A DNA stretch of 64,000 nucleotides from positions 1,152,001 through 1,216,000 of the forward strand of contig CAXXLV010000002.1 in NCBI GenBank assembly GCA_963664305.2, given 5' to 3'. Both the position numbers and the translations under genes were made by a program. Below the pieces are notes generated by a model. The model was not told where the DNA came from and searched no databases. It worked only from the letters and a program-made list of their open reading frames with translations. The stretch's first letter is position 1; each line of letters opens with the position of its first letter. The stretch comes from an uncultured Aliarcobacter sp. Its GTDB lineage: Bacteria > Campylobacterota > Campylobacteria > Campylobacterales > Arcobacteraceae. This document shows, piece after piece, positions 1 through 64,000 of this stretch.

Positions 1-1407
1 ATTCAAACTAAAATTATCATCTAAAGCTTCTCTAAAATATGAATTTAAAGCCCACCATCTACAATCATTTGCTCTTTCATATAGATTTCTATCCATAATA
101 TCAATAGTAAGTGAAGATAAAAATTCACTATCTTTTAAAATTGATGAAATAATTGTTTGATTTAGATTTTCTAAAGATGAATTTGCTTTATTTCCAGTAA
201 TTCCAATCTCATTTAAAAGTGATTTAGAGAACTCTCTATTTACAGAATTTAATTTACTTTGAGCAATATTTCCATTCCAAATAACTCTTATTAGATTATC
301 TTGAATTGTTTTACTTTTATTAAATACCTCTTTTAACTCTTTTGAAAAATGTTGTTCATTTTCCATCATTGCATTTATGATTTTATTATCAACATTAATA
401 GAATTTAATTCATCACTTAAAAAAGCATACTCAAGTGGAATCATAATATGGCCATACCATTTTAGACCATAAAAACCTTGATAACCATTTGTTTCACATG
501 TTTTTGCTATATAATCACGTCCTGCGTAAGAGATGATTTTATAATTTTCATTTAAAATGATTGGAAGTTTTGCACCTAATCCTATATGCTCTTTATCACT
601 ACTTGCAATTACATATCCATCTTCATCTAAAATTGTAAGACACTCTTTATTATTTACATCAACAAGATTATTAAAAATTCCATTCATTTCATCTGTAAAT
701 CTAAAACAAAGTGCTAAAACACCTAAACTTTCACTACTTGAATCATTTGTTTTGTTCACTTTATATGAATAAACTAATGATTTTTTATATTGAGGTACAA
801 AGTCATGAAATTTATATGTTTCAACATAATCATCATTTGAATTTAAGATTTTTTGAACAAATGATAAATCAACCTTTTCAACTTTAATATCATCATTAAG
901 TCTAACAAGAACTTTTCCATGAGTATCAAGTAATACAATATCAAAATAAACAGAGTATTTTGAAACATATTCTTTAAATCTTTTTTGTAAATTTTGTCTT
1001 AAAATTAAACTCTCTTCATTGTATTTTGATACATATTTTCTAATAAAAGTTCTAATATCATCATCTGTAGCTAAAAATCCAATATCTGCAGTTCTTTCAA
1101 AAAGATTTCTTATTAATACATCAATAGCAACTTGAGCTTTAAACTTCATCTCTTGAGTTACTTTTTTTATTTGTTGTTCACTTAAATGATTTAATAATGT
1201 AGAAGTTAAATTTAAAAAGTTTTCTTTTGTTTTACCAATATCTATATTTATATCACCAAGTTGTCCTAAAAGAGCTAACATATCCCATGAAGAGCTAAGT
1301 CTTCCCAGTTCATCTTTGTACTTATCTACATCCTCAATGTGCTTTATAATCGGATATAGCTCTTTTTTTACATTAATTCCCTTATAATTTATAATATTAT
1401 CTGACAT
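1..1407 (-). CDS. Large soluble sensor/chemotaxis-associated protein, 3' end outside window (family often labelled Cache-like/CheW-fused)
   Basis: Not in ORF track because it runs off the window. Read by hand: ATG at 1407 (MSDNIINYKG...), same frame at position 1, with two related motifs IDVLIRNLFERTADIGFLA and IDIMDRNLYERANDCRWWAL. Confidence 0.65.
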   Translation of the reverse strand, partial: MSDNIINYKGINVKKELYPIIKHIEDVDKYKDELGRLSSSWDMLALLGQLGDINIDIGKTKENFLNLTSTLLNHLSEQQIKKVTQEMKFKAQVAIDVLIRNLFERTADIGFLATDDDIRTFIRKYVSKYNEESLILRQNLQKRFKEYVSKYSVYFDIVLLDTHGKVLVRLNDDIKVEKVDLSFVQKILNSNDDYVETYKFHDFVPQYKKSLVYSYKVNKTNDSSSESLGVLALCFRFTDEMNGIFNNLVDVNNKECLTILDEDGYVIASSDKEHIGLGAKLPIILNENYKIISYAGRDYIAKTCETNGYQGFYGLKWYGHIMIPLEYAFLSDELNSINVDNKIINAMMENEQHFSKELKEVFNKSKTIQDNLIRVIWNGNIAQSKLNSVNREFSKSLLNEIGITGNKANSSLENLNQTIISSILKDSEFLSSLTIDIMDRNLYERANDCRWWALNSYFREALDDNFSLN

Positions 1408-1514
1408 CTCTATTCCTAATTAGTTTTCCATGTAGAAATTATATATAGAAATGGAATTTTTTTGTTTATACAGTTGTATATAAATTATACTTTATTGAAA
1501 AATAATTTTTTTAA

Positions 1515-2294
1515 CTATTTTAAAAGATTGTCAGTAAGGTTTAGAAGATTTATTTGCCAATTATCCTCAAATATATTATCTTCTACAAATTTTATATTTA
1601 GGTTAGAACCTAAAGAAAGTGCAACATTATAATCGTTGTCATCTAAAAATAATATTTTTTTGATATCCATTCTTTGTGTGTAATCCATCAACTCAGGAAC
1701 TTCATTTATATTTAGAAATCTCTTCTCTCTTTTTATAGTTTTTATTCTAAATCTTCTAGTAAAATATTCCCAATAATCATCAAAAACATACACATTATTA
1801 ACTTCACTATTATTTAGTTTATTTTTTATTCTTAAAAAAGTGTTGTCAATTTCATCTAAAAAAATTTCATAATTCTTTTTGTAAAATTCAGCTTTATATT
1901 TATCTATAACTATCAAAGATTCATATACATTTTTTGCTATTTCTCTAATTGCAAGAATATCCATCCAAATATATGGATTATTATCAATTTTTTCAACATT
2001 AGCTGATAAATCTACAACTATTAACTCTGGATTTTCATTTTTTAAAAGTCTTGCATAATTATTTTCAATATCTAAACCAAAATGAAAATATATTTTTGCA
2101 TTTGATAATTTTGAAATTTCTGAATTAGGAAGTTTTTGTTCTTTTTGCGTAAATCTATGTGTTATTTCTCTGATTTTTACTTCATCTTGAGCTATTTTTC
2201 TAACAATACTAGATTCTAAAGGAAAGTAAGTAACTACTTGGTATTTTGAGAATAAAGATAGAGGAACAAGTAAAAAAATTAAAAATCTAATCAT
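1515..2294 (-). CDS. ZnuA/TroA-like solute-binding protein, degenerate metal ligands
   Basis: Signal peptide; NPYIWMD resembles DPHxWLD; YKKNYExF and YWEYF segments typical of cluster A-I binding proteins. Confidence 0.65.
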   Translation of the reverse strand: MIRFLIFLLVPLSLFSKYQVVTYFPLESSIVRKIAQDEVKIREITHRFTQKEQKLPNSEISKLSNAKIYFHFGLDIENNYARLLKNENPELIVVDLSANVEKIDNNPYIWMDILAIREIAKNVYESLIVIDKYKAEFYKKNYEIFLDEIDNTFLRIKNKLNNSEVNNVYVFDDYWEYFTRRFRIKTIKREKRFLNINEVPELMDYTQRMDIKKILFLDDNDYNVALSLGSNLNIKFVEDNIFEDNWQINLLNLTDNLLK

Positions 2295-2314
2295 TGTTCC
2301 TCATATTTTCAGTA

Positions 2315-4084
2315 TTAAATATCTGCTACAGTTTTTCTTAATCTGATATTTAACTCTTTTAATTGCTCTTCATCAACTGTTGATGGAGCTTGTGTTAATA
2401 AACATTGAGCTTTTTGAGTTTTAGGGAATGCAATTACATCTCTAATTGAATCAGTTCCAGCAAGTAACATAATCATTCTATCAAGACCCATTGCAAATCC
2501 ACCATGGCTTGGAGCACCATAAGCTAATGCATCAAGTAAGAATCCAAATTTATCTTTAGCTTCTTCTTCACTAATTCCCATTAATTTAAATACTTTAGAT
2601 TGAATCTCTTCTTTGTGAATTCTGATACTTCCACCACCAAGTTCTGTACCATTTAAAACAATATCATAAGCGATTGATTCAATATCTTCTAAATCTTCAA
2701 TATTATCTAAATCATATTTTTCAACGTTTGGCATTGTAAATGGATGGTGTAATGCTTTTGTTCTTCCATCTTCAACTTCAAACATAGGGAAATCTACAAC
2801 CCATAAGAATTCATAGGCATCTTTTGGAACGATATTCATTTCATTTGCTAGGAATAATCTAAATCTTCCCATATAATCCCAAACTACTTTTTTAGGTCCA
2901 GCTCCAAAGAATACAACGTCACCAACTTCAAGTTCAGTAACTTTTACAATTTCTTCTAAATCAGCATCACTAAAGAATTTAGTTAATGGACCTTTTAATC
3001 CATCTTCTTTCATTTGGAAGTAACCAAGACCTTTAGCTCCAAATTTTCTTACATAATCTTCAAAACTTTTCATTTGTCTTTTAGAGAAGATGTTATCTCC
3101 GTTTTTACATTTTAAAGCTTTAATTCTATTATTCTTTTTATCTTTTGCAATATCAGCAAAAATCTCATTTGTTGAGTTTGCAAAAATATCAATAACATCA
3201 ACAAGTGGCATATCAATTCTTAAATCAGGTTTATCAGAACCATATTTTTCCATTGCTTCAGAATATTTCATTCTTCTAAAAGTTGAAGGAACGTTTTTAC
3301 CACATTTTGTAAATACATCATAGATTAATTTTTCTGCAACTGCAATTACATCATCTTGAGTACAAAAAGACATTTCAACGTCTATTTGAGTAAATTCTGG
3401 TTGTCTGTCAGCTCTTAAATCTTCATCTCTAAAACATTTTGCAATTTGGAAATATCTGTCAAATCCAGCAACCATTAATAATTGTTTAAATAATTGTGGA
3501 GATTGAGGAAGTGCGTAAAACTCACCTGGATGAACTCTTGAAGGAACTAAATAATCTCTTGCACCTTCTGGAGTTGATTTTGTTAAAATAGGTGTTTCAA
3601 CATCTAAGAAACCTAATTCATCAAGCGTATTTCTTACTTGAATAGTTGCTTTACTTCTTAATTGGAAAATATCAAATGATTTTCTTGATCTTAACTCTAA
3701 AAATCTATTTCTTAATTTAATCTCGTCATTTACTTTTTCATCATTAATATCAAATGGCATTGGTCTAGATTTATTTTCAATTACTAGTTTTTCTAAAATA
3801 ATCTCTATTTTTCCAGTAACTAAATTTGGATTTTCTAATCCCTCACCTCTTGCTCTTACTTTTCCAGTTGCAATTAAAACATATTCATCTCTTACTGTTT
3901 CAGCAACACTTAAAGCATCTTTACAATCTTGAGGATCTGCTACAAGTTGAACTAATCCACTTTTATCTCTTAAATCAATAAATATAATTCCACCATGGTC
4001 TCTTCTACTGTTAACCCAACCAGCTACAGTTACAGTTTCACCAATCTTTTGTTCAGTTACATCTGTACAATAATGTGTTCTCAA
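2315..4084 (-). CDS. aspS: Aspartate-tRNA ligase, probably non-discriminating Asp/Asn type
   Basis: MRTHYC start, [37 protein letters not shown] motifs. Confidence 0.97.
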
Positions 4085-4128
4085 TTCTAATCTCCATTCA
4101 CATAAATATTCGCGATTTTATCTAAACT

Positions 4129-5334
4129 TTACTTAATTTCTAAAAAGCCAACTTCTGTACTTTTAAATAATCTAGGAGTATATACTACCTCATTATTTGA
4201 TACTTGAGTTGGTATTAAAGATGTATTTCCATTGTTGAATAAATAATTAACTCCAACTAATGTAGAATAATCTACCCATTCATAAGTAATATTTCCACCA
4301 AAAGTTGTAATTTCATCTTTTAATTTTGTATCAACATTATCAATTGAATTTGCAATTACAAGTTTTTCTCTATCTTTATCTTGAGTTAAAACCATTAACA
4401 TTGGATCATAATTTAACTGTGTAGAAAAAATAATTCGTGGGAAAACATCATAGGCTCTTAATTGAGATAAAATTAAAGAAGTTTTCACTAAATCAGTGTT
4501 TAAAAACAGAGATGAATTTCTTAATCTATAATCATTTACAATACTTTTAAAATTTCTTTCATTTTTTCCGATTTCTTTTCTAACTACTGCATCACCAATT
4601 ATTGAATCATAACTTCTTTTTAGTTTTGAACCTAAATATGTGTCTTGATAAAACATTGCATTATTTCCTGCAGAATAATAACTTAATTTTTTAAGTTGCT
4701 CATCGTACGAAATAGAACCAAAAATTAAACCATCATTGTTTTCTAAAGAATCCTTTTTTTCAATTAATGGAAGATAAACTTTTAAATCACTTGAAACTAC
4801 TTTATTTAAAGTTGAAATTGCATTTGGAGTAAATAATGCAACTACATTTGTAATACCCTCTTGTTGAACTTTTGAAAAAGCAGAACTTATTTTATCGTAA
4901 CTCTCATTTTCACAATCAATTACAACTAGATTATAATCAGCATTTTGATATGACAAATATCCAGATATTGTATTTAATGAACTTCTAGCATATTTTGATA
5001 CTAAAGATGATGGATAAATAAAAGCTAATTGCATTTTAGCTTTTGTTTTATCAATTTGAATATCAATTTTGTTTTCTACAACTGATTCAGAAGAGTTCAT
5101 CTCTTCTGTATCATTCATACTACCATTTGGAATAGTTTCTTCTTTGATTTTATCTTCTTTAATCTCAACAGGAACAAATTCCTCAACAACAGTAACAGTA
5201 TCTTCTTCAACTGCTTTTTGTGGAACTTTTTTCTCTATTTTATTTTTACCTGGTAGTTTTAACTCTACAACTTGTTTTTGAGTACAACCAAAGAAAACAA
5301 AAACTACTACAAATAAAGCTAATATTTGTTTCAA
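4129..5334 (-). CDS. Lipoprotein, putative periplasmic binding-protein-like fold
   Basis: Lipobox FFGC after hydrophobic stretch; acidic linker; overlaps upstream gene stop. Confidence 0.6.
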   Translation of the reverse strand: MKQILALFVVVFVFFGCTQKQVVELKLPGKNKIEKKVPQKAVEEDTVTVVEEFVPVEIKEDKIKEETIPNGSMNDTEEMNSSESVVENKIDIQIDKTKAKMQLAFIYPSSLVSKYARSSLNTISGYLSYQNADYNLVVIDCENESYDKISSAFSKVQQEGITNVVALFTPNAISTLNKVVSSDLKVYLPLIEKKDSLENNDGLIFGSISYDEQLKKLSYYSAGNNAMFYQDTYLGSKLKRSYDSIIGDAVVRKEIGKNERNFKSIVNDYRLRNSSLFLNTDLVKTSLILSQLRAYDVFPRIIFSTQLNYDPMLMVLTQDKDREKLVIANSIDNVDTKLKDEITTFGGNITYEWVDYSTLVGVNYLFNNGNTSLIPTQVSNNEVVYTPRLFKSTEVGFLEIK

Positions 5335-5999
5335 TTTAATCCCTCCATGAAATTTTTTATTTTTAACATATCATAATATGCATCTTTTTTAAAAGAAGGA
5401 TTTCTTAATAAAAAAGTTGGTGAAAATGTTGCAATTAAAGGTATGTTATTAAAACTCAACTCTTTCCCTCTATTTTGAGAAAAATTGTCATCATTTTTTA
5501 ATAAAAATGAATAAGCTTTTTCACCTAAAACTACAATAAGTTTAGGTTTAATTAACTCAATTTGTTTTAATAAATAGTCATTACAAACTTCCATATTAGA
5601 ATTTGTTGCACCATTTAAACTTTTGCATTTTACCAAAGTTGTTATATAAATCTCTTCTTTTTTAATATTTAAAACATTTTCTATCATTTTAGATAACAAT
5701 TCACCGCTGTTTCCAACATAAAAAGAACCTAATTCATCTTCACTTTTACTAGGTTCATCATTTATAAATAGAACCTTTGAATTAGAATTTCCATATCCAA
5801 AAAGAACATTTTTACGGCATTTTGATAGCTCACATAAATAACAGTGTTCTACACTATTTTTTAGTTCTATCAAACTATTTGGTAATTTAATATTTTTAAC
5901 TTCTGGTTGAAAAAAGTCCAAAGATTCATGATATTCATATCCAAATGATTTCAAATTATATAAATATTTTAATACTCTATTTTTAACTGATTTTGTCAT
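5331..5999 (-). CDS. Uracil-DNA glycosylase family 4-like protein, atypical active site
   Basis: CYLC...VKC...C Fe-S cysteines, QIELIKPKLIVVLG, FLLRNP. Confidence 0.8.
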   Translation of the reverse strand: MTKSVKNRVLKYLYNLKSFGYEYHESLDFFQPEVKNIKLPNSLIELKNSVEHCYLCELSKCRKNVLFGYGNSNSKVLFINDEPSKSEDELGSFYVGNSGELLSKMIENVLNIKKEEIYITTLVKCKSLNGATNSNMEVCNDYLLKQIELIKPKLIVVLGEKAYSFLLKNDDNFSQNRGKELSFNNIPLIATFSPTFLLRNPSFKKDAYYDMLKIKNFMEGLN

Positions 6000-6069
6000 G
6001 AGGAATTGTACAAAAAACTTTCTTGAACAATTATTTGTTCCATTATTTTAATTTTTTATAATAATTTTA

Positions 6070-6098
6070 TTGACTTTTGTTCCAATATTTTATAAAAT
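6070..6098 (+). promoter_or_regulatory. Sigma70-type promoter of the small HTH gene
   Basis: TTGACT (6070-6075), 17 bp, TAAAAT (6093-6098). Confidence 0.6.
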
Positions 6099-6126
6099 AG
6101 CGAATGAAATATTAATAGGAATAAAA

Positions 6127-6339
6127 ATGAGCACTCCTAGTTTAAGAAAACTAGAATCTGATTTAGAAGTAAACAAAACAACATTACATAATTGGAAAAA
6201 AAATAGACCAAAACTTTTTGAGTTTATTATTGAGTCATACAAGAATAAAGATATATTAAAAAAACATTTAGATTTATTGATTGAACAAAAACAGATTATA
6301 GAAAAAGAGATTGATATAACTAAAAATATTATAAATTAG
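6127..6339 (+). CDS. Small helix-turn-helix-like protein with C-terminal coiled coil (70 aa)
   Basis: AGGA RBS before ATG 6127; SLRKLESDLEVNKTTLHNWKK fits an HTH pattern. Confidence 0.6.
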   Translation: MSTPSLRKLESDLEVNKTTLHNWKKNRPKLFEFIIESYKNKDILKKHLDLLIEQKQIIEKEIDITKNIIN

Positions 6340-6458
6340 TATGAAAAGTTATGGAGCTATAATAAAATAATATAACTTTTTTAAAGTGTGCGAAGTATTA
6401 TTTTTTTTGGCTTCATAGTTTTTTATATTTTGTGAGTTTTTGAATAATTTGCGAGATA

Positions 6459-6484
6459 TAAATAAGGAAAGAATTCCTTATTTA
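6459..6484 (-). terminator. Stem-loop ending the ribosomal protein operon after infA
   Basis: TAAATAAGGAA-AGAA-TTCCTTATTTA. Confidence 0.6.
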
Positions 6485-6499
6485 ATTTTTTATAGATAA

Positions 6500-6718
6500 T
6501 TATTTATATCTATGTGTGATTCTTCCCTTATCCAATGAATAAGGTGTTATTTCTACTTTTACAGTATCATTAGGTAATATTTTAATGTAGTGCATTCTCA
6601 TTTTACCTGAGATATGACATAAAACTACATGTCCGTTATCTAATTCAACTCTAAACATAGCATTTGGTAAAGCTTCAATTACTTTTCCATCAATTACTAT
6701 TACATCATCTTTTGCCAC
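6500..6718 (-). CDS. infA: Translation initiation factor IF-1
   Basis: GTG start at 6718; [29 protein letters not shown]. Confidence 0.97.
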
Positions 6719-6729
6719 TTTTTTTCCCC

Positions 6730-7494
6730 TCAATTTTCCGAATTACTTAAAATAACTGCTCTCCCGTCGATAACAGCAACTGTATGTTCATAATGACTAC
6801 CATTTAATCCATCTGCAGATACAACATCCCAACCATTTTTTAAAATAACAGGATTTCTATCTTTTTGACAAATCATTGGCTCTATACAAAAAACCATTCC
6901 ATTTTTGATTTTTGGTCCAGATTTTGTATTTCCATTTTCTAAATAATTTGGAATTTCTGGTTCTTCGTGTGGTCGCTTCCCAATTCCATGACCACAAAAT
7001 CTAACAAGTGGCTGATATCCTCTAGCTACAATGAAATCTTCAATTAATTTAGATAATTCTTTAAATCTCATACCTTCTCTTATAATATCAATTGCATAAT
7101 ATAAAGAGTCTTTAGCACAAGCGATTAAATCTTCATCTTCTTTTGAAATATTTCCTATAGGCATTGTAATAGCTGAATCACCATACCATCCATCAATTTC
7201 CGTACCAATATCAAGTCCAAGGATGTCACCCTCTTTTAAAACAACATCACTTGGTATACCATGAATAATAACCTCGTTTAAAGAAGTACAAATTGCATTT
7301 GGAAAACCATATAATCCTTTGAATGAAGGTCTAGCTCCTAAATCTCTTAGGAACTTTTCCCCCATCGCATCTACTTCTTTTAAAGTCATACCAGCTTTTA
7401 CATTATCTCTTAAATAATTTAAGGTTTTTGCAACAGCCTCATTTGCAATACGAAGTTTTTCAATTTCATTTGGTTTTCTTAGTGAAATTGCCAT
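6730..7494 (-). CDS. map: Methionine aminopeptidase type I
   Basis: HGIP, DIG...GDSA, GHGIG..PHEEP, EPM, HYEHT. Confidence 0.97.
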
Positions 7495-7496
7495 TT

Positions 7497-8759
7497 TTAC
7501 AATCCAACCGCACTAAGTGTTTGATATTTATTCATATATTGCTGAGCTTCAATTTTTCTCATAGTGTCTATAGCAACTTGAACAACGATTAATACAGCAA
7601 CCCCTCCAAAATAGAAAGGTACACCCATAGCTTTTACAATTAGCCAAGGTAATGTTGATATTAATCCCATATAAATTGCTCCCCAGAAAGTTAATCTACT
7701 AGCAACTTCATTTAAAAAATCTGCTGTACTTGCTCCTGGTCTAACACCTGGAATAAATCCACCTTGTTTTTTTAAATTCTCAGAAATATCTTTTGCATTA
7801 AATGTAATTGATGCATAAAAGAATGCAAAGAAAACTACAAATAAAAACATAAATAAATTAAAAGTATATGAACTTGGACTTAAATAATCAGCAATTGCAA
7901 CTAAATATTTATTTTGTGAACCTTGTAAAACTGTTGCAGGGAACATTAAAATAGCACTTGCGAAAATTGCAGGAATTACTCCACTTAAATTTACTTTAAT
8001 TGGAATATAGTTCATAACTCTTCTTTTCTGATTTTGCATCATAACTTTTCTAGAATATGATACAGGAACTCTTCTTTCACCTAATTCAACATAAATAATT
8101 GCTCCAACAGTTGCAAAAATTACAACTAAAATACCAATTACAGTTAAGAAATTCATTTGACCATTATTAACAAGTTCTACTGTACCACCAATTGCACTTG
8201 GAATTGCTGAAACGATACCTGCGAAAATAATTAACGAAATTCCGTTACCAATACCTTTTTGTGTAATTTGTTCACCAATCCACATTAAAAGCATTGTACC
8301 TGTTAACATTGATATTGCAGAAACAGCAATAAATGTATTCATATCAATTGAGATTGCACCTTGACCACTTTGACCTGTTAAAGAATTAAGACCAACTGAA
8401 ACACCAATAGATTGAATTAATGTAATAACAATTGTTGTATATCTGATGATTTGCATATATTTTTGCATCCCATCTCTTTCTTTTTTCATTTTACCAAGTG
8501 CTGGGAAAGTTGCTGCTAGAAGTTCCATAATAATAGAAGCAGTAATGTAAGGCATAATTCCTAGTGAAATAATACTTAGTCTTTCAACTGCATTACCACT
8601 AAACATATTAACAAGACCTAACGCATTGTTTGCATTTGAGTCGAAAAATTCTTTAACTACATCTATATTAACTCCAGGTACTGGCACGTATGCCAGTAAT
8701 CTGTAAAGAAAAATAAAGCCTAATGTAATAAGAATCTTATTTATTAGATCTTTACTCAT
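7497..8759 (-). CDS. secY: Preprotein translocase SecY
   Basis: LGIMPYITASII, GIGNGISLIIF, IPGVRPG. Confidence 0.98.
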   Translation of the reverse strand: MSKDLINKILITLGFIFLYRLLAYVPVPGVNIDVVKEFFDSNANNALGLVNMFSGNAVERLSIISLGIMPYITASIIMELLAATFPALGKMKKERDGMQKYMQIIRYTTIVITLIQSIGVSVGLNSLTGQSGQGAISIDMNTFIAVSAISMLTGTMLLMWIGEQITQKGIGNGISLIIFAGIVSAIPSAIGGTVELVNNGQMNFLTVIGILVVIFATVGAIIYVELGERRVPVSYSRKVMMQNQKRRVMNYIPIKVNLSGVIPAIFASAILMFPATVLQGSQNKYLVAIADYLSPSSYTFNLFMFLFVVFFAFFYASITFNAKDISENLKKQGGFIPGVRPGASTADFLNEVASRLTFWGAIYMGLISTLPWLIVKAMGVPFYFGGVAVLIVVQVAIDTMRKIEAQQYMNKYQTLSAVGL

Positions 8760-8761
8760 AA

Positions 8762-9160
8762 TTATTTTCCAGTAGTTGTAACGTTTTCGTCTTTAATCTT
8801 AGCTACTAAATCTTTTGCAGTTGAACCAATTAATTTAACTTTTTCAACTGATTTTGATAATTTATACACAGATTTAATTGAATCTAGTGTAATTTCTTCA
8901 AGAGCTGCAATTTGTGATACTTTATCAACGTTAATTGAATAAGGTTTTACAGTTCTAGAAAAGAATCCAACTTTAGGAAGTCTTTTGTAAAGTGGTTGTT
9001 GACCACCCTCAAATCCTCTTTTCACTTTGTAACCAGATCTTGCTTTTTGACCTTTGTTACCTTTACCTGCAGTTTTACCTGTACCGCTTCCTTGACCTCT
9101 ACCAATTCTTTTAGTATTTTTTGTACTACCTGGTGCTGGTTGTAAATTTTCTAATGCCAT
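8762..9160 (-). CDS. rplO: 50S ribosomal protein L15
   Basis: [18 protein letters not shown]. Confidence 0.97.
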
Positions 9161-9164
9161 ATTC

Positions 9165-9608
9165 TTATCCTTTTATCTTAGCTAATGCTTCAACAGTAGC
9201 TTGTACAAGGTTGTTTGGATTATTTGAACCTAAAGATTTAGCAATAATATCTTTAACTCCAGAAAGCTCAAGAACAGGTCTTGCAGCTCCTCCAGCGATT
9301 AGCCCAGTACCCTCAGATGCTGGTTTTAATAATATTTTACTTGAATTATATTTATGTTCAATATCGTGTGCTATTGTAGTTCCTTTAATAGAAACAGTAA
9401 CTAAGCTTTTGAATGCATCATCTAATGCTTTTTTAATTGCATCAGGAACCTCTTTAGCTTTACCAGTTCCAAATCCTACCGTTCCGTTTTTATCACCAAC
9501 AACAACTAAAGCTGTAAATCTGAATCTTCTTCCACCTTTTACAACTTTTGTTACTCTTCCGATTTTAACGATTGCTTCTTGAAAGTCTTCTCTATTAACT
9601 GCTGCCAT
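9165..9608 (-). CDS. rpsE: 30S ribosomal protein S5
   Basis: [14 protein letters not shown]. Confidence 0.97.
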
Positions 9609-9617
9609 CATTAACCC

Positions 9618-9977
9618 TTATAATTTGATACCGTTATCTCTTAATGCATCAGCAAATGCTGCAACTACACCATGATAAAGATAACCATTTCTATCGTAAA
9701 CTACTGCTTCAATTCCAGCAGCCTTTAAATTTTCAGCAAGTTGTGCTGCTACTTTTACTGCATTTTCTTTATTAATGTTTAAACCCATAGCTTGTGAGCT
9801 TACAGCTGCTAAAGTTACACCTTCAACATCATTAATAGCTTGTGCACTAACGTATTTGTTAGATTTAAAAATTGATACTCTTGGTTTTTCAGCAGTACCA
9901 AAAATGTTACTTCTAACTCTTTTTTTTCTTTTGATTCTTAAAGCGTTTTTCTTTGCTAAATCTTTTTCTCTACTCAT
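9618..9977 (-). CDS. rplR: 50S ribosomal protein L18
   Basis: VVYDRNGYLYHG; operon position. Confidence 0.97.
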   Translation of the reverse strand: MSREKDLAKKNALRIKRKKRVRSNIFGTAEKPRVSIFKSNKYVSAQAINDVEGVTLAAVSSQAMGLNINKENAVKVAAQLAENLKAAGIEAVVYDRNGYLYHGVVAAFADALRDNGIKL

Positions 9978-9986
9978 AGTTACACC

Positions 9987-10523
9987 TTACTTCTTAGAAG
10001 TTTTTCCGGCTTTTCTGATGATTTTCTCATCAGTATATTTAACACCTTTACCTTTGTATGGTTCTGGTTTTCTAAAGCCTCTAATAATTGCAGCAGCTTG
10101 ACCAACTTGTTGTTTGTCAGCACCTTTTACATTAATAATGTTTTTTTCAACAGTAACTTCTAATCCTTTTGGGATTTCATAGTTAATTGGGTGAGAATAA
10201 CCTAATTGTAACTCTAAAATATCACCTTTAACAGCAGCTCTGTATCCAACTCCGTTGATTTCTAATGATTTAGTGAATCCAACATTTAGACCATTAATTG
10301 CATTTGCAGTTAATGCTCTATAAGTTCCCCAGAAAGCTGAAGATTCTTTTGTTTCACCATTTCTAGTTAAAACAACTTGACTATCAGCTACTTCGATTCC
10401 TACTCTACCATGAGTTTCAACAGTTGAAACATTGTTTCCTTTTTTTACACTAATTACTGTACCATTTACTGTAACTTCAATTCCAGCTGGAATTGCGATA
10501 GGTTTTTTACCAATTCTTGACAT
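9987..10523 (-). CDS. rplF: 50S ribosomal protein L6
   Basis: [19 protein letters not shown]. Confidence 0.97.
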
Positions 10524-10532
10524 TACACTCTC

Positions 10533-10931
10533 CTACCATACAGTACAAAGTACTTCACCACCAACATTAGCTGCATATGCTTCATCATTAGCAATTACAC
10601 CTTTGTTAGTTGAAACGATAATAGTACCGTACCCATTTTTAAAGTTTTTAATTTCAGAAGCGTTTTTATAAACTCTTCTTCCTGGTTTAGAAACTCTAGT
10701 AATTTCGTTGATTACTGATTTCTCATTATCATCATATTTTAATTCAACTTGAATAGTTTTCTTGTTGTTTTGTCCATCAATAACTTTGAATCCAGCAATA
10801 TACTCTTTTTGTAATAAAACGTTTAAAACACCTACTACAGTATTTGAGTGTAATAATGTTGCAACTTCTAATTTTCTCATTGCAGCATTTCTAATTCTAG
10901 TTAAAGCATCTGCGATTATATCATTCATCAT
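10533..10931 (-). CDS. rpsH: 30S ribosomal protein S8
   Basis: [26 protein letters not shown]. Confidence 0.97.
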
Positions 10932-10943
10932 AGCTTTTTTCTC

Positions 10944-11129
10944 CTACCAACTAGCTTTTCTAACACCAGGTAATAAACCTTCGTTAGCCATTTTTCTTAA
11001 ACAAACTCTACATAAACCAAAGTCTCTGTAAACAGAGTGAGGTCTTCCACAAACAGAACATCTTGTGTATGCTCTTACAGCAAACTTAGGTGTTCTTTGT
11101 TGTTTAGCGATCATAGATTTCTTTGCCAT
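10944..11129 (-). CDS. rpsN: 30S ribosomal protein S14, zinc-binding type Z
   Basis: 61 aa, CSVC...CRVC. Confidence 0.97.
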
Positions 11130-11677
11130 TACGCTCTTCCTTTTGTAAATGGAATTCCTACTAATTCTAATAATCTGTAAGATTCAGCATCATTAGTCGC
11201 ACTAGTAGTAATTGAAATATTCATACCGTGTGTTTTAATGATGTTATCATAAACTACTTCTGGGAACATTAATTGCTCATCTAATCCAAAGTTGAAGTTT
11301 CCTCTACCATCAAAACCATTTTTGTTAAGACCTCTAAAGTCTTTTACTCTTGGTAATGCAACGTTACATAATTTGTCTAAGAAATGATACATTTGCTCAC
11401 CTCTTAATGTAACTTTAACACCTACAGGCATACCTTCTCTAACTTTAAATCCAGCTACTGATTTTTTAGCAATAACTTTAACAGCTTTTTGACCAGCAAT
11501 TAAAGAAATTGTATCTTCAATATTTTGGATTAATTTAGAATCTTTCATCGCTTCACCAGCACCAACTGAGATAACAACTTTCTCTAACTTTGCAGTTAAA
11601 GTTTTGTTTTTTGGGAACTCAGCTTCTAATACTGGTTTGATTTCTGATTTATATTTTTCAAATAATCTTGATGCCAT
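11129..11677 (-). CDS. rplE: 50S ribosomal protein L5
   Basis: [15 protein letters not shown]. Confidence 0.97.
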
Positions 11678-11678
11678 A

Positions 11679-11918
11679 TTAGTTACCCTCTACTTTTGCT
11701 ACATTTGAAATGTCAATTGGCATTTCTTTGTTTACAAATCCACCTTCTGGATTTTTTTCTTGATCAGGTTTAACTGTTTTTTTAGCAACTTTGCAATCTT
11801 TCACGATTACTTTTCTTTCTTTTGGTAATACAGCTAAAACTTCTCCAGTTTTACCTTTATCATCACCAGCGATGATTTTTACAGTATCACCTTTTTTGAT
11901 TTTTAATTTAATTGCCAT
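11679..11918 (-). CDS. rplX: 50S ribosomal protein L24 (short form)
   Basis: [20 protein letters not shown]; start at MAIKL. Confidence 0.95.
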
Positions 11919-11919
11919 A

Positions 11920-12288
11920 TTATAATACCTCCGGTGCAAGTGAAACGATTTTCATGAAACCTGAATATCTTACTTCCCTAGCAACTGGTCCAAAGATTCT
12001 TGTTCCAACTGGCTCTCTTTTTGCATCTAGAATAACCGCTGCATTATCATCAAATCTAATTAATGAACCATTTTCTCTATGAACTTCTTTATGAGTTCTA
12101 ACAACAACAGCTTTTACAACTTGACCTTTTTTAATTTTTCCAGTTGGTAAAGCTTTTTTAACTGAAGCAACAATAACATCACCAACAGTTGCGTATCTTC
12201 TTTTAGAACCACCTAAAACTTTGATACACATAATCTCTTTAGCACCTGTGTTGTCAGCTACGTTTAATCTTGTAAAACTTTGAATCAT
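11920..12288 (-). CDS. rplN: 50S ribosomal protein L14
   Basis: [18 protein letters not shown]. Confidence 0.98.
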
Positions 12289-12539
12289 TATTTAACTCCT
12301 GTAGCTACTATCGTCTTTAATCTAAAAGATTTAGTTTTTGACAATGGTCTACACTCAATTGCGATAACACTATCACCAACATTTAATTCGTTTCTTTCGT
12401 CATGAATTAAATATTTTTTAAATCTCTTTACAGTTTTGTGATATTTTGGGTGTAAAACTGATCTTGTAACTAAGATAGAAGCTGTTTTATCACCTGATTT
12501 TTTTACCACTACACCTTGAATCTCTCTTTTATGTGTCAT
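12288..12539 (-). CDS. rpsQ: 30S ribosomal protein S17
   Basis: [15 protein letters not shown]. Confidence 0.97.
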
Positions 12540-12549
12540 ACTTAGATCC

Positions 12550-12741
12550 TTAGTTAGCTTTTGCAGCAGTCATAGCTGTTTGAATTTTAGCGATGTCTTT
12601 TTTAGCAACTCTTAATTCAGCTGTATTTGTTAACTGCATTGTTTTTAGCTTAGCTTTTAATTCAAAAAGAAGCACCTTTTTCTCTTTTAATAATACTTGA
12701 AGTTCGCTCAAGTTTTTGTCTTTTAAATCAGTATAGTTCAT
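12550..12741 (-). CDS. rpmC: 50S ribosomal protein L29
   Basis: 63 aa, KKDIAKIQT; position after rplP. Confidence 0.95.
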
Positions 12742-13153
12742 TTTCGCTATCTCTTGTTACAATTTTAGTTTTAAACGGTAATTTATGCATAGCTAAAGTT
12801 AAAGCTTCTCTTGCTAATTCTTCAGATACTCCAGCCATTTCAAAACAAATTCTTCCAGGCTTAATGTTCATAACCCATTTATCAACTGAACCTTTACCTT
12901 TACCCATTCTTGTTTCTAATGGTTTTGCAGTAAGTGGTTTATCAGGGAATACCATAATCCAAACTTTTGCTTGTCTTTTTACTTTTCTTGTCATTGCAAT
13001 TCTTGACGCTTCAATTTGTCTAGAATCAATTCTTCCATGTTCAACTGCTTTGATACCGATATCTCCGTATGCTAAAGAGTTTCCTCTATGAGCCATACCT
13101 CTATTTCGGCCTTTCATCATTTTTCTGAACTTAGTTCTTTTAGGCATTAACAT
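12728..13153 (-). CDS. rplP: 50S ribosomal protein L16
   Basis: [18 protein letters not shown]. Confidence 0.98.
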
Positions 13154-13155
13154 GA

Positions 13156-13860
13156 TTATTTACCTCTTTTCTTTGTTGGTCTTCTTTTAGGTTTAGAAGT
13201 TGTTTCTTCAGCTTTTTCAGTTGGAATACCTTTTGCTAATACTTCACCTTTGAAAATCCAAACTTTAATACCGATACAACCATAAGTTGTATGAGCTTCA
13301 GCAAAACCATAATCGATTCTTGCTCTTAAAGTATGTAATGGAACTCTACCTTCTAAATACCACTCAGTTCTAGCCATTTCAGCTCCACCAAGTCTACCAG
13401 AAACAGATACTTTAATACCTTTTGCTCCACCTTTTAATGCGTTTTGCATAACTCTTTTCATAGCTCTTCTAAATGCAACTCTTCTTTCTAATTGTTGAGC
13501 AACATTCTCAGCAGATAATTGAGCAGAGATTTGTGGTTTTCTTTCTTCTTTGATATTAACAGCGATTTCTTTACCAACTAATTTTGAAAGTGCGTCTTTT
13601 AATTTTTCAACGTCAGCACCTTTTTTACCAATAATAATACCTGGTCTAGCAGCTACAACAGTAACTCTAACTTTTTTAGCTGTTCTTTCAACTACAGTTT
13701 GAGCAATTCCAGCATAGTATAATTCTTTTTTAACATACTTTCTGATTTTGTCATCTTCTGCAACGTTTGCTGGCATTGTTTCAAATTTAGGAAACCATCT
13801 TGATTCCCAGTTTCTATTAATACCTAATCTTAAACCTATTGGATTAACTTTTTGACCCAT
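13156..13860 (-). CDS. rpsC: 30S ribosomal protein S3
   Basis: [23 protein letters not shown]. Confidence 0.98.
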
Positions 13861-14192
13861 TACTTATCTCCTTTAGTTGCAGCAGCTACTTCAATCATAA
13901 TATGTGCAGTTGGTTTATGCTTTGGTGAAGCTGAACCTCTTGCTCTTGGAGTAAATCTCTTAAGAACTGGACCTTTATCAACTCTAGCTGATGTAATAAC
14001 TGCATCAACTGGATCTAAACCTGCATTTGCAACTGCAGATGCAATAACTTTTGAAATAATTCCAGCAGCTTTATTTGGAGTAAATTGTAAAGATGCGATT
14101 GCATACTCTGCATTCATTCCTTGAACTTCTCTAGCAATTAATCTTGCTTTGATTGGAGAAAGTCTAATAAATTTTAATATTGCTTTAGCCAT
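13860..14192 (-). CDS. rplV: 50S ribosomal protein L22
   Basis: [15 protein letters not shown]. Confidence 0.97.
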
Positions 14193-14194
14193 TC

Positions 14195-14470
14195 TTATGC
14201 CTTTCTTTGAACAGAACCTTTATGGCCCTTAAATGTTCTAGTTGGTGCAAACTCACCTAATTTATATCCAACGTGATTTTCTGTAATATTTACAGGAACG
14301 AAATTTCTTCCATTGTGCACATTGAAAGTTAATCCAATCATATCTGGTAATACAGTTGATCTTCTTGACCAAGTTTTAATTGGTTTTTTATCATTAGCAC
14401 TATTTGCACTAATAACTTTTTTCATCAGGTGTGCGTCTACAAATGGACCTTTTTTTACCGATCTTGCCAT
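14195..14470 (-). CDS. rpsS: 30S ribosomal protein S19
   Basis: [19 protein letters not shown]. Confidence 0.98.
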
Positions 14471-14479
14471 CTTAAACCC

Positions 14480-15307
14480 TTACTTCTTTCTTTTTGAAAT
14501 GATTAGTTTATCACTAGCTTTTTTCTTTCTAGTTTTATAACCTTTAGTTGGCATACCCCATGGAGTAACAGGATGTCTACCAGAGTTAGTTTTACCTTCC
14601 CCTCCACCGTGTGGGTGATCAATAGGGTTCATAGCAGATCCTCTAGTTTGAGGTCTAATACCTAAGTGTCTACTTCTACCAGCTTTACCAACAACCATAT
14701 TTGTGAAATCTTCATTTCCAACTACACCAATTGTAGCCATACAAACACCAAGAATTTTTCTCATTTCACCTGAAGGTAATCTCATGATAACATATTTATC
14801 TTCTCTACCCATGATTTGAGCGTATCCACCAGCAGATCTAGCGATTTGACCACCTTTTCCTGGTTTCATTTCAATATTATGAACCATTGTTCCTACTGGA
14901 ATGTTCATTAAATTCATAGCGTTACCTGGTAAAATATCAAGTCCTGACTCAGCAGCTTGAACTTTATCACCAACTTTTAATCCAGAAGGTTGAATAATAT
15001 ATCTTTTATCACCATCTAAATATGTAACTAAACAAATTCTACAGTTTCTGTATGGATCGTACTCAACAGTAGATACAGTACCTTCTACACCAAATTTATT
15101 TCTTTTGAAATCAATAAGTCTATATAATTTTTTAGCACCTGCTTCTTTGTGTCTTGAAGTAATTCTACCATTATTATTTCTACCAGCTTTAGCGCTTACT
15201 CTTACAAGTAATGATCTAACTGTTGGTTTAGAAGTAATATCAGAACTATCCATAACTGACATAAATCTTCTTGCAGGAGTTATTGGTCTAAATTTTTTAA
15301 TTGCCAT
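14480..15307 (-). CDS. rplB: 50S ribosomal protein L2
   Basis: [22 protein letters not shown]. Confidence 0.98.
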
Positions 15308-15319
15308 TTTCTATACTCC

Positions 15320-15601
15320 TTAAGCTGATAAATTCGCAATTTGTGCGTCTTCAGGTAATGTTACATAAAACTTTTTGAAATCTGCTCTTTTTCCAGGTTT
15401 TCCTCTAAATCTTTTAACTTTACCATCTTGTCTTAAAGAATTAACTTTTAATGGCGTAACACCAAAATACTCTTTAAATACTTCTTTTAAACCAGTTTTC
15501 GTCATTCTTGGACTAGTTTGAACAACGATTACACCATTTTCTTGAAGCTCAATTGTTTTTTCTGTATATAATATTGCTTTAATATCTGTAATATCTGCCA
15601 T
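15320..15601 (-). CDS. rplW: 50S ribosomal protein L23
   Basis: [18 protein letters not shown]. Confidence 0.96.
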
Positions 15602-15602
15602 C

Positions 15603-16214
15603 TTAAGCCTCTTTTGTTAATGCATCAAGTACTGATTTTTCAATTAGTACTGAGTGGTAAACAGCAATTAAATAAGCGTTAACTTCTTGCTTTTCAACCA
15701 TATAACAGTTTTTAATATTTCTAAATGCTAAATAAGTTTTTTCATCGATAACATCACAAACAACTAATGTATCTCTCTTATTTATTTTATTTAAAACTGC
15801 AACTGCTTCTTTTGTTTTTCCTGATTCAATTTTCACAGAATCAACAACAAATAACGAACCATTGTTAGCTTGTGCATTAATAGCATATTTTAATGCTAAA
15901 GCTTTTTGTTTTTTATTTACTTTTTGGTTATAGTTTCTTTTAGTAGGTCCAAATGCTTGTCCCCCACCAACGAATAATGGTGATCTTTTAGAACCCCATC
16001 TAGCTGCACCAGAACCTTTTTGAGCTTTAGGTTTTTTACCACCACCGCTTACTTCTGCTCTTGTTTTAGCTCTTGCTGTATTTGCTCTTAACGATGCTAA
16101 ATATGATTTAACATATAAGTATAAGTTGTGAGAATTAATTTCTTCATAACTTGCAGGTAAAACTACTTCACCATTGTTTTCAAATTTTTCGTTTAATACT
16201 ATAGCTTTGCTCAT
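15603..16214 (-). CDS. rplD: 50S ribosomal protein L4
   Basis: [21 protein letters not shown]. Confidence 0.97.
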
Positions 16215-16786
16215 TTAGCAACCTTTACTTTTCCTAATGAACCATTTGCACCAGATACTGAACCTTTTAATACTAAGATTCCTGTTTCAGCATCAAATGA
16301 AATTACTTCATTTTTTACAGATACATTTGTATTTCCGTATTGCCCTGGCATTTTTTTACCTGGCTGAACTCTTCCTGGCCATTCGCAGTTACCGATTGAT
16401 CCAGTTCTTTTACCCATTCTGTGACCGTGAGATGCTCTTCCACCAGCAAAATTCCATCTTTTAACCGCACCAGAGAAACCTCTACCTTTAGTTTTAAAAG
16501 TTGATTTTACTACTTTACCTTCACCTAATCCAGAAACATCTAAATCACCCGCTTCAGTATTTGCTACAGTTAATGTTGCAAATCTGTTAAACTCTTTAGA
16601 TAAGTTGAATTTTTTTTGTTGACCTTCTATAGCTTTGTTAAATTTTTTACCATTGCTATAAGAAACTAGTGCTACACCATCAGTTACTTCACATACTTTC
16701 GCATCAAGAACTTTTAAAAGTGTAACAGCTGTACTTGGAACAGAAACTGTTCTACTCATACCGATTTTTTGAACTATAAATTCCAT
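16211..16786 (-). CDS. rplC: 50S ribosomal protein L3
   Basis: [23 protein letters not shown]. Confidence 0.97.
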
Positions 16787-16802
16787 CTTGTCACCCTTTC
16801 TC

Positions 16803-17117
16803 TTATTCTTGACCCATAGATCTTACTTCAACATCAACTTCAGGAGCTAAGTCAAGTTTCATTAGTGAATCTACAGTATCAGGAGTCGCTGCAATGATAT
16901 CAATAATTCTTGAATGAACTCTGATTTCAAATTGCTCTCTTGAATCCTTATTTACGTGAGGACCTTTAATAACTGTATATCTTCTGATTTTTGTAGGAAG
17001 AGGGATTGGACCTCTCAAATCAGCACCAGTTCTTTTTACAGCTTCAACAATTGAAGCAACACTTCTGTCTAAAACTCTGTGATCATAAGCTTTAAGCTTT
17101 AATCTGATTTTTTCCAT
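16803..17117 (-). CDS. rpsJ: 30S ribosomal protein S10
   Basis: [22 protein letters not shown] at 17117 after AAAGGA. Confidence 0.98.
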
Positions 17118-17183
17118 TAATTTTCCTTTAAAGAACTCGTTAGATGTGCAAAAATGCACCCTAACCACATTTAGTGGACGCGG

Positions 17184-17212
17184 ATTATAACTTAATTGAA
17201 GTTAAATGTCAA
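17184..17212 (-). promoter_or_regulatory. Consensus sigma70 promoter of the S10 operon with GC-rich discriminator
   Basis: Minus strand TTGACA, 17 bp, TATAAT, then CCGCGTCC. Confidence 0.85.
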
Positions 17213-17280
17213 GTATTATGGGCTTTATCAAATAAATTTATTAATTTTATTTCCTTTCAAAAAGGAATATAATAGCTTTA

Positions 17281-17309
17281 TTGACACTAAGGTAAGTTTT
17301 CTTTAAGAT
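17281..17309 (+). promoter_or_regulatory. Possible sigma70 promoter for the D-amino acid dehydrogenase gene
   Basis: TTGACA, 17 bp, TAAGAT. Confidence 0.4.
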
Positions 17310-17414
17310 ATCGTATTTTTAATAGTAAATATTTTTATTGCATCTATATTATTACTATTTAGGAATAAATATTGTATATTATTTTTTAGTTTTTCTTCAA
17401 TTAGGAGTTGATAA

Positions 17415-18665
17415 ATGAAACGAGATATTATAATAATTGGTGCAGGAATTATGGGTTTAACAACTGCATACGAATTTCTTAAAGCAGGTAGAAAAGTTAC
17501 AATTATAGATGAAAGTGATATAACAGATTCAACCTCTTTTGGAAATGCTGGTTTATTGTCTGCATTTGATAAAGGACCACTTGCAAATCCAGGGATTGTT
17601 TTTAATACATTAAAACTTATGATAAAAGGTGAATCACCTGTAAATATACATCCTACTTTAGATACAAAAATATATAAATGGTTATGGAAATTTGTAAATA
17701 GTGCAAACAAAGATAGATTAAAAAGAACTTTAGCTTTATTTGAGAAATATGGTCATATATCAAATGATGCATATGAAAAAATGCAAAATATTGATGGCTT
17801 AGATTTAGATTTTCATAGAAAGGGTATGTTGTCTGTTTTTACTGAACAAAAAAGTTATGATAAAAAATTACTTGATTATGCAATAAAAAATGATGATGTT
17901 TTTGAAATCATTGAAAAAAATAAAATAAAAGAATTTATACCTTGTGTTACAAATGATGTTAAAGGAGCTATTCATTTTAAAAGAAATACTCACTTTGACC
18001 CAAAAAGAACAATGTTAGAATTAAAAAGATATTTAAAAGAAAATGGTGCTGAATTTATTTTAAATGAAAGAATTTCACATATCAAATATTCAGATTCAAA
18101 AATTGAATCTATTAGTTCAGCTCTAAATACTTATGAAGCAGATACATATATAATGTCAACAGGTTATCAGACACTTTTAGCAGATAAAGTAAATCAAAAT
18201 CTTATGATGACACCTGCAAAAGGATATAGTATCACTTTTAAAATGCCTAAAGAATTGCAACCAGTTACATCTACACTATTTTCTGATTTATTTATTGTTA
18301 TGACACCAAGACGTGATGATGTAAGAATTACATCAAAATTAGAGATTGGTTCAACAAATCATCAAATAGTAAAAAAACAAATTGAAAGTATAAAAGAAAA
18401 CTTCAAAAAATACACTGTTCCTTTTATAATGGAAGATATCGTTGAATGGACTGGATTTAGACCTTTAACACCAAATGATATGCCACTTATTGGAAGAGAT
18501 GAAAAATATAAAAACTTAGTTTATGGTATGGGATTAGGTTGGTTAGGAATGACATTTGGTCCTGCACTAGCTTCTATATTAAAAGATTTGATTGTAAATG
18601 ATTTAGAGAATAAAAATAGTGATGATATTCTTTTATTTTCTGGTTTTTATCAAGGTAAATATTAA
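17415..18665 (+). CDS. FAD-dependent D-amino acid dehydrogenase (DadA-like)
   Basis: IIGAGIMG, TSFGNAG, PAKGYS, WTGFRPLTP. Confidence 0.85.
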   Translation: MKRDIIIIGAGIMGLTTAYEFLKAGRKVTIIDESDITDSTSFGNAGLLSAFDKGPLANPGIVFNTLKLMIKGESPVNIHPTLDTKIYKWLWKFVNSANKDRLKRTLALFEKYGHISNDAYEKMQNIDGLDLDFHRKGMLSVFTEQKSYDKKLLDYAIKNDDVFEIIEKNKIKEFIPCVTNDVKGAIHFKRNTHFDPKRTMLELKRYLKENGAEFILNERISHIKYSDSKIESISSALNTYEADTYIMSTGYQTLLADKVNQNLMMTPAKGYSITFKMPKELQPVTSTLFSDLFIVMTPRRDDVRITSKLEIGSTNHQIVKKQIESIKENFKKYTVPFIMEDIVEWTGFRPLTPNDMPLIGRDEKYKNLVYGMGLGWLGMTFGPALASILKDLIVNDLENKNSDDILLFSGFYQGKY

Positions 18666-18666
18666 T

Positions 18667-18690
18667 AAATGTAGGTTATTTCCTACATTT
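18667..18690. terminator. Bidirectional terminator-like hairpin
   Basis: AAATGTAGG-TTATTT-CCTACATTT between convergent genes. Confidence 0.6.
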
Positions 18691-19906
18691 ATTCTTTTAT
18701 ATTTGAACCACAATTAGAACAATAATCCAAGTTTTTTATAGTATTTTTATGGCAACTTTTACATTCAATTTTTAGTTGATTTTGGCAACATGGACAATAA
18801 TTCATAATAGTAAAATCTACTCTATTCCCACATTTTATACAAATATTTTTATTATAAGCATCTATTATTGATATATTGTTATTTTTTAATTTTTCATTAT
18901 CTTCTTTAAATCTTTTTTGAATTTTGATTATTATAAAAATAAATATTAAAATAGCAATTACAATAGTTAAATAATAAACTATAAAAGGTATTTCTAAACT
19001 GTAAAAAAACATCAATACTTTTTCAATAAATATCTTTGGAATAAAAATATTTATTAAACTAAGAAAAGAGATTACTGTAGGGATTAATGTTACTACCAAT
19101 ATATTTTTAAAAATAATATATAAAATATATCTATCTTTTTGTAAATAATTTCTCATCAAATAAAAAAATACAACTACTAATGGAACTAAAAACAATAAAA
19201 TTACTAATTCATATTTTATAGAATAAAACTTCTCACTTTTTTTAATATCTTCAAGTATTATCTCTTTATTTGTGTCTAAATAAGAAAGTAAATCTTTTAC
19301 AAAATTTGATTCTTTAAATATATTCTCTAAATCAATTTTTTGTCTATTTATTTCTTCTAACTCTTTTTTAAATGTTTCATATTTTTCTTTTACATTTTCA
19401 GCTGTTAGTTCACCTTTTACGATAGACTTACTATTATTTTGGTTACTCATTTTTTCAAATAAAATTGTATTGTAGTTTTCTTCTAAATATGTTATTTGGC
19501 TATTTATTTCATATGATTTATTGTTTAATTCTTCATTTTGTTGTTTTAAACTTTTTATATCAATATTATTTTTTATTATTTCAATTTTTTCTGTAATTAG
19601 ATTACATCTTTCATCTACTTCTAAATCTTTTATATTTTGGTATTTTGTATTGTAGTTATAGTTATTATATAAATAGCTGTTAAAATCATCTATACTTGAA
19701 GTGTAATTTAATACATCTCTACAATCATAAGGAAACTTTGTATTTGGATTATTTAAAACTCTTGTTTGAAAATCTATTCCTTGATAAAGAGTTGAAAGAA
19801 TAAAAATATTTAAAATTATAAGTGCGAAAATTGTTAATTTTGATAGTTTTTCTTTGCCTTTATATACAAAATTATTTGAGTAAAATTTTTTAATAAAATT
19901 TTTCAA
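18689..19906 (-). CDS. Membrane protein with coiled-coil periplasmic region and C-terminal double zinc ribbon
   Basis: About four hydrophobic segments; C-terminal CIKC, CPCC, CKSC, CSNC. Confidence 0.75.
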   Translation of the reverse strand: MKNFIKKFYSNNFVYKGKEKLSKLTIFALIILNIFILSTLYQGIDFQTRVLNNPNTKFPYDCRDVLNYTSSIDDFNSYLYNNYNYNTKYQNIKDLEVDERCNLITEKIEIIKNNIDIKSLKQQNEELNNKSYEINSQITYLEENYNTILFEKMSNQNNSKSIVKGELTAENVKEKYETFKKELEEINRQKIDLENIFKESNFVKDLLSYLDTNKEIILEDIKKSEKFYSIKYELVILLFLVPLVVVFFYLMRNYLQKDRYILYIIFKNILVVTLIPTVISFLSLINIFIPKIFIEKVLMFFYSLEIPFIVYYLTIVIAILIFIFIIIKIQKRFKEDNEKLKNNNISIIDAYNKNICIKCGNRVDFTIMNYCPCCQNQLKIECKSCHKNTIKNLDYCSNCGSNIKE

Positions 19907-19995
19907 GAGTTCTCCTAAATTATTTTAGGGTATTTTACTCTTTTATTATAAAAATTTTTGTTATTTTATTAGATTGTAGCTTTTTTATTTAGATT

Positions 19996-20484
19996 TTATA
20001 TAAAGTATTTAGGAGCATTCAATTTTAATTTATTAAAAATATTTTCAAAGTTTGCTGGGTAAACTCTTGTTCCACCAATAGAACTTATAAAGTTTGTATC
20101 TCCAAGCCATCTTGGTAACATATGATAATGAACATGTTGTTCAATTCCAGCACCAGCTGCTTTACCTAAATTCATTCCAATATTTACACCCTCACATGGC
20201 ATAATATCTTTTAGAAGTTTAACACCTTGTCTAACTCGTTTACTCATTTGAGTCCAAACAACCTCTTCTAAATCTTCTATATTTGAAGTATGAAAATATG
20301 GAACAACCATCATATGACCTGGACTATATGGAAATTTATTCATAACTACATAACAATATTCATCTTTGAATAAAACTTGTAGTTTGTCATTTTCAATATT
20401 GTTTGTTATGTGACAAAAAACGCAACCTTCAATTTTTTCTTCACTAACATAATCATATCGCCAAGGTGCATATAAATGTTCCAT
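19996..20484 (-). CDS. HIT family nucleotide hydrolase
   Basis: LYAPWR, CVFC, NKFPY, HVHYH triad. Confidence 0.92.
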   Translation of the reverse strand: MEHLYAPWRYDYVSEEKIEGCVFCHITNNIENDKLQVLFKDEYCYVVMNKFPYSPGHMMVVPYFHTSNIEDLEEVVWTQMSKRVRQGVKLLKDIMPCEGVNIGMNLGKAAGAGIEQHVHYHMLPRWLGDTNFISSIGGTRVYPANFENIFNKLKLNAPKYFI

Positions 20485-20502
20485 CTTATTTCCTATTTTC
20501 TC

Positions 20503-21939
20503 TTATATAAAGTTTGGAGCATCATTAGCAAATAAAATCAAATCACCTACTCTAGTTGTTTTTGCTAAAGTTACTTCCATCTCAGATTTATCTTTTAAAA
20601 TCAATACTTTTTCTTTATTTATATTTGCTACAAATAAATGAGTATTTAAACTTCCTGTTAAAATTACAAAATCAAAATTTTCATTTATTGTTTTTGCTAA
20701 AAGTATATTTGCTTCATCTGTTGATTCAACAAGTCCCGGAGTGATAATAACTTTTCTTCCTTTATGGTTTGAACAAATATTTATAGCTTCTAACATTCCT
20801 TCTAAATTTCCATTAAAAGAGTCATCAATTATAACTTTTCCATTTGCTTCTATTTTTTGAAGTCTATGTTCTACTTGAGGTAAACTCATTAGCGAAACTT
20901 TAATTTCAGGAATAGTCATACCCAAATAATGTGCCACTAAAATAACAGCTGTTAGATTAATAGCATTAAAACTTCCTAAAATTGGAGCGTAAAAGTTTTC
21001 TATTTTTCCTGCAACTTCAACATCAAACCAAATACCATCTAAATTACTTTTTGTAATTTTCAAATTATTTGGAAATTTTGTAATAGTTGGATAGTCTTTA
21101 ATAGGAACACTTTCATGTACAAATCCCATTTTCATTTTTGGTGATTTTAAAAGTTCCATTTTTGTATGAATGATATTGTCTAAAGTTTTAAAATACTCAA
21201 TATGTTGTTCTCCAACACTTCCTATAACACAAATTTGAGGCTCAAGAAACATTGCAATTTCTTCAATATCCCCTTTTACTCTAGCACCAGCTTCTGCTAT
21301 ATATATTTGTGTATCAAGAGGAATATCTCTATTTACATCTAGAACAATTCCTGCTATTGTATTTACACTTCTTGGTGTTTTATATACTTTATATTTGTTT
21401 TTTAAAACATGATAAAGATAGTTTTTGATTGATGTTTTTCCAAATGATGCTGTAATTGCAATTGTTCTAAGACCAGCTATACTTTGAACTCTTTGTTTTC
21501 CTTTGTGTTTAAAAGAGATAAAAAAGATTTTTTCTAAAACTGTTGAAATTGCATATGCTAAAAGTAATGGAACAAAAATAAATGTATTTGTACACTCTGG
21601 ATTTGATAAACAAAGAGCTGTAGTAGCAAATGTTGTAAATAATAAAATTGCTAAAAATCTCTTAACCCGTGCAGTTAAAACTAAAGGTTTATCAAGTTTT
21701 TTATTCCATAATACAAAACTTGTCATATAAACTATAAAAAAGTAAATTGCAAAATAAGGTTCAGGAATGATATAAAATAAAACTATAGGAGAAAGAAAAT
21801 ATGTAATATGCCATTGCCATTTATGATGTTTTAAAACAACTCTTTCTAACTTGTAGTTATACCATTGTAGATTAGTAATTAGATACCAACCTAAAGCCAT
21901 AATCAATATTATATGTGTAATTATATTAATATATTCCAT
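20503..21939 (-). CDS. murF: Mur ligase with N-terminal membrane region (MurF-like)
   Basis: ITASFGKTS P-loop, EAGA, IIDDSFNGN; next to ddl. Confidence 0.8.
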   Translation of the reverse strand: MEYINIITHIILIMALGWYLITNLQWYNYKLERVVLKHHKWQWHITYFLSPIVLFYIIPEPYFAIYFFIVYMTSFVLWNKKLDKPLVLTARVKRFLAILLFTTFATTALCLSNPECTNTFIFVPLLLAYAISTVLEKIFFISFKHKGKQRVQSIAGLRTIAITASFGKTSIKNYLYHVLKNKYKVYKTPRSVNTIAGIVLDVNRDIPLDTQIYIAEAGARVKGDIEEIAMFLEPQICVIGSVGEQHIEYFKTLDNIIHTKMELLKSPKMKMGFVHESVPIKDYPTITKFPNNLKITKSNLDGIWFDVEVAGKIENFYAPILGSFNAINLTAVILVAHYLGMTIPEIKVSLMSLPQVEHRLQKIEANGKVIIDDSFNGNLEGMLEAINICSNHKGRKVIITPGLVESTDEANILLAKTINENFDFVILTGSLNTHLFVANINKEKVLILKDKSEMEVTLAKTTRVGDLILFANDAPNFI

Positions 21940-22645
21940 TTTCTATTCTCTCAGAAATATCTTTTGCATTTTTAGCAAAGAAGTAATGGTCGCCATCATA
22001 AGATATAAATGTTGATTTTTTTATTAAATTTGCAATTTTTTTACCTGATTCTAAAGATGTAGCACTATCTTTTTCTCCCCAAAATATTAATGCATTATTT
22101 TGAAAGTTTGAAAAATTTACTGAAAAATCTTCATTTACAACATTTTTAAATGTTGCATACATATTTTCACTCATTGTATCTACATCTTTACTTCTAAATC
22201 TTTTAGTAATATTTCTTAATCCTAAAAAATTAAAAATTTTTGCAAAAAGAATTTTTATTTTAACATCTAAAGGTTTTTCTTCTAAAATTCCTGCACTACT
22301 TAAAAGTACAAGATTTTTTGGATTAAGTAAAGTTGCAACTTTACCTCCATAAGAGTGTCCAACTATAATATCTTTTGAAGAATTCAAAAGCTTTAATAAC
22401 TCTTCTGTAATTTTTACATAATCATTTGTAGTTAAAACATACTCATTTTTACTTTTACCAAATCCTGGTAAATCAATATAAATATGTCTAAAATCTTTTA
22501 AATATGATGAAAATACATTTTTCATTATATCTTTATTTGATCCCCAACCATGCAAAAAAATGATATCTTTTGTAGAAGTTGGATTTACAATTTCATATGA
22601 AATTTCAAAAAACTTATTATTTATAGTTAAACTTTTTGTTGCCAA
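21926..22645 (-). CDS. Alpha/beta hydrolase
   Basis: FLHGWG, DLPGFG, GHSYGG, GDH. Confidence 0.9.
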   Translation of the reverse strand: MATKSLTINNKFFEISYEIVNPTSTKDIIFLHGWGSNKDIMKNVFSSYLKDFRHIYIDLPGFGKSKNEYVLTTNDYVKITEELLKLLNSSKDIIVGHSYGGKVATLLNPKNLVLLSSAGILEEKPLDVKIKILFAKIFNFLGLRNITKRFRSKDVDTMSENMYATFKNVVNEDFSVNFSNFQNNALIFWGEKDSATSLESGKKIANLIKKSTFISYDGDHYFFAKNAKDISERIENGIY

Positions 22646-22648
22646 AGT

Positions 22649-23689
22649 TTATTTTCCCTTGCTTGCATGAATTTTATTTACATATTCATAAGTAATAGGA
22701 ATATGTTTTTTTCTTGGTAAATTATTTGCAACTTGAGAAAATAATGTTGAAAAATCTTCAAATAAATAATTTGCCATTGATCCTGGAATTGAATTTATTT
22801 CATTTAAATAAACTGTATCATTTACAACGAAGAAATCACATCTAATGATTGAACCTTCAAATAAATTGTTATAAAGTCTTCTAAATGATTCTTTTATCTC
22901 TTCGTTTAGTTTTTCACCTAAATCAACCTCTTTTGCTTTTGAAGTTCTTGAAAAATCTAAATATTTTTTATCAAAATCTAAAAATTCTGCTTTTTGTGGT
23001 TCTTCAATAATTGAGAATTTAAACTCTCCATTTACTTTTGTTCCAGCTAAGTTGTACTCTTTAACTCCACTAATAAATGGTTCAATTATAACTGCATTGT
23101 CAAATTCATAAGCAACATCAAGTGCATATTCTAACTCTTCTTGAGATTTAACAATTGAAACACCAATTGAACTTCCAAGTTTTACAGGTTTTAAGATAAC
23201 AGGAAAACTTTCAACTACAACGTCATCACCTTTTGTGTAATATTTGTAATCTAAAGTATTAACTCCAACACTTGAAGCATAACCTTTTGTTAAAAATTTA
23301 TTTGAACTAACTACACAAGCTTCTGTTCTAGGAGCTATAAAAGGAATTGAATAAAAATCTAAAACTGATGATAAAATACCATCTTCACCATCTCCACCGT
23401 GTGAAAGATTTAAAACAACATCAAAATCAATAGTTTTATCTTTAGAAAAAAGTCCACCTTTTTTGTAAAAACCACCCTTTTGGAAATAAACTTTTTCAAA
23501 TTTTTTATAATCACCCGAACTAAATAGTTTTGATTTAATAATATCTGTTGGAATATGATACATATCTCTTGAAGAATCTAAAAATAAATAAACTAATTCA
23601 TCTTTTAAAACATCTTTCATTGCAATTGAACTTACGATTGAAATTTCGTGTTCAAAACTCACACCACCAAAAACTATAGCTACTTTCAT
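22649..23689 (-). CDS. ddl: D-alanine-D-alanine ligase
   Basis: FGGVSFEHEISIVS, HGGDGEDG, GSSIGV, NEINSIPG. Confidence 0.95.
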   Translation of the reverse strand: MKVAIVFGGVSFEHEISIVSSIAMKDVLKDELVYLFLDSSRDMYHIPTDIIKSKLFSSGDYKKFEKVYFQKGGFYKKGGLFSKDKTIDFDVVLNLSHGGDGEDGILSSVLDFYSIPFIAPRTEACVVSSNKFLTKGYASSVGVNTLDYKYYTKGDDVVVESFPVILKPVKLGSSIGVSIVKSQEELEYALDVAYEFDNAVIIEPFISGVKEYNLAGTKVNGEFKFSIIEEPQKAEFLDFDKKYLDFSRTSKAKEVDLGEKLNEEIKESFRRLYNNLFEGSIIRCDFFVVNDTVYLNEINSIPGSMANYLFEDFSTLFSQVANNLPRKKHIPITYEYVNKIHASKGK

Positions 23690-23710
23690 CAAATTCCTTT
23701 TAATAAATTA

Positions 23711-24274
23711 TTATTTTTGTAATTTTTTTAATGCTTCTTTTACTAAATCACTTGTATTTCCACTTACACAAGTTTTTAAAACTTTTGAAATAACATCTTT
23801 TTTAAATCCTAATGATTCTAAAGCAAGAGCTGCTTCAAAAGATGAAGATAGAGACGAATCATCATTTGCTTCATGATTATCAACAATAAATCCAGATAAC
23901 TCAACTAAAATTCTACTTGCACCTTTAGGTCCAATTCCAGGAACTCTTTTTAACATTGAAACATCATTTTCATTTACAATTTGAGCAAACGAAGTTGGTG
24001 TAAAAGTAGAACAAATTGCAAGGGCAACTTTAGGACCAACTCCATTTATTTTAATCACTGTATCAAAAAGTTTTTTTTCATTTGAATCTAAAAAACCATA
24101 TAATGATTGAGAATCTTCTCTAATAATATGCGTTATTTCTAACTTAACATCATCAGAAATAATTTTTGAACTACAATTAACTGAAACGAAAACTTCATAA
24201 ATAATTCCATTTACATTTACATTTAATAACGTCGGTTCTTTCTTTATTATTTTTCCTATAAGCCCTACAATCAT
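23711..24274 (-). CDS. ruvA: Holliday junction branch migration protein RuvA
   Basis: [29 protein letters not shown]. Confidence 0.96.
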
Positions 24275-24370
24275 TATCTTACTCTTTGTCTAAATAAAAT
24301 TTTAATATTTAATATTTAATAAATAAACTTCATTATATAATAATTACACTTAAACAAAAAGGCAGGTATA

Positions 24371-26557
24371 ATGTTTGAAATAATAACTAGAAAGATAAGC
24401 AATAAGATTATCGTAGCATTATTTATATTGATGTCTTTAAGTAGTTTGACAGTTATATTTGTTACTACAAATAGAGTAACAGAAGATTCAATAGCTAAAA
24501 CTAAAGAAAACTTAGAGATGTTAAATGCAGCAATGTTCCAAAGCTTAAGAAATGCAATGAATACTGGAGACCCTGTTCAAATTGCAAAAGCTGAAGAAGA
24601 TGCAAGACAGATAAATGGTGTTAAAAATTTGACTGTTGCTAAAGGAAAATCTTTGATGGAATTATATCCATCTAACGAAACATATACAACAGATGAAAAG
24701 ATACTTAGTACCTTTGAATCTAAACAGCCTTTAATTCTACAAAATGAAGATAAAGATGGTCATAGCTTAAGAATGGTAAAACCGATGATTGCCACTCAAG
24801 AGTGTTTAATGTGTCACGCAAACCAAAGTGAAGGTGATGTAATTGGAGTTATGGACTTAACTTTCTCATTAGATGAATCTGATAAAAAAATAAAAAGTTT
24901 AGTTAGTGGAATTGCATTTGTATCAATTTTCTTAGCAATCTTAACAATTGGTTTAATTTTCTTTATTGTAAAAAGAGCAACAAGTCCAATTAACCAATTA
25001 AAAGATGGTTTTGAAAATCTTTTACATTCAAATGATACAAATATAACTTTAAATGTCAACTCAAAAGATGAAATCGGTGAAGTTGCTAATTTATTCAATG
25101 CTTATATGGATAAAGTAAGAGCCGGTTTAAAACAAGATGAAAAAGTAATCGAAGAAGCAAGTGATGTTTTAGAAAAAACAGCAAATGGTTTCTTTGTTTA
25201 TAAAGTAAATGGAACTGCATCTAATCCTCATGTTGAAGATTTAAAAAATAAATTAAATTCTATGATTTTAAAAACAAATGAAACTGTTGGAAAAATCAAT
25301 GAAGCATTAAGATATTATTCTGAATCAAAATATGATTTTGTAATAAATGATGATGGTATTTATGGAAATTTAGGTTCATTAACTTCTGGAATTAAACTTG
25401 TTGGAAATAATACATCTGAAATTCTTGCAATGGTTATGAATACAGGAAATTCTTTAAATGAAAGTACGAAAACTCTTTCTGGTGCATCAAATAATTTATC
25501 AACATCTTCAAATCAACAAGCAGCTTCATTAGAAGAAACAGCTGCTGCATTAGAAGAGATAACTGCAACAATTCAAGCTAACACTCAAGCAACAGTTGAA
25601 ATGGCTCAATTAGCACAAAATGTTACAACATCTGCTCAAAATGGTCAAGTTCTTGCTAATCAAACAGCGAATTCAATGGATGAAATAAATAAAGAAGTAA
25701 GTTCAATTAATGAAGCTATTGAAGTTATTGACCAAATTGCATTCCAAACAAATATTTTATCTCTTAATGCTGCTGTTGAAGCTGCAACTGCTGGTGAAGC
25801 TGGAAAAGGATTTGCTGTTGTTGCACAAGAAGTAAGAAACTTAGCAAATAGAAGTGCAGAAGCTGCTAGAGAAATCAAAAATATTGTTGAATTAGCAAGT
25901 AAAAAAGCTAAAGAAGGAAAAGATATCTCTGATAATATGATAAACGGTTATAAAGAGTTAAATGAAAATATTTCAAATACTATTGTAACTATTGATAAAG
26001 TTGCAAATGCCTCAAAAGAACAAGAAAGAGGTATTATTCAAATAAATGATGCAATTAATATGTTAGATCAAGCAACACAAAAAAATGCACAAGTTGCTGA
26101 TCAAATATCAACAATGGCATCAAATATTGCTTCTATGTCAAATTCTTTAGTAACAGCTGCTGCTCGTGCTTCTTTCTTAAAAGATTCATTAGATAAAGTT
26201 TGTGATGTAGATTTAGTTTATGATACAGCTTTATTAAAAGTAGATTTATTAAATACAAAAGATAAAGTTTATGGAAAACTTGGAGATTATAAAGCATTTA
26301 AAATTGAAGAAAACACTACATTAAAACAATGGAGTGAAAAACATGTTAACTCAGGGAAAAAAGTTGATATGACAATTATGAAAAATATTGATGAATTAAA
26401 TATTAAATTCCATCATAATTTACAAGAATTAGTAAATGCAAATTCAAATAAAGAGAGAAATGAAGAACTAAACAAAAAAGCTAAAGAAGTTGAAATGGAT
26501 GCTTTAAGAATCTTTGGAAACTTAAATAACGTAAAAAGAGAAGCTTGTAAGAAATAA
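24371..26557 (+). CDS. Methyl-accepting chemotaxis protein with periplasmic CxxCH motif
   Basis: Two TM helices, ECLMCH, HAMP (DEIGEVA), [17 protein letters not shown] signalling domain. Confidence 0.93.
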
Positions 26558-26581
26558 AAGAAGAGAAACTCTTCTTTTATT
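26553..26581. terminator. Bidirectional terminator-like hairpin
   Basis: AATAAAAGAAGAG-AAA-CTCTTCTTTTATT. Confidence 0.7.
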
Positions 26582-26935
26582 TTAAGACTGCATTTGTTTT
26601 ATTAATAACTCTAACTCATCCGCGGATAAAGTCTCATCAGAAGAATCTATATTTTTTGCACTTGGAGCTAAATTATATTGACTTTTATCAATGTCATTTT
26701 TTTCACAAACAAAATTAACAACTCTTTCTATTTTTTGTCTATGTAAGTCTTGATTTTGCAATAATCCATAAATATCAGAAACTAGATTTTGGATTTTATT
26801 TTTTTCATGGAAAGGTATTTCTAATCCTTCAATTACATTATCAATAATTTCAGCATTATCATATATCAATTGAGCATTATTTTCTGACTCTTTTATCACT
26901 TCACACAATTGTGCAATTAACTCTTCATATTTCAT
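26582..26935 (-). CDS. Short CheZ-like chemotaxis phosphatase
   Basis: LQNQDLHRQKIERV (DxxxQ catalytic motif); C-terminal DELELLI peptide. Confidence 0.65.
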   Translation of the reverse strand: MKYEELIAQLCEVIKESENNAQLIYDNAEIIDNVIEGLEIPFHEKNKIQNLVSDIYGLLQNQDLHRQKIERVVNFVCEKNDIDKSQYNLAPSAKNIDSSDETLSADELELLIKQMQS

Positions 26936-27012
26936 CTACTTCCTTTGAGACTGTATTATATATGAAGAGTTTAGCTTATTTTTACTTAATAATTTTTACT
27001 TATTTTAAATTA

Positions 27013-28077
27013 TTAATGAATTATTTCAGCTATTACTTCAGTTGCGTAAGAGCCTTTTGGAAGATAAAATTGTAATTCCATCCAATTTTTTTCTTCTTTA
27101 TAATTACTTCCAATTTCTTCAGGGAAAATCCAAGCAAATCTTCTTGCTCCATCTTCTCCTGTTTTTTCTTCAAACTCTTTTTCTATTTCATAAGCTAAAT
27201 CAACAGAATTTTTAACTCTTTTTCCAGATAATAAACCTGTTGGTACTCTATCTCTTTCATAGAATTTTTCTGATTCAGTTTCTAAATCTTCAATAGTAAA
27301 AATTTTCCCAAAAGGATAATGAGATAATAAGTCACCCGTAATTAATTTAAAAGGATGTTTTTGTTTTTTCATTCTTTTAACTTCTTCAAGAGGAAGATTT
27401 AATTTTTGGTAAATTTCTTTTGGTTCAAAAGCATCAATTAATTTTGAAATTTCAATTCTTTTTGAAAGCCAAGCATTAAATAAATAACTTTGATACGCAT
27501 TGATATACATTTGTTTTAAGTTTCTATTTCTCTCTTTTAACTTTCCATCAATTATATCTTTACCTTTTTTATAATTGTCACCCTCAATTCCAAATCTTTG
27601 AAAACCAAAATAGTTTGGAATACCATAAGTTGCAATTTGTCCTAAAGCTTCTTCAATTTTTCTTTTTTCAACAAGACCAACTCTTTTTAGTCTAATAAAA
27701 AATTTATTACCTTTTAAATGTCCCACTTTTATTTTATTATTGTGATAAGTTGTTTCAAGTATTTTTATATTTTCATGTTGAAAAGCTTTTAATTGCTCTT
27801 CAAATTTTCTATGAACAGAAATAGATTGAATTGTCATCGCATTTTTATCTTTAAGTCCTGCATAACCAAACTCTCTTGGACTGCAACCTAAATAATTTGC
27901 TAAAATTTCTATTGCATCCCAAGTTGCTAAATCTTTTTTTCTAATTTTTAGAACTAAATGCTCACCCTCACCTGAAAATTCATAAAGTGGCATCTCTGTA
28001 ACCACAAAATCATCTTTATTTTGTTTAAATACTACATCTATTTTTGAGTGATTTAAGTATCTTTGTAATTGTTCCAA
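27013..28077 (-). CDS. truD: tRNA pseudouridine(13) synthase
   Basis: DFVVTE, YAGLKDKNAMT.Q, PNYFGFQRFG, LPKGSYAT; likely TTG start at 28077. Confidence 0.95.
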   Translation of the reverse strand: MEQLQRYLNHSKIDVVFKQNKDDFVVTEMPLYEFSGEGEHLVLKIRKKDLATWDAIEILANYLGCSPREFGYAGLKDKNAMTIQSISVHRKFEEQLKAFQHENIKILETTYHNNKIKVGHLKGNKFFIRLKRVGLVEKRKIEEALGQIATYGIPNYFGFQRFGIEGDNYKKGKDIIDGKLKERNRNLKQMYINAYQSYLFNAWLSKRIEISKLIDAFEPKEIYQKLNLPLEEVKRMKKQKHPFKLITGDLLSHYPFGKIFTIEDLETESEKFYERDRVPTGLLSGKRVKNSVDLAYEIEKEFEEKTGEDGARRFAWIFPEEIGSNYKEEKNWMELQFYLPKGSYATEVIAEIIH

Positions 28078-28097
28078 TATTTTTCCTTGTTTATATT

Positions 28098-28919
28098 TTA
28101 AAAATGATGATTTTTGCAATCAGTTCTATATTTACCTTTTATAGCTTGTGCAAATATATTCAATTTTATTTTGTGTTTTTTTGCTATTTTTTTTATTTTT
28201 TCTAAATTTTTTTGATTAAATGAAAAAAGAATTTCATACTCTTCACCTGAAGTACCAATATTATTGTCAATTTCATCAAAAAATTCAAATCCAACTTTAC
28301 TTGCCTTTGATAATCTTTCCAATTCAAAAAATAGCCCATCTGATATATCCATTGATGCTGTTATATAAGGAGCTATTTCATAAAAAAATTTTTGATTTAA
28401 AACTGGTTTTATAAATTTTGATTTTTTAGAAATAGTTTCATTCTGAAATAATTTTTCTAAATCTCGTTTTGATGTTCCAAGTATTCCAGTATAACAAAGT
28501 AAATCATCTTTTTTTACACCATTTCTATAAATAGGTTTTAAACTTTTTGAAATAATTGTAACTGAAATATCAAGCTTTTCATTTGAAATAGTATCTCCAC
28601 CAATTATCTCTATTCCAAACTCTCGAGCAGCCTTTTTAAATCCTTTTGATAATTCTTTTAAATCTTCTTCACTATATGATTTTGGAATTGCCACACTTAA
28701 AAGTGCATATAAAGGAATTGCATTCATCACTATTGCATCAGAAATATTTACAATCATTGATTTATAAGCAATTTGTTTTAAACTCATCCACTCTTTTTTG
28801 AAATGTACATTTTCAAAAAATGCATCCATTGAATAAACAAACCCATTGATAAATGCACCATCATCACCAATTACTTTGTTATTTGAAAACTGTTTTATAA
28901 AATACTCTTCTTTATTCAT
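28098..28919 (-). CDS. thiL: Thiamine-monophosphate kinase
   Basis: IGDDGA, NISD, IIGGDT, MDISDGL, SGEEYE. Confidence 0.92.
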   Translation of the reverse strand: MNKEEYFIKQFSNNKVIGDDGAFINGFVYSMDAFFENVHFKKEWMSLKQIAYKSMIVNISDAIVMNAIPLYALLSVAIPKSYSEEDLKELSKGFKKAAREFGIEIIGGDTISNEKLDISVTIISKSLKPIYRNGVKKDDLLCYTGILGTSKRDLEKLFQNETISKKSKFIKPVLNQKFFYEIAPYITASMDISDGLFFELERLSKASKVGFEFFDEIDNNIGTSGEEYEILFSFNQKNLEKIKKIAKKHKIKLNIFAQAIKGKYRTDCKNHHF

Positions 28920-29063
28920 TCTTTATTATATCAAAGATGAGCATATATAGTAGTTAAAACAATTTTTTTTGAAAATTTCAATAAAGAGGATAAAATATAT
29001 CCTATTTATTTTATAAAAAATAGTGTATAATGTTTCACTGAAATTATTTTATTAGGAGATACT

Positions 29064-29450
29064 ATGCCAAAAATTAACAAATATGTTGATATTGATACTG
29101 TTGAAAGAGAAGCAAAAAAAGATTTAATTGATAGACACAGTCCATTTATTCACTGTGCTTCAACTGCAAAAAAAGGTGAGCCATTTGAAGTTACTGTAAA
29201 AATGGGTAACGAATATACTCATCCAGATGATTTTGATCACTACATTGAATCTGTTTCTTTATTTAATGGTGAAACATTATTAGCAAAAGCTACATATGTA
29301 CCAGGAACATTAGGAAATGTAAAAGCACACAATACAACTACATTTACAATCATCCCAACTGGTTCTAAATTAACTTTAGTTGCTCACGGTTACTGTACAA
29401 AACACGGTATCTGGGAAGGTACACCTGTAGAAGTAGCTGTAGCTGAATAA
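29064..29450 (+). CDS. Superoxide reductase-like (class II SORL, neelaredoxin-type) protein
   Basis: HSP, HPDDFDHYI, YCTKHGIW give a His4-Cys iron site. Confidence 0.85.
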   Translation: MPKINKYVDIDTVEREAKKDLIDRHSPFIHCASTAKKGEPFEVTVKMGNEYTHPDDFDHYIESVSLFNGETLLAKATYVPGTLGNVKAHNTTTFTIIPTGSKLTLVAHGYCTKHGIWEGTPVEVAVAE

Positions 29451-29471
29451 GCTATAAGCTCTATTCTATCG

Positions 29472-29503
29472 AAAAGGTAAGAGGTTTTTATCTCTTACCT
29501 TTT
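29472..29503 (+). terminator. Rho-independent terminator
   Basis: AAAAGGTAAGAG...CTCTTACCTTTT followed by T run. Confidence 0.8.
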
Positions 29504-29519
29504 TTTATTCTAATATCCT

Positions 29520-29702
29520 CTATGAGACATTGCCCCCCATAAACATACCAGTAAATATACCACCTATAATCATGTATAATACAAACAAAATAATCATTGC
29601 AGGTATTGAAGCAATAGCCCATTTAATCATAAATATCACCATAGACATAAAAGGCATTTTTATATCAGTTACCACTACTTCTTTTTTTTCATCATTTTCC
29701 AT
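29520..29702 (-). CDS. Small membrane protein
   Basis: AAGGGG RBS; VVTDIKMPFMSMV then long hydrophobic segment. Confidence 0.7.
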   Translation of the reverse strand: MENDEKKEVVVTDIKMPFMSMVIFMIKWAIASIPAMIILFVLYMIIGGIFTGMFMGGNVS

Positions 29703-29851
29703 ATTTTCCCCTTTTTATTGATATAAATATATATTAACAAAAGAAAAACTCTTAAATTACTTTTTTTAAGTAATTGTTATATTCTTTTTGTTTAACAAAA
29801 AATTAACTTGAATTTACTATAATCCTCAGATATTAATAATAAGGAAAGTTT

Positions 29852-30949
29852 ATGAAAAAAACTATAAGTTTACTTATGTTTATCTTTGCACTTATGTTTA
29901 CAAATTTAAATGCAAATGAGATGTTTCAAACTGTTGAACCAAAAGATGCAACTCTTGTTAAAAGTGATTCATCAAAAGAATTTTGTAATGTTTGTGGTAT
30001 GCATTTATCAAAATACTATAAAACAAATCATACAACAGAATTTAAAAATGGGCATAAAGAACAATATTGTTCTATTCATTGTCAAGCAGAAATTTATCGA
30101 GATTATAAAGATAAAATAAAAACTATTCAAGTTGTGGATACAAATTCTTTAAAATTCATAGATGCAACTAAAGCATTTTATGTTGTTGGTAGTTCAAAAG
30201 AAGGGACAATGAGTCCTGTAAGTAAATATGCTTTTTCTTCAAAAGATGAAGCTCTGAAATTCCAAAAAGAGTTTGGTGGAACAATTCACAATTTTGATGA
30301 AACAATGGATATTGCATTAAAAGATTTATCAAATGACAATAAAATTTTAGATGAAAAAAGAGCTCCAATGGCTAAAAAAGGGAAAAAGATTTTTGAATCA
30401 ATGTGTGATATATCAAAAATAAAAGATTTTAACTCTATTGGAGAAGCTAAACAATATTTAATAGATAACAATGTTTGCAAAAACTTAGATTCTCAAATGC
30501 TTCAAGCTGTTTCTATTTATTTATATAATCCATCAGCAGCAAATGAAAAATCAAATATGTTAAATATTCCAGAAGATTCAAAATGTCCAGTTTGTGGAAT
30601 GTTTGTGTCAAAATATCCTAAATGGGCAGCACAAATAAAAACTAAAGATGGTCATAATCACTATTTTGATGGAGTGAAAGATATGTTGAAATTTTATTTT
30701 GAACCTTCAAAATATGGACATCAACACTCTAAAGATGAAATGACAAATATTAATGTAACTGATTATTATTCATTAGAACTATTCAATGGTAAAGATGCTT
30801 ATTTTGTAATTGGTTCAAATGTATATGGTCCAATGGGAGAAGAAGTAATTCCATTTAAAAATGAATCACAAGCAAAAAAATTTATGGAAGACCATTTTGG
30901 AAAAAAAATTTTAAAATTTGAAGAATTAAAAAAAGAGATGTTATTTTAA
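29852..30949 (+). CDS. Periplasmic protein with two NosL-like metal-binding domains
   Basis: Signal peptide; CNVCGM...CSIHC and CPVCGM...GPMG. Confidence 0.8.
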   Translation: MKKTISLLMFIFALMFTNLNANEMFQTVEPKDATLVKSDSSKEFCNVCGMHLSKYYKTNHTTEFKNGHKEQYCSIHCQAEIYRDYKDKIKTIQVVDTNSLKFIDATKAFYVVGSSKEGTMSPVSKYAFSSKDEALKFQKEFGGTIHNFDETMDIALKDLSNDNKILDEKRAPMAKKGKKIFESMCDISKIKDFNSIGEAKQYLIDNNVCKNLDSQMLQAVSIYLYNPSAANEKSNMLNIPEDSKCPVCGMFVSKYPKWAAQIKTKDGHNHYFDGVKDMLKFYFEPSKYGHQHSKDEMTNINVTDYYSLELFNGKDAYFVIGSNVYGPMGEEVIPFKNESQAKKFMEDHFGKKILKFEELKKEMLF

Positions 30950-30957
30950 CTTACATT

Positions 30958-30980
30958 ACAATGCGATTTAATCGCATTGT
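30958..30980. terminator. Hairpin between convergent genes
   Basis: ACAATGCGATT-T-AATCGCATTGT. Confidence 0.6.
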
Positions 30981-31000
30981 TTGTAAGCAATAAATAACAA

Positions 31001-31318
31001 TTAGTGATTTTTAATAAAAGAACAACAATAATCTACTAAAGAGTGAACTCTTAATTTGAATTTTGAATTTGCTGGAATCTCAAAAGAAGCTGGACCTTCA
31101 TATTTTGCCCAATCTTTAGCTGGTAACATAACTTCTAATACACCTCTTTGAATATCAATAACTTCTTTATGAACTGTATTTAATTCATATTCACCTGGTA
31201 ACATTATTCCTAAAGTTTTTCTAGAACCATCTTCAAATGTAATAGTTCTACTTGTGATATTACCTTCAAAAAGAATATTTGCTGCTTTTGCAATAGAAAC
31301 ACCTTTAAACTCTGCCAT
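31001..31318 (-). CDS. ppnP: Pyrimidine/purine nucleoside phosphorylase (DUF1255 cupin)
   Basis: ANI.FEG.ITSR, TLGIMLPGEY, FEIPANS.F, VDYCC. Confidence 0.8.
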   Translation of the reverse strand: MAEFKGVSIAKAANILFEGNITSRTITFEDGSRKTLGIMLPGEYELNTVHKEVIDIQRGVLEVMLPAKDWAKYEGPASFEIPANSKFKLRVHSLVDYCCSFIKNH

Positions 31319-31434
31319 TTACATTCCTTACATATTATTTACTGTTATTGTAACACAACTATTATATTATTATATTGAAGCAAAAGAGTAGTTCTTTTTT
31401 GTTATAATTCCAAAATTTAAAAAAAGGTGTAGAA

Positions 31435-31698
31435 ATGACTATTCAAGAAGAATTAGAAGATTTAATAAAAAATGAAGTACTTGTAGAAATTGAAGATTAT
31501 ATTGATGAATTATTTGAAATTATTGCTGCAAAAAAAGATGATGAAAGTACAAAAGAAGAACTAAAACAAGTTCAAGAAATGAAAAAAGATTTTGAAGAAA
31601 TGTTAGCAGACTTAATTCATGGTGATATTGATGATGAAGAGTGTAGAGAAATCATTGAAGAAATCAATGAAATGAGAAAAGAAGATTTAGAGGACTAA
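31435..31698 (+). CDS. Hypothetical highly acidic protein
   Basis: AAAGG RBS; 87 aa E/D-rich helical ORF upstream of recO. Confidence 0.7.
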   Translation: MTIQEELEDLIKNEVLVEIEDYIDELFEIIAAKKDDESTKEELKQVQEMKKDFEEMLADLIHGDIDDEECREIIEEINEMRKEDLED

Positions 31699-31706
31699 TA
31701 ACTTTT

Positions 31707-32321
31707 ATGCAAGGTTATATAATAGATATTAAACCTGTAAAAGATGATGATTTAATAGTAACTATTTTAAGTGAAAATGAACTAATAACTGCATATAGAT
31801 TTTATGGAGCAAGACATTCAAACATAAATATAGGCTATAAAATTGATTTTGAATTAGAAAATACAAGGGCTAACATTCCAAGATTAAAAGACGTAATTCA
31901 ACTTGGATTCCCTTGGATACTTGACAATGAAAAAATGTATTGTTGGCAACGATATATTAAACTATTTTACCCACATTTAAAAGAGATAGAAGAATTAGAC
32001 CCTTTTTATTTTTACTCTCTTGAAAATCTTATATATATAATGACTAAACAAAATGTTTTAAGAGCAATATGTGAATCTTATATCTCATTATTAGAACATG
32101 AAGGAAGACTTCATACTAATTTTGAATGTTTATTATGTGAAACTGAGATTTTAGGAAATGTTTCATTAGTTAGAGGATTTTTACCTATTCATGAAGAGTG
32201 TACTAAAACTAAATCATTTGAGATAAAAAAAATAAAAGAATTTTTTGAAAAAAAGAAAATTATAGATTTAAATGATGAAGAAGTAGAATACTTATGGAAT
32301 ATTCTACTTCAAGGTTTGTAG
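31707..32321 (+). CDS. recO: Recombination protein RecO, Campylobacterota type
   Basis: MQGYI, YRFYGARHS, EGRLH...CLLC. Confidence 0.85.
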   Translation: MQGYIIDIKPVKDDDLIVTILSENELITAYRFYGARHSNINIGYKIDFELENTRANIPRLKDVIQLGFPWILDNEKMYCWQRYIKLFYPHLKEIEELDPFYFYSLENLIYIMTKQNVLRAICESYISLLEHEGRLHTNFECLLCETEILGNVSLVRGFLPIHEECTKTKSFEIKKIKEFFEKKKIIDLNDEEVEYLWNILLQGL

Positions 32322-32324
32322 TAA

Positions 32325-33149
32325 TTAAAGTTCGTCTAATAATCTATCTTGTAGAGTTTGAATTGCACTTCTTAAGATTTTTGTATCAAATCCATAAGCC
32401 GTTGCTTTTTTAACTGCTTTTTCAATACTGTCATCACTTAATGGTTCTCTTACGTATGCAGCTGTTTTTATTACATCTAAAATTTGTGATCTCTTTTTAT
32501 ATTCTGGAACAACATTTGATATATCATCAACATTTTCAATCATATTTATTAGATTATCACTTAATTTCCAATGTCTAAATATTTTAGCAGTAATTTGTGA
32601 AGTTGTAACATCTAATAGCTCTTTTTCAACTACTTCAATACTAGCACCTGAAGCTATTTTTGTTTTAAATAACTCTGTTTTCCCTTCACTTGAAATAATG
32701 TCTGCTAAGATAAACTTCCCTGTTTCTTGTAAAAGTGCTGGTAAAATGATATCTTCTTTTAAATCCACATCGATTTTTGATAACCATAAACTTGCCAATG
32801 TAGAAGAAATATTTGATGCTCTCATAAAGTCATCACTATTTATTCCATATGGCTCTAAATTTGTCATTAATAAATTTTGTACAGTTCCACCAATTGCAAT
32901 AGAAATTGTAAAATTAATTCCAAGTAAATTTATAGCACGACTAGGTGTTTCAACTTTTGAACGAAATCCAAACATTGCAGAATTTGAAATCTTTAACAAA
33001 GTAGAAATTATTAAGGCATCTTTTTCAATGATTTTTAATAAATCTACTGCTTCTTTATTTGGTTGCTTTCTAAACTCTTCAATTTCAATAATCGTTTTTG
33101 GTAATGGAGGAAGAGACTCTATTTTTTCAAGGATACTATTAGATAACAA
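32325..33149 (-). CDS. Stand-alone HDOD domain protein
   Basis: LPPLP, LLKISNSAMFG, AINLLG, ALLQETGK, IFRHWKL. Confidence 0.88.
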   Translation of the reverse strand: MLSNSILEKIESLPPLPKTIIEIEEFRKQPNKEAVDLLKIIEKDALIISTLLKISNSAMFGFRSKVETPSRAINLLGINFTISIAIGGTVQNLLMTNLEPYGINSDDFMRASNISSTLASLWLSKIDVDLKEDIILPALLQETGKFILADIISSEGKTELFKTKIASGASIEVVEKELLDVTTSQITAKIFRHWKLSDNLINMIENVDDISNVVPEYKKRSQILDVIKTAAYVREPLSDDSIEKAVKKATAYGFDTKILRSAIQTLQDRLLDEL

Positions 33150-33221
33150 ATTTAAACTCCTAATATTCGTATATTATTTCAATTGTAACAAAAAACTAAT
33201 CAATTAATAATAAATTATTAA

Positions 33222-34325
33222 CTAAACGTTAAATCTAAAATGCATAATATCACCATCTTGAACAACATAATCTTTACCTTCAAGTCTTAATTTACCTGAT
33301 TCTTTACATTTAGTTTCTCCACCTAATGCAACATAATCTTCATAAGAGATAACTTCTGCTTTAATGAAACCTTTTTCAAAATCATTGTGAATTACAGCTG
33401 CTGCTTGTGGTGCTTTTGTATTTTTTCTAATTGTCCAAGCTCTAACTTCCACTTTTCCAGCTGTGAAATAACTCATTAGACCTAATTTATCAAATGCTTT
33501 ATGAATAATTTGCTCTAATCCTGATTCTTGAACACCTAAATCAGATAAAAATTCTGTTGCTTCTTCATCTGAAAGACCAACTAATTCTTCTTCAATTTTT
33601 GCACAAAGCATAATAACATCAGCATTTACATTTGCTGCCTGTTCTTTTACTAAATCAACATATTTATTCCCACCATCTGCTAATGAATCTTCATCAACAT
33701 TTGCTCCATAAATAACATCTTTATTTGATAAAAATCTTAACTCTTTATCTAAAGCTTTAAATGCTTCATCTTCAAGTTTTTCAAAAGTTTTTACTGGTTG
33801 TAATTCACCAATGTGAGCATATAATTCTTCAGCAATTACTAATTGAGAAGCAGCTTCTTTAGATGCTTTTGCTTGTTTTTTAAGTCTGTCAATTTTTTTC
33901 TCTAATTGAGAAATATCAGCATAAATAAGTTCTGTTTCAATAATTTCAATATCTCTTAAAGGATTAACATCACCTTCAACGTGAGTAATATTTCCATCTT
34001 CAAAACATCTTACCATATGTAAAATAACTTCAACTTCTCTAATATTTGATAAAAATTGATTTCCTAAACCTTCACCTTTTGAAGCACCTCTTACAAGTCC
34101 TGCAATATCAACAAAATCGATAGTTGAATGTTGAATTTTATTTGGATTAACTATTTTTGCTAACTCATCAAGTCTTTTATCAGGTACTGGAACAATTGCT
34201 TTATTTGGCTCAATTGTACAAAATGGATAGTTTTGTGCCTCTGCATTTTGAGCTTTTGTTAAAGCATTAAAAGTTGTTGATTTACCTACGTTTGGAAGTC
34301 CTACTATTCCTACACCTAATCCCAT
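33222..34325 (-). CDS. ychF: Redox-regulated ATPase YchF
   Basis: GLPNVGKST, NYPFCTIEPN, DIAGLV, GEGLGNQFL, FRFNV. Confidence 0.97.
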   Translation of the reverse strand: MGLGVGIVGLPNVGKSTTFNALTKAQNAEAQNYPFCTIEPNKAIVPVPDKRLDELAKIVNPNKIQHSTIDFVDIAGLVRGASKGEGLGNQFLSNIREVEVILHMVRCFEDGNITHVEGDVNPLRDIEIIETELIYADISQLEKKIDRLKKQAKASKEAASQLVIAEELYAHIGELQPVKTFEKLEDEAFKALDKELRFLSNKDVIYGANVDEDSLADGGNKYVDLVKEQAANVNADVIMLCAKIEEELVGLSDEEATEFLSDLGVQESGLEQIIHKAFDKLGLMSYFTAGKVEVRAWTIRKNTKAPQAAAVIHNDFEKGFIKAEVISYEDYVALGGETKCKESGKLRLEGKDYVVQDGDIMHFRFNV

Positions 34326-34595
34326 TATATTCCTTTTGTCTTTTCTACAATATCCATCAAATCATTGTTTTCAAGGATTTCTTATGATTTTAGTATAAAA
34401 ATAATCTCAATATTTAGCAATATTTTTCAAATCACAAGGATTTTTAAAGACTAAAAAATGATTAATTTTAAAACTTTATCAAAAGAATTCCTGCCAATGA
34501 GGAAGGTATTTTTTATAGAAGTATTATAAACGATAATGGCAAAGAAGTAGATAAAACGTATATTATTAAATATGATGAAAAAATAGACTTTTTTA

Positions 34596-36434
34596 TTATG
34601 ACAAAAATTCTACTCTATTTCTCCCATTTTCTTTAGCTTTATATAGTGCTTTATCTGCCATATTAATTATTTGTATATGATTATTGTTTTCATCTGGGAT
34701 AATTGATGTAGTACCAAAACTTGCAGTTATATATCCAAACTCTGATAATTCATGGGGTAATTTTAAATCTAGAATTTTTTCTTTTAAAATGTTAGCTAAA
34801 TTTAAAATATTTTTTTTATCACAATCTGAAACAATTACAACAAACTCCTCTCCTCCATAACGAGCAACAAAATCACATTGACGATGTAAGTTTTCTCTTA
34901 TTGTATTTGCGAAAATGATAAGACAATTATCTCCAGCTTGATGTCCATAAAAATCATTATATTTTTTAAAATAATCAACATCAATAATCATTAATCCTAA
35001 ATATTCTTTTTTTCTCTTAGCTCTTGATACTTCTTGTACAATTATTTCATCAAAATATCTTCTATTTGCAATTGATGTTAATCCATCAGTATTTGAAAGT
35101 TTTTCTAATTTTTTGTTTAATTTTTGAAGTTCTTGTGTTCGTTTTGTCACTTCATTTTCTAGATTAACTGTATTATATTTAATATTATTTGCCATAAATT
35201 GTAAAGAATTAGATAAAGATTCTACTTCAGAAATTAAACTATCTTGATGTTTTGTTTCTTCCCATTTACCATGTCCTAATTTTGTTGCCCAAATACCAAG
35301 TTCTACAAGAGGTTTGGAAACCCAATTACTAATAAAAATACTTAAAATAAATCCTAATGTTAAAATAACTGCACTAAATAAAAAGATATTAATAAAAAGA
35401 TTACGTGAAGGTTCGTTAAATTGACTTCGAGGTAACATACTTGCAATTGTTATTGTTGGACCATCAGGTAACTTATATTGCCAAGAATCTAAAAGATAAT
35501 TATCTTTATTAGAAGTTTCTACAATTCTACTTTTAGAATTATTTTTATCATCTAAAATTATTTTTGTTGCGCTACTTATAAGTGGATTTGTACTCTCTAT
35601 AGCTTTTATACGAACTGTTTTATTTCCAATTAATTCATATTGTTTTTCTAAAGAAGAAGTTGCAAGTAAATATCCTTCTTCATCAAATAAAAAAGCTATT
35701 CCTCCATTATCTTTTGTGATATTTGCAAGAAGATTACTAAGTTGTACTAAAGAAACATCAGCAGTTAAAACTCCAATAAATTCTTTTGAATTATTATAAA
35801 GAGGTGTTGCCATACCAATACCCATTGCATTATATGAACCTTTTGGATCATCTATTGCATAACGATATGCATTATACCAAGAAGGTTTATTTGTACTAAC
35901 TGCTGCTTTAAACCATGGTCTTGTTCTTGCATCAAAATTAGGATTTCCTACAGACATTAGATTTGTTAGTTTATTATCTTCATCTACACGATATAAATAC
36001 ATTATTCTATTTTCTTTAATGGTTGATTGTAGTATTCTTAATGTTTTATCATCACCTAATGGTGGTCTACTTGCTGCAAAATATTCACCATTTGCTGTAC
36101 CAATAGATAAAAAAGTAAGTATAGGTTGCTGTTTTAATTGTAATAAAAAGTTTTTTTGTACTTCTTTTGGATGGTCTGCATCCAACATTCCAGCAGAAAA
36201 TTGTTCTTTGTTATAATTAACTACAAGACGAGATACTTCAAAAAATTGTAAAACTTTTTCATAAACTCTTGCACTAATTTCACTTGCTAATTGTTCTTGA
36301 AATTTTGTAGATGACTTTTCTGCTGTATAGTATAAAAACCAAGTTTCTATAGCAATTGTCGGGATTAAAATAAGTAAAAGGGAAATAAGTAACAGTTTTT
36401 TTAAATTTATTTGATATTTCATAAATTTATTCAT
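34596..36434 (-). CDS. Membrane diguanylate cyclase (Cache sensor, HAMP, GGDEF)
   Basis: Two TM, FDARTRPWF Cache motif, DVDYFK.YND, RQCD I-site, RYGGEEF. Confidence 0.92.
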   Translation of the reverse strand: MNKFMKYQINLKKLLLISLLLILIPTIAIETWFLYYTAEKSSTKFQEQLASEISARVYEKVLQFFEVSRLVVNYNKEQFSAGMLDADHPKEVQKNFLLQLKQQPILTFLSIGTANGEYFAASRPPLGDDKTLRILQSTIKENRIMYLYRVDEDNKLTNLMSVGNPNFDARTRPWFKAAVSTNKPSWYNAYRYAIDDPKGSYNAMGIGMATPLYNNSKEFIGVLTADVSLVQLSNLLANITKDNGGIAFLFDEEGYLLATSSLEKQYELIGNKTVRIKAIESTNPLISSATKIILDDKNNSKSRIVETSNKDNYLLDSWQYKLPDGPTITIASMLPRSQFNEPSRNLFINIFLFSAVILTLGFILSIFISNWVSKPLVELGIWATKLGHGKWEETKHQDSLISEVESLSNSLQFMANNIKYNTVNLENEVTKRTQELQKLNKKLEKLSNTDGLTSIANRRYFDEIIVQEVSRAKRKKEYLGLMIIDVDYFKKYNDFYGHQAGDNCLIIFANTIRENLHRQCDFVARYGGEEFVVIVSDCDKKNILNLANILKEKILDLKLPHELSEFGYITASFGTTSIIPDENNNHIQIINMADKALYKAKENGRNRVEFLS

Positions 36435-36477
36435 CAAATCCCTTTATAAAAATTTTATAAGATATTATTACAAATCT

Positions 36478-36496
36478 GTGACGGATTCGTGACGGA
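36478..36496. promoter_or_regulatory. Direct repeat with 11 bp period, candidate OmpR/PhoB-family binding site
   Basis: GTGACGGA-TTC-GTGACGGA in AT-rich divergent intergenic region. Confidence 0.6.
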
Positions 36497-36554
36497 AAAT
36501 AATTATCAAAGTTTAGCTAAAATATTTACTTTAATAAAATAAAAAGGATAAATT

Positions 36555-38309
36555 ATCAAAGTTTTATTCCTAATTCTATTTATATTTTCAACTTTATTTT
36601 CTTCTACATTTGAGATTGAAAGTGAAAATATTTATAATAAATTTCAAATACATTATTTAAAAGATGAAACTTCAAAACTAACTATTGAAGATATAAAAAA
36701 ACAAGAATTTCTCCAAACAACAAAAAATAATTTTAATTTAGGCTATGAAAAAGGAACCATTTGGTTTAAATTTAATGTAAAAAATATCAGTGAAATTGAA
36801 GATTTTATTTTAACACTAAATGAAACTTTTTACGAAACTGCAAATTTGTATTATGAAAAAAATGGAGAAATAAAAAAACTTTCCAATTCTTTATTTACTT
36901 TAATAAATCAAAGAGAAGTGAAGTCAAACCAAATAGCTTTTAATATAAATCTACCAAAAAATGAAGAAAAAACAGTTTATTTAGAACTTCATGGGAAATA
37001 TGCCTACTTTGGAAAAGTAGAGATTTTTGATAAAGACTATTTTTATTCTAAACAACCTATGGGAATAAATGCAATTTTTACTTTTTCTTTAGGAATTATC
37101 TTTATATTGATTTTTTTTACTCTCTTTTTATATTCAAAAAGCAAAGAAAAAATTTATCTTTATTATTTAGGATATAGCTTCTTTTTATTTATCTATTTTT
37201 CAAATATAAATGGCTTACTTGTTTTTTTAAATCTACAAAAATATATTTATGATTTACAACTAAGTGCTGCATTTATGGTTGGATTTTTAACTTTGTTTTC
37301 AAAAGAGTATTTGCAAACAAAAAAATATATGAAAAAAACAGATAAACTTTTAACATTTTTATCAATACCATTCTTTATTTTAGGGCTTTTAGTAGTTTTT
37401 TCTTATCAACCTTGGAATAAATTTATAAATAATTTTTCAGGGATTATTTGTATTATCCTAATCATTCTTTCAATTATGATTTATTTTAAAGGTCATAATC
37501 AAACAAAATTTTATATTTTAGCAATAGTTACATATTTTACATTTGTTGTATTGTTTACATTTATGGTAAATGGAACTTTAGAATACACTTTCATTACAAG
37601 ATATGGTTATGTTTTTGGGGTAATCGCTGAAATGATTATTTTTTCTTACTTACTTGCTAACAGATATCATTTGATGCAAGAAAATGTTCAAATTTATCTT
37701 GAAGAAGAAGTTAAAACTAGAACAAATGAATTAAATCTAATGGTAAATGAAAGAGAACTTTTATTAAGAGAAATTTATCATAGAGTAAAAAATAACTTTC
37801 ATATGATTATTGGAATGTTGCATTTAGAAAATTCAAAAAAAAGTATTGATTTTTTAGGACTTATAAATAGAGTAAAATCAATGTCATTGATTCATGAATA
37901 TTTATATAGCAATAAAAATTTATCAAATATTGAAATTGAAAATTATTTAGAAAAATTAATAAATAATCTAAAAATTAGTTATCCAAAAATAAATATTAGA
38001 TTCAAAAGTGAAAACATTCCTTTAAATTTTGATAATGCTTTGTCTTTAGGAATTATTATAAATGAAATTCTTACAAACTCAATAAAACACAATGATAAAA
38101 AAGATTTGTTTTTAGAAATCGAACTACAAAAAGAGAATTTAAAAAATATATATGTTTGTATAAAAGATAATGGAAAAGGTTTTGAAGATATAAAATATAA
38201 AGGTTTAGGATTAAAACTTGTAGAACAATTTTGTAAAAAACTTCAAAATGGGAAATATGAATTTTCTTTTGAAAACGGAGTTAAATTTGAATTACGATTT
38301 AGTATATAA
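36555..38309 (+). CDS. 7TM-DISM sensor histidine kinase (HisKA_2 type), apparent non-AUG start
   Basis: Frame is open from 36552, upstream of the tracked TTG at 36846, encoding a signal peptide and DISMED2-like domain; REIYHRVKNN, NEILTNSIKH, DNGKGF. Confidence 0.85.
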   Translation: MKVLFLILFIFSTLFSSTFEIESENIYNKFQIHYLKDETSKLTIEDIKKQEFLQTTKNNFNLGYEKGTIWFKFNVKNISEIEDFILTLNETFYETANLYYEKNGEIKKLSNSLFTLINQREVKSNQIAFNINLPKNEEKTVYLELHGKYAYFGKVEIFDKDYFYSKQPMGINAIFTFSLGIIFILIFFTLFLYSKSKEKIYLYYLGYSFFLFIYFSNINGLLVFLNLQKYIYDLQLSAAFMVGFLTLFSKEYLQTKKYMKKTDKLLTFLSIPFFILGLLVVFSYQPWNKFINNFSGIICIILIILSIMIYFKGHNQTKFYILAIVTYFTFVVLFTFMVNGTLEYTFITRYGYVFGVIAEMIIFSYLLANRYHLMQENVQIYLEEEVKTRTNELNLMVNERELLLREIYHRVKNNFHMIIGMLHLENSKKSIDFLGLINRVKSMSLIHEYLYSNKNLSNIEIENYLEKLINNLKISYPKINIRFKSENIPLNFDNALSLGIIINEILTNSIKHNDKKDLFLEIELQKENLKNIYVCIKDNGKGFEDIKYKGLGLKLVEQFCKKLQNGKYEFSFENGVKFELRFSI

Positions 38310-38320
38310 AGGTTATTTGT

Positions 38321-39016
38321 ATGAAAAAAAATGAATTAAATATTTTGATTGTTGAAGATGAAATTATTGCAAGTCAGTATTTATTAAATATTCTAGAATC
38401 ATTAGGCTTTATAAATATTTTTGAAGCTTCATGTTTTGAGGAAGCTTTAGAAATTGTAAAATCAAATAAAATACATTTATCTTTTATGGATATAAATATA
38501 AATGGCTCAATTGATGGAATTAACAGTTCAAGACTTTTAAATAAAGAGTATTTTTTACCTATTATTTTTACAACTGCTTATGGAGATTCACAAACTATAA
38601 ATGAAGCAACAGATACAAATATATTTGCTTATTTAATAAAACCTTTTGAAAAAAATCAAGTTGAATCTTCTTTATTGATTACTCTTAAAAGAATAAATAT
38701 CTCTTTTGATAAAATAATTGTTTCTAACAATGATATTTTAGAATTAGGAGTTAATCAAAGATATAATTTACAAAATCAAACATTTTATATCAATAATAAA
38801 GTAGTAAATTTAACTAAAAAAGAGAATGATATTTTATATATTTTATGTAAAAATCTAAATCAAAATATCTCTTATGAATGTTTATTGGAATATGTTTGGG
38901 GAGATAAAAATATTTCAAATTCCACTATAAGAGATACTATTTCAAGATTGAAAAGAAAAGTTCCTACTTTAAATATAGAAACAATAATCAATTTTGGATA
39001 TATTATAAAAGCATAA
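38321..39016 (+). CDS. Response regulator (receiver plus winged-helix DNA-binding domain)
   Basis: ILIVEDE, MDIN, YLIKPF, LTKKE, IRDTISRLKRK. Confidence 0.92.
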   Translation: MKKNELNILIVEDEIIASQYLLNILESLGFINIFEASCFEEALEIVKSNKIHLSFMDININGSIDGINSSRLLNKEYFLPIIFTTAYGDSQTINEATDTNIFAYLIKPFEKNQVESSLLITLKRINISFDKIIVSNNDILELGVNQRYNLQNQTFYINNKVVNLTKKENDILYILCKNLNQNISYECLLEYVWGDKNISNSTIRDTISRLKRKVPTLNIETIINFGYIIKA

Positions 39017-39062
39017 CTAATTAAATAAATGATTGATTTACACTAATTCATAGTTAAATGCT

Positions 39063-40532
39063 CTAAATTTTTTTCAATTTTGTATTTATATCTTTAGCTT
39101 TTACTTCATCTTTTCCTATAAACTCTTTTGCATTTGCATTACTTACAACTAGTTTTGCTATATCATCTGTTAATACTGCAATATCATGTGTTTGTGATGC
39201 TATCATTGCATTTTGTTGTGTTTGTTGGTCTAAACTATTTACTGCATCATTGATTTGTTCAATTCCAGAAAGTTGTTCTTTACTTGACATTTGTATATCT
39301 TGAATTAAATTTATTGTATTTGTTATATTTTGATTTAACTCTTTATATCCATCAATCATATGGTTTGCTATCTCTTTTCCATCATTTGCTTTTTTAGTTG
39401 CATTTTCTACTATGGTTTTTATCTCTTTAGCAGCTTCTGCTGATCTTGACGCTAGATTTCTTACTTCTTGAGCAACAACTGCAAATCCTTTTCCAGCTTC
39501 ACCAGCAGTTGCAGCTTCAACTGCTGCATTTAAAGATAATATATTTGTCTGGAATGCAATTTGATCAATTACTGTAATTGCTTCATTAATAGAATTAACT
39601 TGAATATTTATCTCTTCCATTGCAATAGTTGTTTGATTTGCTAGTTTTTCACCATCATGTGCTGATTTTGTTACACTATTTGAATAACTCGCCATTTTCT
39701 GAATATTTTCTGTATTATTTCTAATATTTGAAGTAATTTGTTCTAATGCTGCTGCTGTTTCTTCTAAAGAAGCTGCCGCTTCATTCGAACTAATATTTAA
39801 TTTATCAACATTTGCTAAAAGAATATTTGAGCTTTTATCTAATGTTAATCCATTTGATTTATTCTCTACAAGCATTTCATTTACAACATTTGCAAGATTG
39901 TTTAAACCAACTGCTACTTCACCTAAGTCATTTCCACTTATTCTATGAGTAAAATCTAATTTTTGATAAGATAATAAAGCATCAGATATTTTATTTAAGT
40001 TACCATCCACTTTATTAGATACTATTTCAAATAATTCATTTACACCATTTTTAAGTTCTTCAATTCCTTGATTATGAGTTGTTTCAGTTATAGTTTGTTT
40101 TAATGCACCAGATTTTGCTAAATCAATTGCTTTTTTTACAGCATCGATTACTTTTTTTGAATCTGTTATATCTTGAGCAAATTTAACTACACGAGTTACT
40201 ATTCCATTTTTGTTTTTTACAGGAGTATATGAAGCTTGAATCCAAATAGAACTACCATCTTTTCTAAATCTCTCAAATTCATCTATTTGAGATATTCCTT
40301 TCGATAAATTACTCCAAAAATCACTATAGTCTTTAGTAGTTATATATTTTTTATCACAAAACATTTTATGATGATTACCCACAACTTCATTTAATTTATA
40401 ACCTAAAGCATTTAAAAAATTATCATTTGCATGTAGTATTGTGCCATCTGGTTTAAATGAAATAATCGCAAAGTTTTGTTCCATCGCATTTAATCTTCCT
40501 GCTTCTTCTTCTGTTTTTGTAAAATTAAACAT
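39063..40532 (-). CDS. Soluble PAS-domain chemoreceptor (Aer/BdlA-like)
   Basis: ANDNFL..LGY...[21 protein letters not shown] signalling domain; no TM. Confidence 0.92.
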
Positions 40533-40879
40533 TATTCATTCCCTTTTTTATAATAATTTTTTTAAATGTATTTAAATACTTTATATTCTTTTATTTGCCT
40601 TTTTCTAATATTTATCATTTTTAATAAATATTTTTATTATTATTTAATTAATTCTATATACTTAAAAATTTTTACATAAGGAAAATAAAAGAAAATAACA
40701 ATCTATTAATCTTATTTATTTAAGATTAACCATTCATTTTATTATATAAAAAAATAAAAAACATTGATTTCCATCAAGAAATAATTTGATTTTTATATTT
40801 AATCTAATTTTATATTAAAATTATTTTACATTATTAAGTTAAATTCTTAATATTTAAGTATGCTATTGTGAGATAAGAT

Positions 40880-40904
40880 AAAGAGTAGTTTAAAACTACT
40901 CTTT
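40880..40904 (-). terminator. Hairpin overlapping end of the PepSY gene
   Basis: AAAGAGTAGTTT-A-AAACTACTCTTT. Confidence 0.5.
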
Positions 40905-42071
40905 TGTTATTTTAGCTTTTTTCTTTTTATGTCTATTTATAAATAACATAAATCCAGTTATTACAAATAATGCCATTAATGATGATGCTAAAAACATACC
41001 AATTTGCCCAGCAAGTCCAAAATATTCTCCTGTATGTAAAGGTAAAATACTTCTCATCAACTGTTCATTTAATGGTTTTTCATCAAATCTTTCATGTTTA
41101 ACTAATTGTGAAGAATTTATATCTAATTCTAAACTATTTGATTCTCTAAAATGATTAGATTGCTCATCTAAATATGAAAAACTATAAATAGTTCCTTTTT
41201 GAGGTAATTTAACTGTAAAACTGTAATATTCTCTTTGAATAAGCATATTAAACATATTTACTGCTTTTTGTAAATCATCAAATTTTGCAGATGGATTTTC
41301 TTCTCTTTGTGGTTCTTTTTGACCAAATTGTCCTTCAGGTTTTTGTCTTTGTTGCATTTGAGGAGCTTGTTGTCTTTGAGGTTTTTCTACACCTGCTATT
41401 TTATAAAGCATTGTGTTATACCATTGATAAGACCAGAAAAGTCCAGTTAAAGTTACTAATAAGTAAAAAGGAATTACCCACATTCCAACTGCACTATGCA
41501 TTGTTGATAAAAAAGCTCTTCCTTTATGTTTAAACTTAAATGTAAAACTTTTGAAAAATGAATGTTTAATTCTTCCCCAATAAATTATAATACCACTTAT
41601 AACAAGAGTAATTAAAGCAATAGTAGAAATTGCAACTATTTGTTTTCCAACTTCACCCATCATCAATCTTCTATGTAAATCTAATATTAAAGAAAAAAAT
41701 GCTTTTCCTTTTACTTCTGGTAAAACCTCAGCAGTATAAGGATTAAGATAAATATTTACACCTCTTTTAGCTTCTCTTCCCTCTCCACTTCCAGCTATAT
41801 TTATAACTGTTGATTCTTCTTTATTTGTTGAAATTGAAATACTATTTATTTTCGCTTTTGGATTAATTGTTTGGTATCTTTCTAATAACTCTTTTGGAGT
41901 TAGTTTTTCTTGATTTGAAGGAATACTTACATAAAAACTATCTTGATTGAATAGCCTTGTTAATTCTTTTTCAAATGATAATGTAGCCCCTGTTAGTCCA
42001 ACTATAAAAAGAACTATCCCTGCTGATATTCCTAAAATCCAATGTATTTTAAACCATATTGTTTTGTGCAA
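40896..42071 (-). CDS. PepSY-associated TM helix protein (PiuB-like ferric-siderophore reductase family)
   Basis: IHWILG, NPYTAEVL, LHRRL, MHSAVG, LHTGEYFG conserved His helices. Confidence 0.88.
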   Translation of the reverse strand: MHKTIWFKIHWILGISAGIVLFIVGLTGATLSFEKELTRLFNQDSFYVSIPSNQEKLTPKELLERYQTINPKAKINSISISTNKEESTVINIAGSGEGREAKRGVNIYLNPYTAEVLPEVKGKAFFSLILDLHRRLMMGEVGKQIVAISTIALITLVISGIIIYWGRIKHSFFKSFTFKFKHKGRAFLSTMHSAVGMWVIPFYLLVTLTGLFWSYQWYNTMLYKIAGVEKPQRQQAPQMQQRQKPEGQFGQKEPQREENPSAKFDDLQKAVNMFNMLIQREYYSFTVKLPQKGTIYSFSYLDEQSNHFRESNSLELDINSSQLVKHERFDEKPLNEQLMRSILPLHTGEYFGLAGQIGMFLASSLMALFVITGFMLFINRHKKKKAKITKE

Positions 42072-42132
42072 TTTTTCTCCTTTTTAATTTGTGAAAATAT
42101 AACAAATTAATTTTAATGATTTTTTAACAAAT

Positions 42133-42147
42133 TGATAATAATTATTA
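42133..42147. promoter_or_regulatory. Fur-box-like site
   Basis: TGATAAT-A-ATTATTA. Confidence 0.6.
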
Positions 42148-43227
42148 AAATTTATAATTTATATTTAATTTTTTTACACTTTTTATATCTTTACAACCTG
42201 TAAAAATCATAGAAACTTCTAACTCTTCTTTTAATATTTTAAGTGTATGAGCAACCCCTAAAGCGCCTGCAGTTGCTAAACCATACATTATTGGACGACC
42301 AATCATCACAGCATCTGCACCAAGTGCAATAGCTTTTATAATATCTGTTCCTCTTTTTATTCCACCATCAAATAAAATTGGAATTTTCTTATCAACAGCT
42401 TTTGCAATTTTTGGCAAAATTTCTATACTTGGGGGAAGTGTATCTAAAGTTCTTCCCCCATGATTTGAAACAATAATTCCATCAAGTCCTAGTTCCATTG
42501 CTTTTTTTGCATAAGAAGTGTTTGTTATTCCTTTTAAAATAACTGGAAGTTTTGTATTATTTTTGATAAATTCTATATCTTTCCAAGTAGGAAGTATTTT
42601 TGCCATTTCTAAAATGTTTTCAAAATTATTTGTCGTTTGGATTGGATTATTTATGTTTACTGCACTTATATTTTCAGGTAAAGAAAAGCCATATCTTTGT
42701 TCTACATTTCTAATTCCTGAGATTGGTGCATCAATAGTTATGACTAATGCTTTAAAACCTAAGATTTCAACCTTTTGTATTAGTTCTAAATTTGTTTTCA
42801 TATCGGGTTGAATGTATAATTGAAACCAAAGAGGTGAGTTTGTAGATTTTGAAATATCTTCTAAAGTACAACTTGAAAAAGAGCTAACACACATACAAGT
42901 ATTTGTAACATCGGAAGCTTGAGCAGTTGCTATTTCGCCATTTATATCAACTAATTTTTGATAAGCAACTGGTGCTAAGATTATTGGAAAGTCATAAGTT
43001 TGCCCAAAAAGTTCTATTTTTGTATTTGCTTCACTTAAATCTTCTAAGGTATTTGTCTCTAAATATATTTTTTGAAAAGCCTCTTCATTTCTTTTAAAGC
43101 TTATTTCATCCCCTGCTCCACTACAAACATAAGCTAAAGAGTTGATACTCATTCGCTCTTTTGCATATCTTTCATAATCTTTTAGAGAGACTAAATCATT
43201 TGGAATAAAAGTTAATTTTTCTTTCAA
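42145..43227 (-). CDS. FMN-dependent alpha-hydroxy acid oxidase/dehydrogenase
   Basis: WFQLY, ITIDAP..G.R, LKGI, SNHGGR, DGGIKRGTD. Confidence 0.92.
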   Translation of the reverse strand: MKEKLTFIPNDLVSLKDYERYAKERMSINSLAYVCSGAGDEISFKRNEEAFQKIYLETNTLEDLSEANTKIELFGQTYDFPIILAPVAYQKLVDINGEIATAQASDVTNTCMCVSSFSSCTLEDISKSTNSPLWFQLYIQPDMKTNLELIQKVEILGFKALVITIDAPISGIRNVEQRYGFSLPENISAVNINNPIQTTNNFENILEMAKILPTWKDIEFIKNNTKLPVILKGITNTSYAKKAMELGLDGIIVSNHGGRTLDTLPPSIEILPKIAKAVDKKIPILFDGGIKRGTDIIKAIALGADAVMIGRPIMYGLATAGALGVAHTLKILKEELEVSMIFTGCKDIKSVKKLNINYKF

Positions 43228-43904
43228 AGTTCAGCCCATTCTTGAAGAAGTTTATGATAATGAATTGATAAATTTACAGCTTCACTTGTTTCCCCATATT
43301 TTGCTCTTAAACTTTGAATAGTATTATCAAGTTCAAATAGCATACTTCTTTTCCAAGCACTTCTAATCATACTTTGAATCCACATAAAACTAACCATTCT
43401 AGCTCCACTTGTAACTGGTTCAACTCTATGTAATGAAGTAGATGGATAAAGAATCATATCTCCTGCAGGAAGTTTTACTTCATGTGTTCCAAAAGTATCT
43501 TCTATGACCATTTCACCACCTTCATATTCATCGGGTTCTGTAAAAAATAGTGAACATGAAATATCTGTACGATAATTTTTTTTCATTTTTTTATCAAACA
43601 TTATTGAGTTATCAACATGATTTCCATAGTTTCCACCATTTTCATATCTGTTAAAAAATGGTGAAATAATATGATTTGGTAAAGCTGCACTTATAAATAA
43701 AGGATTGCAACTCAAAGCATTTGTAATAACTTCTCTTAAATATGCTGTTAATTCATCATTTTCAGATAATTGAAAATTATTTTTTACATTAACAGCTTGA
43801 GTTCCAGCAGTTAATTTTCCATCTATCCAGTTTGCATTATCCAATAATCTTCTACACTCTATTAACTGCTCTTTAGTTAAAACATTTGGAATATGTAAAA
43901 TCAT
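43224..43904 (-). CDS. PKHD-type Fe(II)/2-oxoglutarate dioxygenase (PiuC/YbiX family)
   Basis: FNRY, HVDN, RTDIS, YEGGE, YPSTSLHRVEPV. Confidence 0.92.
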   Translation of the reverse strand: MILHIPNVLTKEQLIECRRLLDNANWIDGKLTAGTQAVNVKNNFQLSENDELTAYLREVITNALSCNPLFISAALPNHIISPFFNRYENGGNYGNHVDNSIMFDKKMKKNYRTDISCSLFFTEPDEYEGGEMVIEDTFGTHEVKLPAGDMILYPSTSLHRVEPVTSGARMVSFMWIQSMIRSAWKRSMLFELDNTIQSLRAKYGETSEAVNLSIHYHKLLQEWAEL

Positions 43905-43958
43905 TTTTTTTCCTTTTATTACTTTATAAATAAAACAAAAATTTCATCTATAAAATAA

Positions 43959-43984
43959 TAATTCAATCCCGAAGGATTGAATTA
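43959..43984 (-). terminator. Intercistronic hairpin after receptor gene
   Basis: 11 bp stem with C(UUCG)G loop on the minus-strand transcript. Confidence 0.65.
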
Positions 43985-43985
43985 A

Positions 43986-46160
43986 TTAAAATTTATATGC
44001 AAGAGTCAATAACCCACTTCTTGAAGCACCTGGAGTGTATCTTCTTCCAGAATTATTCATATTTGCAACATACTCTTCATCAGTTAAATTATAAACATTT
44101 AATTGATAAGTTATGTTTTTATTATATTTATATGAAGCCATAGCATCATAAACCACATACTCTTCAATTTTTGAAATAGGAGCTGTTGACGTTGTACTTG
44201 TTTTAACTTCTTGAGTTCCAACATATCTAGCACCTGCACCTACGTTAAATGCTGGTGTAAATTTATATGTTGTCCATAAAGTTGCTGTATGTTCAGGAGC
44301 AAATCTTAGACTTAATCCTTCACTTGTTGATGTTGAGTTAGTATATTCAGTATCCATTTTTGCAAGTCCTGCACTCATACTCCATTTATCAGTGATATCA
44401 CCAACAATTCCAAACTCTATACCTTTAACTTCTTTTTCTCCATTTTGAGAAGTACTTCCATCTGCTTCTGTCATAGTTTCATTTTCTACAACTGTTTTAT
44501 AAATAGCTGTTGTTAAAGAAATTCTATTATTTAATAAATCCCATTTTGTACCAATTTCATCTGTTATAGATTTTTGTGGTTCCATATCAGCATTATTTGC
44601 ACTTGTTGCACTTGAACTTAAAGTAAAGTTAGCACCACCTGGAGGTAATTGTGTAGTTGCTCTTGAGATGTAAACACTTCCATTATCAAGTGGTTTGTAA
44701 ACTAACCCTGCTTTATAACTATTTAAGTGACCATCATCTTCTAATGTTGAAGCAACTAATGTATTTGAAACTACATCATTTGTTGTTTCATATCTATCAA
44801 ATCTTCCACCACCTGTTAGGATAAATTTTTCTCCAATACTAATTGAATCAAATAAATATGCTCCAATTGTAGTTGTTTCTCCATCACTTTTTTGCCCAGA
44901 GAAAGTTAAGTCATTCCAAGAAATAGCTGTTGGATTGTATAAACTTGTTATCTGAGCAGTTTGAGAAGTATAATTTTTTGTTAATTGATTCTCTTTTGTT
45001 ATTTCTACACCAGTACTTAGATTATGAATTAACATACCAGTTTTAAATTCAGTTTTTATATTTGATTGATTTGTAAATAATTCATTTTCTTGCCATCTAG
45101 CATGTAATCTTCTATCAACAGTACTTGCAGCTGTATCATAATTAAATGGAGAAGTTAATAACATCTCTTGTCTTGTTTTTCCATATCTCATAGTATTTGA
45201 GAATGTTGAATTTGAAGCAAAATCTTGTTCAAATTTTACAGTAAATACATCACTTTTAGATTTTTCAAAATCATTAATACTTCCATAAAATGTTGAAGAA
45301 TCAACTTCTTGATTTAAACCATCTAAACCAACTGTTGGGATTCCACCATCTGGAACATCATCTTGTTCTGTGTGTTCATAATTGATAGTTGTTCTAGTTG
45401 CTGTTCCAATTCCAAATCCAACTGATGCTGCAATTCCAGTTCTATCTATTTCAACTTCATCTCTACCTGCAACATCACCTTTTTGTTTCATAACATTTAA
45501 TCTAACACCAGTAGTTTCATTTAATGCTTTATTTAAATCAGCTGTTAATCTAGCATTTTTTGCTGTACTATACCCAGCTGTTCCAGAAACTTCATCAACA
45601 TTTTTTGCAGTTTTTGTAACTTGATTTATATATCCAGAAGAAACACCTCTTCCATTATCAGCTCCAACAGCACCTTTTGTAACTTCAACAGCTTCTGTGT
45701 TATACATATCTTTTACTGCATTTGTTAAATCTCTTATACCATCTTTGAAAATACTTCCTTGAACATCAAAACCTCTCATATTAATATTATCTTTTGAGTT
45801 TGTGTTTCCATTTTCACCAAGATTTAAAGTAATACCAGGAGTATTTCTTAAAGCTTCTTGTAATGTAGTTGCTTGTTGTTCATCCATTACTTTTTTTGTA
45901 ATAACTTGTATTGTTTGAGGAGTATCAACTAATTCTTGTGTAACTTTAGATGAAGATGATTTATCAACTTTATATTTTTCTGTATAGTCATTTTTTTCAA
46001 CTTCAACAACATCGATTTTATCTAATACTGTTGTTGCTTCAGCATTTAGCATCATAGGAGTTGTTAATAATACTGTTGCTGTTACAACAGATGCACCTAG
46101 ATAATTTGTAGTTTTGTGTTTTTTACTTACGATATGATTTCTCAATTTATTTCCCTCCAA
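43986..46160 (-). CDS. TonB-dependent siderophore receptor (Fiu/PiuA-like)
   Basis: DTPQTIQVI, LRNTPGIT...GENG, MRGFD, NLTDEEY, terminal Phe. Confidence 0.9.
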   Translation of the reverse strand: MEGNKLRNHIVSKKHKTTNYLGASVVTATVLLTTPMMLNAEATTVLDKIDVVEVEKNDYTEKYKVDKSSSSKVTQELVDTPQTIQVITKKVMDEQQATTLQEALRNTPGITLNLGENGNTNSKDNINMRGFDVQGSIFKDGIRDLTNAVKDMYNTEAVEVTKGAVGADNGRGVSSGYINQVTKTAKNVDEVSGTAGYSTAKNARLTADLNKALNETTGVRLNVMKQKGDVAGRDEVEIDRTGIAASVGFGIGTATRTTINYEHTEQDDVPDGGIPTVGLDGLNQEVDSSTFYGSINDFEKSKSDVFTVKFEQDFASNSTFSNTMRYGKTRQEMLLTSPFNYDTAASTVDRRLHARWQENELFTNQSNIKTEFKTGMLIHNLSTGVEITKENQLTKNYTSQTAQITSLYNPTAISWNDLTFSGQKSDGETTTIGAYLFDSISIGEKFILTGGGRFDRYETTNDVVSNTLVASTLEDDGHLNSYKAGLVYKPLDNGSVYISRATTQLPPGGANFTLSSSATSANNADMEPQKSITDEIGTKWDLLNNRISLTTAIYKTVVENETMTEADGSTSQNGEKEVKGIEFGIVGDITDKWSMSAGLAKMDTEYTNSTSTSEGLSLRFAPEHTATLWTTYKFTPAFNVGAGARYVGTQEVKTSTTSTAPISKIEEYVVYDAMASYKYNKNITYQLNVYNLTDEEYVANMNNSGRRYTPGASRSGLLTLAYKF

Positions 46161-46251
46161 GAAAATTAAATATTTTTTATGTTTGATTTTAATTTTTGGC
46201 TGGCTACTTTTTAGGAGAACTTTAATAATTTTTGCTAGCTATATAATCTAA

Positions 46252-46386
46252 TTACTTTGTCAAAATTAATTTATTTGCTTTTGTGATTCTTAAGTGATAT
46301 GTTTGTCCATCATGAACAATAGTTATGGTATTTGTTTGATCAAAAATTTCTTTACTATCAATTTTTTTATCTTTTTTTTCTTCCAT
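46252..46386 (-). CDS. hemP: Hemin uptake regulator HemP/HmuP family protein (44 aa)
   Basis: Hand translation MEEKKDKKIDSKEIFDQTNTITIVHDGQTYHLRITKANKLILTK; C-terminal Y.LR.T...KLILTK is the HemP signature. Confidence 0.88.
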   Translation of the reverse strand: MEEKKDKKIDSKEIFDQTNTITIVHDGQTYHLRITKANKLILTK

Positions 46387-46468
46387 TTCCACTCTCATAA
46401 AATTTTTAACTAATTGTTAACAAAATATAAACGGGATATTAACGCAAGAAATCTTAAAAATAAATAAA

Positions 46469-46487
46469 ATTGATAATTAGTATCAAT
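46469..46487. promoter_or_regulatory. Fur-box-like site upstream of hemP
   Basis: ATTGATAATTAGTATCAAT. Confidence 0.7.
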
Positions 46488-46515
46488 ATAAGTTTATTAT
46501 AAAGAGAAATTCTCT

Positions 46516-46995
46516 TTATAATTTAGAGTTTTTTAGTTGTTCTAAAATTTTATTACTGTTTTTAAAACTAAAGTAGATAGTTAAAATTAATAGAATTATA
46601 ATAATAAAAAAGAATGTTAATGTTATTTTATCCCACTCATGTTCTTCATGTTCAGGTTTTGTTAATTTTTCTTTTATTTTTGGTTCAATTTTAAAATCAC
46701 TTTTTTTATTATCATAAATTCCTGATTTAACAACTTTTTCACTAGGACCTCCATCAAGAACAATTTGATATGGTTCATTAGGAATTGAAACAGTAATTTC
46801 ACTCTCTTTAGGTAATCTTTGTTTAAAAATAACTTCTCCCGTTTGCAATGACTCAAAACGAATCATTACGCCAGGAATAGTTTCTCCACCAATTAAAGTA
46901 ATTGTTTTATCATTATTTTCTATAACATTTAACATTAATTCATGCCCATAAATATATGATGTAAAAAAAATAAATATATATAAAATCTTTTTCAT
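46516..46995 (-). CDS. Exported protein with C-terminal membrane anchor
   Basis: Signal peptide MKKILY...YGH; HEEHE before TM helix. Confidence 0.7.
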   Translation of the reverse strand: MKKILYIFIFFTSYIYGHELMLNVIENNDKTITLIGGETIPGVMIRFESLQTGEVIFKQRLPKESEITVSIPNEPYQIVLDGGPSEKVVKSGIYDNKKSDFKIEPKIKEKLTKPEHEEHEWDKITLTFFFIIIILLILTIYFSFKNSNKILEQLKNSKL

Positions 46996-47009
46996 GTTTG
47001 TTAATCCTT

Positions 47010-48587
47010 TTAAATTTTTTTTGTCCAAAAAGCTTGAATTTCTTCTCTTTTTGTTGGAAGTTTATAGGCAACAAAAAATAATATTGCACCAAATAAAAAT
47101 AATCCAATATCAACATTTAAAATAGTAAACATCTCTTCATTTAAAAGTCTAATCGGAGAAAAACCACTATTAATAAAATGTATAATTGGACTTAACATAA
47201 ATAAAATTCCACCTAAAAAAAGAAACTCTTTTGCTGTTTGATAGGAATTTAATCTATAAAATGACCAAGTTAAAGTTCCCATCCACAATATTCCAAAAAG
47301 TTCTTTTTGTATTAAAACTCTATTTTCCATATCAAAAGGGAATAGCCATTGTAAAACAAATAACAATCCAGTTGCTGGAATTACTCCAATCATAACACAT
47401 AGTGAAATCTTTCCCATTACTTGATAGATTGGTATACCATCTGGAAATTTTCTAGCTTTTTTTTCAAGCCAAAGTAAAACACCAAAACCTATAGCAAAAG
47501 TTGAAATAATCATAATTAAAGCTATTAATAATCTTGTAAAAGTATCTACTCCAAATAAAAAATGTAAAAAAAACAAACTATCATAAAGTAAACCAGACCA
47601 ATGTTTATCCATAACTTTTTGTTGACTAATCAAGCTACCATCTATTCCACTTAAAGTTATATTTGGTTTATTTGAAATTCCATTTAAAAATGGCATATAA
47701 GGGTTGTAACCTTCTATTTTTGCAGTAGCACTTGAATCTCCCCAATTTGTCAACTCAATTTCATGAATATCAAGATTTGGATTAATTTGTTTTGCTTTTT
47801 TAATCAATTCATTCATGGTTATCATTTCAACATTATCATTTTTCTTTTTTATTTCTTCAGATAGAGGAAATAAAACTGGAAATGTTAGTTGAAAAACATT
47901 TGTTGCTTCACCTTTGGATGCAATATATGCCATTGGTGAAGAACCTGTAAATCCTATATTCATTAATGCACCGGTTAAAGTTATGATTATAAAAGGAGGA
48001 AATACAAAAGTAAAAATTTTTCTGTGAAATTTTGAAAATCTACTAACAACTGTTTTTGAACTATCTTTATATTTTATTTTAGTTATTAGTATAACTCCAC
48101 CTATTACTAAAAACATAACTCCAACTGCCATAAGACCAAATAAAATATATCCAAAATCTTTAAAAGGTCTTCCATAATGCATATGATTTAGAAATTCTGC
48201 TAGATTAGAAGCTTTATCTTCATTTTCAACTTCTAAATTTGTATTTGGATTAAAAACTCTAGTCTTAGTAAAATCTGCACTTATTCTTAATGCAGGATCC
48301 CCCATATAACCAGGAAGTATAATATGAACTCCATTTATTTTTGGATATTCAGGGTCTGCTAAAACGGGATCTATCATTGCCCCATAATCTATAGTTGTAA
48401 TATCAGCTAATTTAAAATGTCTTGATGGTTTTTCCCATACTTGAATATATGGAAGTAATATTGCAAATATTCCAAAAAAAACTGCAATATACATAATTAA
48501 AGAAAGAGAAATACCAGTTGCTACATGAACTCTTTGTAATCTTTGTTTAAATAATTTATTTGATTCATTTTCTAAATTTTTATTCAT
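47010..48587 (-). CDS. PepSY-associated TM helix protein (FpvG-like)
   Basis: VHVATG, FLNHMHYG, FHRK, LHFLFG; many TM helices. Confidence 0.82.
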   Translation of the reverse strand: MNKNLENESNKLFKQRLQRVHVATGISLSLIMYIAVFFGIFAILLPYIQVWEKPSRHFKLADITTIDYGAMIDPVLADPEYPKINGVHIILPGYMGDPALRISADFTKTRVFNPNTNLEVENEDKASNLAEFLNHMHYGRPFKDFGYILFGLMAVGVMFLVIGGVILITKIKYKDSSKTVVSRFSKFHRKIFTFVFPPFIIITLTGALMNIGFTGSSPMAYIASKGEATNVFQLTFPVLFPLSEEIKKKNDNVEMITMNELIKKAKQINPNLDIHEIELTNWGDSSATAKIEGYNPYMPFLNGISNKPNITLSGIDGSLISQQKVMDKHWSGLLYDSLFFLHFLFGVDTFTRLLIALIMIISTFAIGFGVLLWLEKKARKFPDGIPIYQVMGKISLCVMIGVIPATGLLFVLQWLFPFDMENRVLIQKELFGILWMGTLTWSFYRLNSYQTAKEFLFLGGILFMLSPIIHFINSGFSPIRLLNEEMFTILNVDIGLFLFGAILFFVAYKLPTKREEIQAFWTKKI

Positions 48588-48596
48588 TCATAAGCC

Positions 48597-48902
48597 TTAT
48601 ATATTGTATAAAATTATTATTAAAATTGAAAAAATTAAGGATGGGATTAAAACTTTTAATAATGCGTTTAATTTTGTAGAAGATAAACTAATCCATAAAG
48701 CTAAAATTGCCCAAACAAATGTATTTAAAAATAAAGGAATAATTATTGATTCTCCAACCTTTGCTGGAATTAAAAATATTAGTAAAGTCATTGAAAGATA
48801 AGCAACTAATAAACCACCAAATATCGCACAAATAGCTCTAAAAAGACCAATTTTTTTTCCGCTTGATTCAGGAATAGATAAATTTTTTATCAATTTTTTC
48901 AT
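48597..48902 (-). CDS. Small three-TM protein of iron-uptake operons (DUF3649-like)
   Basis: RAICAIFGG motif; sits between receptor and PepSY gene. Confidence 0.65.
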   Translation of the reverse strand: MKKLIKNLSIPESSGKKIGLFRAICAIFGGLLVAYLSMTLLIFLIPAKVGESIIIPLFLNTFVWAILALWISLSSTKLNALLKVLIPSLIFSILIIILYNI

Positions 48903-48916
48903 TTTTCTCCTAAAAT

Positions 48917-48941
48917 AAAAAAGAGGTTTTTAACCTCTTTT
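48917..48941 (-). terminator. Hairpin after receptor gene
   Basis: AAAAGAGGTT-TTT-AACCTCTTTT. Confidence 0.6.
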
Positions 48942-51060
48942 AAAATGTATATTTCATACCAAGTGTTGCATTTCTTGGATCACCATAAACCATAGAATTA
49001 ACTCCTAAACCTGAGTAATACTCTTCATCAAATATGTTATTAATATTTAATTGTAAATCTAAGTTTTTATTTACTTTGTATCCAGCCATTAAATCTGCTG
49101 TAATAAATCCATCTTGTGTAATATCTCCGTATGAAGAAGTTTTGTAATATTTACTTTTATAATTTAATCCTGCACCAAATCTATAATCATTTACTTTATA
49201 TTTTGCAAAAATATTAGCAGTTGTACGAGAAGAAGATGTGTTAAAATCACTTCCATCACTATTTTTAGCTTCAAAATTAGCAAGTCCAAAGTCCAAACTT
49301 AATTTTTCTGTAATATTTCCTGAAACTCCAACTTCAAAACCTTTACTTACAACTCCATCTTTTGCTTCATAAATACTTTCTAGATTACCATTTACCATAC
49401 CTGAATCTTCTGCAACTCCTTCTTGTTCTATTCTAAATAGAGTTAAAGATGTATTTAAATCACCATCAAGATATTCACCTTTGATTCCAACTTCATAATT
49501 ATTTCCAGTAATTGGATCTAAATAACTTCCACTAGAATCTTTCTTGTCTTGAGGTTTGAAAATACTCGTATAACTTGTATAAATTGAGTGATTTTTGTCT
49601 AAATCATAAACTAATCCAATATATGGAGTTAGTTCATTATCAAAATCTCTATTTCCTGTTCCAAACTCATTTTCATATTTCCAAGATGAAACTCTAATTC
49701 CTGAAATTAATTTTAAATCTTCTTTTAAAGAAAATTTACCAGCCAAATAAGTTCCACTTTGAGTTGTTTCCTCTAAAGCTAAAGAATTAGTTGATGAATA
49801 AACAGGCTCACTAATTGAGATGTTATTAAAATTGATTGTTGTCCATCCAATATTACTTGAATAAGTAGCTTTATCTTTTTTTGATTTTGTATACATTGTT
49901 CCAACAATAATCTCATGATCAAGTTTGGCTAATTCAAAAGGAATTGAAGCATATAAATCTAAGCTATCTTCTTTTATTTCATTAGCAAATCCATATCCAT
50001 ATAATCCAAAATCACCTGAACCAACTACTTGATTACCTGTTGTTTTATCAACTGTCCCACCAAAGTAAGCTAAGTTTCCATCAGATTTAATTTCTCGATG
50101 AACTAAAGATGCATTTAATGAAATATCATCATATACATATTGTTTAAAATCTGCATAATTTGAAGTTGTTTGAATATTCCAAGCTGTCCAATCATCTGAA
50201 ATTGTTTTTGAATTATCAAAAGTTGCTTTTGTTCCGTCACTATAAAAAGCAGGCATTCCACCCCATCTAATACCACTTCTATCTATATCTTCAATACTAC
50301 TTCCTAAAGATAAAAAAGTTGTATCAGTTAAATCCATATCAACTACACCATACAAAATATTTGTTGTTTTGTCATAATTATCCATATAAGACTCTTTGTC
50401 TTGATGTTTAGCTACAACTCTGGCTCTAATATTTCCTTTTTCATTTAATCCAGTTTGAATATCTACAATTTGACTATAATTATTCCATGAACCTGCACTT
50501 AAGTCTATTGTTCCTGTTAACTCTTTAGAATTTGCATGTTTTCTAACAAAATTCATACCAAGTGCAGGATTTCCAGCACCTGTCATTAAGCCATTTGCAC
50601 CTTTTACTATTTCAACCCTATCATAAATTGATAAATCAGGATCATCAGCATTATCACTAATTGAATATGTTGGTACTCCATCATATAAATAATAATCTAT
50701 ATCAAATCCTCTTGCTGTTGGATATACTCTTTCATCCCATTGATTTAGAGTAACTCCTGGAGTTTTTGCTAAAAGTTCTTGATAAGATGTAATATTTTGA
50801 TCATCTAATTTTTGTCTGGTAAATACTAAAACTGATTGTGGTGTTTCTTTTAAAGACATTTCAAGTTTTGTTGCTGTGTTCATACTTCTTGTTGTATAAG
50901 AATCTATTCCTTCTGTTGTACTTTCACTTACATAATATGTAGCATCTTCTGCAACTTTTATCTCTTCTAAAACAGTTTTTTCTTCTGCAAAAACTGATGT
51001 TCCTAAAATCATTGTTGCAAATAATGATAAGTGAATTAATTTTCTTTTTTTATGTTCCAT
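48940..51060 (-). CDS. TonB-dependent siderophore receptor (FhuE/FpvA-like)
   Basis: KETPQSV, ARGFDI, YDRVEIVKGANGLMTGAGNP, NNIFDEEYY, YGDPRN, terminal Phe. Confidence 0.9.
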   Translation of the reverse strand: MEHKKRKLIHLSLFATMILGTSVFAEEKTVLEEIKVAEDATYYVSESTTEGIDSYTTRSMNTATKLEMSLKETPQSVLVFTRQKLDDQNITSYQELLAKTPGVTLNQWDERVYPTARGFDIDYYLYDGVPTYSISDNADDPDLSIYDRVEIVKGANGLMTGAGNPALGMNFVRKHANSKELTGTIDLSAGSWNNYSQIVDIQTGLNEKGNIRARVVAKHQDKESYMDNYDKTTNILYGVVDMDLTDTTFLSLGSSIEDIDRSGIRWGGMPAFYSDGTKATFDNSKTISDDWTAWNIQTTSNYADFKQYVYDDISLNASLVHREIKSDGNLAYFGGTVDKTTGNQVVGSGDFGLYGYGFANEIKEDSLDLYASIPFELAKLDHEIIVGTMYTKSKKDKATYSSNIGWTTINFNNISISEPVYSSTNSLALEETTQSGTYLAGKFSLKEDLKLISGIRVSSWKYENEFGTGNRDFDNELTPYIGLVYDLDKNHSIYTSYTSIFKPQDKKDSSGSYLDPITGNNYEVGIKGEYLDGDLNTSLTLFRIEQEGVAEDSGMVNGNLESIYEAKDGVVSKGFEVGVSGNITEKLSLDFGLANFEAKNSDGSDFNTSSSRTTANIFAKYKVNDYRFGAGLNYKSKYYKTSSYGDITQDGFITADLMAGYKVNKNLDLQLNINNIFDEEYYSGLGVNSMVYGDPRNATLGMKYTF

Positions 51061-51085
51061 TTTCTTCCTCTTTTTATTTCAATTA

Positions 51086-51100
51086 TGATAATTAATCTCA
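51086..51100. promoter_or_regulatory. Fur-box-like site
   Basis: TGATAAT-T-AATCTCA just upstream of the receptor start. Confidence 0.6.
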
Positions 51101-51185
51101 ATATTTAATGGAATTAAATCAATTAATTTCTTAATATTACCTTAGTAATTTAATAGTCTTAGAGTAAAAAAATAATTTTTTAATG

Positions 51186-51207
51186 AAGACATTTTTAAGA
51201 CATTTTT
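51186..51207. promoter_or_regulatory. 11 bp tandem direct repeat, candidate response regulator site
   Basis: AAGACATTTTT repeated twice. Confidence 0.55.
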
Positions 51208-51318
51208 TTTAATTAAAGAATATAAAAAGCACTATATTATAGGTCTTTTATTTTAAGACAATTGATTTTTCAAAATGATTTCTTAGTTTTATTCAAATAA
51301 AATTTAATTATTATTTTT

Positions 51319-52005
51319 TTAGAAAATTGTAGTAATTTTATATCCAACTTTTGAAAAATTTTCCAAAGTATTTTCAGGAAGTTTAGTTCTTAATTTTCTT
51401 GCTACAGAACGAATTGCATCTTCACTCATAAAAGATTCATTCCAAACAATAGCTTGTATTGTTTCATAAGATACTAAATTGTTACTATTTTCACAAAGTA
51501 AAGTCAAAAAGTCAGATTCTTTATTTGTTAATTTTACAAATTCATCATTTACATATAAAGATTTAGTCAATAGATTAAAATAAGAATCTTTTGAAAAATA
51601 TTTTAGATTTTTATTGCTATTTTTAATTTTTTTAACACATTGATTCAATATTGGAAAAATTACTTCATGCCTAATTGGTTTTACTAAATACTTTTCAAGT
51701 CTTAATTCAACAGCCTCTAATAAATAATCAGTTTTTGTATAAGCACTTAAGACAATAATTTTTGTATCTAAATCTTTTTCTCTTATTTTTTTTATCATTT
51801 CTAAACCATTTATCTTAGGGAGATTAATATCAGTTATTACAATATGAGGTTTTTTATATTCAATTATTTCAAAAGCTTCAGTTACATCTTTTGCTTCATA
51901 TACCTCATCAAATAATCTTTTTAAATAAGATATTGCATTAATTCTTATATTTTCTTCATCTTCAACAAATAAAATTTTTATATCTTTAAATTCATTTATA
52001 CTCAT
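51319..52005 (-). CDS. OmpR-family response regulator
   Basis: LFVEDE, TDINLP, YLVKP, LTNKE, IRSVARKLRTKL, VGY. Confidence 0.92.
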   Translation of the reverse strand: MSINEFKDIKILFVEDEENIRINAISYLKRLFDEVYEAKDVTEAFEIIEYKKPHIVITDINLPKINGLEMIKKIREKDLDTKIIVLSAYTKTDYLLEAVELRLEKYLVKPIRHEVIFPILNQCVKKIKNSNKNLKYFSKDSYFNLLTKSLYVNDEFVKLTNKESDFLTLLCENSNNLVSYETIQAIVWNESFMSEDAIRSVARKLRTKLPENTLENFSKVGYKITTIF

Positions 52006-52081
52006 GTTTGAATTTTATCATATTCAAACTAAATTATAATAATTACTATCAATATTAATATAAAAACTGTATAATATAAAA

Positions 52082-53776
52082 ATGAAACATTTTTTACTAT
52101 TTATTTTATTTTTATCAAACTTATATAGTTTTGATTTTATTAAAGATTATATTTCTGAAGACAATATACATTTTACTCCTGCTTCATATGATGAATATAA
52201 AACAAAAAAAATCAAAGAGTTTACATTTAAATTTAAAATTGATTTAGAAAATTTAAAAGAAAAACACAGTTATTTAGCAATTGTTTCAAATACAAATGCT
52301 CTGATTTATACTAATTTTAAATATGAAACACTCAACAATACAATATTAATAAAATTAGATGAAATTAAAAATAATGAGTTAATTCTTCAATACAAATATG
52401 AAAAAGAAAAAAGACCTGAGTTTCGATGGAATATTATTTCAGATTTTGAATATAAATACTTACTAAAATTTGAAGGTATTTTATATGGAGTGTCATATGG
52501 AATAATTTTTTGTGCATTTTTATACTACATTATCATCTATTTTTCAACAAGAATGAAATATTTTTTATATTATTCTTTAATGCAATTTTTTGTTTTATTA
52601 TCACTTATTGGTTTTGTATATTTTAGTTATCAAGCTTATCCTTCTTCAACCCCACAAATGATTGTTGATATTTGTGAAACTCTGAGTTTTATGTTTACTT
52701 TATTATTCTGTCAATCTATTTTACAAACTAAAGAAAGATTAGTAATAATTCATAAGTTTTTAAACTTTTTTATATTTTTAAATGTATTAGATATTATTGC
52801 TATTTTTATCTATAAATATTCCATTTTATATGAATATTTACCTTTTCATATAGGCTTTCTAGTTCCTTTTTTTACTGGAATGATAACCATATATAAAGGA
52901 GATAAAAATGCAATAATATATACTTTTGGATGGTTAATAGTAACTATTTTTGTTTATATTGCTGAACATCGAATAGTTCCTATTAGTAATATTTATATCA
53001 TTCATTTAGGTGCTCCTTTAGAATCTTTAATTTTTAGTTTTGCTTTAGGATTAATGTTAAGAAATCTTACAAAAGAAAAAAATGAAAAAGAAAAACTTTT
53101 AATTCATCAAAGTAAACTAGCTTCAATGGGAGAAATGATAAACAATATTGCACATCAATGGAGACAACCTCTAACCCATCTTGGTTTTATTAATATGAAT
53201 TTACAACTTGCATTTGAAGATAAACCAATAAACAAAAAGTACTTAAATGAAAAAATAGAAGAATCCTATATACAACTTGATTTTATGTCAAAAACAATTG
53301 ACAATTTTATGGACTTTTATAAATTAAATAAAAAAACTGAACTCTTTTATATAAGTAATGCAGTAAAAAAAGCTTTAGATATTATGGAACCTATTTTTGA
53401 GAATCATAAAATCAAATTTGATTTTACAGTAATAAAAGATAAACAAATAAATTCTTTTGAAAATGAGTATTCTCAAGTAATTTTAAATCTTTTAACAAAT
53501 GCAAAAGATGCCATTATTTCAAAAAAAATTGAAAATCCAAAAATAAAAATTATTATTGATGTGGAAAACAATAGTTCTATCACTAAAATCTCAGATAATG
53601 CAAAAGGTATTGATAAAAAAAATATTGAAAAAATATTTGAACCATATTTTACAACTAAACAAGCAGGAAGTGGTATAGGACTTTATATGTCAAAAATGAT
53701 TGTTGAGACACATTTTAAAGGTAAAATTAATGTCTCAAACTTAAAAGAAGGAGCTTTATTTTCAATAGTAATATAA
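52082..53776 (+). CDS. 7TM-DISM sensor histidine kinase
   Basis: Multi-TM region; IAHQWRQPL, NLLTNAKDA, FEPYFTTK, GSGIGLY. Confidence 0.92.
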   Translation: MKHFLLFILFLSNLYSFDFIKDYISEDNIHFTPASYDEYKTKKIKEFTFKFKIDLENLKEKHSYLAIVSNTNALIYTNFKYETLNNTILIKLDEIKNNELILQYKYEKEKRPEFRWNIISDFEYKYLLKFEGILYGVSYGIIFCAFLYYIIIYFSTRMKYFLYYSLMQFFVLLSLIGFVYFSYQAYPSSTPQMIVDICETLSFMFTLLFCQSILQTKERLVIIHKFLNFFIFLNVLDIIAIFIYKYSILYEYLPFHIGFLVPFFTGMITIYKGDKNAIIYTFGWLIVTIFVYIAEHRIVPISNIYIIHLGAPLESLIFSFALGLMLRNLTKEKNEKEKLLIHQSKLASMGEMINNIAHQWRQPLTHLGFINMNLQLAFEDKPINKKYLNEKIEESYIQLDFMSKTIDNFMDFYKLNKKTELFYISNAVKKALDIMEPIFENHKIKFDFTVIKDKQINSFENEYSQVILNLLTNAKDAIISKKIENPKIKIIIDVENNSSITKISDNAKGIDKKNIEKIFEPYFTTKQAGSGIGLYMSKMIVETHFKGKINVSNLKEGALFSIVI

Positions 53777-53785
53777 AAATATTAT

Positions 53786-54178
53786 CTATAATCTGATATT
53801 TTTTTGTAAATATGAAATCATTTCTTTGTTTACTAAAGATAAAGCATTTCTTTCTATTTTTTCATTTTGAGAAAATCTGTTTAATCTATTTATATAGTTT
53901 TCTACTTTTTCTTCTAGTTTTCTATCATTTACTAAAAGTATAATTTTTGCAGAAATTCTTTTTATCTCTTTTAGTTGAATTTTAAAATTTTCATCATCAA
54001 TTAACATAATCTCTTCTGTTAATTTTGAATATAAATCTAATTTTGTATTTCTAAGCCATTTATTTTGTTCAATTTTATTGTTTATTTTTGAAGAAACTAA
54101 TGTATCTACTAATTTAGTTGCAACTGCACCAACTAATGCACTTTTTGCAACTGATGTTAAAAGAGTTACATTTAACAT
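53786..54178 (-). CDS. Hypothetical protein with N-terminal hydrophobic helix
   Basis: AAAGGA RBS; SALVGAVAT segment; divergent from Fur-boxed promoter. Confidence 0.7.
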   Translation of the reverse strand: MLNVTLLTSVAKSALVGAVATKLVDTLVSSKINNKIEQNKWLRNTKLDLYSKLTEEIMLIDDENFKIQLKEIKRISAKIILLVNDRKLEEKVENYINRLNRFSQNEKIERNALSLVNKEMISYLQKNIRL

Positions 54179-54236
54179 GAAAATCCTTTTTATTTTTTTT
54201 GATTATATTTATCAAAGACTTAAAAAACATTTAAAA

Positions 54237-54251
54237 TGATAATTACAATCA
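54237..54251. promoter_or_regulatory. Fur-box-like site
   Basis: TGATAAT-T-ACAATCA. Confidence 0.5.
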
Positions 54252-54305
54252 ATATTCTTTTAAGAATTTTAATGATAAAGTTCTATTTAATAAAAGGAGT
54301 TTAAT

Positions 54306-54455
54306 ATGAAAAACTTAATTGATATAGATAATGAGTATATTTCTAATTCATCTTTATATAAAACAAATGTAAAAATTCACAAAAACTTATGGAAATTTTA
54401 TGGTTTAGCACTTAGCTTTAGTATAATATTTATTTTAATTAAAGGTATAAATTAA
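54306..54455 (+). CDS. Small 49 aa protein with C-terminal TM helix
   Basis: AAAGGAG RBS; MKNLIDID...LWKFYGLALSFSIIFILIKGIN; stop overlaps next ATG (TAATG). Confidence 0.6.
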   Translation: MKNLIDIDNEYISNSSLYKTNVKIHKNLWKFYGLALSFSIIFILIKGIN

Positions 54456-54904
54456 TGGAACCAAATCAAGATGTAGCATTTAATATATTTTTAAAAAATT
54501 TCAAAAAACAAGTTTCAAAAATTGGATTAAAAAATTCAATTCAAAAAGATTATATTTTAAAAGTTTTATATTTTTCAAAAAAACATCTAACAGCTGAAGA
54601 TATTTCAAATGAAATTAAAACTATTTATAATGTATCAATAGGTATTGCAACAGTATATAGAGCTATGAAATTTTTTCATGATATGAAACTTGTAAATCAA
54701 CTTGATATTGGAGATGGTATTTTAAGATATGAACTTAATTTATCTGACCATCATGACCATTTAATTTGTACTTCTTGTGGAACTATTATTGAATTTAATG
54801 ATGACTTAATTGAATTAAATCAAATTAAAATTGCTAGTAAAAATAATTTCATTTTAAAAGAACATGTAATGACAATATATGGACTTTGTGAAAACTGCCA
54901 ATAA
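54455..54904 (+). CDS. Fur family transcriptional regulator
   Basis: HLTAEDI, IGIATVYR, HHDHLICTSCG.IIEF, YGLCENC. Confidence 0.92.
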   Translation: MEPNQDVAFNIFLKNFKKQVSKIGLKNSIQKDYILKVLYFSKKHLTAEDISNEIKTIYNVSIGIATVYRAMKFFHDMKLVNQLDIGDGILRYELNLSDHHDHLICTSCGTIIEFNDDLIELNQIKIASKNNFILKEHVMTIYGLCENCQ

Positions 54905-54909
54905 TCCCT

Positions 54910-54924
54910 TGATAATAATTATTA
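54910..54924. promoter_or_regulatory. Fur-box-like site upstream of the fez-like operon
   Basis: TGATAAT-A-ATTATTA. Confidence 0.65.
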
Positions 54925-54984
54925 GTTTATAATAAGTTTAATTTAATAATTAAAAAGAAAAAATACATCTTAGAAAGGATTATT

Positions 54985-55299
54985 TTGATAGATACAGATG
55001 ATATAATAAAAATAGCTAGTTATTTTTCTATTATTGCTCACACTCCTGGAAGATTAAGAGTTAGAGTTAATCCCAAAATAACGCAAAATGCTGGAAATAT
55101 TACCCTAAGTGATATTGAAGATTTACCAAAAAAAATTGATGGAATAATTAATATAAAAATAAATAAAATTATTGCATCAGTTACAATTATTTATGACCCA
55201 AAAATTTTTAAACCAAAACTTTGGGAAGATTTGATTAAAAATGAGAATTTGGAAGAGTTATCAGTACTAATAAATGAACTTGCTAAGGAGGTAATTTAA
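54985..55299 (+). CDS. HMA2-like domain protein (FezC-like N-terminal domain)
   Basis: HTPGRLRVR, GI..IKINK...SVTIIYDP; no CxxC. Confidence 0.75.
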   Translation: MIDTDDIIKIASYFSIIAHTPGRLRVRVNPKITQNAGNITLSDIEDLPKKIDGIINIKINKIIASVTIIYDPKIFKPKLWEDLIKNENLEELSVLINELAKEVI

Positions 55300-55982
55300 T
55301 GGTAGAAAATTTTGATGAACAATTACTAATCAATGCAAGAGTTGATATAAATAGTGATATTCCTATACAAACTCAAATTCTAAGAATTGCAGTTTATGAT
55401 GAGTTCAAAGCTTATGAAACATATACAAAAATCATCGAAAAATTTGGATTTGTTCAACCTTTTGTAAACATCAAAGAGGCTGAAGCTATTCACTACTCTG
55501 CTCTAATTCAACTCATGCAAAAATATAACATTGAAGTTCCAATCAATAATTGGTCTTCAAAAATTGAAATTCCAAATACATTAATTGAGTGTTGTGAAAT
55601 GGGTGTAGCAGGTGAAATTGAAAACATTTCCATGTATAACAATTTATTAAGTTATGCTACTGATGCAGATGTTAAAGATGTACTTTTTAGATTGCAAGCA
55701 GCTTCATACAACAATCATTTACCTACATTTAGGAATTGTGTATTAAACCATTATAGTAATGGAAATACACCAACTATATCTCAAGACAATATCATGGAAA
55801 AAATTGGAGAATATCAAGTTATCTTAGATGATATAATGTCTGGAAATATTGATGAAAATTCAATATCTAATATCTTTTCAAAATTAAATCTGTCTATGGT
55901 TAGTGGTGCTGTTTTAGGAGGTGCAATTATTGCTCTTTTAAACAACTATATTTCAAAAAAAGAGATTAAAGAAGAGGAGTAA
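55299..55982 (+). CDS. Ferritin-like protein (DUF2202-like) with C-terminal GxxxG membrane helix
   Basis: DEFKAYETY, EAEAIH, GEIENISMY, ASYNNHL; tail SGAVLGGAIIALL. Confidence 0.75.
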   Translation: MVENFDEQLLINARVDINSDIPIQTQILRIAVYDEFKAYETYTKIIEKFGFVQPFVNIKEAEAIHYSALIQLMQKYNIEVPINNWSSKIEIPNTLIECCEMGVAGEIENISMYNNLLSYATDADVKDVLFRLQAASYNNHLPTFRNCVLNHYSNGNTPTISQDNIMEKIGEYQVILDDIMSGNIDENSISNIFSKLNLSMVSGAVLGGAIIALLNNYISKKEIKEEE

Positions 55983-55985
55983 AAG

Positions 55986-56255
55986 ATGGCTTTACCATTT
56001 ATTTTAGGGTTAGCAGTAGGTGCTGGTGCTATGTTCGCTTTTAGTAATAAAGATAAATTAAAAGATAAATCTTCAAAATTATTTGAAAAAACAAAAGATG
56101 GTGTTGAAGAAATAAAAGATAAATTTTGCGCAACAAAAGAGTGCATTGAAGAAAAAATAGAAAAAAAAACTACCAAAAAAGTTGATAAAGTTCAAGAAGA
56201 AAAACCAAAAACAAGAAAATATCAAAAAAAAGTAAAAACTGAGGAAGAAGCGTGA
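55986..56255 (+). CDS. Small GxxxG membrane protein with charged tail
   Basis: MALPFILGLAVGAGAM then K/E-rich region; GAGGAG RBS. Confidence 0.75.
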   Translation: MALPFILGLAVGAGAMFAFSNKDKLKDKSSKLFEKTKDGVEEIKDKFCATKECIEEKIEKKTTKKVDKVQEEKPKTRKYQKKVKTEEEA

Positions 56256-56623
56256 AAGAGATAAAAGATCTAACAATTGATACAGGAACTCCTAGAAATG
56301 TTCTTGGACATGTAATTAGTGGTGCAGTTGCAAGTGCTGTAATTAGTGGTGCAATTAATTATAAAAAAACTCAAGCTAGACAAATTACAAAAAAAGAAGC
56401 TATTAAAGATACTATCAAAAGAACTTCACAAGGAGCAATTGCTACAGGAAGTGCAATTGCAACTGCAAATTATTTAGGTCAAAAAGGTGGTTTATTAAAA
56501 GCTTTAACTGCTGCATCAATTGGAATGATGGGAATATATGCAATTGAAGTAATAGAAGAAAAACTTGACCAAAAATATTTAACAAACCAAAATATTCCTA
56601 TTGAGGGGGAAGATTATGAATAA
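56252..56623 (+). CDS. Small Gly/Ala-zipper membrane protein
   Basis: SGAVASAVISG, GAIATGSAIA, ASIGMMG; GTGA overlap with upstream gene. Confidence 0.7.
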   Translation: MKEIKDLTIDTGTPRNVLGHVISGAVASAVISGAINYKKTQARQITKKEAIKDTIKRTSQGAIATGSAIATANYLGQKGGLLKALTAASIGMMGIYAIEVIEEKLDQKYLTNQNIPIEGEDYE

Positions 56624-56966
56624 TCAAACAAATCAATATGATTTAAATATTGAAAGTACAAGAAATCAAAATCTTCAAACAGGTGCAAATATTAATCAGA
56701 ATCCATACATTAATCAAAATGTAAATTCTTTACAAACTCCTGTTCAAAACCAAGTAACTTCTCAAAATGGTTTTTTAAATAATGATTTTGTAAAAGGTGC
56801 ACTTTTAGGAGCTGCTGTTACTTATCTTCTTACAAATAAAAATGCACAAGATACTATTTTCAAAGCTTTTGGAAAAGGAAGTGAACTTTTTAGTGCTGGA
56901 ATTGAAGAGTTAAAAGAGAGATACGAAGATATGAAAGCTCAAATGCAAGCGCAACAAGAACAATAA
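56616..56966 (+). CDS. GxxxG membrane protein with N/Q-rich N-terminus (FezA-like)
   Basis: FVKGALLGAAVTYLL, EELKERYEDMKA; immediately upstream of the ATPase. Confidence 0.72.
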   Translation: MNNQTNQYDLNIESTRNQNLQTGANINQNPYINQNVNSLQTPVQNQVTSQNGFLNNDFVKGALLGAAVTYLLTNKNAQDTIFKAFGKGSELFSAGIEELKERYEDMKAQMQAQQEQ

Positions 56967-56969
56967 AAA

Positions 56970-59078
56970 ATGAAAAATAAATTTGTAAAAGTACATCAAA
57001 CTGCTTTTAGAGTTAGATACAAACTTTTTTTATTAAAAGAAAAATTTATTGATGAAGAAATATTAAAAAATTACTTCAGAAAAATAAAAGAGATAGAAGA
57101 TGTAAGAATTAATAAAAAAGCTTGCAGTATTATATTTCAATTAAAAAGTGATATAACAGAAAAAATTGAAAAGATTTTAAATAATCTTTCAATTGAAGAG
57201 TTACTTAAATCTTGTGAAGAAGAAGTAGCTGCTGTTTGTGTTTCGTGTTCAAGCAGTGAAGAACCCTCTTTAAAAGGTATTGTAAGAGCTAGTTCAGCTT
57301 TAATTGCTGAAAGATTTATCACAAATAATGCTTTAAAAGCAACTTTAACAACAACTGCATCTATTCCATTATTGGTTGAAGGTTCAAAGGAGTTATTCAA
57401 AGAAGGATTAACTTCTAAAGTTTTAGAAAGTGCTGCTGTTGCTATTTCAATTTATAGAAAAGATTATTTAGCTGCAAACTCAACAAATGCTATGCTTGAA
57501 CTTGGTGAATATATAGAAGAGACAACTGTTCATAAAAGTGATGATTTATTAAAAGAACTTTCTAAACCAAATGTTGAAGAAGCTTGGGTAGAAAAAAATA
57601 TTGATGGAAAAATTACTGAAATATTAGTAAAAAGCTCAAATATTCAAATTGGAGATATTGTAGTTGTAGGAATTGGAAATACTATTCCTGTTGATGGACA
57701 TATTGTTGAGGGAACAGGAACTATAAATCAAGTTTCTATGACAGGAGAAGCACAACCTGTTATAAAATATAGAGGTGATAGGGTAATTTCTGGAACTATC
57801 GTTGAAGAAGGTAGATTTAGAATTTGGGCTGAACATGTAGGAGCTGACACGGCAACACAAAGAATCAAACACTATATTGAAAATTCATTAAACGAGAAAT
57901 CATCTGTTCAACTAAAAGCAAATAAATTAGCAAATAAATTGGTTCCTGTTACACTTGGGCTTGCTACAGCTTCATATATTTTTACAAAAGATATTGAAAG
58001 AGTTGCTTCAATTTTACAAGCTGATTACTCATGTGCATTAAAACTTGCAACTCCTGTTGCCTTTAAATCAACTATTTCAAAAGCTGGTCATAATGGAATT
58101 ATGATTAAAGGTGCAAAATCAATTGAAGCCTTAAATAGTGCAGATACTTTTGTATTTGATAAGACAGGAACATTAACAGCAGGGGAACTTGAAGTTATAA
58201 GTGTTGAATCTTATGATGAGAAATGGACAGAAGAAGAGTTATTAAATCTTACAGCTTCTACAGAAGAACACTATTTTCATCCAGTAGCTGAAGCTGTTGT
58301 AAAAGCTGCAAAACAAAGAGGTTTTGTGCATATGCACCATGAAGAAGTAGAATTTATCGTTGCACATGGTGTAAAAACTGAAGTAAATGGTAAATCTGTA
58401 ATCATTGGAAGTCGTCATTTTTTAGAAGATGATGAAAAGATTGACTTCGGTGAACATAAAGAAAAAATTGAAAATTCTTTAAAAAATGGAAAAACTCTTC
58501 TTTATGTTGGTTATGATGGAAAACTTTTAGGAACAATTGGTTTAAGTGATGAATTAAGATCAAATGCAAAAGAATCAATAACTAAACTAAAAAAACTAGG
58601 TGTAAAAAATATCATAATGCTTACTGGTGATACAAAAGAAAAAGCATTAAAAATTGCCAATGAATTAGGTATTGATGAAGTAAGAGCAGAACTTTTACCG
58701 CAAGATAAAGCAAATATTGTAAAAGAATTGATGGATGAGGGCAAAAAAGTTGCCTTTGTTGGTGATGGTATAAATGATGCGCCTGCTTTAATATCTGCAC
58801 ATGTTGGAATTTCTATGAGTAGAGGTGCTGATATTGCAAAAGCAACAGCAGATATATCTTTACTTAAAGATGATATTGCAGCTGTTGTTGAAGTAAAAGA
58901 GTATGCAAATAAAACTATGAATTTAATAAACAATAACTTTAATGCAACTGTTGGAATAAATTCTTGTATATTAGCTGGTGCAACATTTGGAGTATTTTCA
59001 CCAATTGTAACAGCAGTTTTACATAATGGTACAACTATTGGATTATTGTTCAATTCAATAAAAGGTGTAAAAATCTAA
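56970..59078 (+). CDS. Heavy-metal P1B-type ATPase, P1B-6/FezB-like
   Basis: TGE, DYSCALKLATP, DKTGT, HP, GDGINDAPAL, LHNGTT; R-rich N-terminus FRVRY. Confidence 0.9.
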   Translation: MKNKFVKVHQTAFRVRYKLFLLKEKFIDEEILKNYFRKIKEIEDVRINKKACSIIFQLKSDITEKIEKILNNLSIEELLKSCEEEVAAVCVSCSSSEEPSLKGIVRASSALIAERFITNNALKATLTTTASIPLLVEGSKELFKEGLTSKVLESAAVAISIYRKDYLAANSTNAMLELGEYIEETTVHKSDDLLKELSKPNVEEAWVEKNIDGKITEILVKSSNIQIGDIVVVGIGNTIPVDGHIVEGTGTINQVSMTGEAQPVIKYRGDRVISGTIVEEGRFRIWAEHVGADTATQRIKHYIENSLNEKSSVQLKANKLANKLVPVTLGLATASYIFTKDIERVASILQADYSCALKLATPVAFKSTISKAGHNGIMIKGAKSIEALNSADTFVFDKTGTLTAGELEVISVESYDEKWTEEELLNLTASTEEHYFHPVAEAVVKAAKQRGFVHMHHEEVEFIVAHGVKTEVNGKSVIIGSRHFLEDDEKIDFGEHKEKIENSLKNGKTLLYVGYDGKLLGTIGLSDELRSNAKESITKLKKLGVKNIIMLTGDTKEKALKIANELGIDEVRAELLPQDKANIVKELMDEGKKVAFVGDGINDAPALISAHVGISMSRGADIAKATADISLLKDDIAAVVEVKEYANKTMNLINNNFNATVGINSCILAGATFGVFSPIVTAVLHNGTTIGLLFNSIKGVKI

Positions 59079-59083
59079 CTTTA

Positions 59084-59143
59084 TGATAATAGTTATCAGT
59101 TTTATTTAAGTTTATACAGATAGAATTATGATAATTATTATCA
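59084..59143. promoter_or_regulatory. Two Fur-box-like sites
   Basis: TGATAAT-A-GTTATCA (59084-59098) and perfect TGATAAT-T-ATTATCA (59129-59143). Confidence 0.75.
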
Positions 59144-59154
59144 AAAGGATTTTT

Positions 59155-59271
59155 ATGCCAATATTATTGATTGCAACAGCTTTCACAGCAATTTTAACTG
59201 TTAAAACTGTAAATAAAACTGTAAAAACAATGGAAAAAAGAAGAAAAAGGAAAATAAATGATGAAATTTGA
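59155..59271 (+). CDS. Small 38 aa protein, hydrophobic N-terminus and basic tail
   Basis: AAAGGA RBS; MPILLIATAFTAILTVKTVNKTVKTMEKRRKRKINDEI. Confidence 0.55.
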   Translation: MPILLIATAFTAILTVKTVNKTVKTMEKRRKRKINDEI

Positions 59272-59491
59272 TTTAGAATTACAAAGAGAAGCTGCAAAAA
59301 TTGGTATGACAGCAACACTTGGTGCAACTGTTGTGACGTCAATGTTTATGAAAAATTCTATCGCAAAAAAAACTCATGTTGTTGCAGGTGTTGCATTTTG
59401 TGGATTTGCTTTATGGCACCATATGCTTTATCAACCTAAAAAATCTAAACAAGAAAAATTAATAAAAAAAGTAAAAACAGAAATTGAATAA
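59258..59491 (+). CDS. Small two-TM protein with His residues flanking the second helix
   Basis: AKIGMTATLG, THVVAGVAFCGFALWHH. Confidence 0.7.
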   Translation: MMKFDLELQREAAKIGMTATLGATVVTSMFMKNSIAKKTHVVAGVAFCGFALWHHMLYQPKKSKQEKLIKKVKTEIE

Positions 59492-59524
59492 CTAATTTAT
59501 TTTTGATTAAGATTCTTTATATTA

Positions 59525-59539
59525 TGATAACGATTATCA
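59525..59539. promoter_or_regulatory. Fur-box-like site
   Basis: TGATAAC-G-ATTATCA. Confidence 0.7.
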
Positions 59540-59557
59540 TTTTTATAAAGGATTTAA

Positions 59558-60046
59558 ATGTCTAATAATCATCTTCTTCAAAAAAATCTAAATGAACTAA
59601 TTGTAACAAATATTTTTTCATCACTTGTTAGTGGAGAAAAATGGAAAATGTTAATTACTATGTTTGAACTAAAAATACTAGATATAAATGCTAAAGATTC
59701 TAGAGGTAGAAATGCTTTGTATTGGGCAATTTTAAAAAATAAAACAGATATTATAAAAAAACTACTTGAACTTGGAATTTGTACAAAAGTATCTCCAAAT
59801 TTTTCAGCAATAAATTTTGCAGTTTATTTAGACAATATCAAAGTAATCAGATGTTTAAAAAATTGTGGAATAGATATAAATGAAATTGATGATATTAACT
59901 CTACTCCTTTAATTTATGCAATTTTATATAACAAATACAATAGTATCAAATATCTTATAGAAAATGGTGCAAATGTTGAACATGAAGATTTTTTAGGAAA
60001 TAGTGCAAAAAGTTTAGCAAAAAATTTAAAAATAGAAATCTTTTAA
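59558..60046 (+). CDS. Ankyrin repeat protein
   Basis: DINAKDSRGRNALYWA, STPLIYA, LIENGANV. Confidence 0.88.
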   Translation: MSNNHLLQKNLNELIVTNIFSSLVSGEKWKMLITMFELKILDINAKDSRGRNALYWAILKNKTDIIKKLLELGICTKVSPNFSAINFAVYLDNIKVIRCLKNCGIDINEIDDINSTPLIYAILYNKYNSIKYLIENGANVEHEDFLGNSAKSLAKNLKIEIF

Positions 60047-60058
60047 AGATTTCTATTT
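60030..60058. terminator. Hairpin between convergent genes
   Basis: AAATAGAAATCTTT-T-AAAGATTTCTATTT. Confidence 0.55.
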
Positions 60059-60061
60059 CAA

Positions 60062-61273
60062 TTATTCATATCTTAAAGCATCAATTGGATTAAGACGTGC
60101 TGCTTTTCGTGCTGGGAAATATCCGAATACAACTCCAATTAGTGTTGAGAAAAAGAATGAAATCATTATGATTTGATTATTAATTATAAATGGTAAATCC
60201 ATTGAATGAACAACTAAATAACCAATTCCAATTCCAATGAAAATTCCTATTATTCCTCCAAAAGTTGATAAAACAACAGCTTCAACTAAAAATTGTAATA
60301 ATACTTCGCTCTCCATTGCCCCAATTGCAAGTCTAGTTCCTATTTCTCTAGTTCTTTCTGTTACAGAAACTAACATGATATTCATAATACCAATTCCACC
60401 AACTAATAAAGAAATTCCTGCAATTGAACCTAAAAGATAAGTAAGCATTTTTGTTGTTGAAGTCATTGTAGAAAGTAAATCTTCCATATCACGTATGTGA
60501 AAGTTATCTGCTTCCCCTATTTTTATTGCTCTTCTTTCTTGCATCAATAAAGTTATATCAGTTTTAGCATTTTCGATATATTTTCCTTCTGTTATAGAAA
60601 TCAAAACAGAAGAGATATCTTTATCCCCTTTTATTTTTCTTTGATACATTTTAAGTGGAACTATTACTATTTCATCTTGGTCATTACCAAAAGCTGCTGC
60701 ACCTTTAGATTTTAAAACTCCAATAACATTACAAGATATATTTTTTAATCTAATATTCGTTCCAATTGGATTTTCACCATCAAATAATTGTTTTATAATT
60801 GTTGTTCCAATAATACAAGATGATTTTCCACTATTTAATTCACTTTCATCAAAACTTCTACCATCTGTTAATTCCCAATCTTTTATAATAAAGTAATCAT
60901 TTGATGTACCAATCACAGATGAACTTGTACTTTTATTTCCATAAACAATATTCATTTTTGTTGAATTCTCAGCTGCAACTGCTTTTATATTTTGTATATC
61001 ATTTTTAATTGCAAAAATATCCTCTTCTGTAAATGGTTTTGCACTATTGTCATCTCTTGGAGCTCCTCGTCTTTCTTGTCCAACTCTTAGAGTTAACATG
61101 TTTGTCCCAAGTTTAGAAATACTCTGTTTTACATTTGCAGTTGTTCCATCTCCAATCATAACCATAGCAATTACAGAAGCAACTCCTATTACAATTCCAA
61201 GAATAGTAAGAAATGACCTTAAAAGATTTCTTCTTATCTCTTTTAATGCGATTAATAAGGCATTTAATAACAT
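60062..61273 (-). CDS. MacB-type ABC transporter permease
   Basis: RSFLTILGIVIGV, GGIGIMNIMLVSVTERTREIG, PARKAARLNPIDALRYE. Confidence 0.93.
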   Translation of the reverse strand: MLLNALLIALKEIRRNLLRSFLTILGIVIGVASVIAMVMIGDGTTANVKQSISKLGTNMLTLRVGQERRGAPRDDNSAKPFTEEDIFAIKNDIQNIKAVAAENSTKMNIVYGNKSTSSSVIGTSNDYFIIKDWELTDGRSFDESELNSGKSSCIIGTTIIKQLFDGENPIGTNIRLKNISCNVIGVLKSKGAAAFGNDQDEIVIVPLKMYQRKIKGDKDISSVLISITEGKYIENAKTDITLLMQERRAIKIGEADNFHIRDMEDLLSTMTSTTKMLTYLLGSIAGISLLVGGIGIMNIMLVSVTERTREIGTRLAIGAMESEVLLQFLVEAVVLSTFGGIIGIFIGIGIGYLVVHSMDLPFIINNQIIMISFFFSTLIGVVFGYFPARKAARLNPIDALRYE

Positions 61274-61983
61274 TATTTATATCCTTTCTTCAAACTATCA
61301 TCAATATGTCCATCTCTAAAATAAATAATTCTATTTGCATATTTAGCCATCTCTTCTTCATGAGTAACCATAATAATAGTAATTCCAGATTCTTCGTTTA
61401 GTTGTTTTAGTAAATTCATTATTTCAATACTTTTTATACTATCAAGATTTCCTGTTGGTTCATCTGCAAGTAAAACTAAAGGATTTGTTACAATTGCACG
61501 TGCTATTGCAACACGTTGTTGTTGTCCACCACTTAGTTCTGCTGGTGTGTTATTAACTACACTTTCAAGTCCTACTTTTTTTAAAGCTTCTAAAGCTAAA
61601 GTTTTTCTCTCTTTTGATGGAATTTTTCTATAAATTAAAGGCAACTCAACATTTTCTAAAGCAGAAGTTCTTCCTAAAAGATTAAATCCTTGAAAAACAA
61701 ATCCCAAATAATTTCTTCTTAAAATAGCCATTTGGTTTCTATTTAATTTTTCTACATTTATTCCATTAAACAAATACTCTCCGCTACTTGGTTTATCTAA
61801 ACATCCTATCATATTCATTGAAGTTGATTTTCCACTTCCACTTGCACCCATAATTGCTATAAATTCACCTTTATTTATAGTAAGACTAACACCATTTAAA
61901 GCAAATGTTTTAGCTTCACCTAATCCATAGGTTTTAACTATATTTTTAAACTCAATAATGGCTTTATTTGTTTCCATTTTCAC
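61273..61983 (-). CDS. MacB/LolD-type ABC ATP-binding protein
   Basis: [29 protein letters not shown]. Confidence 0.94.
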
Positions 61984-63238
61984 TCTTTTGTGAAATTATA
62001 ATCTCATCATCAACTTTTAAATCATTTGATTCAACAGTTGTCAATTTTCCATCAGTATCTAAAACTTTTACCATTACACGTTTAGGTTGATTATTTTCCA
62101 TTATAAATATTGGAGAAAATTCTCTTTTACCTAACTCCTTAGTTCCATTTTCTCCTGAAGGACGTCTTGGAGGTCCTACAAAGTTCATAGTTCCTTTTCT
62201 CTCATCTGCTTGCGGTAATTTTGGTTTAAATCTCAATGCACTATTTGGAATAATTAATTTATCAATACTTTGTTTGGTAATAATATTTGCAGTTGCAGTC
62301 ATACCTGGTCTTAAAAGTAATTCTTCATTATCAACTGAAACTACAGTTTCATAAGTTACTACTCCATTTGTATCAGTTGGGTTTAGTCTTACTTGTTTTA
62401 TTTTTCCTTTAAATGTTTTGTTTGGATACGCATCAACTGTAAAAGTAACAGGTAAATCTTTTTTGATATCTGCAACATCTGCTTCATCAATACTTACAAT
62501 TAAATCCATACTTCTTAAATCTTTTGCTAAAGTAAAAAGTTTTGGTGCATTCATTGAAGCAGCTAATGTTTGACCAACTTCAACTGCTCTATCTAAAACA
62601 ATACCTTTAATAGATGATTTAACCTCAGCTTTATCCAGATTCTGTAATGCAGTTTTTAAAGTAAATGAAGCTTGTTCTACTTTTGATTTTGCAGCTTCTA
62701 AAGATGAAACTGCACCTTCATAAGAAAATTTGGCTTGGTCAAGTTCATTTTGAGATGGATATTTTCCACCTGAACTATTAAACATTTTTAAAGTTCTATC
62801 ATAAATTAATTTTTTATTTTTTAAATCAACTTCACTCTCTTTTTGATTTGCTTTAGCTATTGCAAGTGCTGCTGTTTGCCCATCAACTTCTGATTGCAAT
62901 TTTCTAGTGTCAAGTCTTGCTAAAACTTGCCCTACTTCAACTTCATCATTAAAATCAACATAAATATCTTTTATTGTTCCAGATACTTCAACCCCTATTT
63001 CAACACTATTTGTTGGACTTAAATTTCCTGTTGCACTTACAATAACAGATAAATCACCTCTAGTTACTTTTTTTGTAGAATACTCAATAACTTCACTCTT
63101 ATTTGTTTTATTCATAATAAAAAAATAATAAATAGCAATTCCTAATAAACCTAAAAACAGTATTCCAAAAATATAAACTTTTTTTGATTTTTTATTACTA
63201 TGACTCTCTAATTCTTCTAATAATTTTTTATCTTCCAT
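61964..63238 (-). CDS. Periplasmic adaptor subunit (MacA-like)
   Basis: N-terminal TM, VSGTI, GQVLARLD, VDAYP, LRPGMTA. Confidence 0.9.
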   Translation of the reverse strand: MEDKKLLEELESHSNKKSKKVYIFGILFLGLLGIAIYYFFIMNKTNKSEVIEYSTKKVTRGDLSVIVSATGNLSPTNSVEIGVEVSGTIKDIYVDFNDEVEVGQVLARLDTRKLQSEVDGQTAALAIAKANQKESEVDLKNKKLIYDRTLKMFNSSGGKYPSQNELDQAKFSYEGAVSSLEAAKSKVEQASFTLKTALQNLDKAEVKSSIKGIVLDRAVEVGQTLAASMNAPKLFTLAKDLRSMDLIVSIDEADVADIKKDLPVTFTVDAYPNKTFKGKIKQVRLNPTDTNGVVTYETVVSVDNEELLLRPGMTATANIITKQSIDKLIIPNSALRFKPKLPQADERKGTMNFVGPPRRPSGENGTKELGKREFSPIFIMENNQPKRVMVKVLDTDGKLTTVESNDLKVDDEIIISQKSENGNK

Positions 63239-63243
63239 TTACC

Positions 63244-64000
63244 TTAGCCTTTTATCTTAAAATATAACTTTGAAAATTGCAGTTTGATATTAATATCATT
63301 TATTTGTAAATCATATTCATTTACTTTTTTTGTATTATTTAATATTTCTAAATCATAAACAGAAGTCATTCCAAATTGATTTGAAACTCTATTAGCTGCA
63401 ATTAAATCATCATATAAATTTATGTTATTTTCAATGATTTTATTTTGTTTTTTATAAGTATCAATTTGATTAATAATCTGCTCATACTCATAAGCTAATT
63501 CATTTTTCTTATCATTAGTTGAACTTTTTTGTTTAAGATATTCTAACTTTGAATCTTGTAATTTATTTGATTTATTATAATCATATAAAGGAACAGACAA
63601 AGTCAAAGAAGCACTTCCACTTGTTTCATCTTCATTTGCATTTTTTATTAAATCATCTACATTTGAATAAGAACTATTAAGTCCCAATGAAACTTTTGGA
63701 AGATAGTTAGTTTTTGTTTTTTTATAACTTGTATTTAACATTTCAACTTTTGCATCTTCAACTAAATAGTCAATATTTTTGCTTACATAATCCTCTTTTG
63801 AAATATTTCTAAAATCTAATATTTCAATTTCTTCATATTTTAAATCTGTATATTTTGATAGCTCTAAAACTTTATCTTTTAAGGAATTTTCTAAAGAAAT
63901 ATTATCTTGAATTTGACTATTCTTACTCATTAATGCATTATTTAATTCAACAATATCAGTGTCTCCTGCTTCATATTGAATTTTTTTAATACTTAATTCT
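63244..64000 (-). CDS. TolC family outer membrane protein, 5' end outside window
   Basis: Frame stays open to the window end (QYEAGDTD..EL); YLPKVSL, LSVPLYD. Confidence 0.8.
   Translation of the reverse strand, partial: ELSIKKIQYEAGDTDIVELNNALMSKNSQIQDNISLENSLKDKVLELSKYTDLKYEEIEILDFRNISKEDYVSKNIDYLVEDAKVEMLNTSYKKTKTNYLPKVSLGLNSSYSNVDDLIKNANEDETSGSASLTLSVPLYDYNKSNKLQDSKLEYLKQKSSTNDKKNELAYEYEQIINQIDTYKKQNKIIENNINLYDDLIAANRVSNQFGMTSVYDLEILNNTKKVNEYDLQINDINIKLQFSKLYFKIKG

Follow-up and report, generated by a model that had tools for sequence, protein, structure and literature searches.

Does this stretch of an Aliarcobacter genome encode the machinery for ferrosomes? We analyzed 64,000 nucleotides (the window), in which several small genes lie next to the gene for a P1B-type ATPase. 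The first-pass annotation took these genes to be a fez cluster and proposed that the organism can form ferrosomes. According to the literature that we cite, ferrosomes have been demonstrated experimentally in only four species. As described in a review (PMC12574912), ferrosomes help Clostridioides difficile to colonize the gut, and the same text explicitly asks if ferrosomes also occur in other pathogens or commensals.

Gene content and predicted regulation

The locus is an intact and conserved operon in which a P1B-6 ATPase is joined by the defining accessory families of fez clusters (Table 1). The six genes from o1 to the ATPase (54985-59078) are as the first-pass annotation described them: coupled genes behind a Fur box that encode an HMA_2-type protein with an arginine-rich motif, a ferritin-like protein with a membrane tail, three small membrane proteins, and a P1B ATPase. 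By the ORF coordinates, adjacent genes in this set either overlap by 1-23 nt or are separated by 3 nt. The description of all three small proteins as GxxxG-type is correct for o3 and o5, but o4 has Gxxx[S/A] instead of a strict GxxxG. A scan for sigma-70 promoters found 40 sites, which is the level of shuffled sequence (39.7 expected), and the sole terminator-like site is inside the pump gene, on the opposite strand.

Two genes in the interval given by the first-pass annotation (54985-59491), o6b and o7, were absent from its description. They lie behind two more Fur boxes, and o6b overlaps the start of o7.

Table 1. Genes and predicted Fur-type boxes in and around the cluster (positions within the window).
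Feature	Position	Strand	Length	Description
Fur-box-like sites	54200-54214, 54237-54251	+		each with 2 mismatches; a 49-aa ORF and the fur paralogue lie downstream
Fur-family regulator	54455-54904	+	149 aa	Pfam FUR, E 2e-32
Fur-type box	54910-54924	+		TGATAATAATTATTA; 1 mismatch to TGATAATNATTATCA; 75 nt upstream of o1
o1	54985-55299	+	104 aa	HTPGRLRVRV; soluble, HMA_2-type, R-rich motif GRLRVRV
o2	55299-55982	+	227 aa	DUF2202 ferritin-like four-helix bundle; C-terminal membrane helix with GxxxG
o3	55986-56255	+	89 aa	GLAVG; N-terminal hydrophobic helix (LPF..G...G), Lys/Glu-rich tail
o4	56252-56623	+	123 aa	Gly/Ala-rich membrane protein, remote MamC likeness
o5	56601-56966	+	121 aa	GALLG; alternative start ATG at 56616 gives 116 aa
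ATPase	56970-59078	+	702 aa	FezB-type P1B-6
Fur box	59084-59098	+		1 mismatch
Fur box	59129-59143	+		perfect, 7-1-7
o6b	59155-59271	+	38 aa	putative membrane protein (MPILL...RRKRK); AAAGGA 6 nt upstream
o7	59258-59491	+	77 aa	two-helix membrane protein, two invariant His, putatively DUF4405-like
Fur-type box	59525-59539	+		1 mismatch; before the ankyrin-repeat gene
Ankyrin-repeat gene	59558-60046	+		neighbor; membership in the cluster uncertain

Across the whole window, we found 11 matches to the Fur-box pattern with at most 2 mismatches, versus 2.57 expected, and this number was reached in 0 of 100 shuffles. In the box at 54910, the first half-site is Fur-like, while the second (ATTATTA) departs from the consensus. 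Four related loci have a box at -72 to -79 upstream of o1 (L084, L095, L097, and L099; at most 2 mismatches). Perfect boxes are also found at positions like those of the boxes at 59084 and 59129 in L096, L097, and L103, and L098 has a box with 1 mismatch. By eye, many related loci show a similar TTGATAAT... block, with TTAAGYT about 14 nt after it, at about the same distance from o1 on the upstream side, including loci where the end of a different gene is immediately upstream. The position of the predicted Fur box is conserved across genera.

These predicted boxes suggest that the cluster is iron-regulated. Repression by apo-Fur is known in Campylobacterota. FezA and FezB of C. difficile are Fur-repressed, according to the review mentioned above (PMC12574912). 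Within 14 kb of the cluster, there are two TonB-receptor operons and two PepSY_TM genes, with Fur-type boxes upstream. The genome has four Fur-family genes; the one beside o1 scores below every NCBIfam equivalog cut-off. Of 20 related loci, 6 (L085, L096, L097, L098, L101, and L103) have a Fur-family ORF next to the cluster.

The o1 protein matches HMA_2 from Pfam at 28.7 bits, slightly below the 30-bit cut-off, and all 22 members of its family match HMA_2 at E ≤ 0.01 (the best is 2.5e-12). When o1 was aligned to the N-termini of FezB proteins with hhalign, the probability was 98.1% (E = 1.1e-13 across 78 columns). G22, R23, and R25 are invariant in the o1 family. Profile comparison thus identifies o1 as a stand-alone paralogue of the domain at the pump's N-terminus, like FezD or the N-terminal half of FezC. 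In a structure search with Foldseek, o1 had no hits at E ≤ 0.001, and the weak top rows include the HMA domains 3cjk_B (1.4e-2), 6a71, and 2lqb. When o1 was compared to 48,161 chains with VIA-align, the best hit was an arginine-repressor domain (Z = 5.2), and ATP7B scored Z = 3.9. Neither comparison confirms or contradicts an HMA fold for o1.

The o2 protein matches DUF2202 at 27.6 bits, above the 22-bit cut-off. Its AF2 model has pLDDT above 95 across residues 1-150, and Foldseek's best hit for the model is MJ0754 (3q4n_B, E = 8.2e-6), followed by ferritins and bacterioferritins. G203 and G207 of o2 are at least 90% conserved.

Among the small proteins, o3 appears to be FezA-like in design: its family is matched by a profile HMM in all 20 related loci, and all 20 members contain GxxxG. 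The o5 protein, whose orthologues are annotated as "YtxH domain-containing", has a head rich in N/Q and a GxxxG helix, and its amphipathic tail is conserved; GxxxG is present in 21 of 21 family members. In the o7 family, H40 and H54 are invariant. Also, 17 of 18 members of this family match DUF4405 at E ≤ 10 (best 0.0018), with every score below the 26.7-bit cut-off; o7 may be DUF4405-like, in the manner of the membrane half of FezC or of FezF.

In the o4 family, GxxxG is found in 16 of 21 members and Gxxx[GAS] in all 21. The NCBIfam model for the magnetosome protein MamC (NF038051) matches o4 and 13 of its 21 relatives at E ≤ 0.1 (14 of 22 rows; best 4.6e-8), with an alignment over about 70 of the 97 positions. 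Across this genome the model matches o4 alone, and none of 14 control genomes gives a match. However, the score of o4 is about 24 bits (24.3; E = 2.8e-5), as compared to an equivalog cut-off of 100 bits, so o4 is not a MamC. Its resemblance to MamC appears to be remote but specific, and may reflect either common descent or the Gly/Ala-rich composition of the helices.

The pump and its relatives

The ATPase matches the E1-E2_ATPase and Hydrolase families of Pfam, and it matches TIGR01525 at 496 bits. Its core motifs (TGE, DKTGT, HP, TGD, and GDGIND) are all intact. The first-pass annotation noticed DYSCA instead of CPC and a C-terminal HNGTT; we located these at residue 352 (ADYSCALK, residues 351-358) and at residue 685. 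The CPC motif of P1B-1 and P1B-2 exporters is not present in the pump, and SCA takes its place. The pump also has an arginine-rich motif near its N-terminus (RVR at residues 14-16, within FRVRYK), and all 21 N-termini from Campylobacterota keep R14 and R16. D[YF]SCA in the fourth membrane helix, HNxxT in the last one, and RxR near the N-terminus are the motifs that define P1B-6 ATPases, or FezB (bioRxiv 10.1101/2020.01.10.902569). Although the exporters CopA, ZntA, and PfeT (from groups P1B-1, P1B-2, and P1B-4) share the P-type core domains with the pump, these groups have CPC/SPC and MxxSS/DxG signatures, instead of DYSCA and HNGTT.

Among the best 150 representatives at 50% identity, those nearest the pump are overwhelmingly of the DYSCA/HNxxT type. 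We also built a tree of 237 P1B ATPases, in which the only FezB homologue named in the literature is that of Sulfurospirillum multivorans; the experimentally studied FezB proteins are four others (from Desulfovibrio magneticus, Shewanella putrefaciens, Rhodopseudomonas palustris, and C. difficile). The pump is within a 135-tip clade that contains D[YF]-type proteins only (support 0.988). A 127-tip clade spans all 111 of the canonical proteins with both D[YF]SCA and HNxxT, and it contains no CPC-type pump. Outside the D[YF] clade are the CPC, CPH, and CPD types, proteins with CPC and HNxxT (154-tip clade, support 1.0), and FezH-like pumps. The other two P1B pumps of this genome are CPC types and are in other clades. 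The first-pass annotation had named placement outside the FezB/P1B-6 clade as evidence against its proposal; the pump is nested inside the D[YF]SCA/HNxxT clade.

The N-terminal and A domains of the pump are only about 100 residues apart, which leaves space for two helices, and the pump may have six rather than eight helices; this topology was judged by hydropathy alone, and the hydropathy peaks are weak.

We also considered that the ATPase might be an efflux pump for Fe(II) or other divalent metals in the cytoplasmic membrane, similar to PfeT or CtpC, with the small proteins as membrane helpers and no organelle. Every P1B ATPase with a solved structure that matches the pump is an exporter (CopA, ZntA, or a Cd pump; E = 4e-77 to 2e-58), routine annotation calls it a "P-type Zn(2+) transporter", and its nearest outgroup in our tree is the group with CPC and HNxxT. 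Furthermore, ATPases with related arginine-rich motifs include CtpC from Mycobacterium tuberculosis (bioRxiv 10.1101/2020.01.10.902569). Nevertheless, this explanation seems unlikely to us. A classical Fur-type box suggests expression at low iron, and an exporter that detoxifies iron would need the reverse. The neighboring genes are involved in iron uptake, not resistance. And the motifs and accessory genes are like those of clusters that are necessary and sufficient for ferrosomes (bioRxiv 10.1101/2020.01.10.902569).

Distribution and comparison with known fez clusters

The order o1-o2-small proteins-pump is repeated in all of the 20 Campylobacterota loci that we examined. Using profile HMMs, we found o1 to o5 in all 20 of these loci, which represent five families, o7 in 17 of them, and o6b in 9, in every case beside the pump gene. 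We found an orthologue of the pump in 64 of the 120 other Arcobacteraceae genomes that we sampled and in 168 of the 400 from Campylobacterota; among the carriers are Campylobacter gracilis, Campylobacter lanienae, and one Helicobacter. Aliarcobacter butzleri is a carrier too, as are several Campylobacter species. The first-pass annotation expected that routine annotation would show a metal ATPase and hypothetical proteins, and indeed the labels given to the orthologues are "heavy metal translocating P-type ATPase", "hypothetical protein", "DUF2202/ferritin-like", or "YtxH domain-containing". The cluster is dispensable: our search for an orthologous pump came up empty for 3 of 11 genomes from the same genus and for 56 of the 120 genomes from the family.

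The pump of one related locus (L084) is identical, letter for letter, to AHJ13987.1 from S. multivorans. AHJ13985.1, in the o7 cluster, is SMUL_2746, so by consecutive numbering the pump is SMUL_2748 (the SMUL_ prefix denotes S. multivorans; PMC7755780). SMUL_2748 is listed as a FezB homologue with a conserved cluster (bioRxiv 10.1101/2020.01.10.902569, legend of Extended Data Fig. 5a). The S. multivorans cluster is orthologous to that in the window: the pumps are 62% identical and share DYSCA and HNGTT, the gene order is the same (o1-o2-small proteins-pump-o7), and a Fur-type box is 75 nt upstream of o1. One difference lies directly upstream of o1: the window has a fur gene there, and S. multivorans has a second ATPase, which is FezH-like (774 aa, SCPC/HIxHT). 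The first-pass annotation knew of no experimental description from Campylobacterota, and our search for literature that pairs "ferrosome" with "Sulfurospirillum" found no paper. Nor did we come across a paper on ferrosome formation in any member of the phylum. However, the novelty implied by the first-pass annotation was overstated, as the orthologous SMUL_2748 cluster was already catalogued.

The six-gene operons of S. putrefaciens and R. palustris encode FezB, FezC, FezD, FezE, FezF, and FezG. Like the window, these operons have a P1B-6 pump, at least two GxxxG proteins, a soluble chaperone-like protein with an arginine-rich motif, and a two-helix protein. Going by the descriptions of these operons, the HMA and two-helix parts of FezC correspond to separate genes (o1 and o7) in the window, which also has an extra DUF2202 ferritin-like gene, a MamC-like gene, and the 38-aa ORF. 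D. magneticus (fezABC) and C. difficile (FezA/FezB) have a pump and a small, N-terminally hydrophobic GxxxG protein, as in the window, but these clusters are minimal, with two or three genes instead of eight or nine. Loci from Lachnospiraceae, Flavonifractor, Dorea, and Collinsella have one small ORF of this kind upstream of the pump.

Every sequence feature of fez clusters that is given by Grant and Komeili and that could be checked is present here, including the P1B-6 motifs, the GxxxG proteins, the arginine-rich HMA protein, and the iron-related neighbors, in agreement with the first-pass annotation. Given its sequence, we think it likely that the locus is a fez (ferrosome) gene cluster of a Campylobacterota type, with homology to the characterized Fez proteins that is indirect, via motifs, placement in the clade, and the Sulfurospirillum cluster that was already catalogued. 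It would be a further case of a known system, not a new system, and we infer ferrosome formation by analogy.

Parts of the cluster are also found beyond Campylobacterota. In a metagenome-assembled genome from the Betaproteobacteria, homologues of o1, o2, o4, and o5 flank a FezB-type pump, with FeoA/FeoB downstream. In the alphaproteobacterium Rhodobacter capsulatus, a homologue of o5 and an o1-like protein flank the pump. (The o5 homologues in these two loci have E = 2.4e-18 and E = 8.3e-19, respectively.) Direct BLASTP searches with o3 and o7 against the loci outside the phylum had no matches, and proteins this short could be missed. A scan of contigs with generic motifs found at least 80 loci with P-type ATPases. 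Among the matches listed, 13 are D[YF]-type pumps (L004-L014, L044, and L059), and these matches include no locus from D. magneticus, S. putrefaciens, R. palustris, or C. difficile.

Could the cluster build a compartment or store for another metal, such as Mn, Co, or Zn? The second half-site of the box at 54910 is off consensus, and whether ferrosome-like structures exist for other metals has been raised as a question (review PMC13463818). But the box at 59129 is a perfect 7-1-7 match, a Fur paralogue is adjacent, the nearby operons with TonB receptors and PepSY_TM genes have the same boxes, the cluster itself includes the ferritin-like o2, and FeoA/FeoB are beside a related cluster in L004. 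We consider another metal to be quite improbable. As for the idea that this strain's operon is a remnant, silent or in decay, the patchy presence of the cluster within the genus and the family is consistent with it, but it is hardly credible given that the eight or nine ORFs are all open, the catalytic motifs are intact, the pump is 85-94% identical over its full length to pumps from named Arcobacter species, and the motifs of the small proteins are conserved across five families.

Proposed role of the cluster

Extrapolating from the clusters of D. magneticus, S. putrefaciens, R. palustris, and C. difficile, we propose how this fez cluster might work. Once Fur repression is lifted, o3, o4, o5, and the tail of o2 would gather in and shape a patch of the cytoplasmic membrane or a vesicle. 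The ATPase would move Fe(II) from the cytoplasm to the lumen of the vesicle, via an Asp/Cys site in TM4 and a His/Asn/Thr site in TM6. The iron would precipitate with phosphate and form a reserve for iron starvation. o1, as a copy of the N-terminal domain of the pump, probably works on this domain or together with it, either in regulation or as a delivery partner; it has no cysteine, so it would not be a classical CxxC chaperone. The tail-anchored, ferritin-like o2 would be on the cytoplasmic side, where it would handle iron at the surface of the membrane. And o7, with its two histidines, would be the counterpart of the membrane part of FezC.

Arcobacter are aerotolerant. S. putrefaciens and R. 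palustris do not form ferrosomes during aerobic growth (bioRxiv 10.1101/2020.01.10.902569). Together, these suggest that the conditions in which the cluster is used may be narrow.

For the window itself, our proposal amounts mainly to a correct re-annotation rather than a discovery. More broadly, our analysis shows that a fez cluster of eight to nine genes is common in Campylobacterota, where it is annotated as a zinc-type pump and hypothetical proteins. This would provide a tractable and culturable group for examining how ferrosomes form under micro-aerobic conditions. The accessory parts that minimal clusters lack (a free HMA_2 domain, a ferritin-like protein with a membrane anchor, and a protein resembling MamC) would also be open to dissection.

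A bolder version of our proposal is that the Campylobacterota cluster is a distinct and richer ferrosome toolkit, with FezC split into a free HMA_2 protein and a two-His hairpin, a ferritin-like protein that is tail-anchored to the organelle's surface, a true relative of MamC, and dual control by Fur. We offer this version tentatively and find it doubtful as a whole. If it is correct, then the cluster would enable micro-aerobic, aerotolerant, and host-associated epsilonproteobacteria (A. butzleri, C. gracilis, C. lanienae, and enterohepatic Helicobacter) to build iron-phosphate organelles outside of strict anaerobiosis. If the link to MamC is real, then membrane proteins of ferrosomes and magnetosomes would share ancestry.

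Besides the cluster, the genome has two ordinary ferritin-family genes. The ankyrin-repeat gene next to the cluster has an orthologue in one of the 20 related loci (L096, 79%).

The cluster and its pump

Judged by its sequence, the cluster is almost certainly of the fez type, the kind of gene cluster that underlies ferrosomes (membrane-bound iron-phosphate granules). Every junction from o1 through the ATPase is an overlap or a 3-nt gap, so the first-pass annotation was right to describe six tightly coupled genes; but its interval (54985..59491) also contains a 38-aa ORF and o7, which it missed. Just upstream, a 49-aa ORF ends at the start of the fur-family gene. The related loci L096 and L097 have 42- and 43-aa ORFs in its place (compared by position only, unaligned).

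Features of the cluster and its surroundings (positions in the window)
Feature	Position	Strand	Remark
Sensor kinase and response regulator	36846-39016		7TMR-DISM type and OmpR type; flanks iron-uptake island
Iron-uptake island	40896-51100	-
PepSY_TM gene	40896-42071	-	iron-uptake island
TonB-dependent receptor gene	43986-46160	-	iron-uptake island
PepSY_TM gene	47010-48587	-	iron-uptake island
TonB-dependent receptor gene	48940-51060	-	iron-uptake island
Sensor kinase and response regulator	51319-53776		7TMR-DISM type and OmpR type; flanks iron-uptake island
49-aa ORF	54306-54455		C-terminal hydrophobic stretch
fur-family gene	54455-54904	+	ORF call
o1	54985-55299	+	ORF call
o2	55299-55982	+	ORF call
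o3	55986-56255	+	ORF call
o4	56252-56623	+	ORF call
o5	56601-56966	+	ORF call
P-type ATPase, 702 aa	56970-59078	+	ORF call
38-aa ORF, conserved form	59155-59271	+	after 76-nt gap behind ATPase
o7	59258-59491	+	behind 38-aa ORF
Ankyrin-repeat gene, 162 aa	59558-60046

Grant and Komeili (bioRxiv 10.1101/2020.01.10.902569) define FezB by D[Y/F]SCA, HNxxT, and an N-terminal R-rich motif. The ATPase has DYSCA at residue 352 and HNGTT at residue 685, and its TGE, DKTGT, HP, TGD, and GDGIND motifs are intact. Its identity is 94% to proteins that NCBI assigns to Arcobacter ellisii and 87% to those assigned to Aliarcobacter butzleri. We searched 1.84 billion representatives and took the best 150 matches; most of the nearest among these have D[YF]SCA and HNxxT. 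No P1B-6 structure has been solved, and the best sequence matches in the PDB are CopA, a Cd pump, and ZntA.

We aligned 237 sequences with MAFFT (673 columns retained) and inferred a tree with FastTree under LG+gamma, rooting it on the CPC/MxxSS group. It includes 125 of 149 representatives (P0121-P0269; those of 620-800 aa with DKTGT were kept and the rest dropped) and, from the loci compared, 112 ATPase ORFs no shorter than 550 aa; one duplicate was merged. The pump could have grouped outside the FezB/P1B-6 clade, but it lies inside a motif-defined clade of 135 tips that contains D[YF]-type proteins only (support 0.988). The minimal clade that takes in all 111 canonical D[YF]SCA+HNxxT proteins numbers 127 tips and is free of CPC-type members, but its support is only 0.664. 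The next node out adds CPC+HNxxT proteins (154 tips, support 1.0), and FezH-like pumps with SCPC and HIxHT join after that, which is the topology that the preprint describes. The two further P1B pumps of this genome, both CPC types, fall elsewhere in the tree.

Proteins encoded with the pump

According to the preprint, fez clusters are defined by GxxxG proteins, R-rich proteins, DUF4405, FeoA, and DUF2202-with-GxxxG proteins. o1 scores just below the Pfam cut-off for HMA_2 (28.7 bits vs. 30), but every one of the 22 proteins in its family hits HMA_2 at E ≤ 0.01 (best 2.5e-12). Furthermore, in a profile-profile comparison, the o1 family aligns to the first 100 residues of the pumps (probability 98.1%, E = 1.1e-13, 78 columns), and both have an H-x-x-G/x-R-x-R motif. 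On these matches, o1 duplicates the pump's N-terminal domain as a protein of its own. Because it has no cysteine and a single histidine, o1 is not a CxxC-type chaperone. Its AlphaFold2 model is an alpha/beta sandwich (pLDDT 81.9). Foldseek gave this model no hit at E ≤ 0.001, with HMA domains among the weak top rows, and VIA-align scored an arginine-repressor domain best (Z 5.2; ATP7B, Z 3.9).

Between its HMA_2-like domain and its first membrane helix, the ATPase has a cysteine-rich acidic linker (residues 82-97, window 57213-57260; C82, C90, and C92 in CEEEVAAVCVSC). Arcobacter-type pumps conserve this linker; in Sulfurospirillum-type pumps it varies, and Campylobacter-type pumps lack it. 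Possibly it provides an additional metal site.

o2 matches DUF2202 above the Pfam cut-off. In its AlphaFold2 model, residues 1-150 form a four-helix bundle (pLDDT >95); beyond it come a linker modelled with low confidence and a terminal helix (203-226). The best Foldseek hit is MJ0754 (E = 8.2e-6), followed by ferritins, bacterioferritins, and Dps-like proteins. The tail glycines G203 and G207 each reach at least 90% conservation. Five Campylobacter-type orthologues (L085, L086, L089, L094, and L095) retain the GxxxG tail, but they lack ExxH in helix 2 and have RLWATSNNEY instead of RLQAASYNNH in helix 4, so the putative di-metal site of this ferritin-like protein seems to have been lost in them.

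GxxxG is found in all 20 members of the o3 family and all 21 of the o5 family. o4 is rich in glycine and alanine, and its sole library match is NCBIfam's MamC (E = 2.8e-5). The MamC model matches 14 of 22 o4-family members at E ≤ 0.1 (best 4.6e-8), all with scores far under the 100-bit cut-off. When all six frames of the 2.78-Mb genome were searched, o4 was the only match to this model, and none of 14 control genomes had a match.

The 38-aa ORF would encode a hydrophobic helix followed by an RRKRK tail, and it overlaps the start of o7. It is preceded by a Shine-Dalgarno-like AAAGGA, and its start lies 12 nt downstream of a perfect Fur box. An exact look-up of the L096 copy in the protein collection did not find it. 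o7 has two invariant histidines, and 17 of 18 members of its family have a sub-threshold yet consistent match to DUF4405.

Relatives and catalogued fez clusters

Of 120 further genomes searched in the family, 64 have an orthologous pump at E ≤ 1e-100; these span 15 of 22 genera, and within the same genus 8 of 11 genomes have it. At E ≤ 1e-130, a sample (not a census) of 400 further genomes from the phylum yielded 168 with the pump. By family within the phylum sample, these were 17/23 genomes searched (f1), 24/118 (f2), 116/158 (f3), 7/19 (f11), 2/3 (f6), 1/2 (f9), and 1/1 (f14), with none in the genomes searched from f4, f5, f7, f8, f10, f12, or f13.

We compared gene order across 20 Campylobacterota loci, using profile HMMs built from these same loci. 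o1-o5 are present in all 20, o7 in 17, and the 38-aa ORF in 9, and all of these homologues are beside the pump gene. Exact protein look-ups identified Sulfurospirillum multivorans (L084), Campylobacter gracilis (L087), C. lanienae (L088), Helicobacter sp. (L091), and Aliarcobacter butzleri (L096). In six loci (L084, L086, L094, L095, L099, and L102), a second P1B ATPase of 703-774 aa is directly upstream of o1. It has SCPC in helix 4, HI[AG]HT in the last helix, and RxR, and so matches FezH as the preprint presents it. No FezH-like ATPase is present in the window or its genome, which has three P1B pumps only.

Beyond Campylobacterota, homologues of o1 (5.8e-13), o2 (1.9e-25), o4 (1.1e-5), and o5 (2.4e-18) follow the same order in a betaproteobacterial MAG (L004), where FeoA/FeoB come downstream. 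In Rhodobacter capsulatus (L008), we found a homologue of o5 (8.3e-19) and a protein resembling o1 (2.9e-4). In loci from Firmicutes and Collinsella, the pump gene is preceded by just one FezA-like GxxxG ORF.

The legend of the preprint's Extended Data Fig. 5a names SMUL_2748 as one of the FezB homologues that have a conserved cluster, and SMUL_ is the prefix of S. multivorans (PMC7755780). The L084 pump is AHJ13987.1, and the family of its o7 neighbour includes AHJ13985.1, which is labelled SMUL_2746. By this consecutive numbering, the L084 pump is SMUL_2748, which makes the window's cluster the orthologue of one already catalogued as fez. The preprint's main text does not mention Epsilon-, Campylobacter, or Arcobacter. 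It does report that fez clusters are necessary for ferrosomes in three species, that the S. putrefaciens cluster is sufficient in E. coli, and that Fur, Feo, and receptor genes often adjoin fez clusters (bioRxiv 10.1101/2020.01.10.902569). In a full-text literature search that covered few subscription papers, we found no experimental or explicit description of ferrosomes in Campylobacterota, and no co-mention of ferrosome with Arcobacter or Sulfurospirillum. (In passages of PMC12574912, the mentions of ferrosome and of Campylobacter* or Helicobacter are unrelated.)

Our small additions are the apparent paralogy of o1 and the pump's N-terminal domain; o4's likeness to MamC, which is specific though weak; the conserved 38-aa ORF; the conserved position of the Fur box; and the breadth of the cluster across Campylobacter and Helicobacter.

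Fur boxes and nearby iron genes

We scanned for TGATAATNATTATCA, the Fur box consensus. With up to 2 mismatches, the window has 11 matches vs. 2.57 expected, and none of 100 shuffles reached 11. Six of the 11 fall within 54200-59539. A pair precedes the small ORF and fur, and a single box precedes o1 by 75 nt; the stretch separating the pump from the 38-aa ORF holds two more, including a perfect one, and the sixth, at 59525, is 19 nt ahead of the ankyrin gene. Three of the other five precede a PepSY_TM gene and two TonB-receptor genes. In L084, L095, L097, and L099, the box before o1 is found again, at -72 to -79. On visual inspection, most of the 20 loci share a TTGATAAT block with TTAAGYT after it, and this arrangement is kept even where another gene ends just upstream. 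Perfect boxes are also upstream of the 38-aa ORF in L096, L097, and L103.

The genome has four Fur-family genes. The one beside the cluster scores below every NCBIfam equivalog cut-off, and the best-scoring one adjoins feoB on another contig (G000:C1:70096-72881). There are two ferritin-family genes besides.

We propose that the cluster probably builds membrane compartments that store iron and phosphate, under Fur control. By analogy with the studied ferrosome systems, and from topology, the membrane would be shaped into a compartment, the ATPase would pump Fe(II), and a phosphate mineral would form; o1, o2, and o7 would have roles in the process.

The iron-uptake island has Fur-type boxes at 42133, 46471, and 51086, in regions upstream of its genes. 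A weaker Fur-like site, at 52037, lies between a sensor kinase and response regulator of one flanking pair. Iron-regulated ankyrin proteins are unusual in bacteria; among the 20 loci, an orthologue of the window's ankyrin-repeat protein (79%) is found behind the cluster in L096 only.
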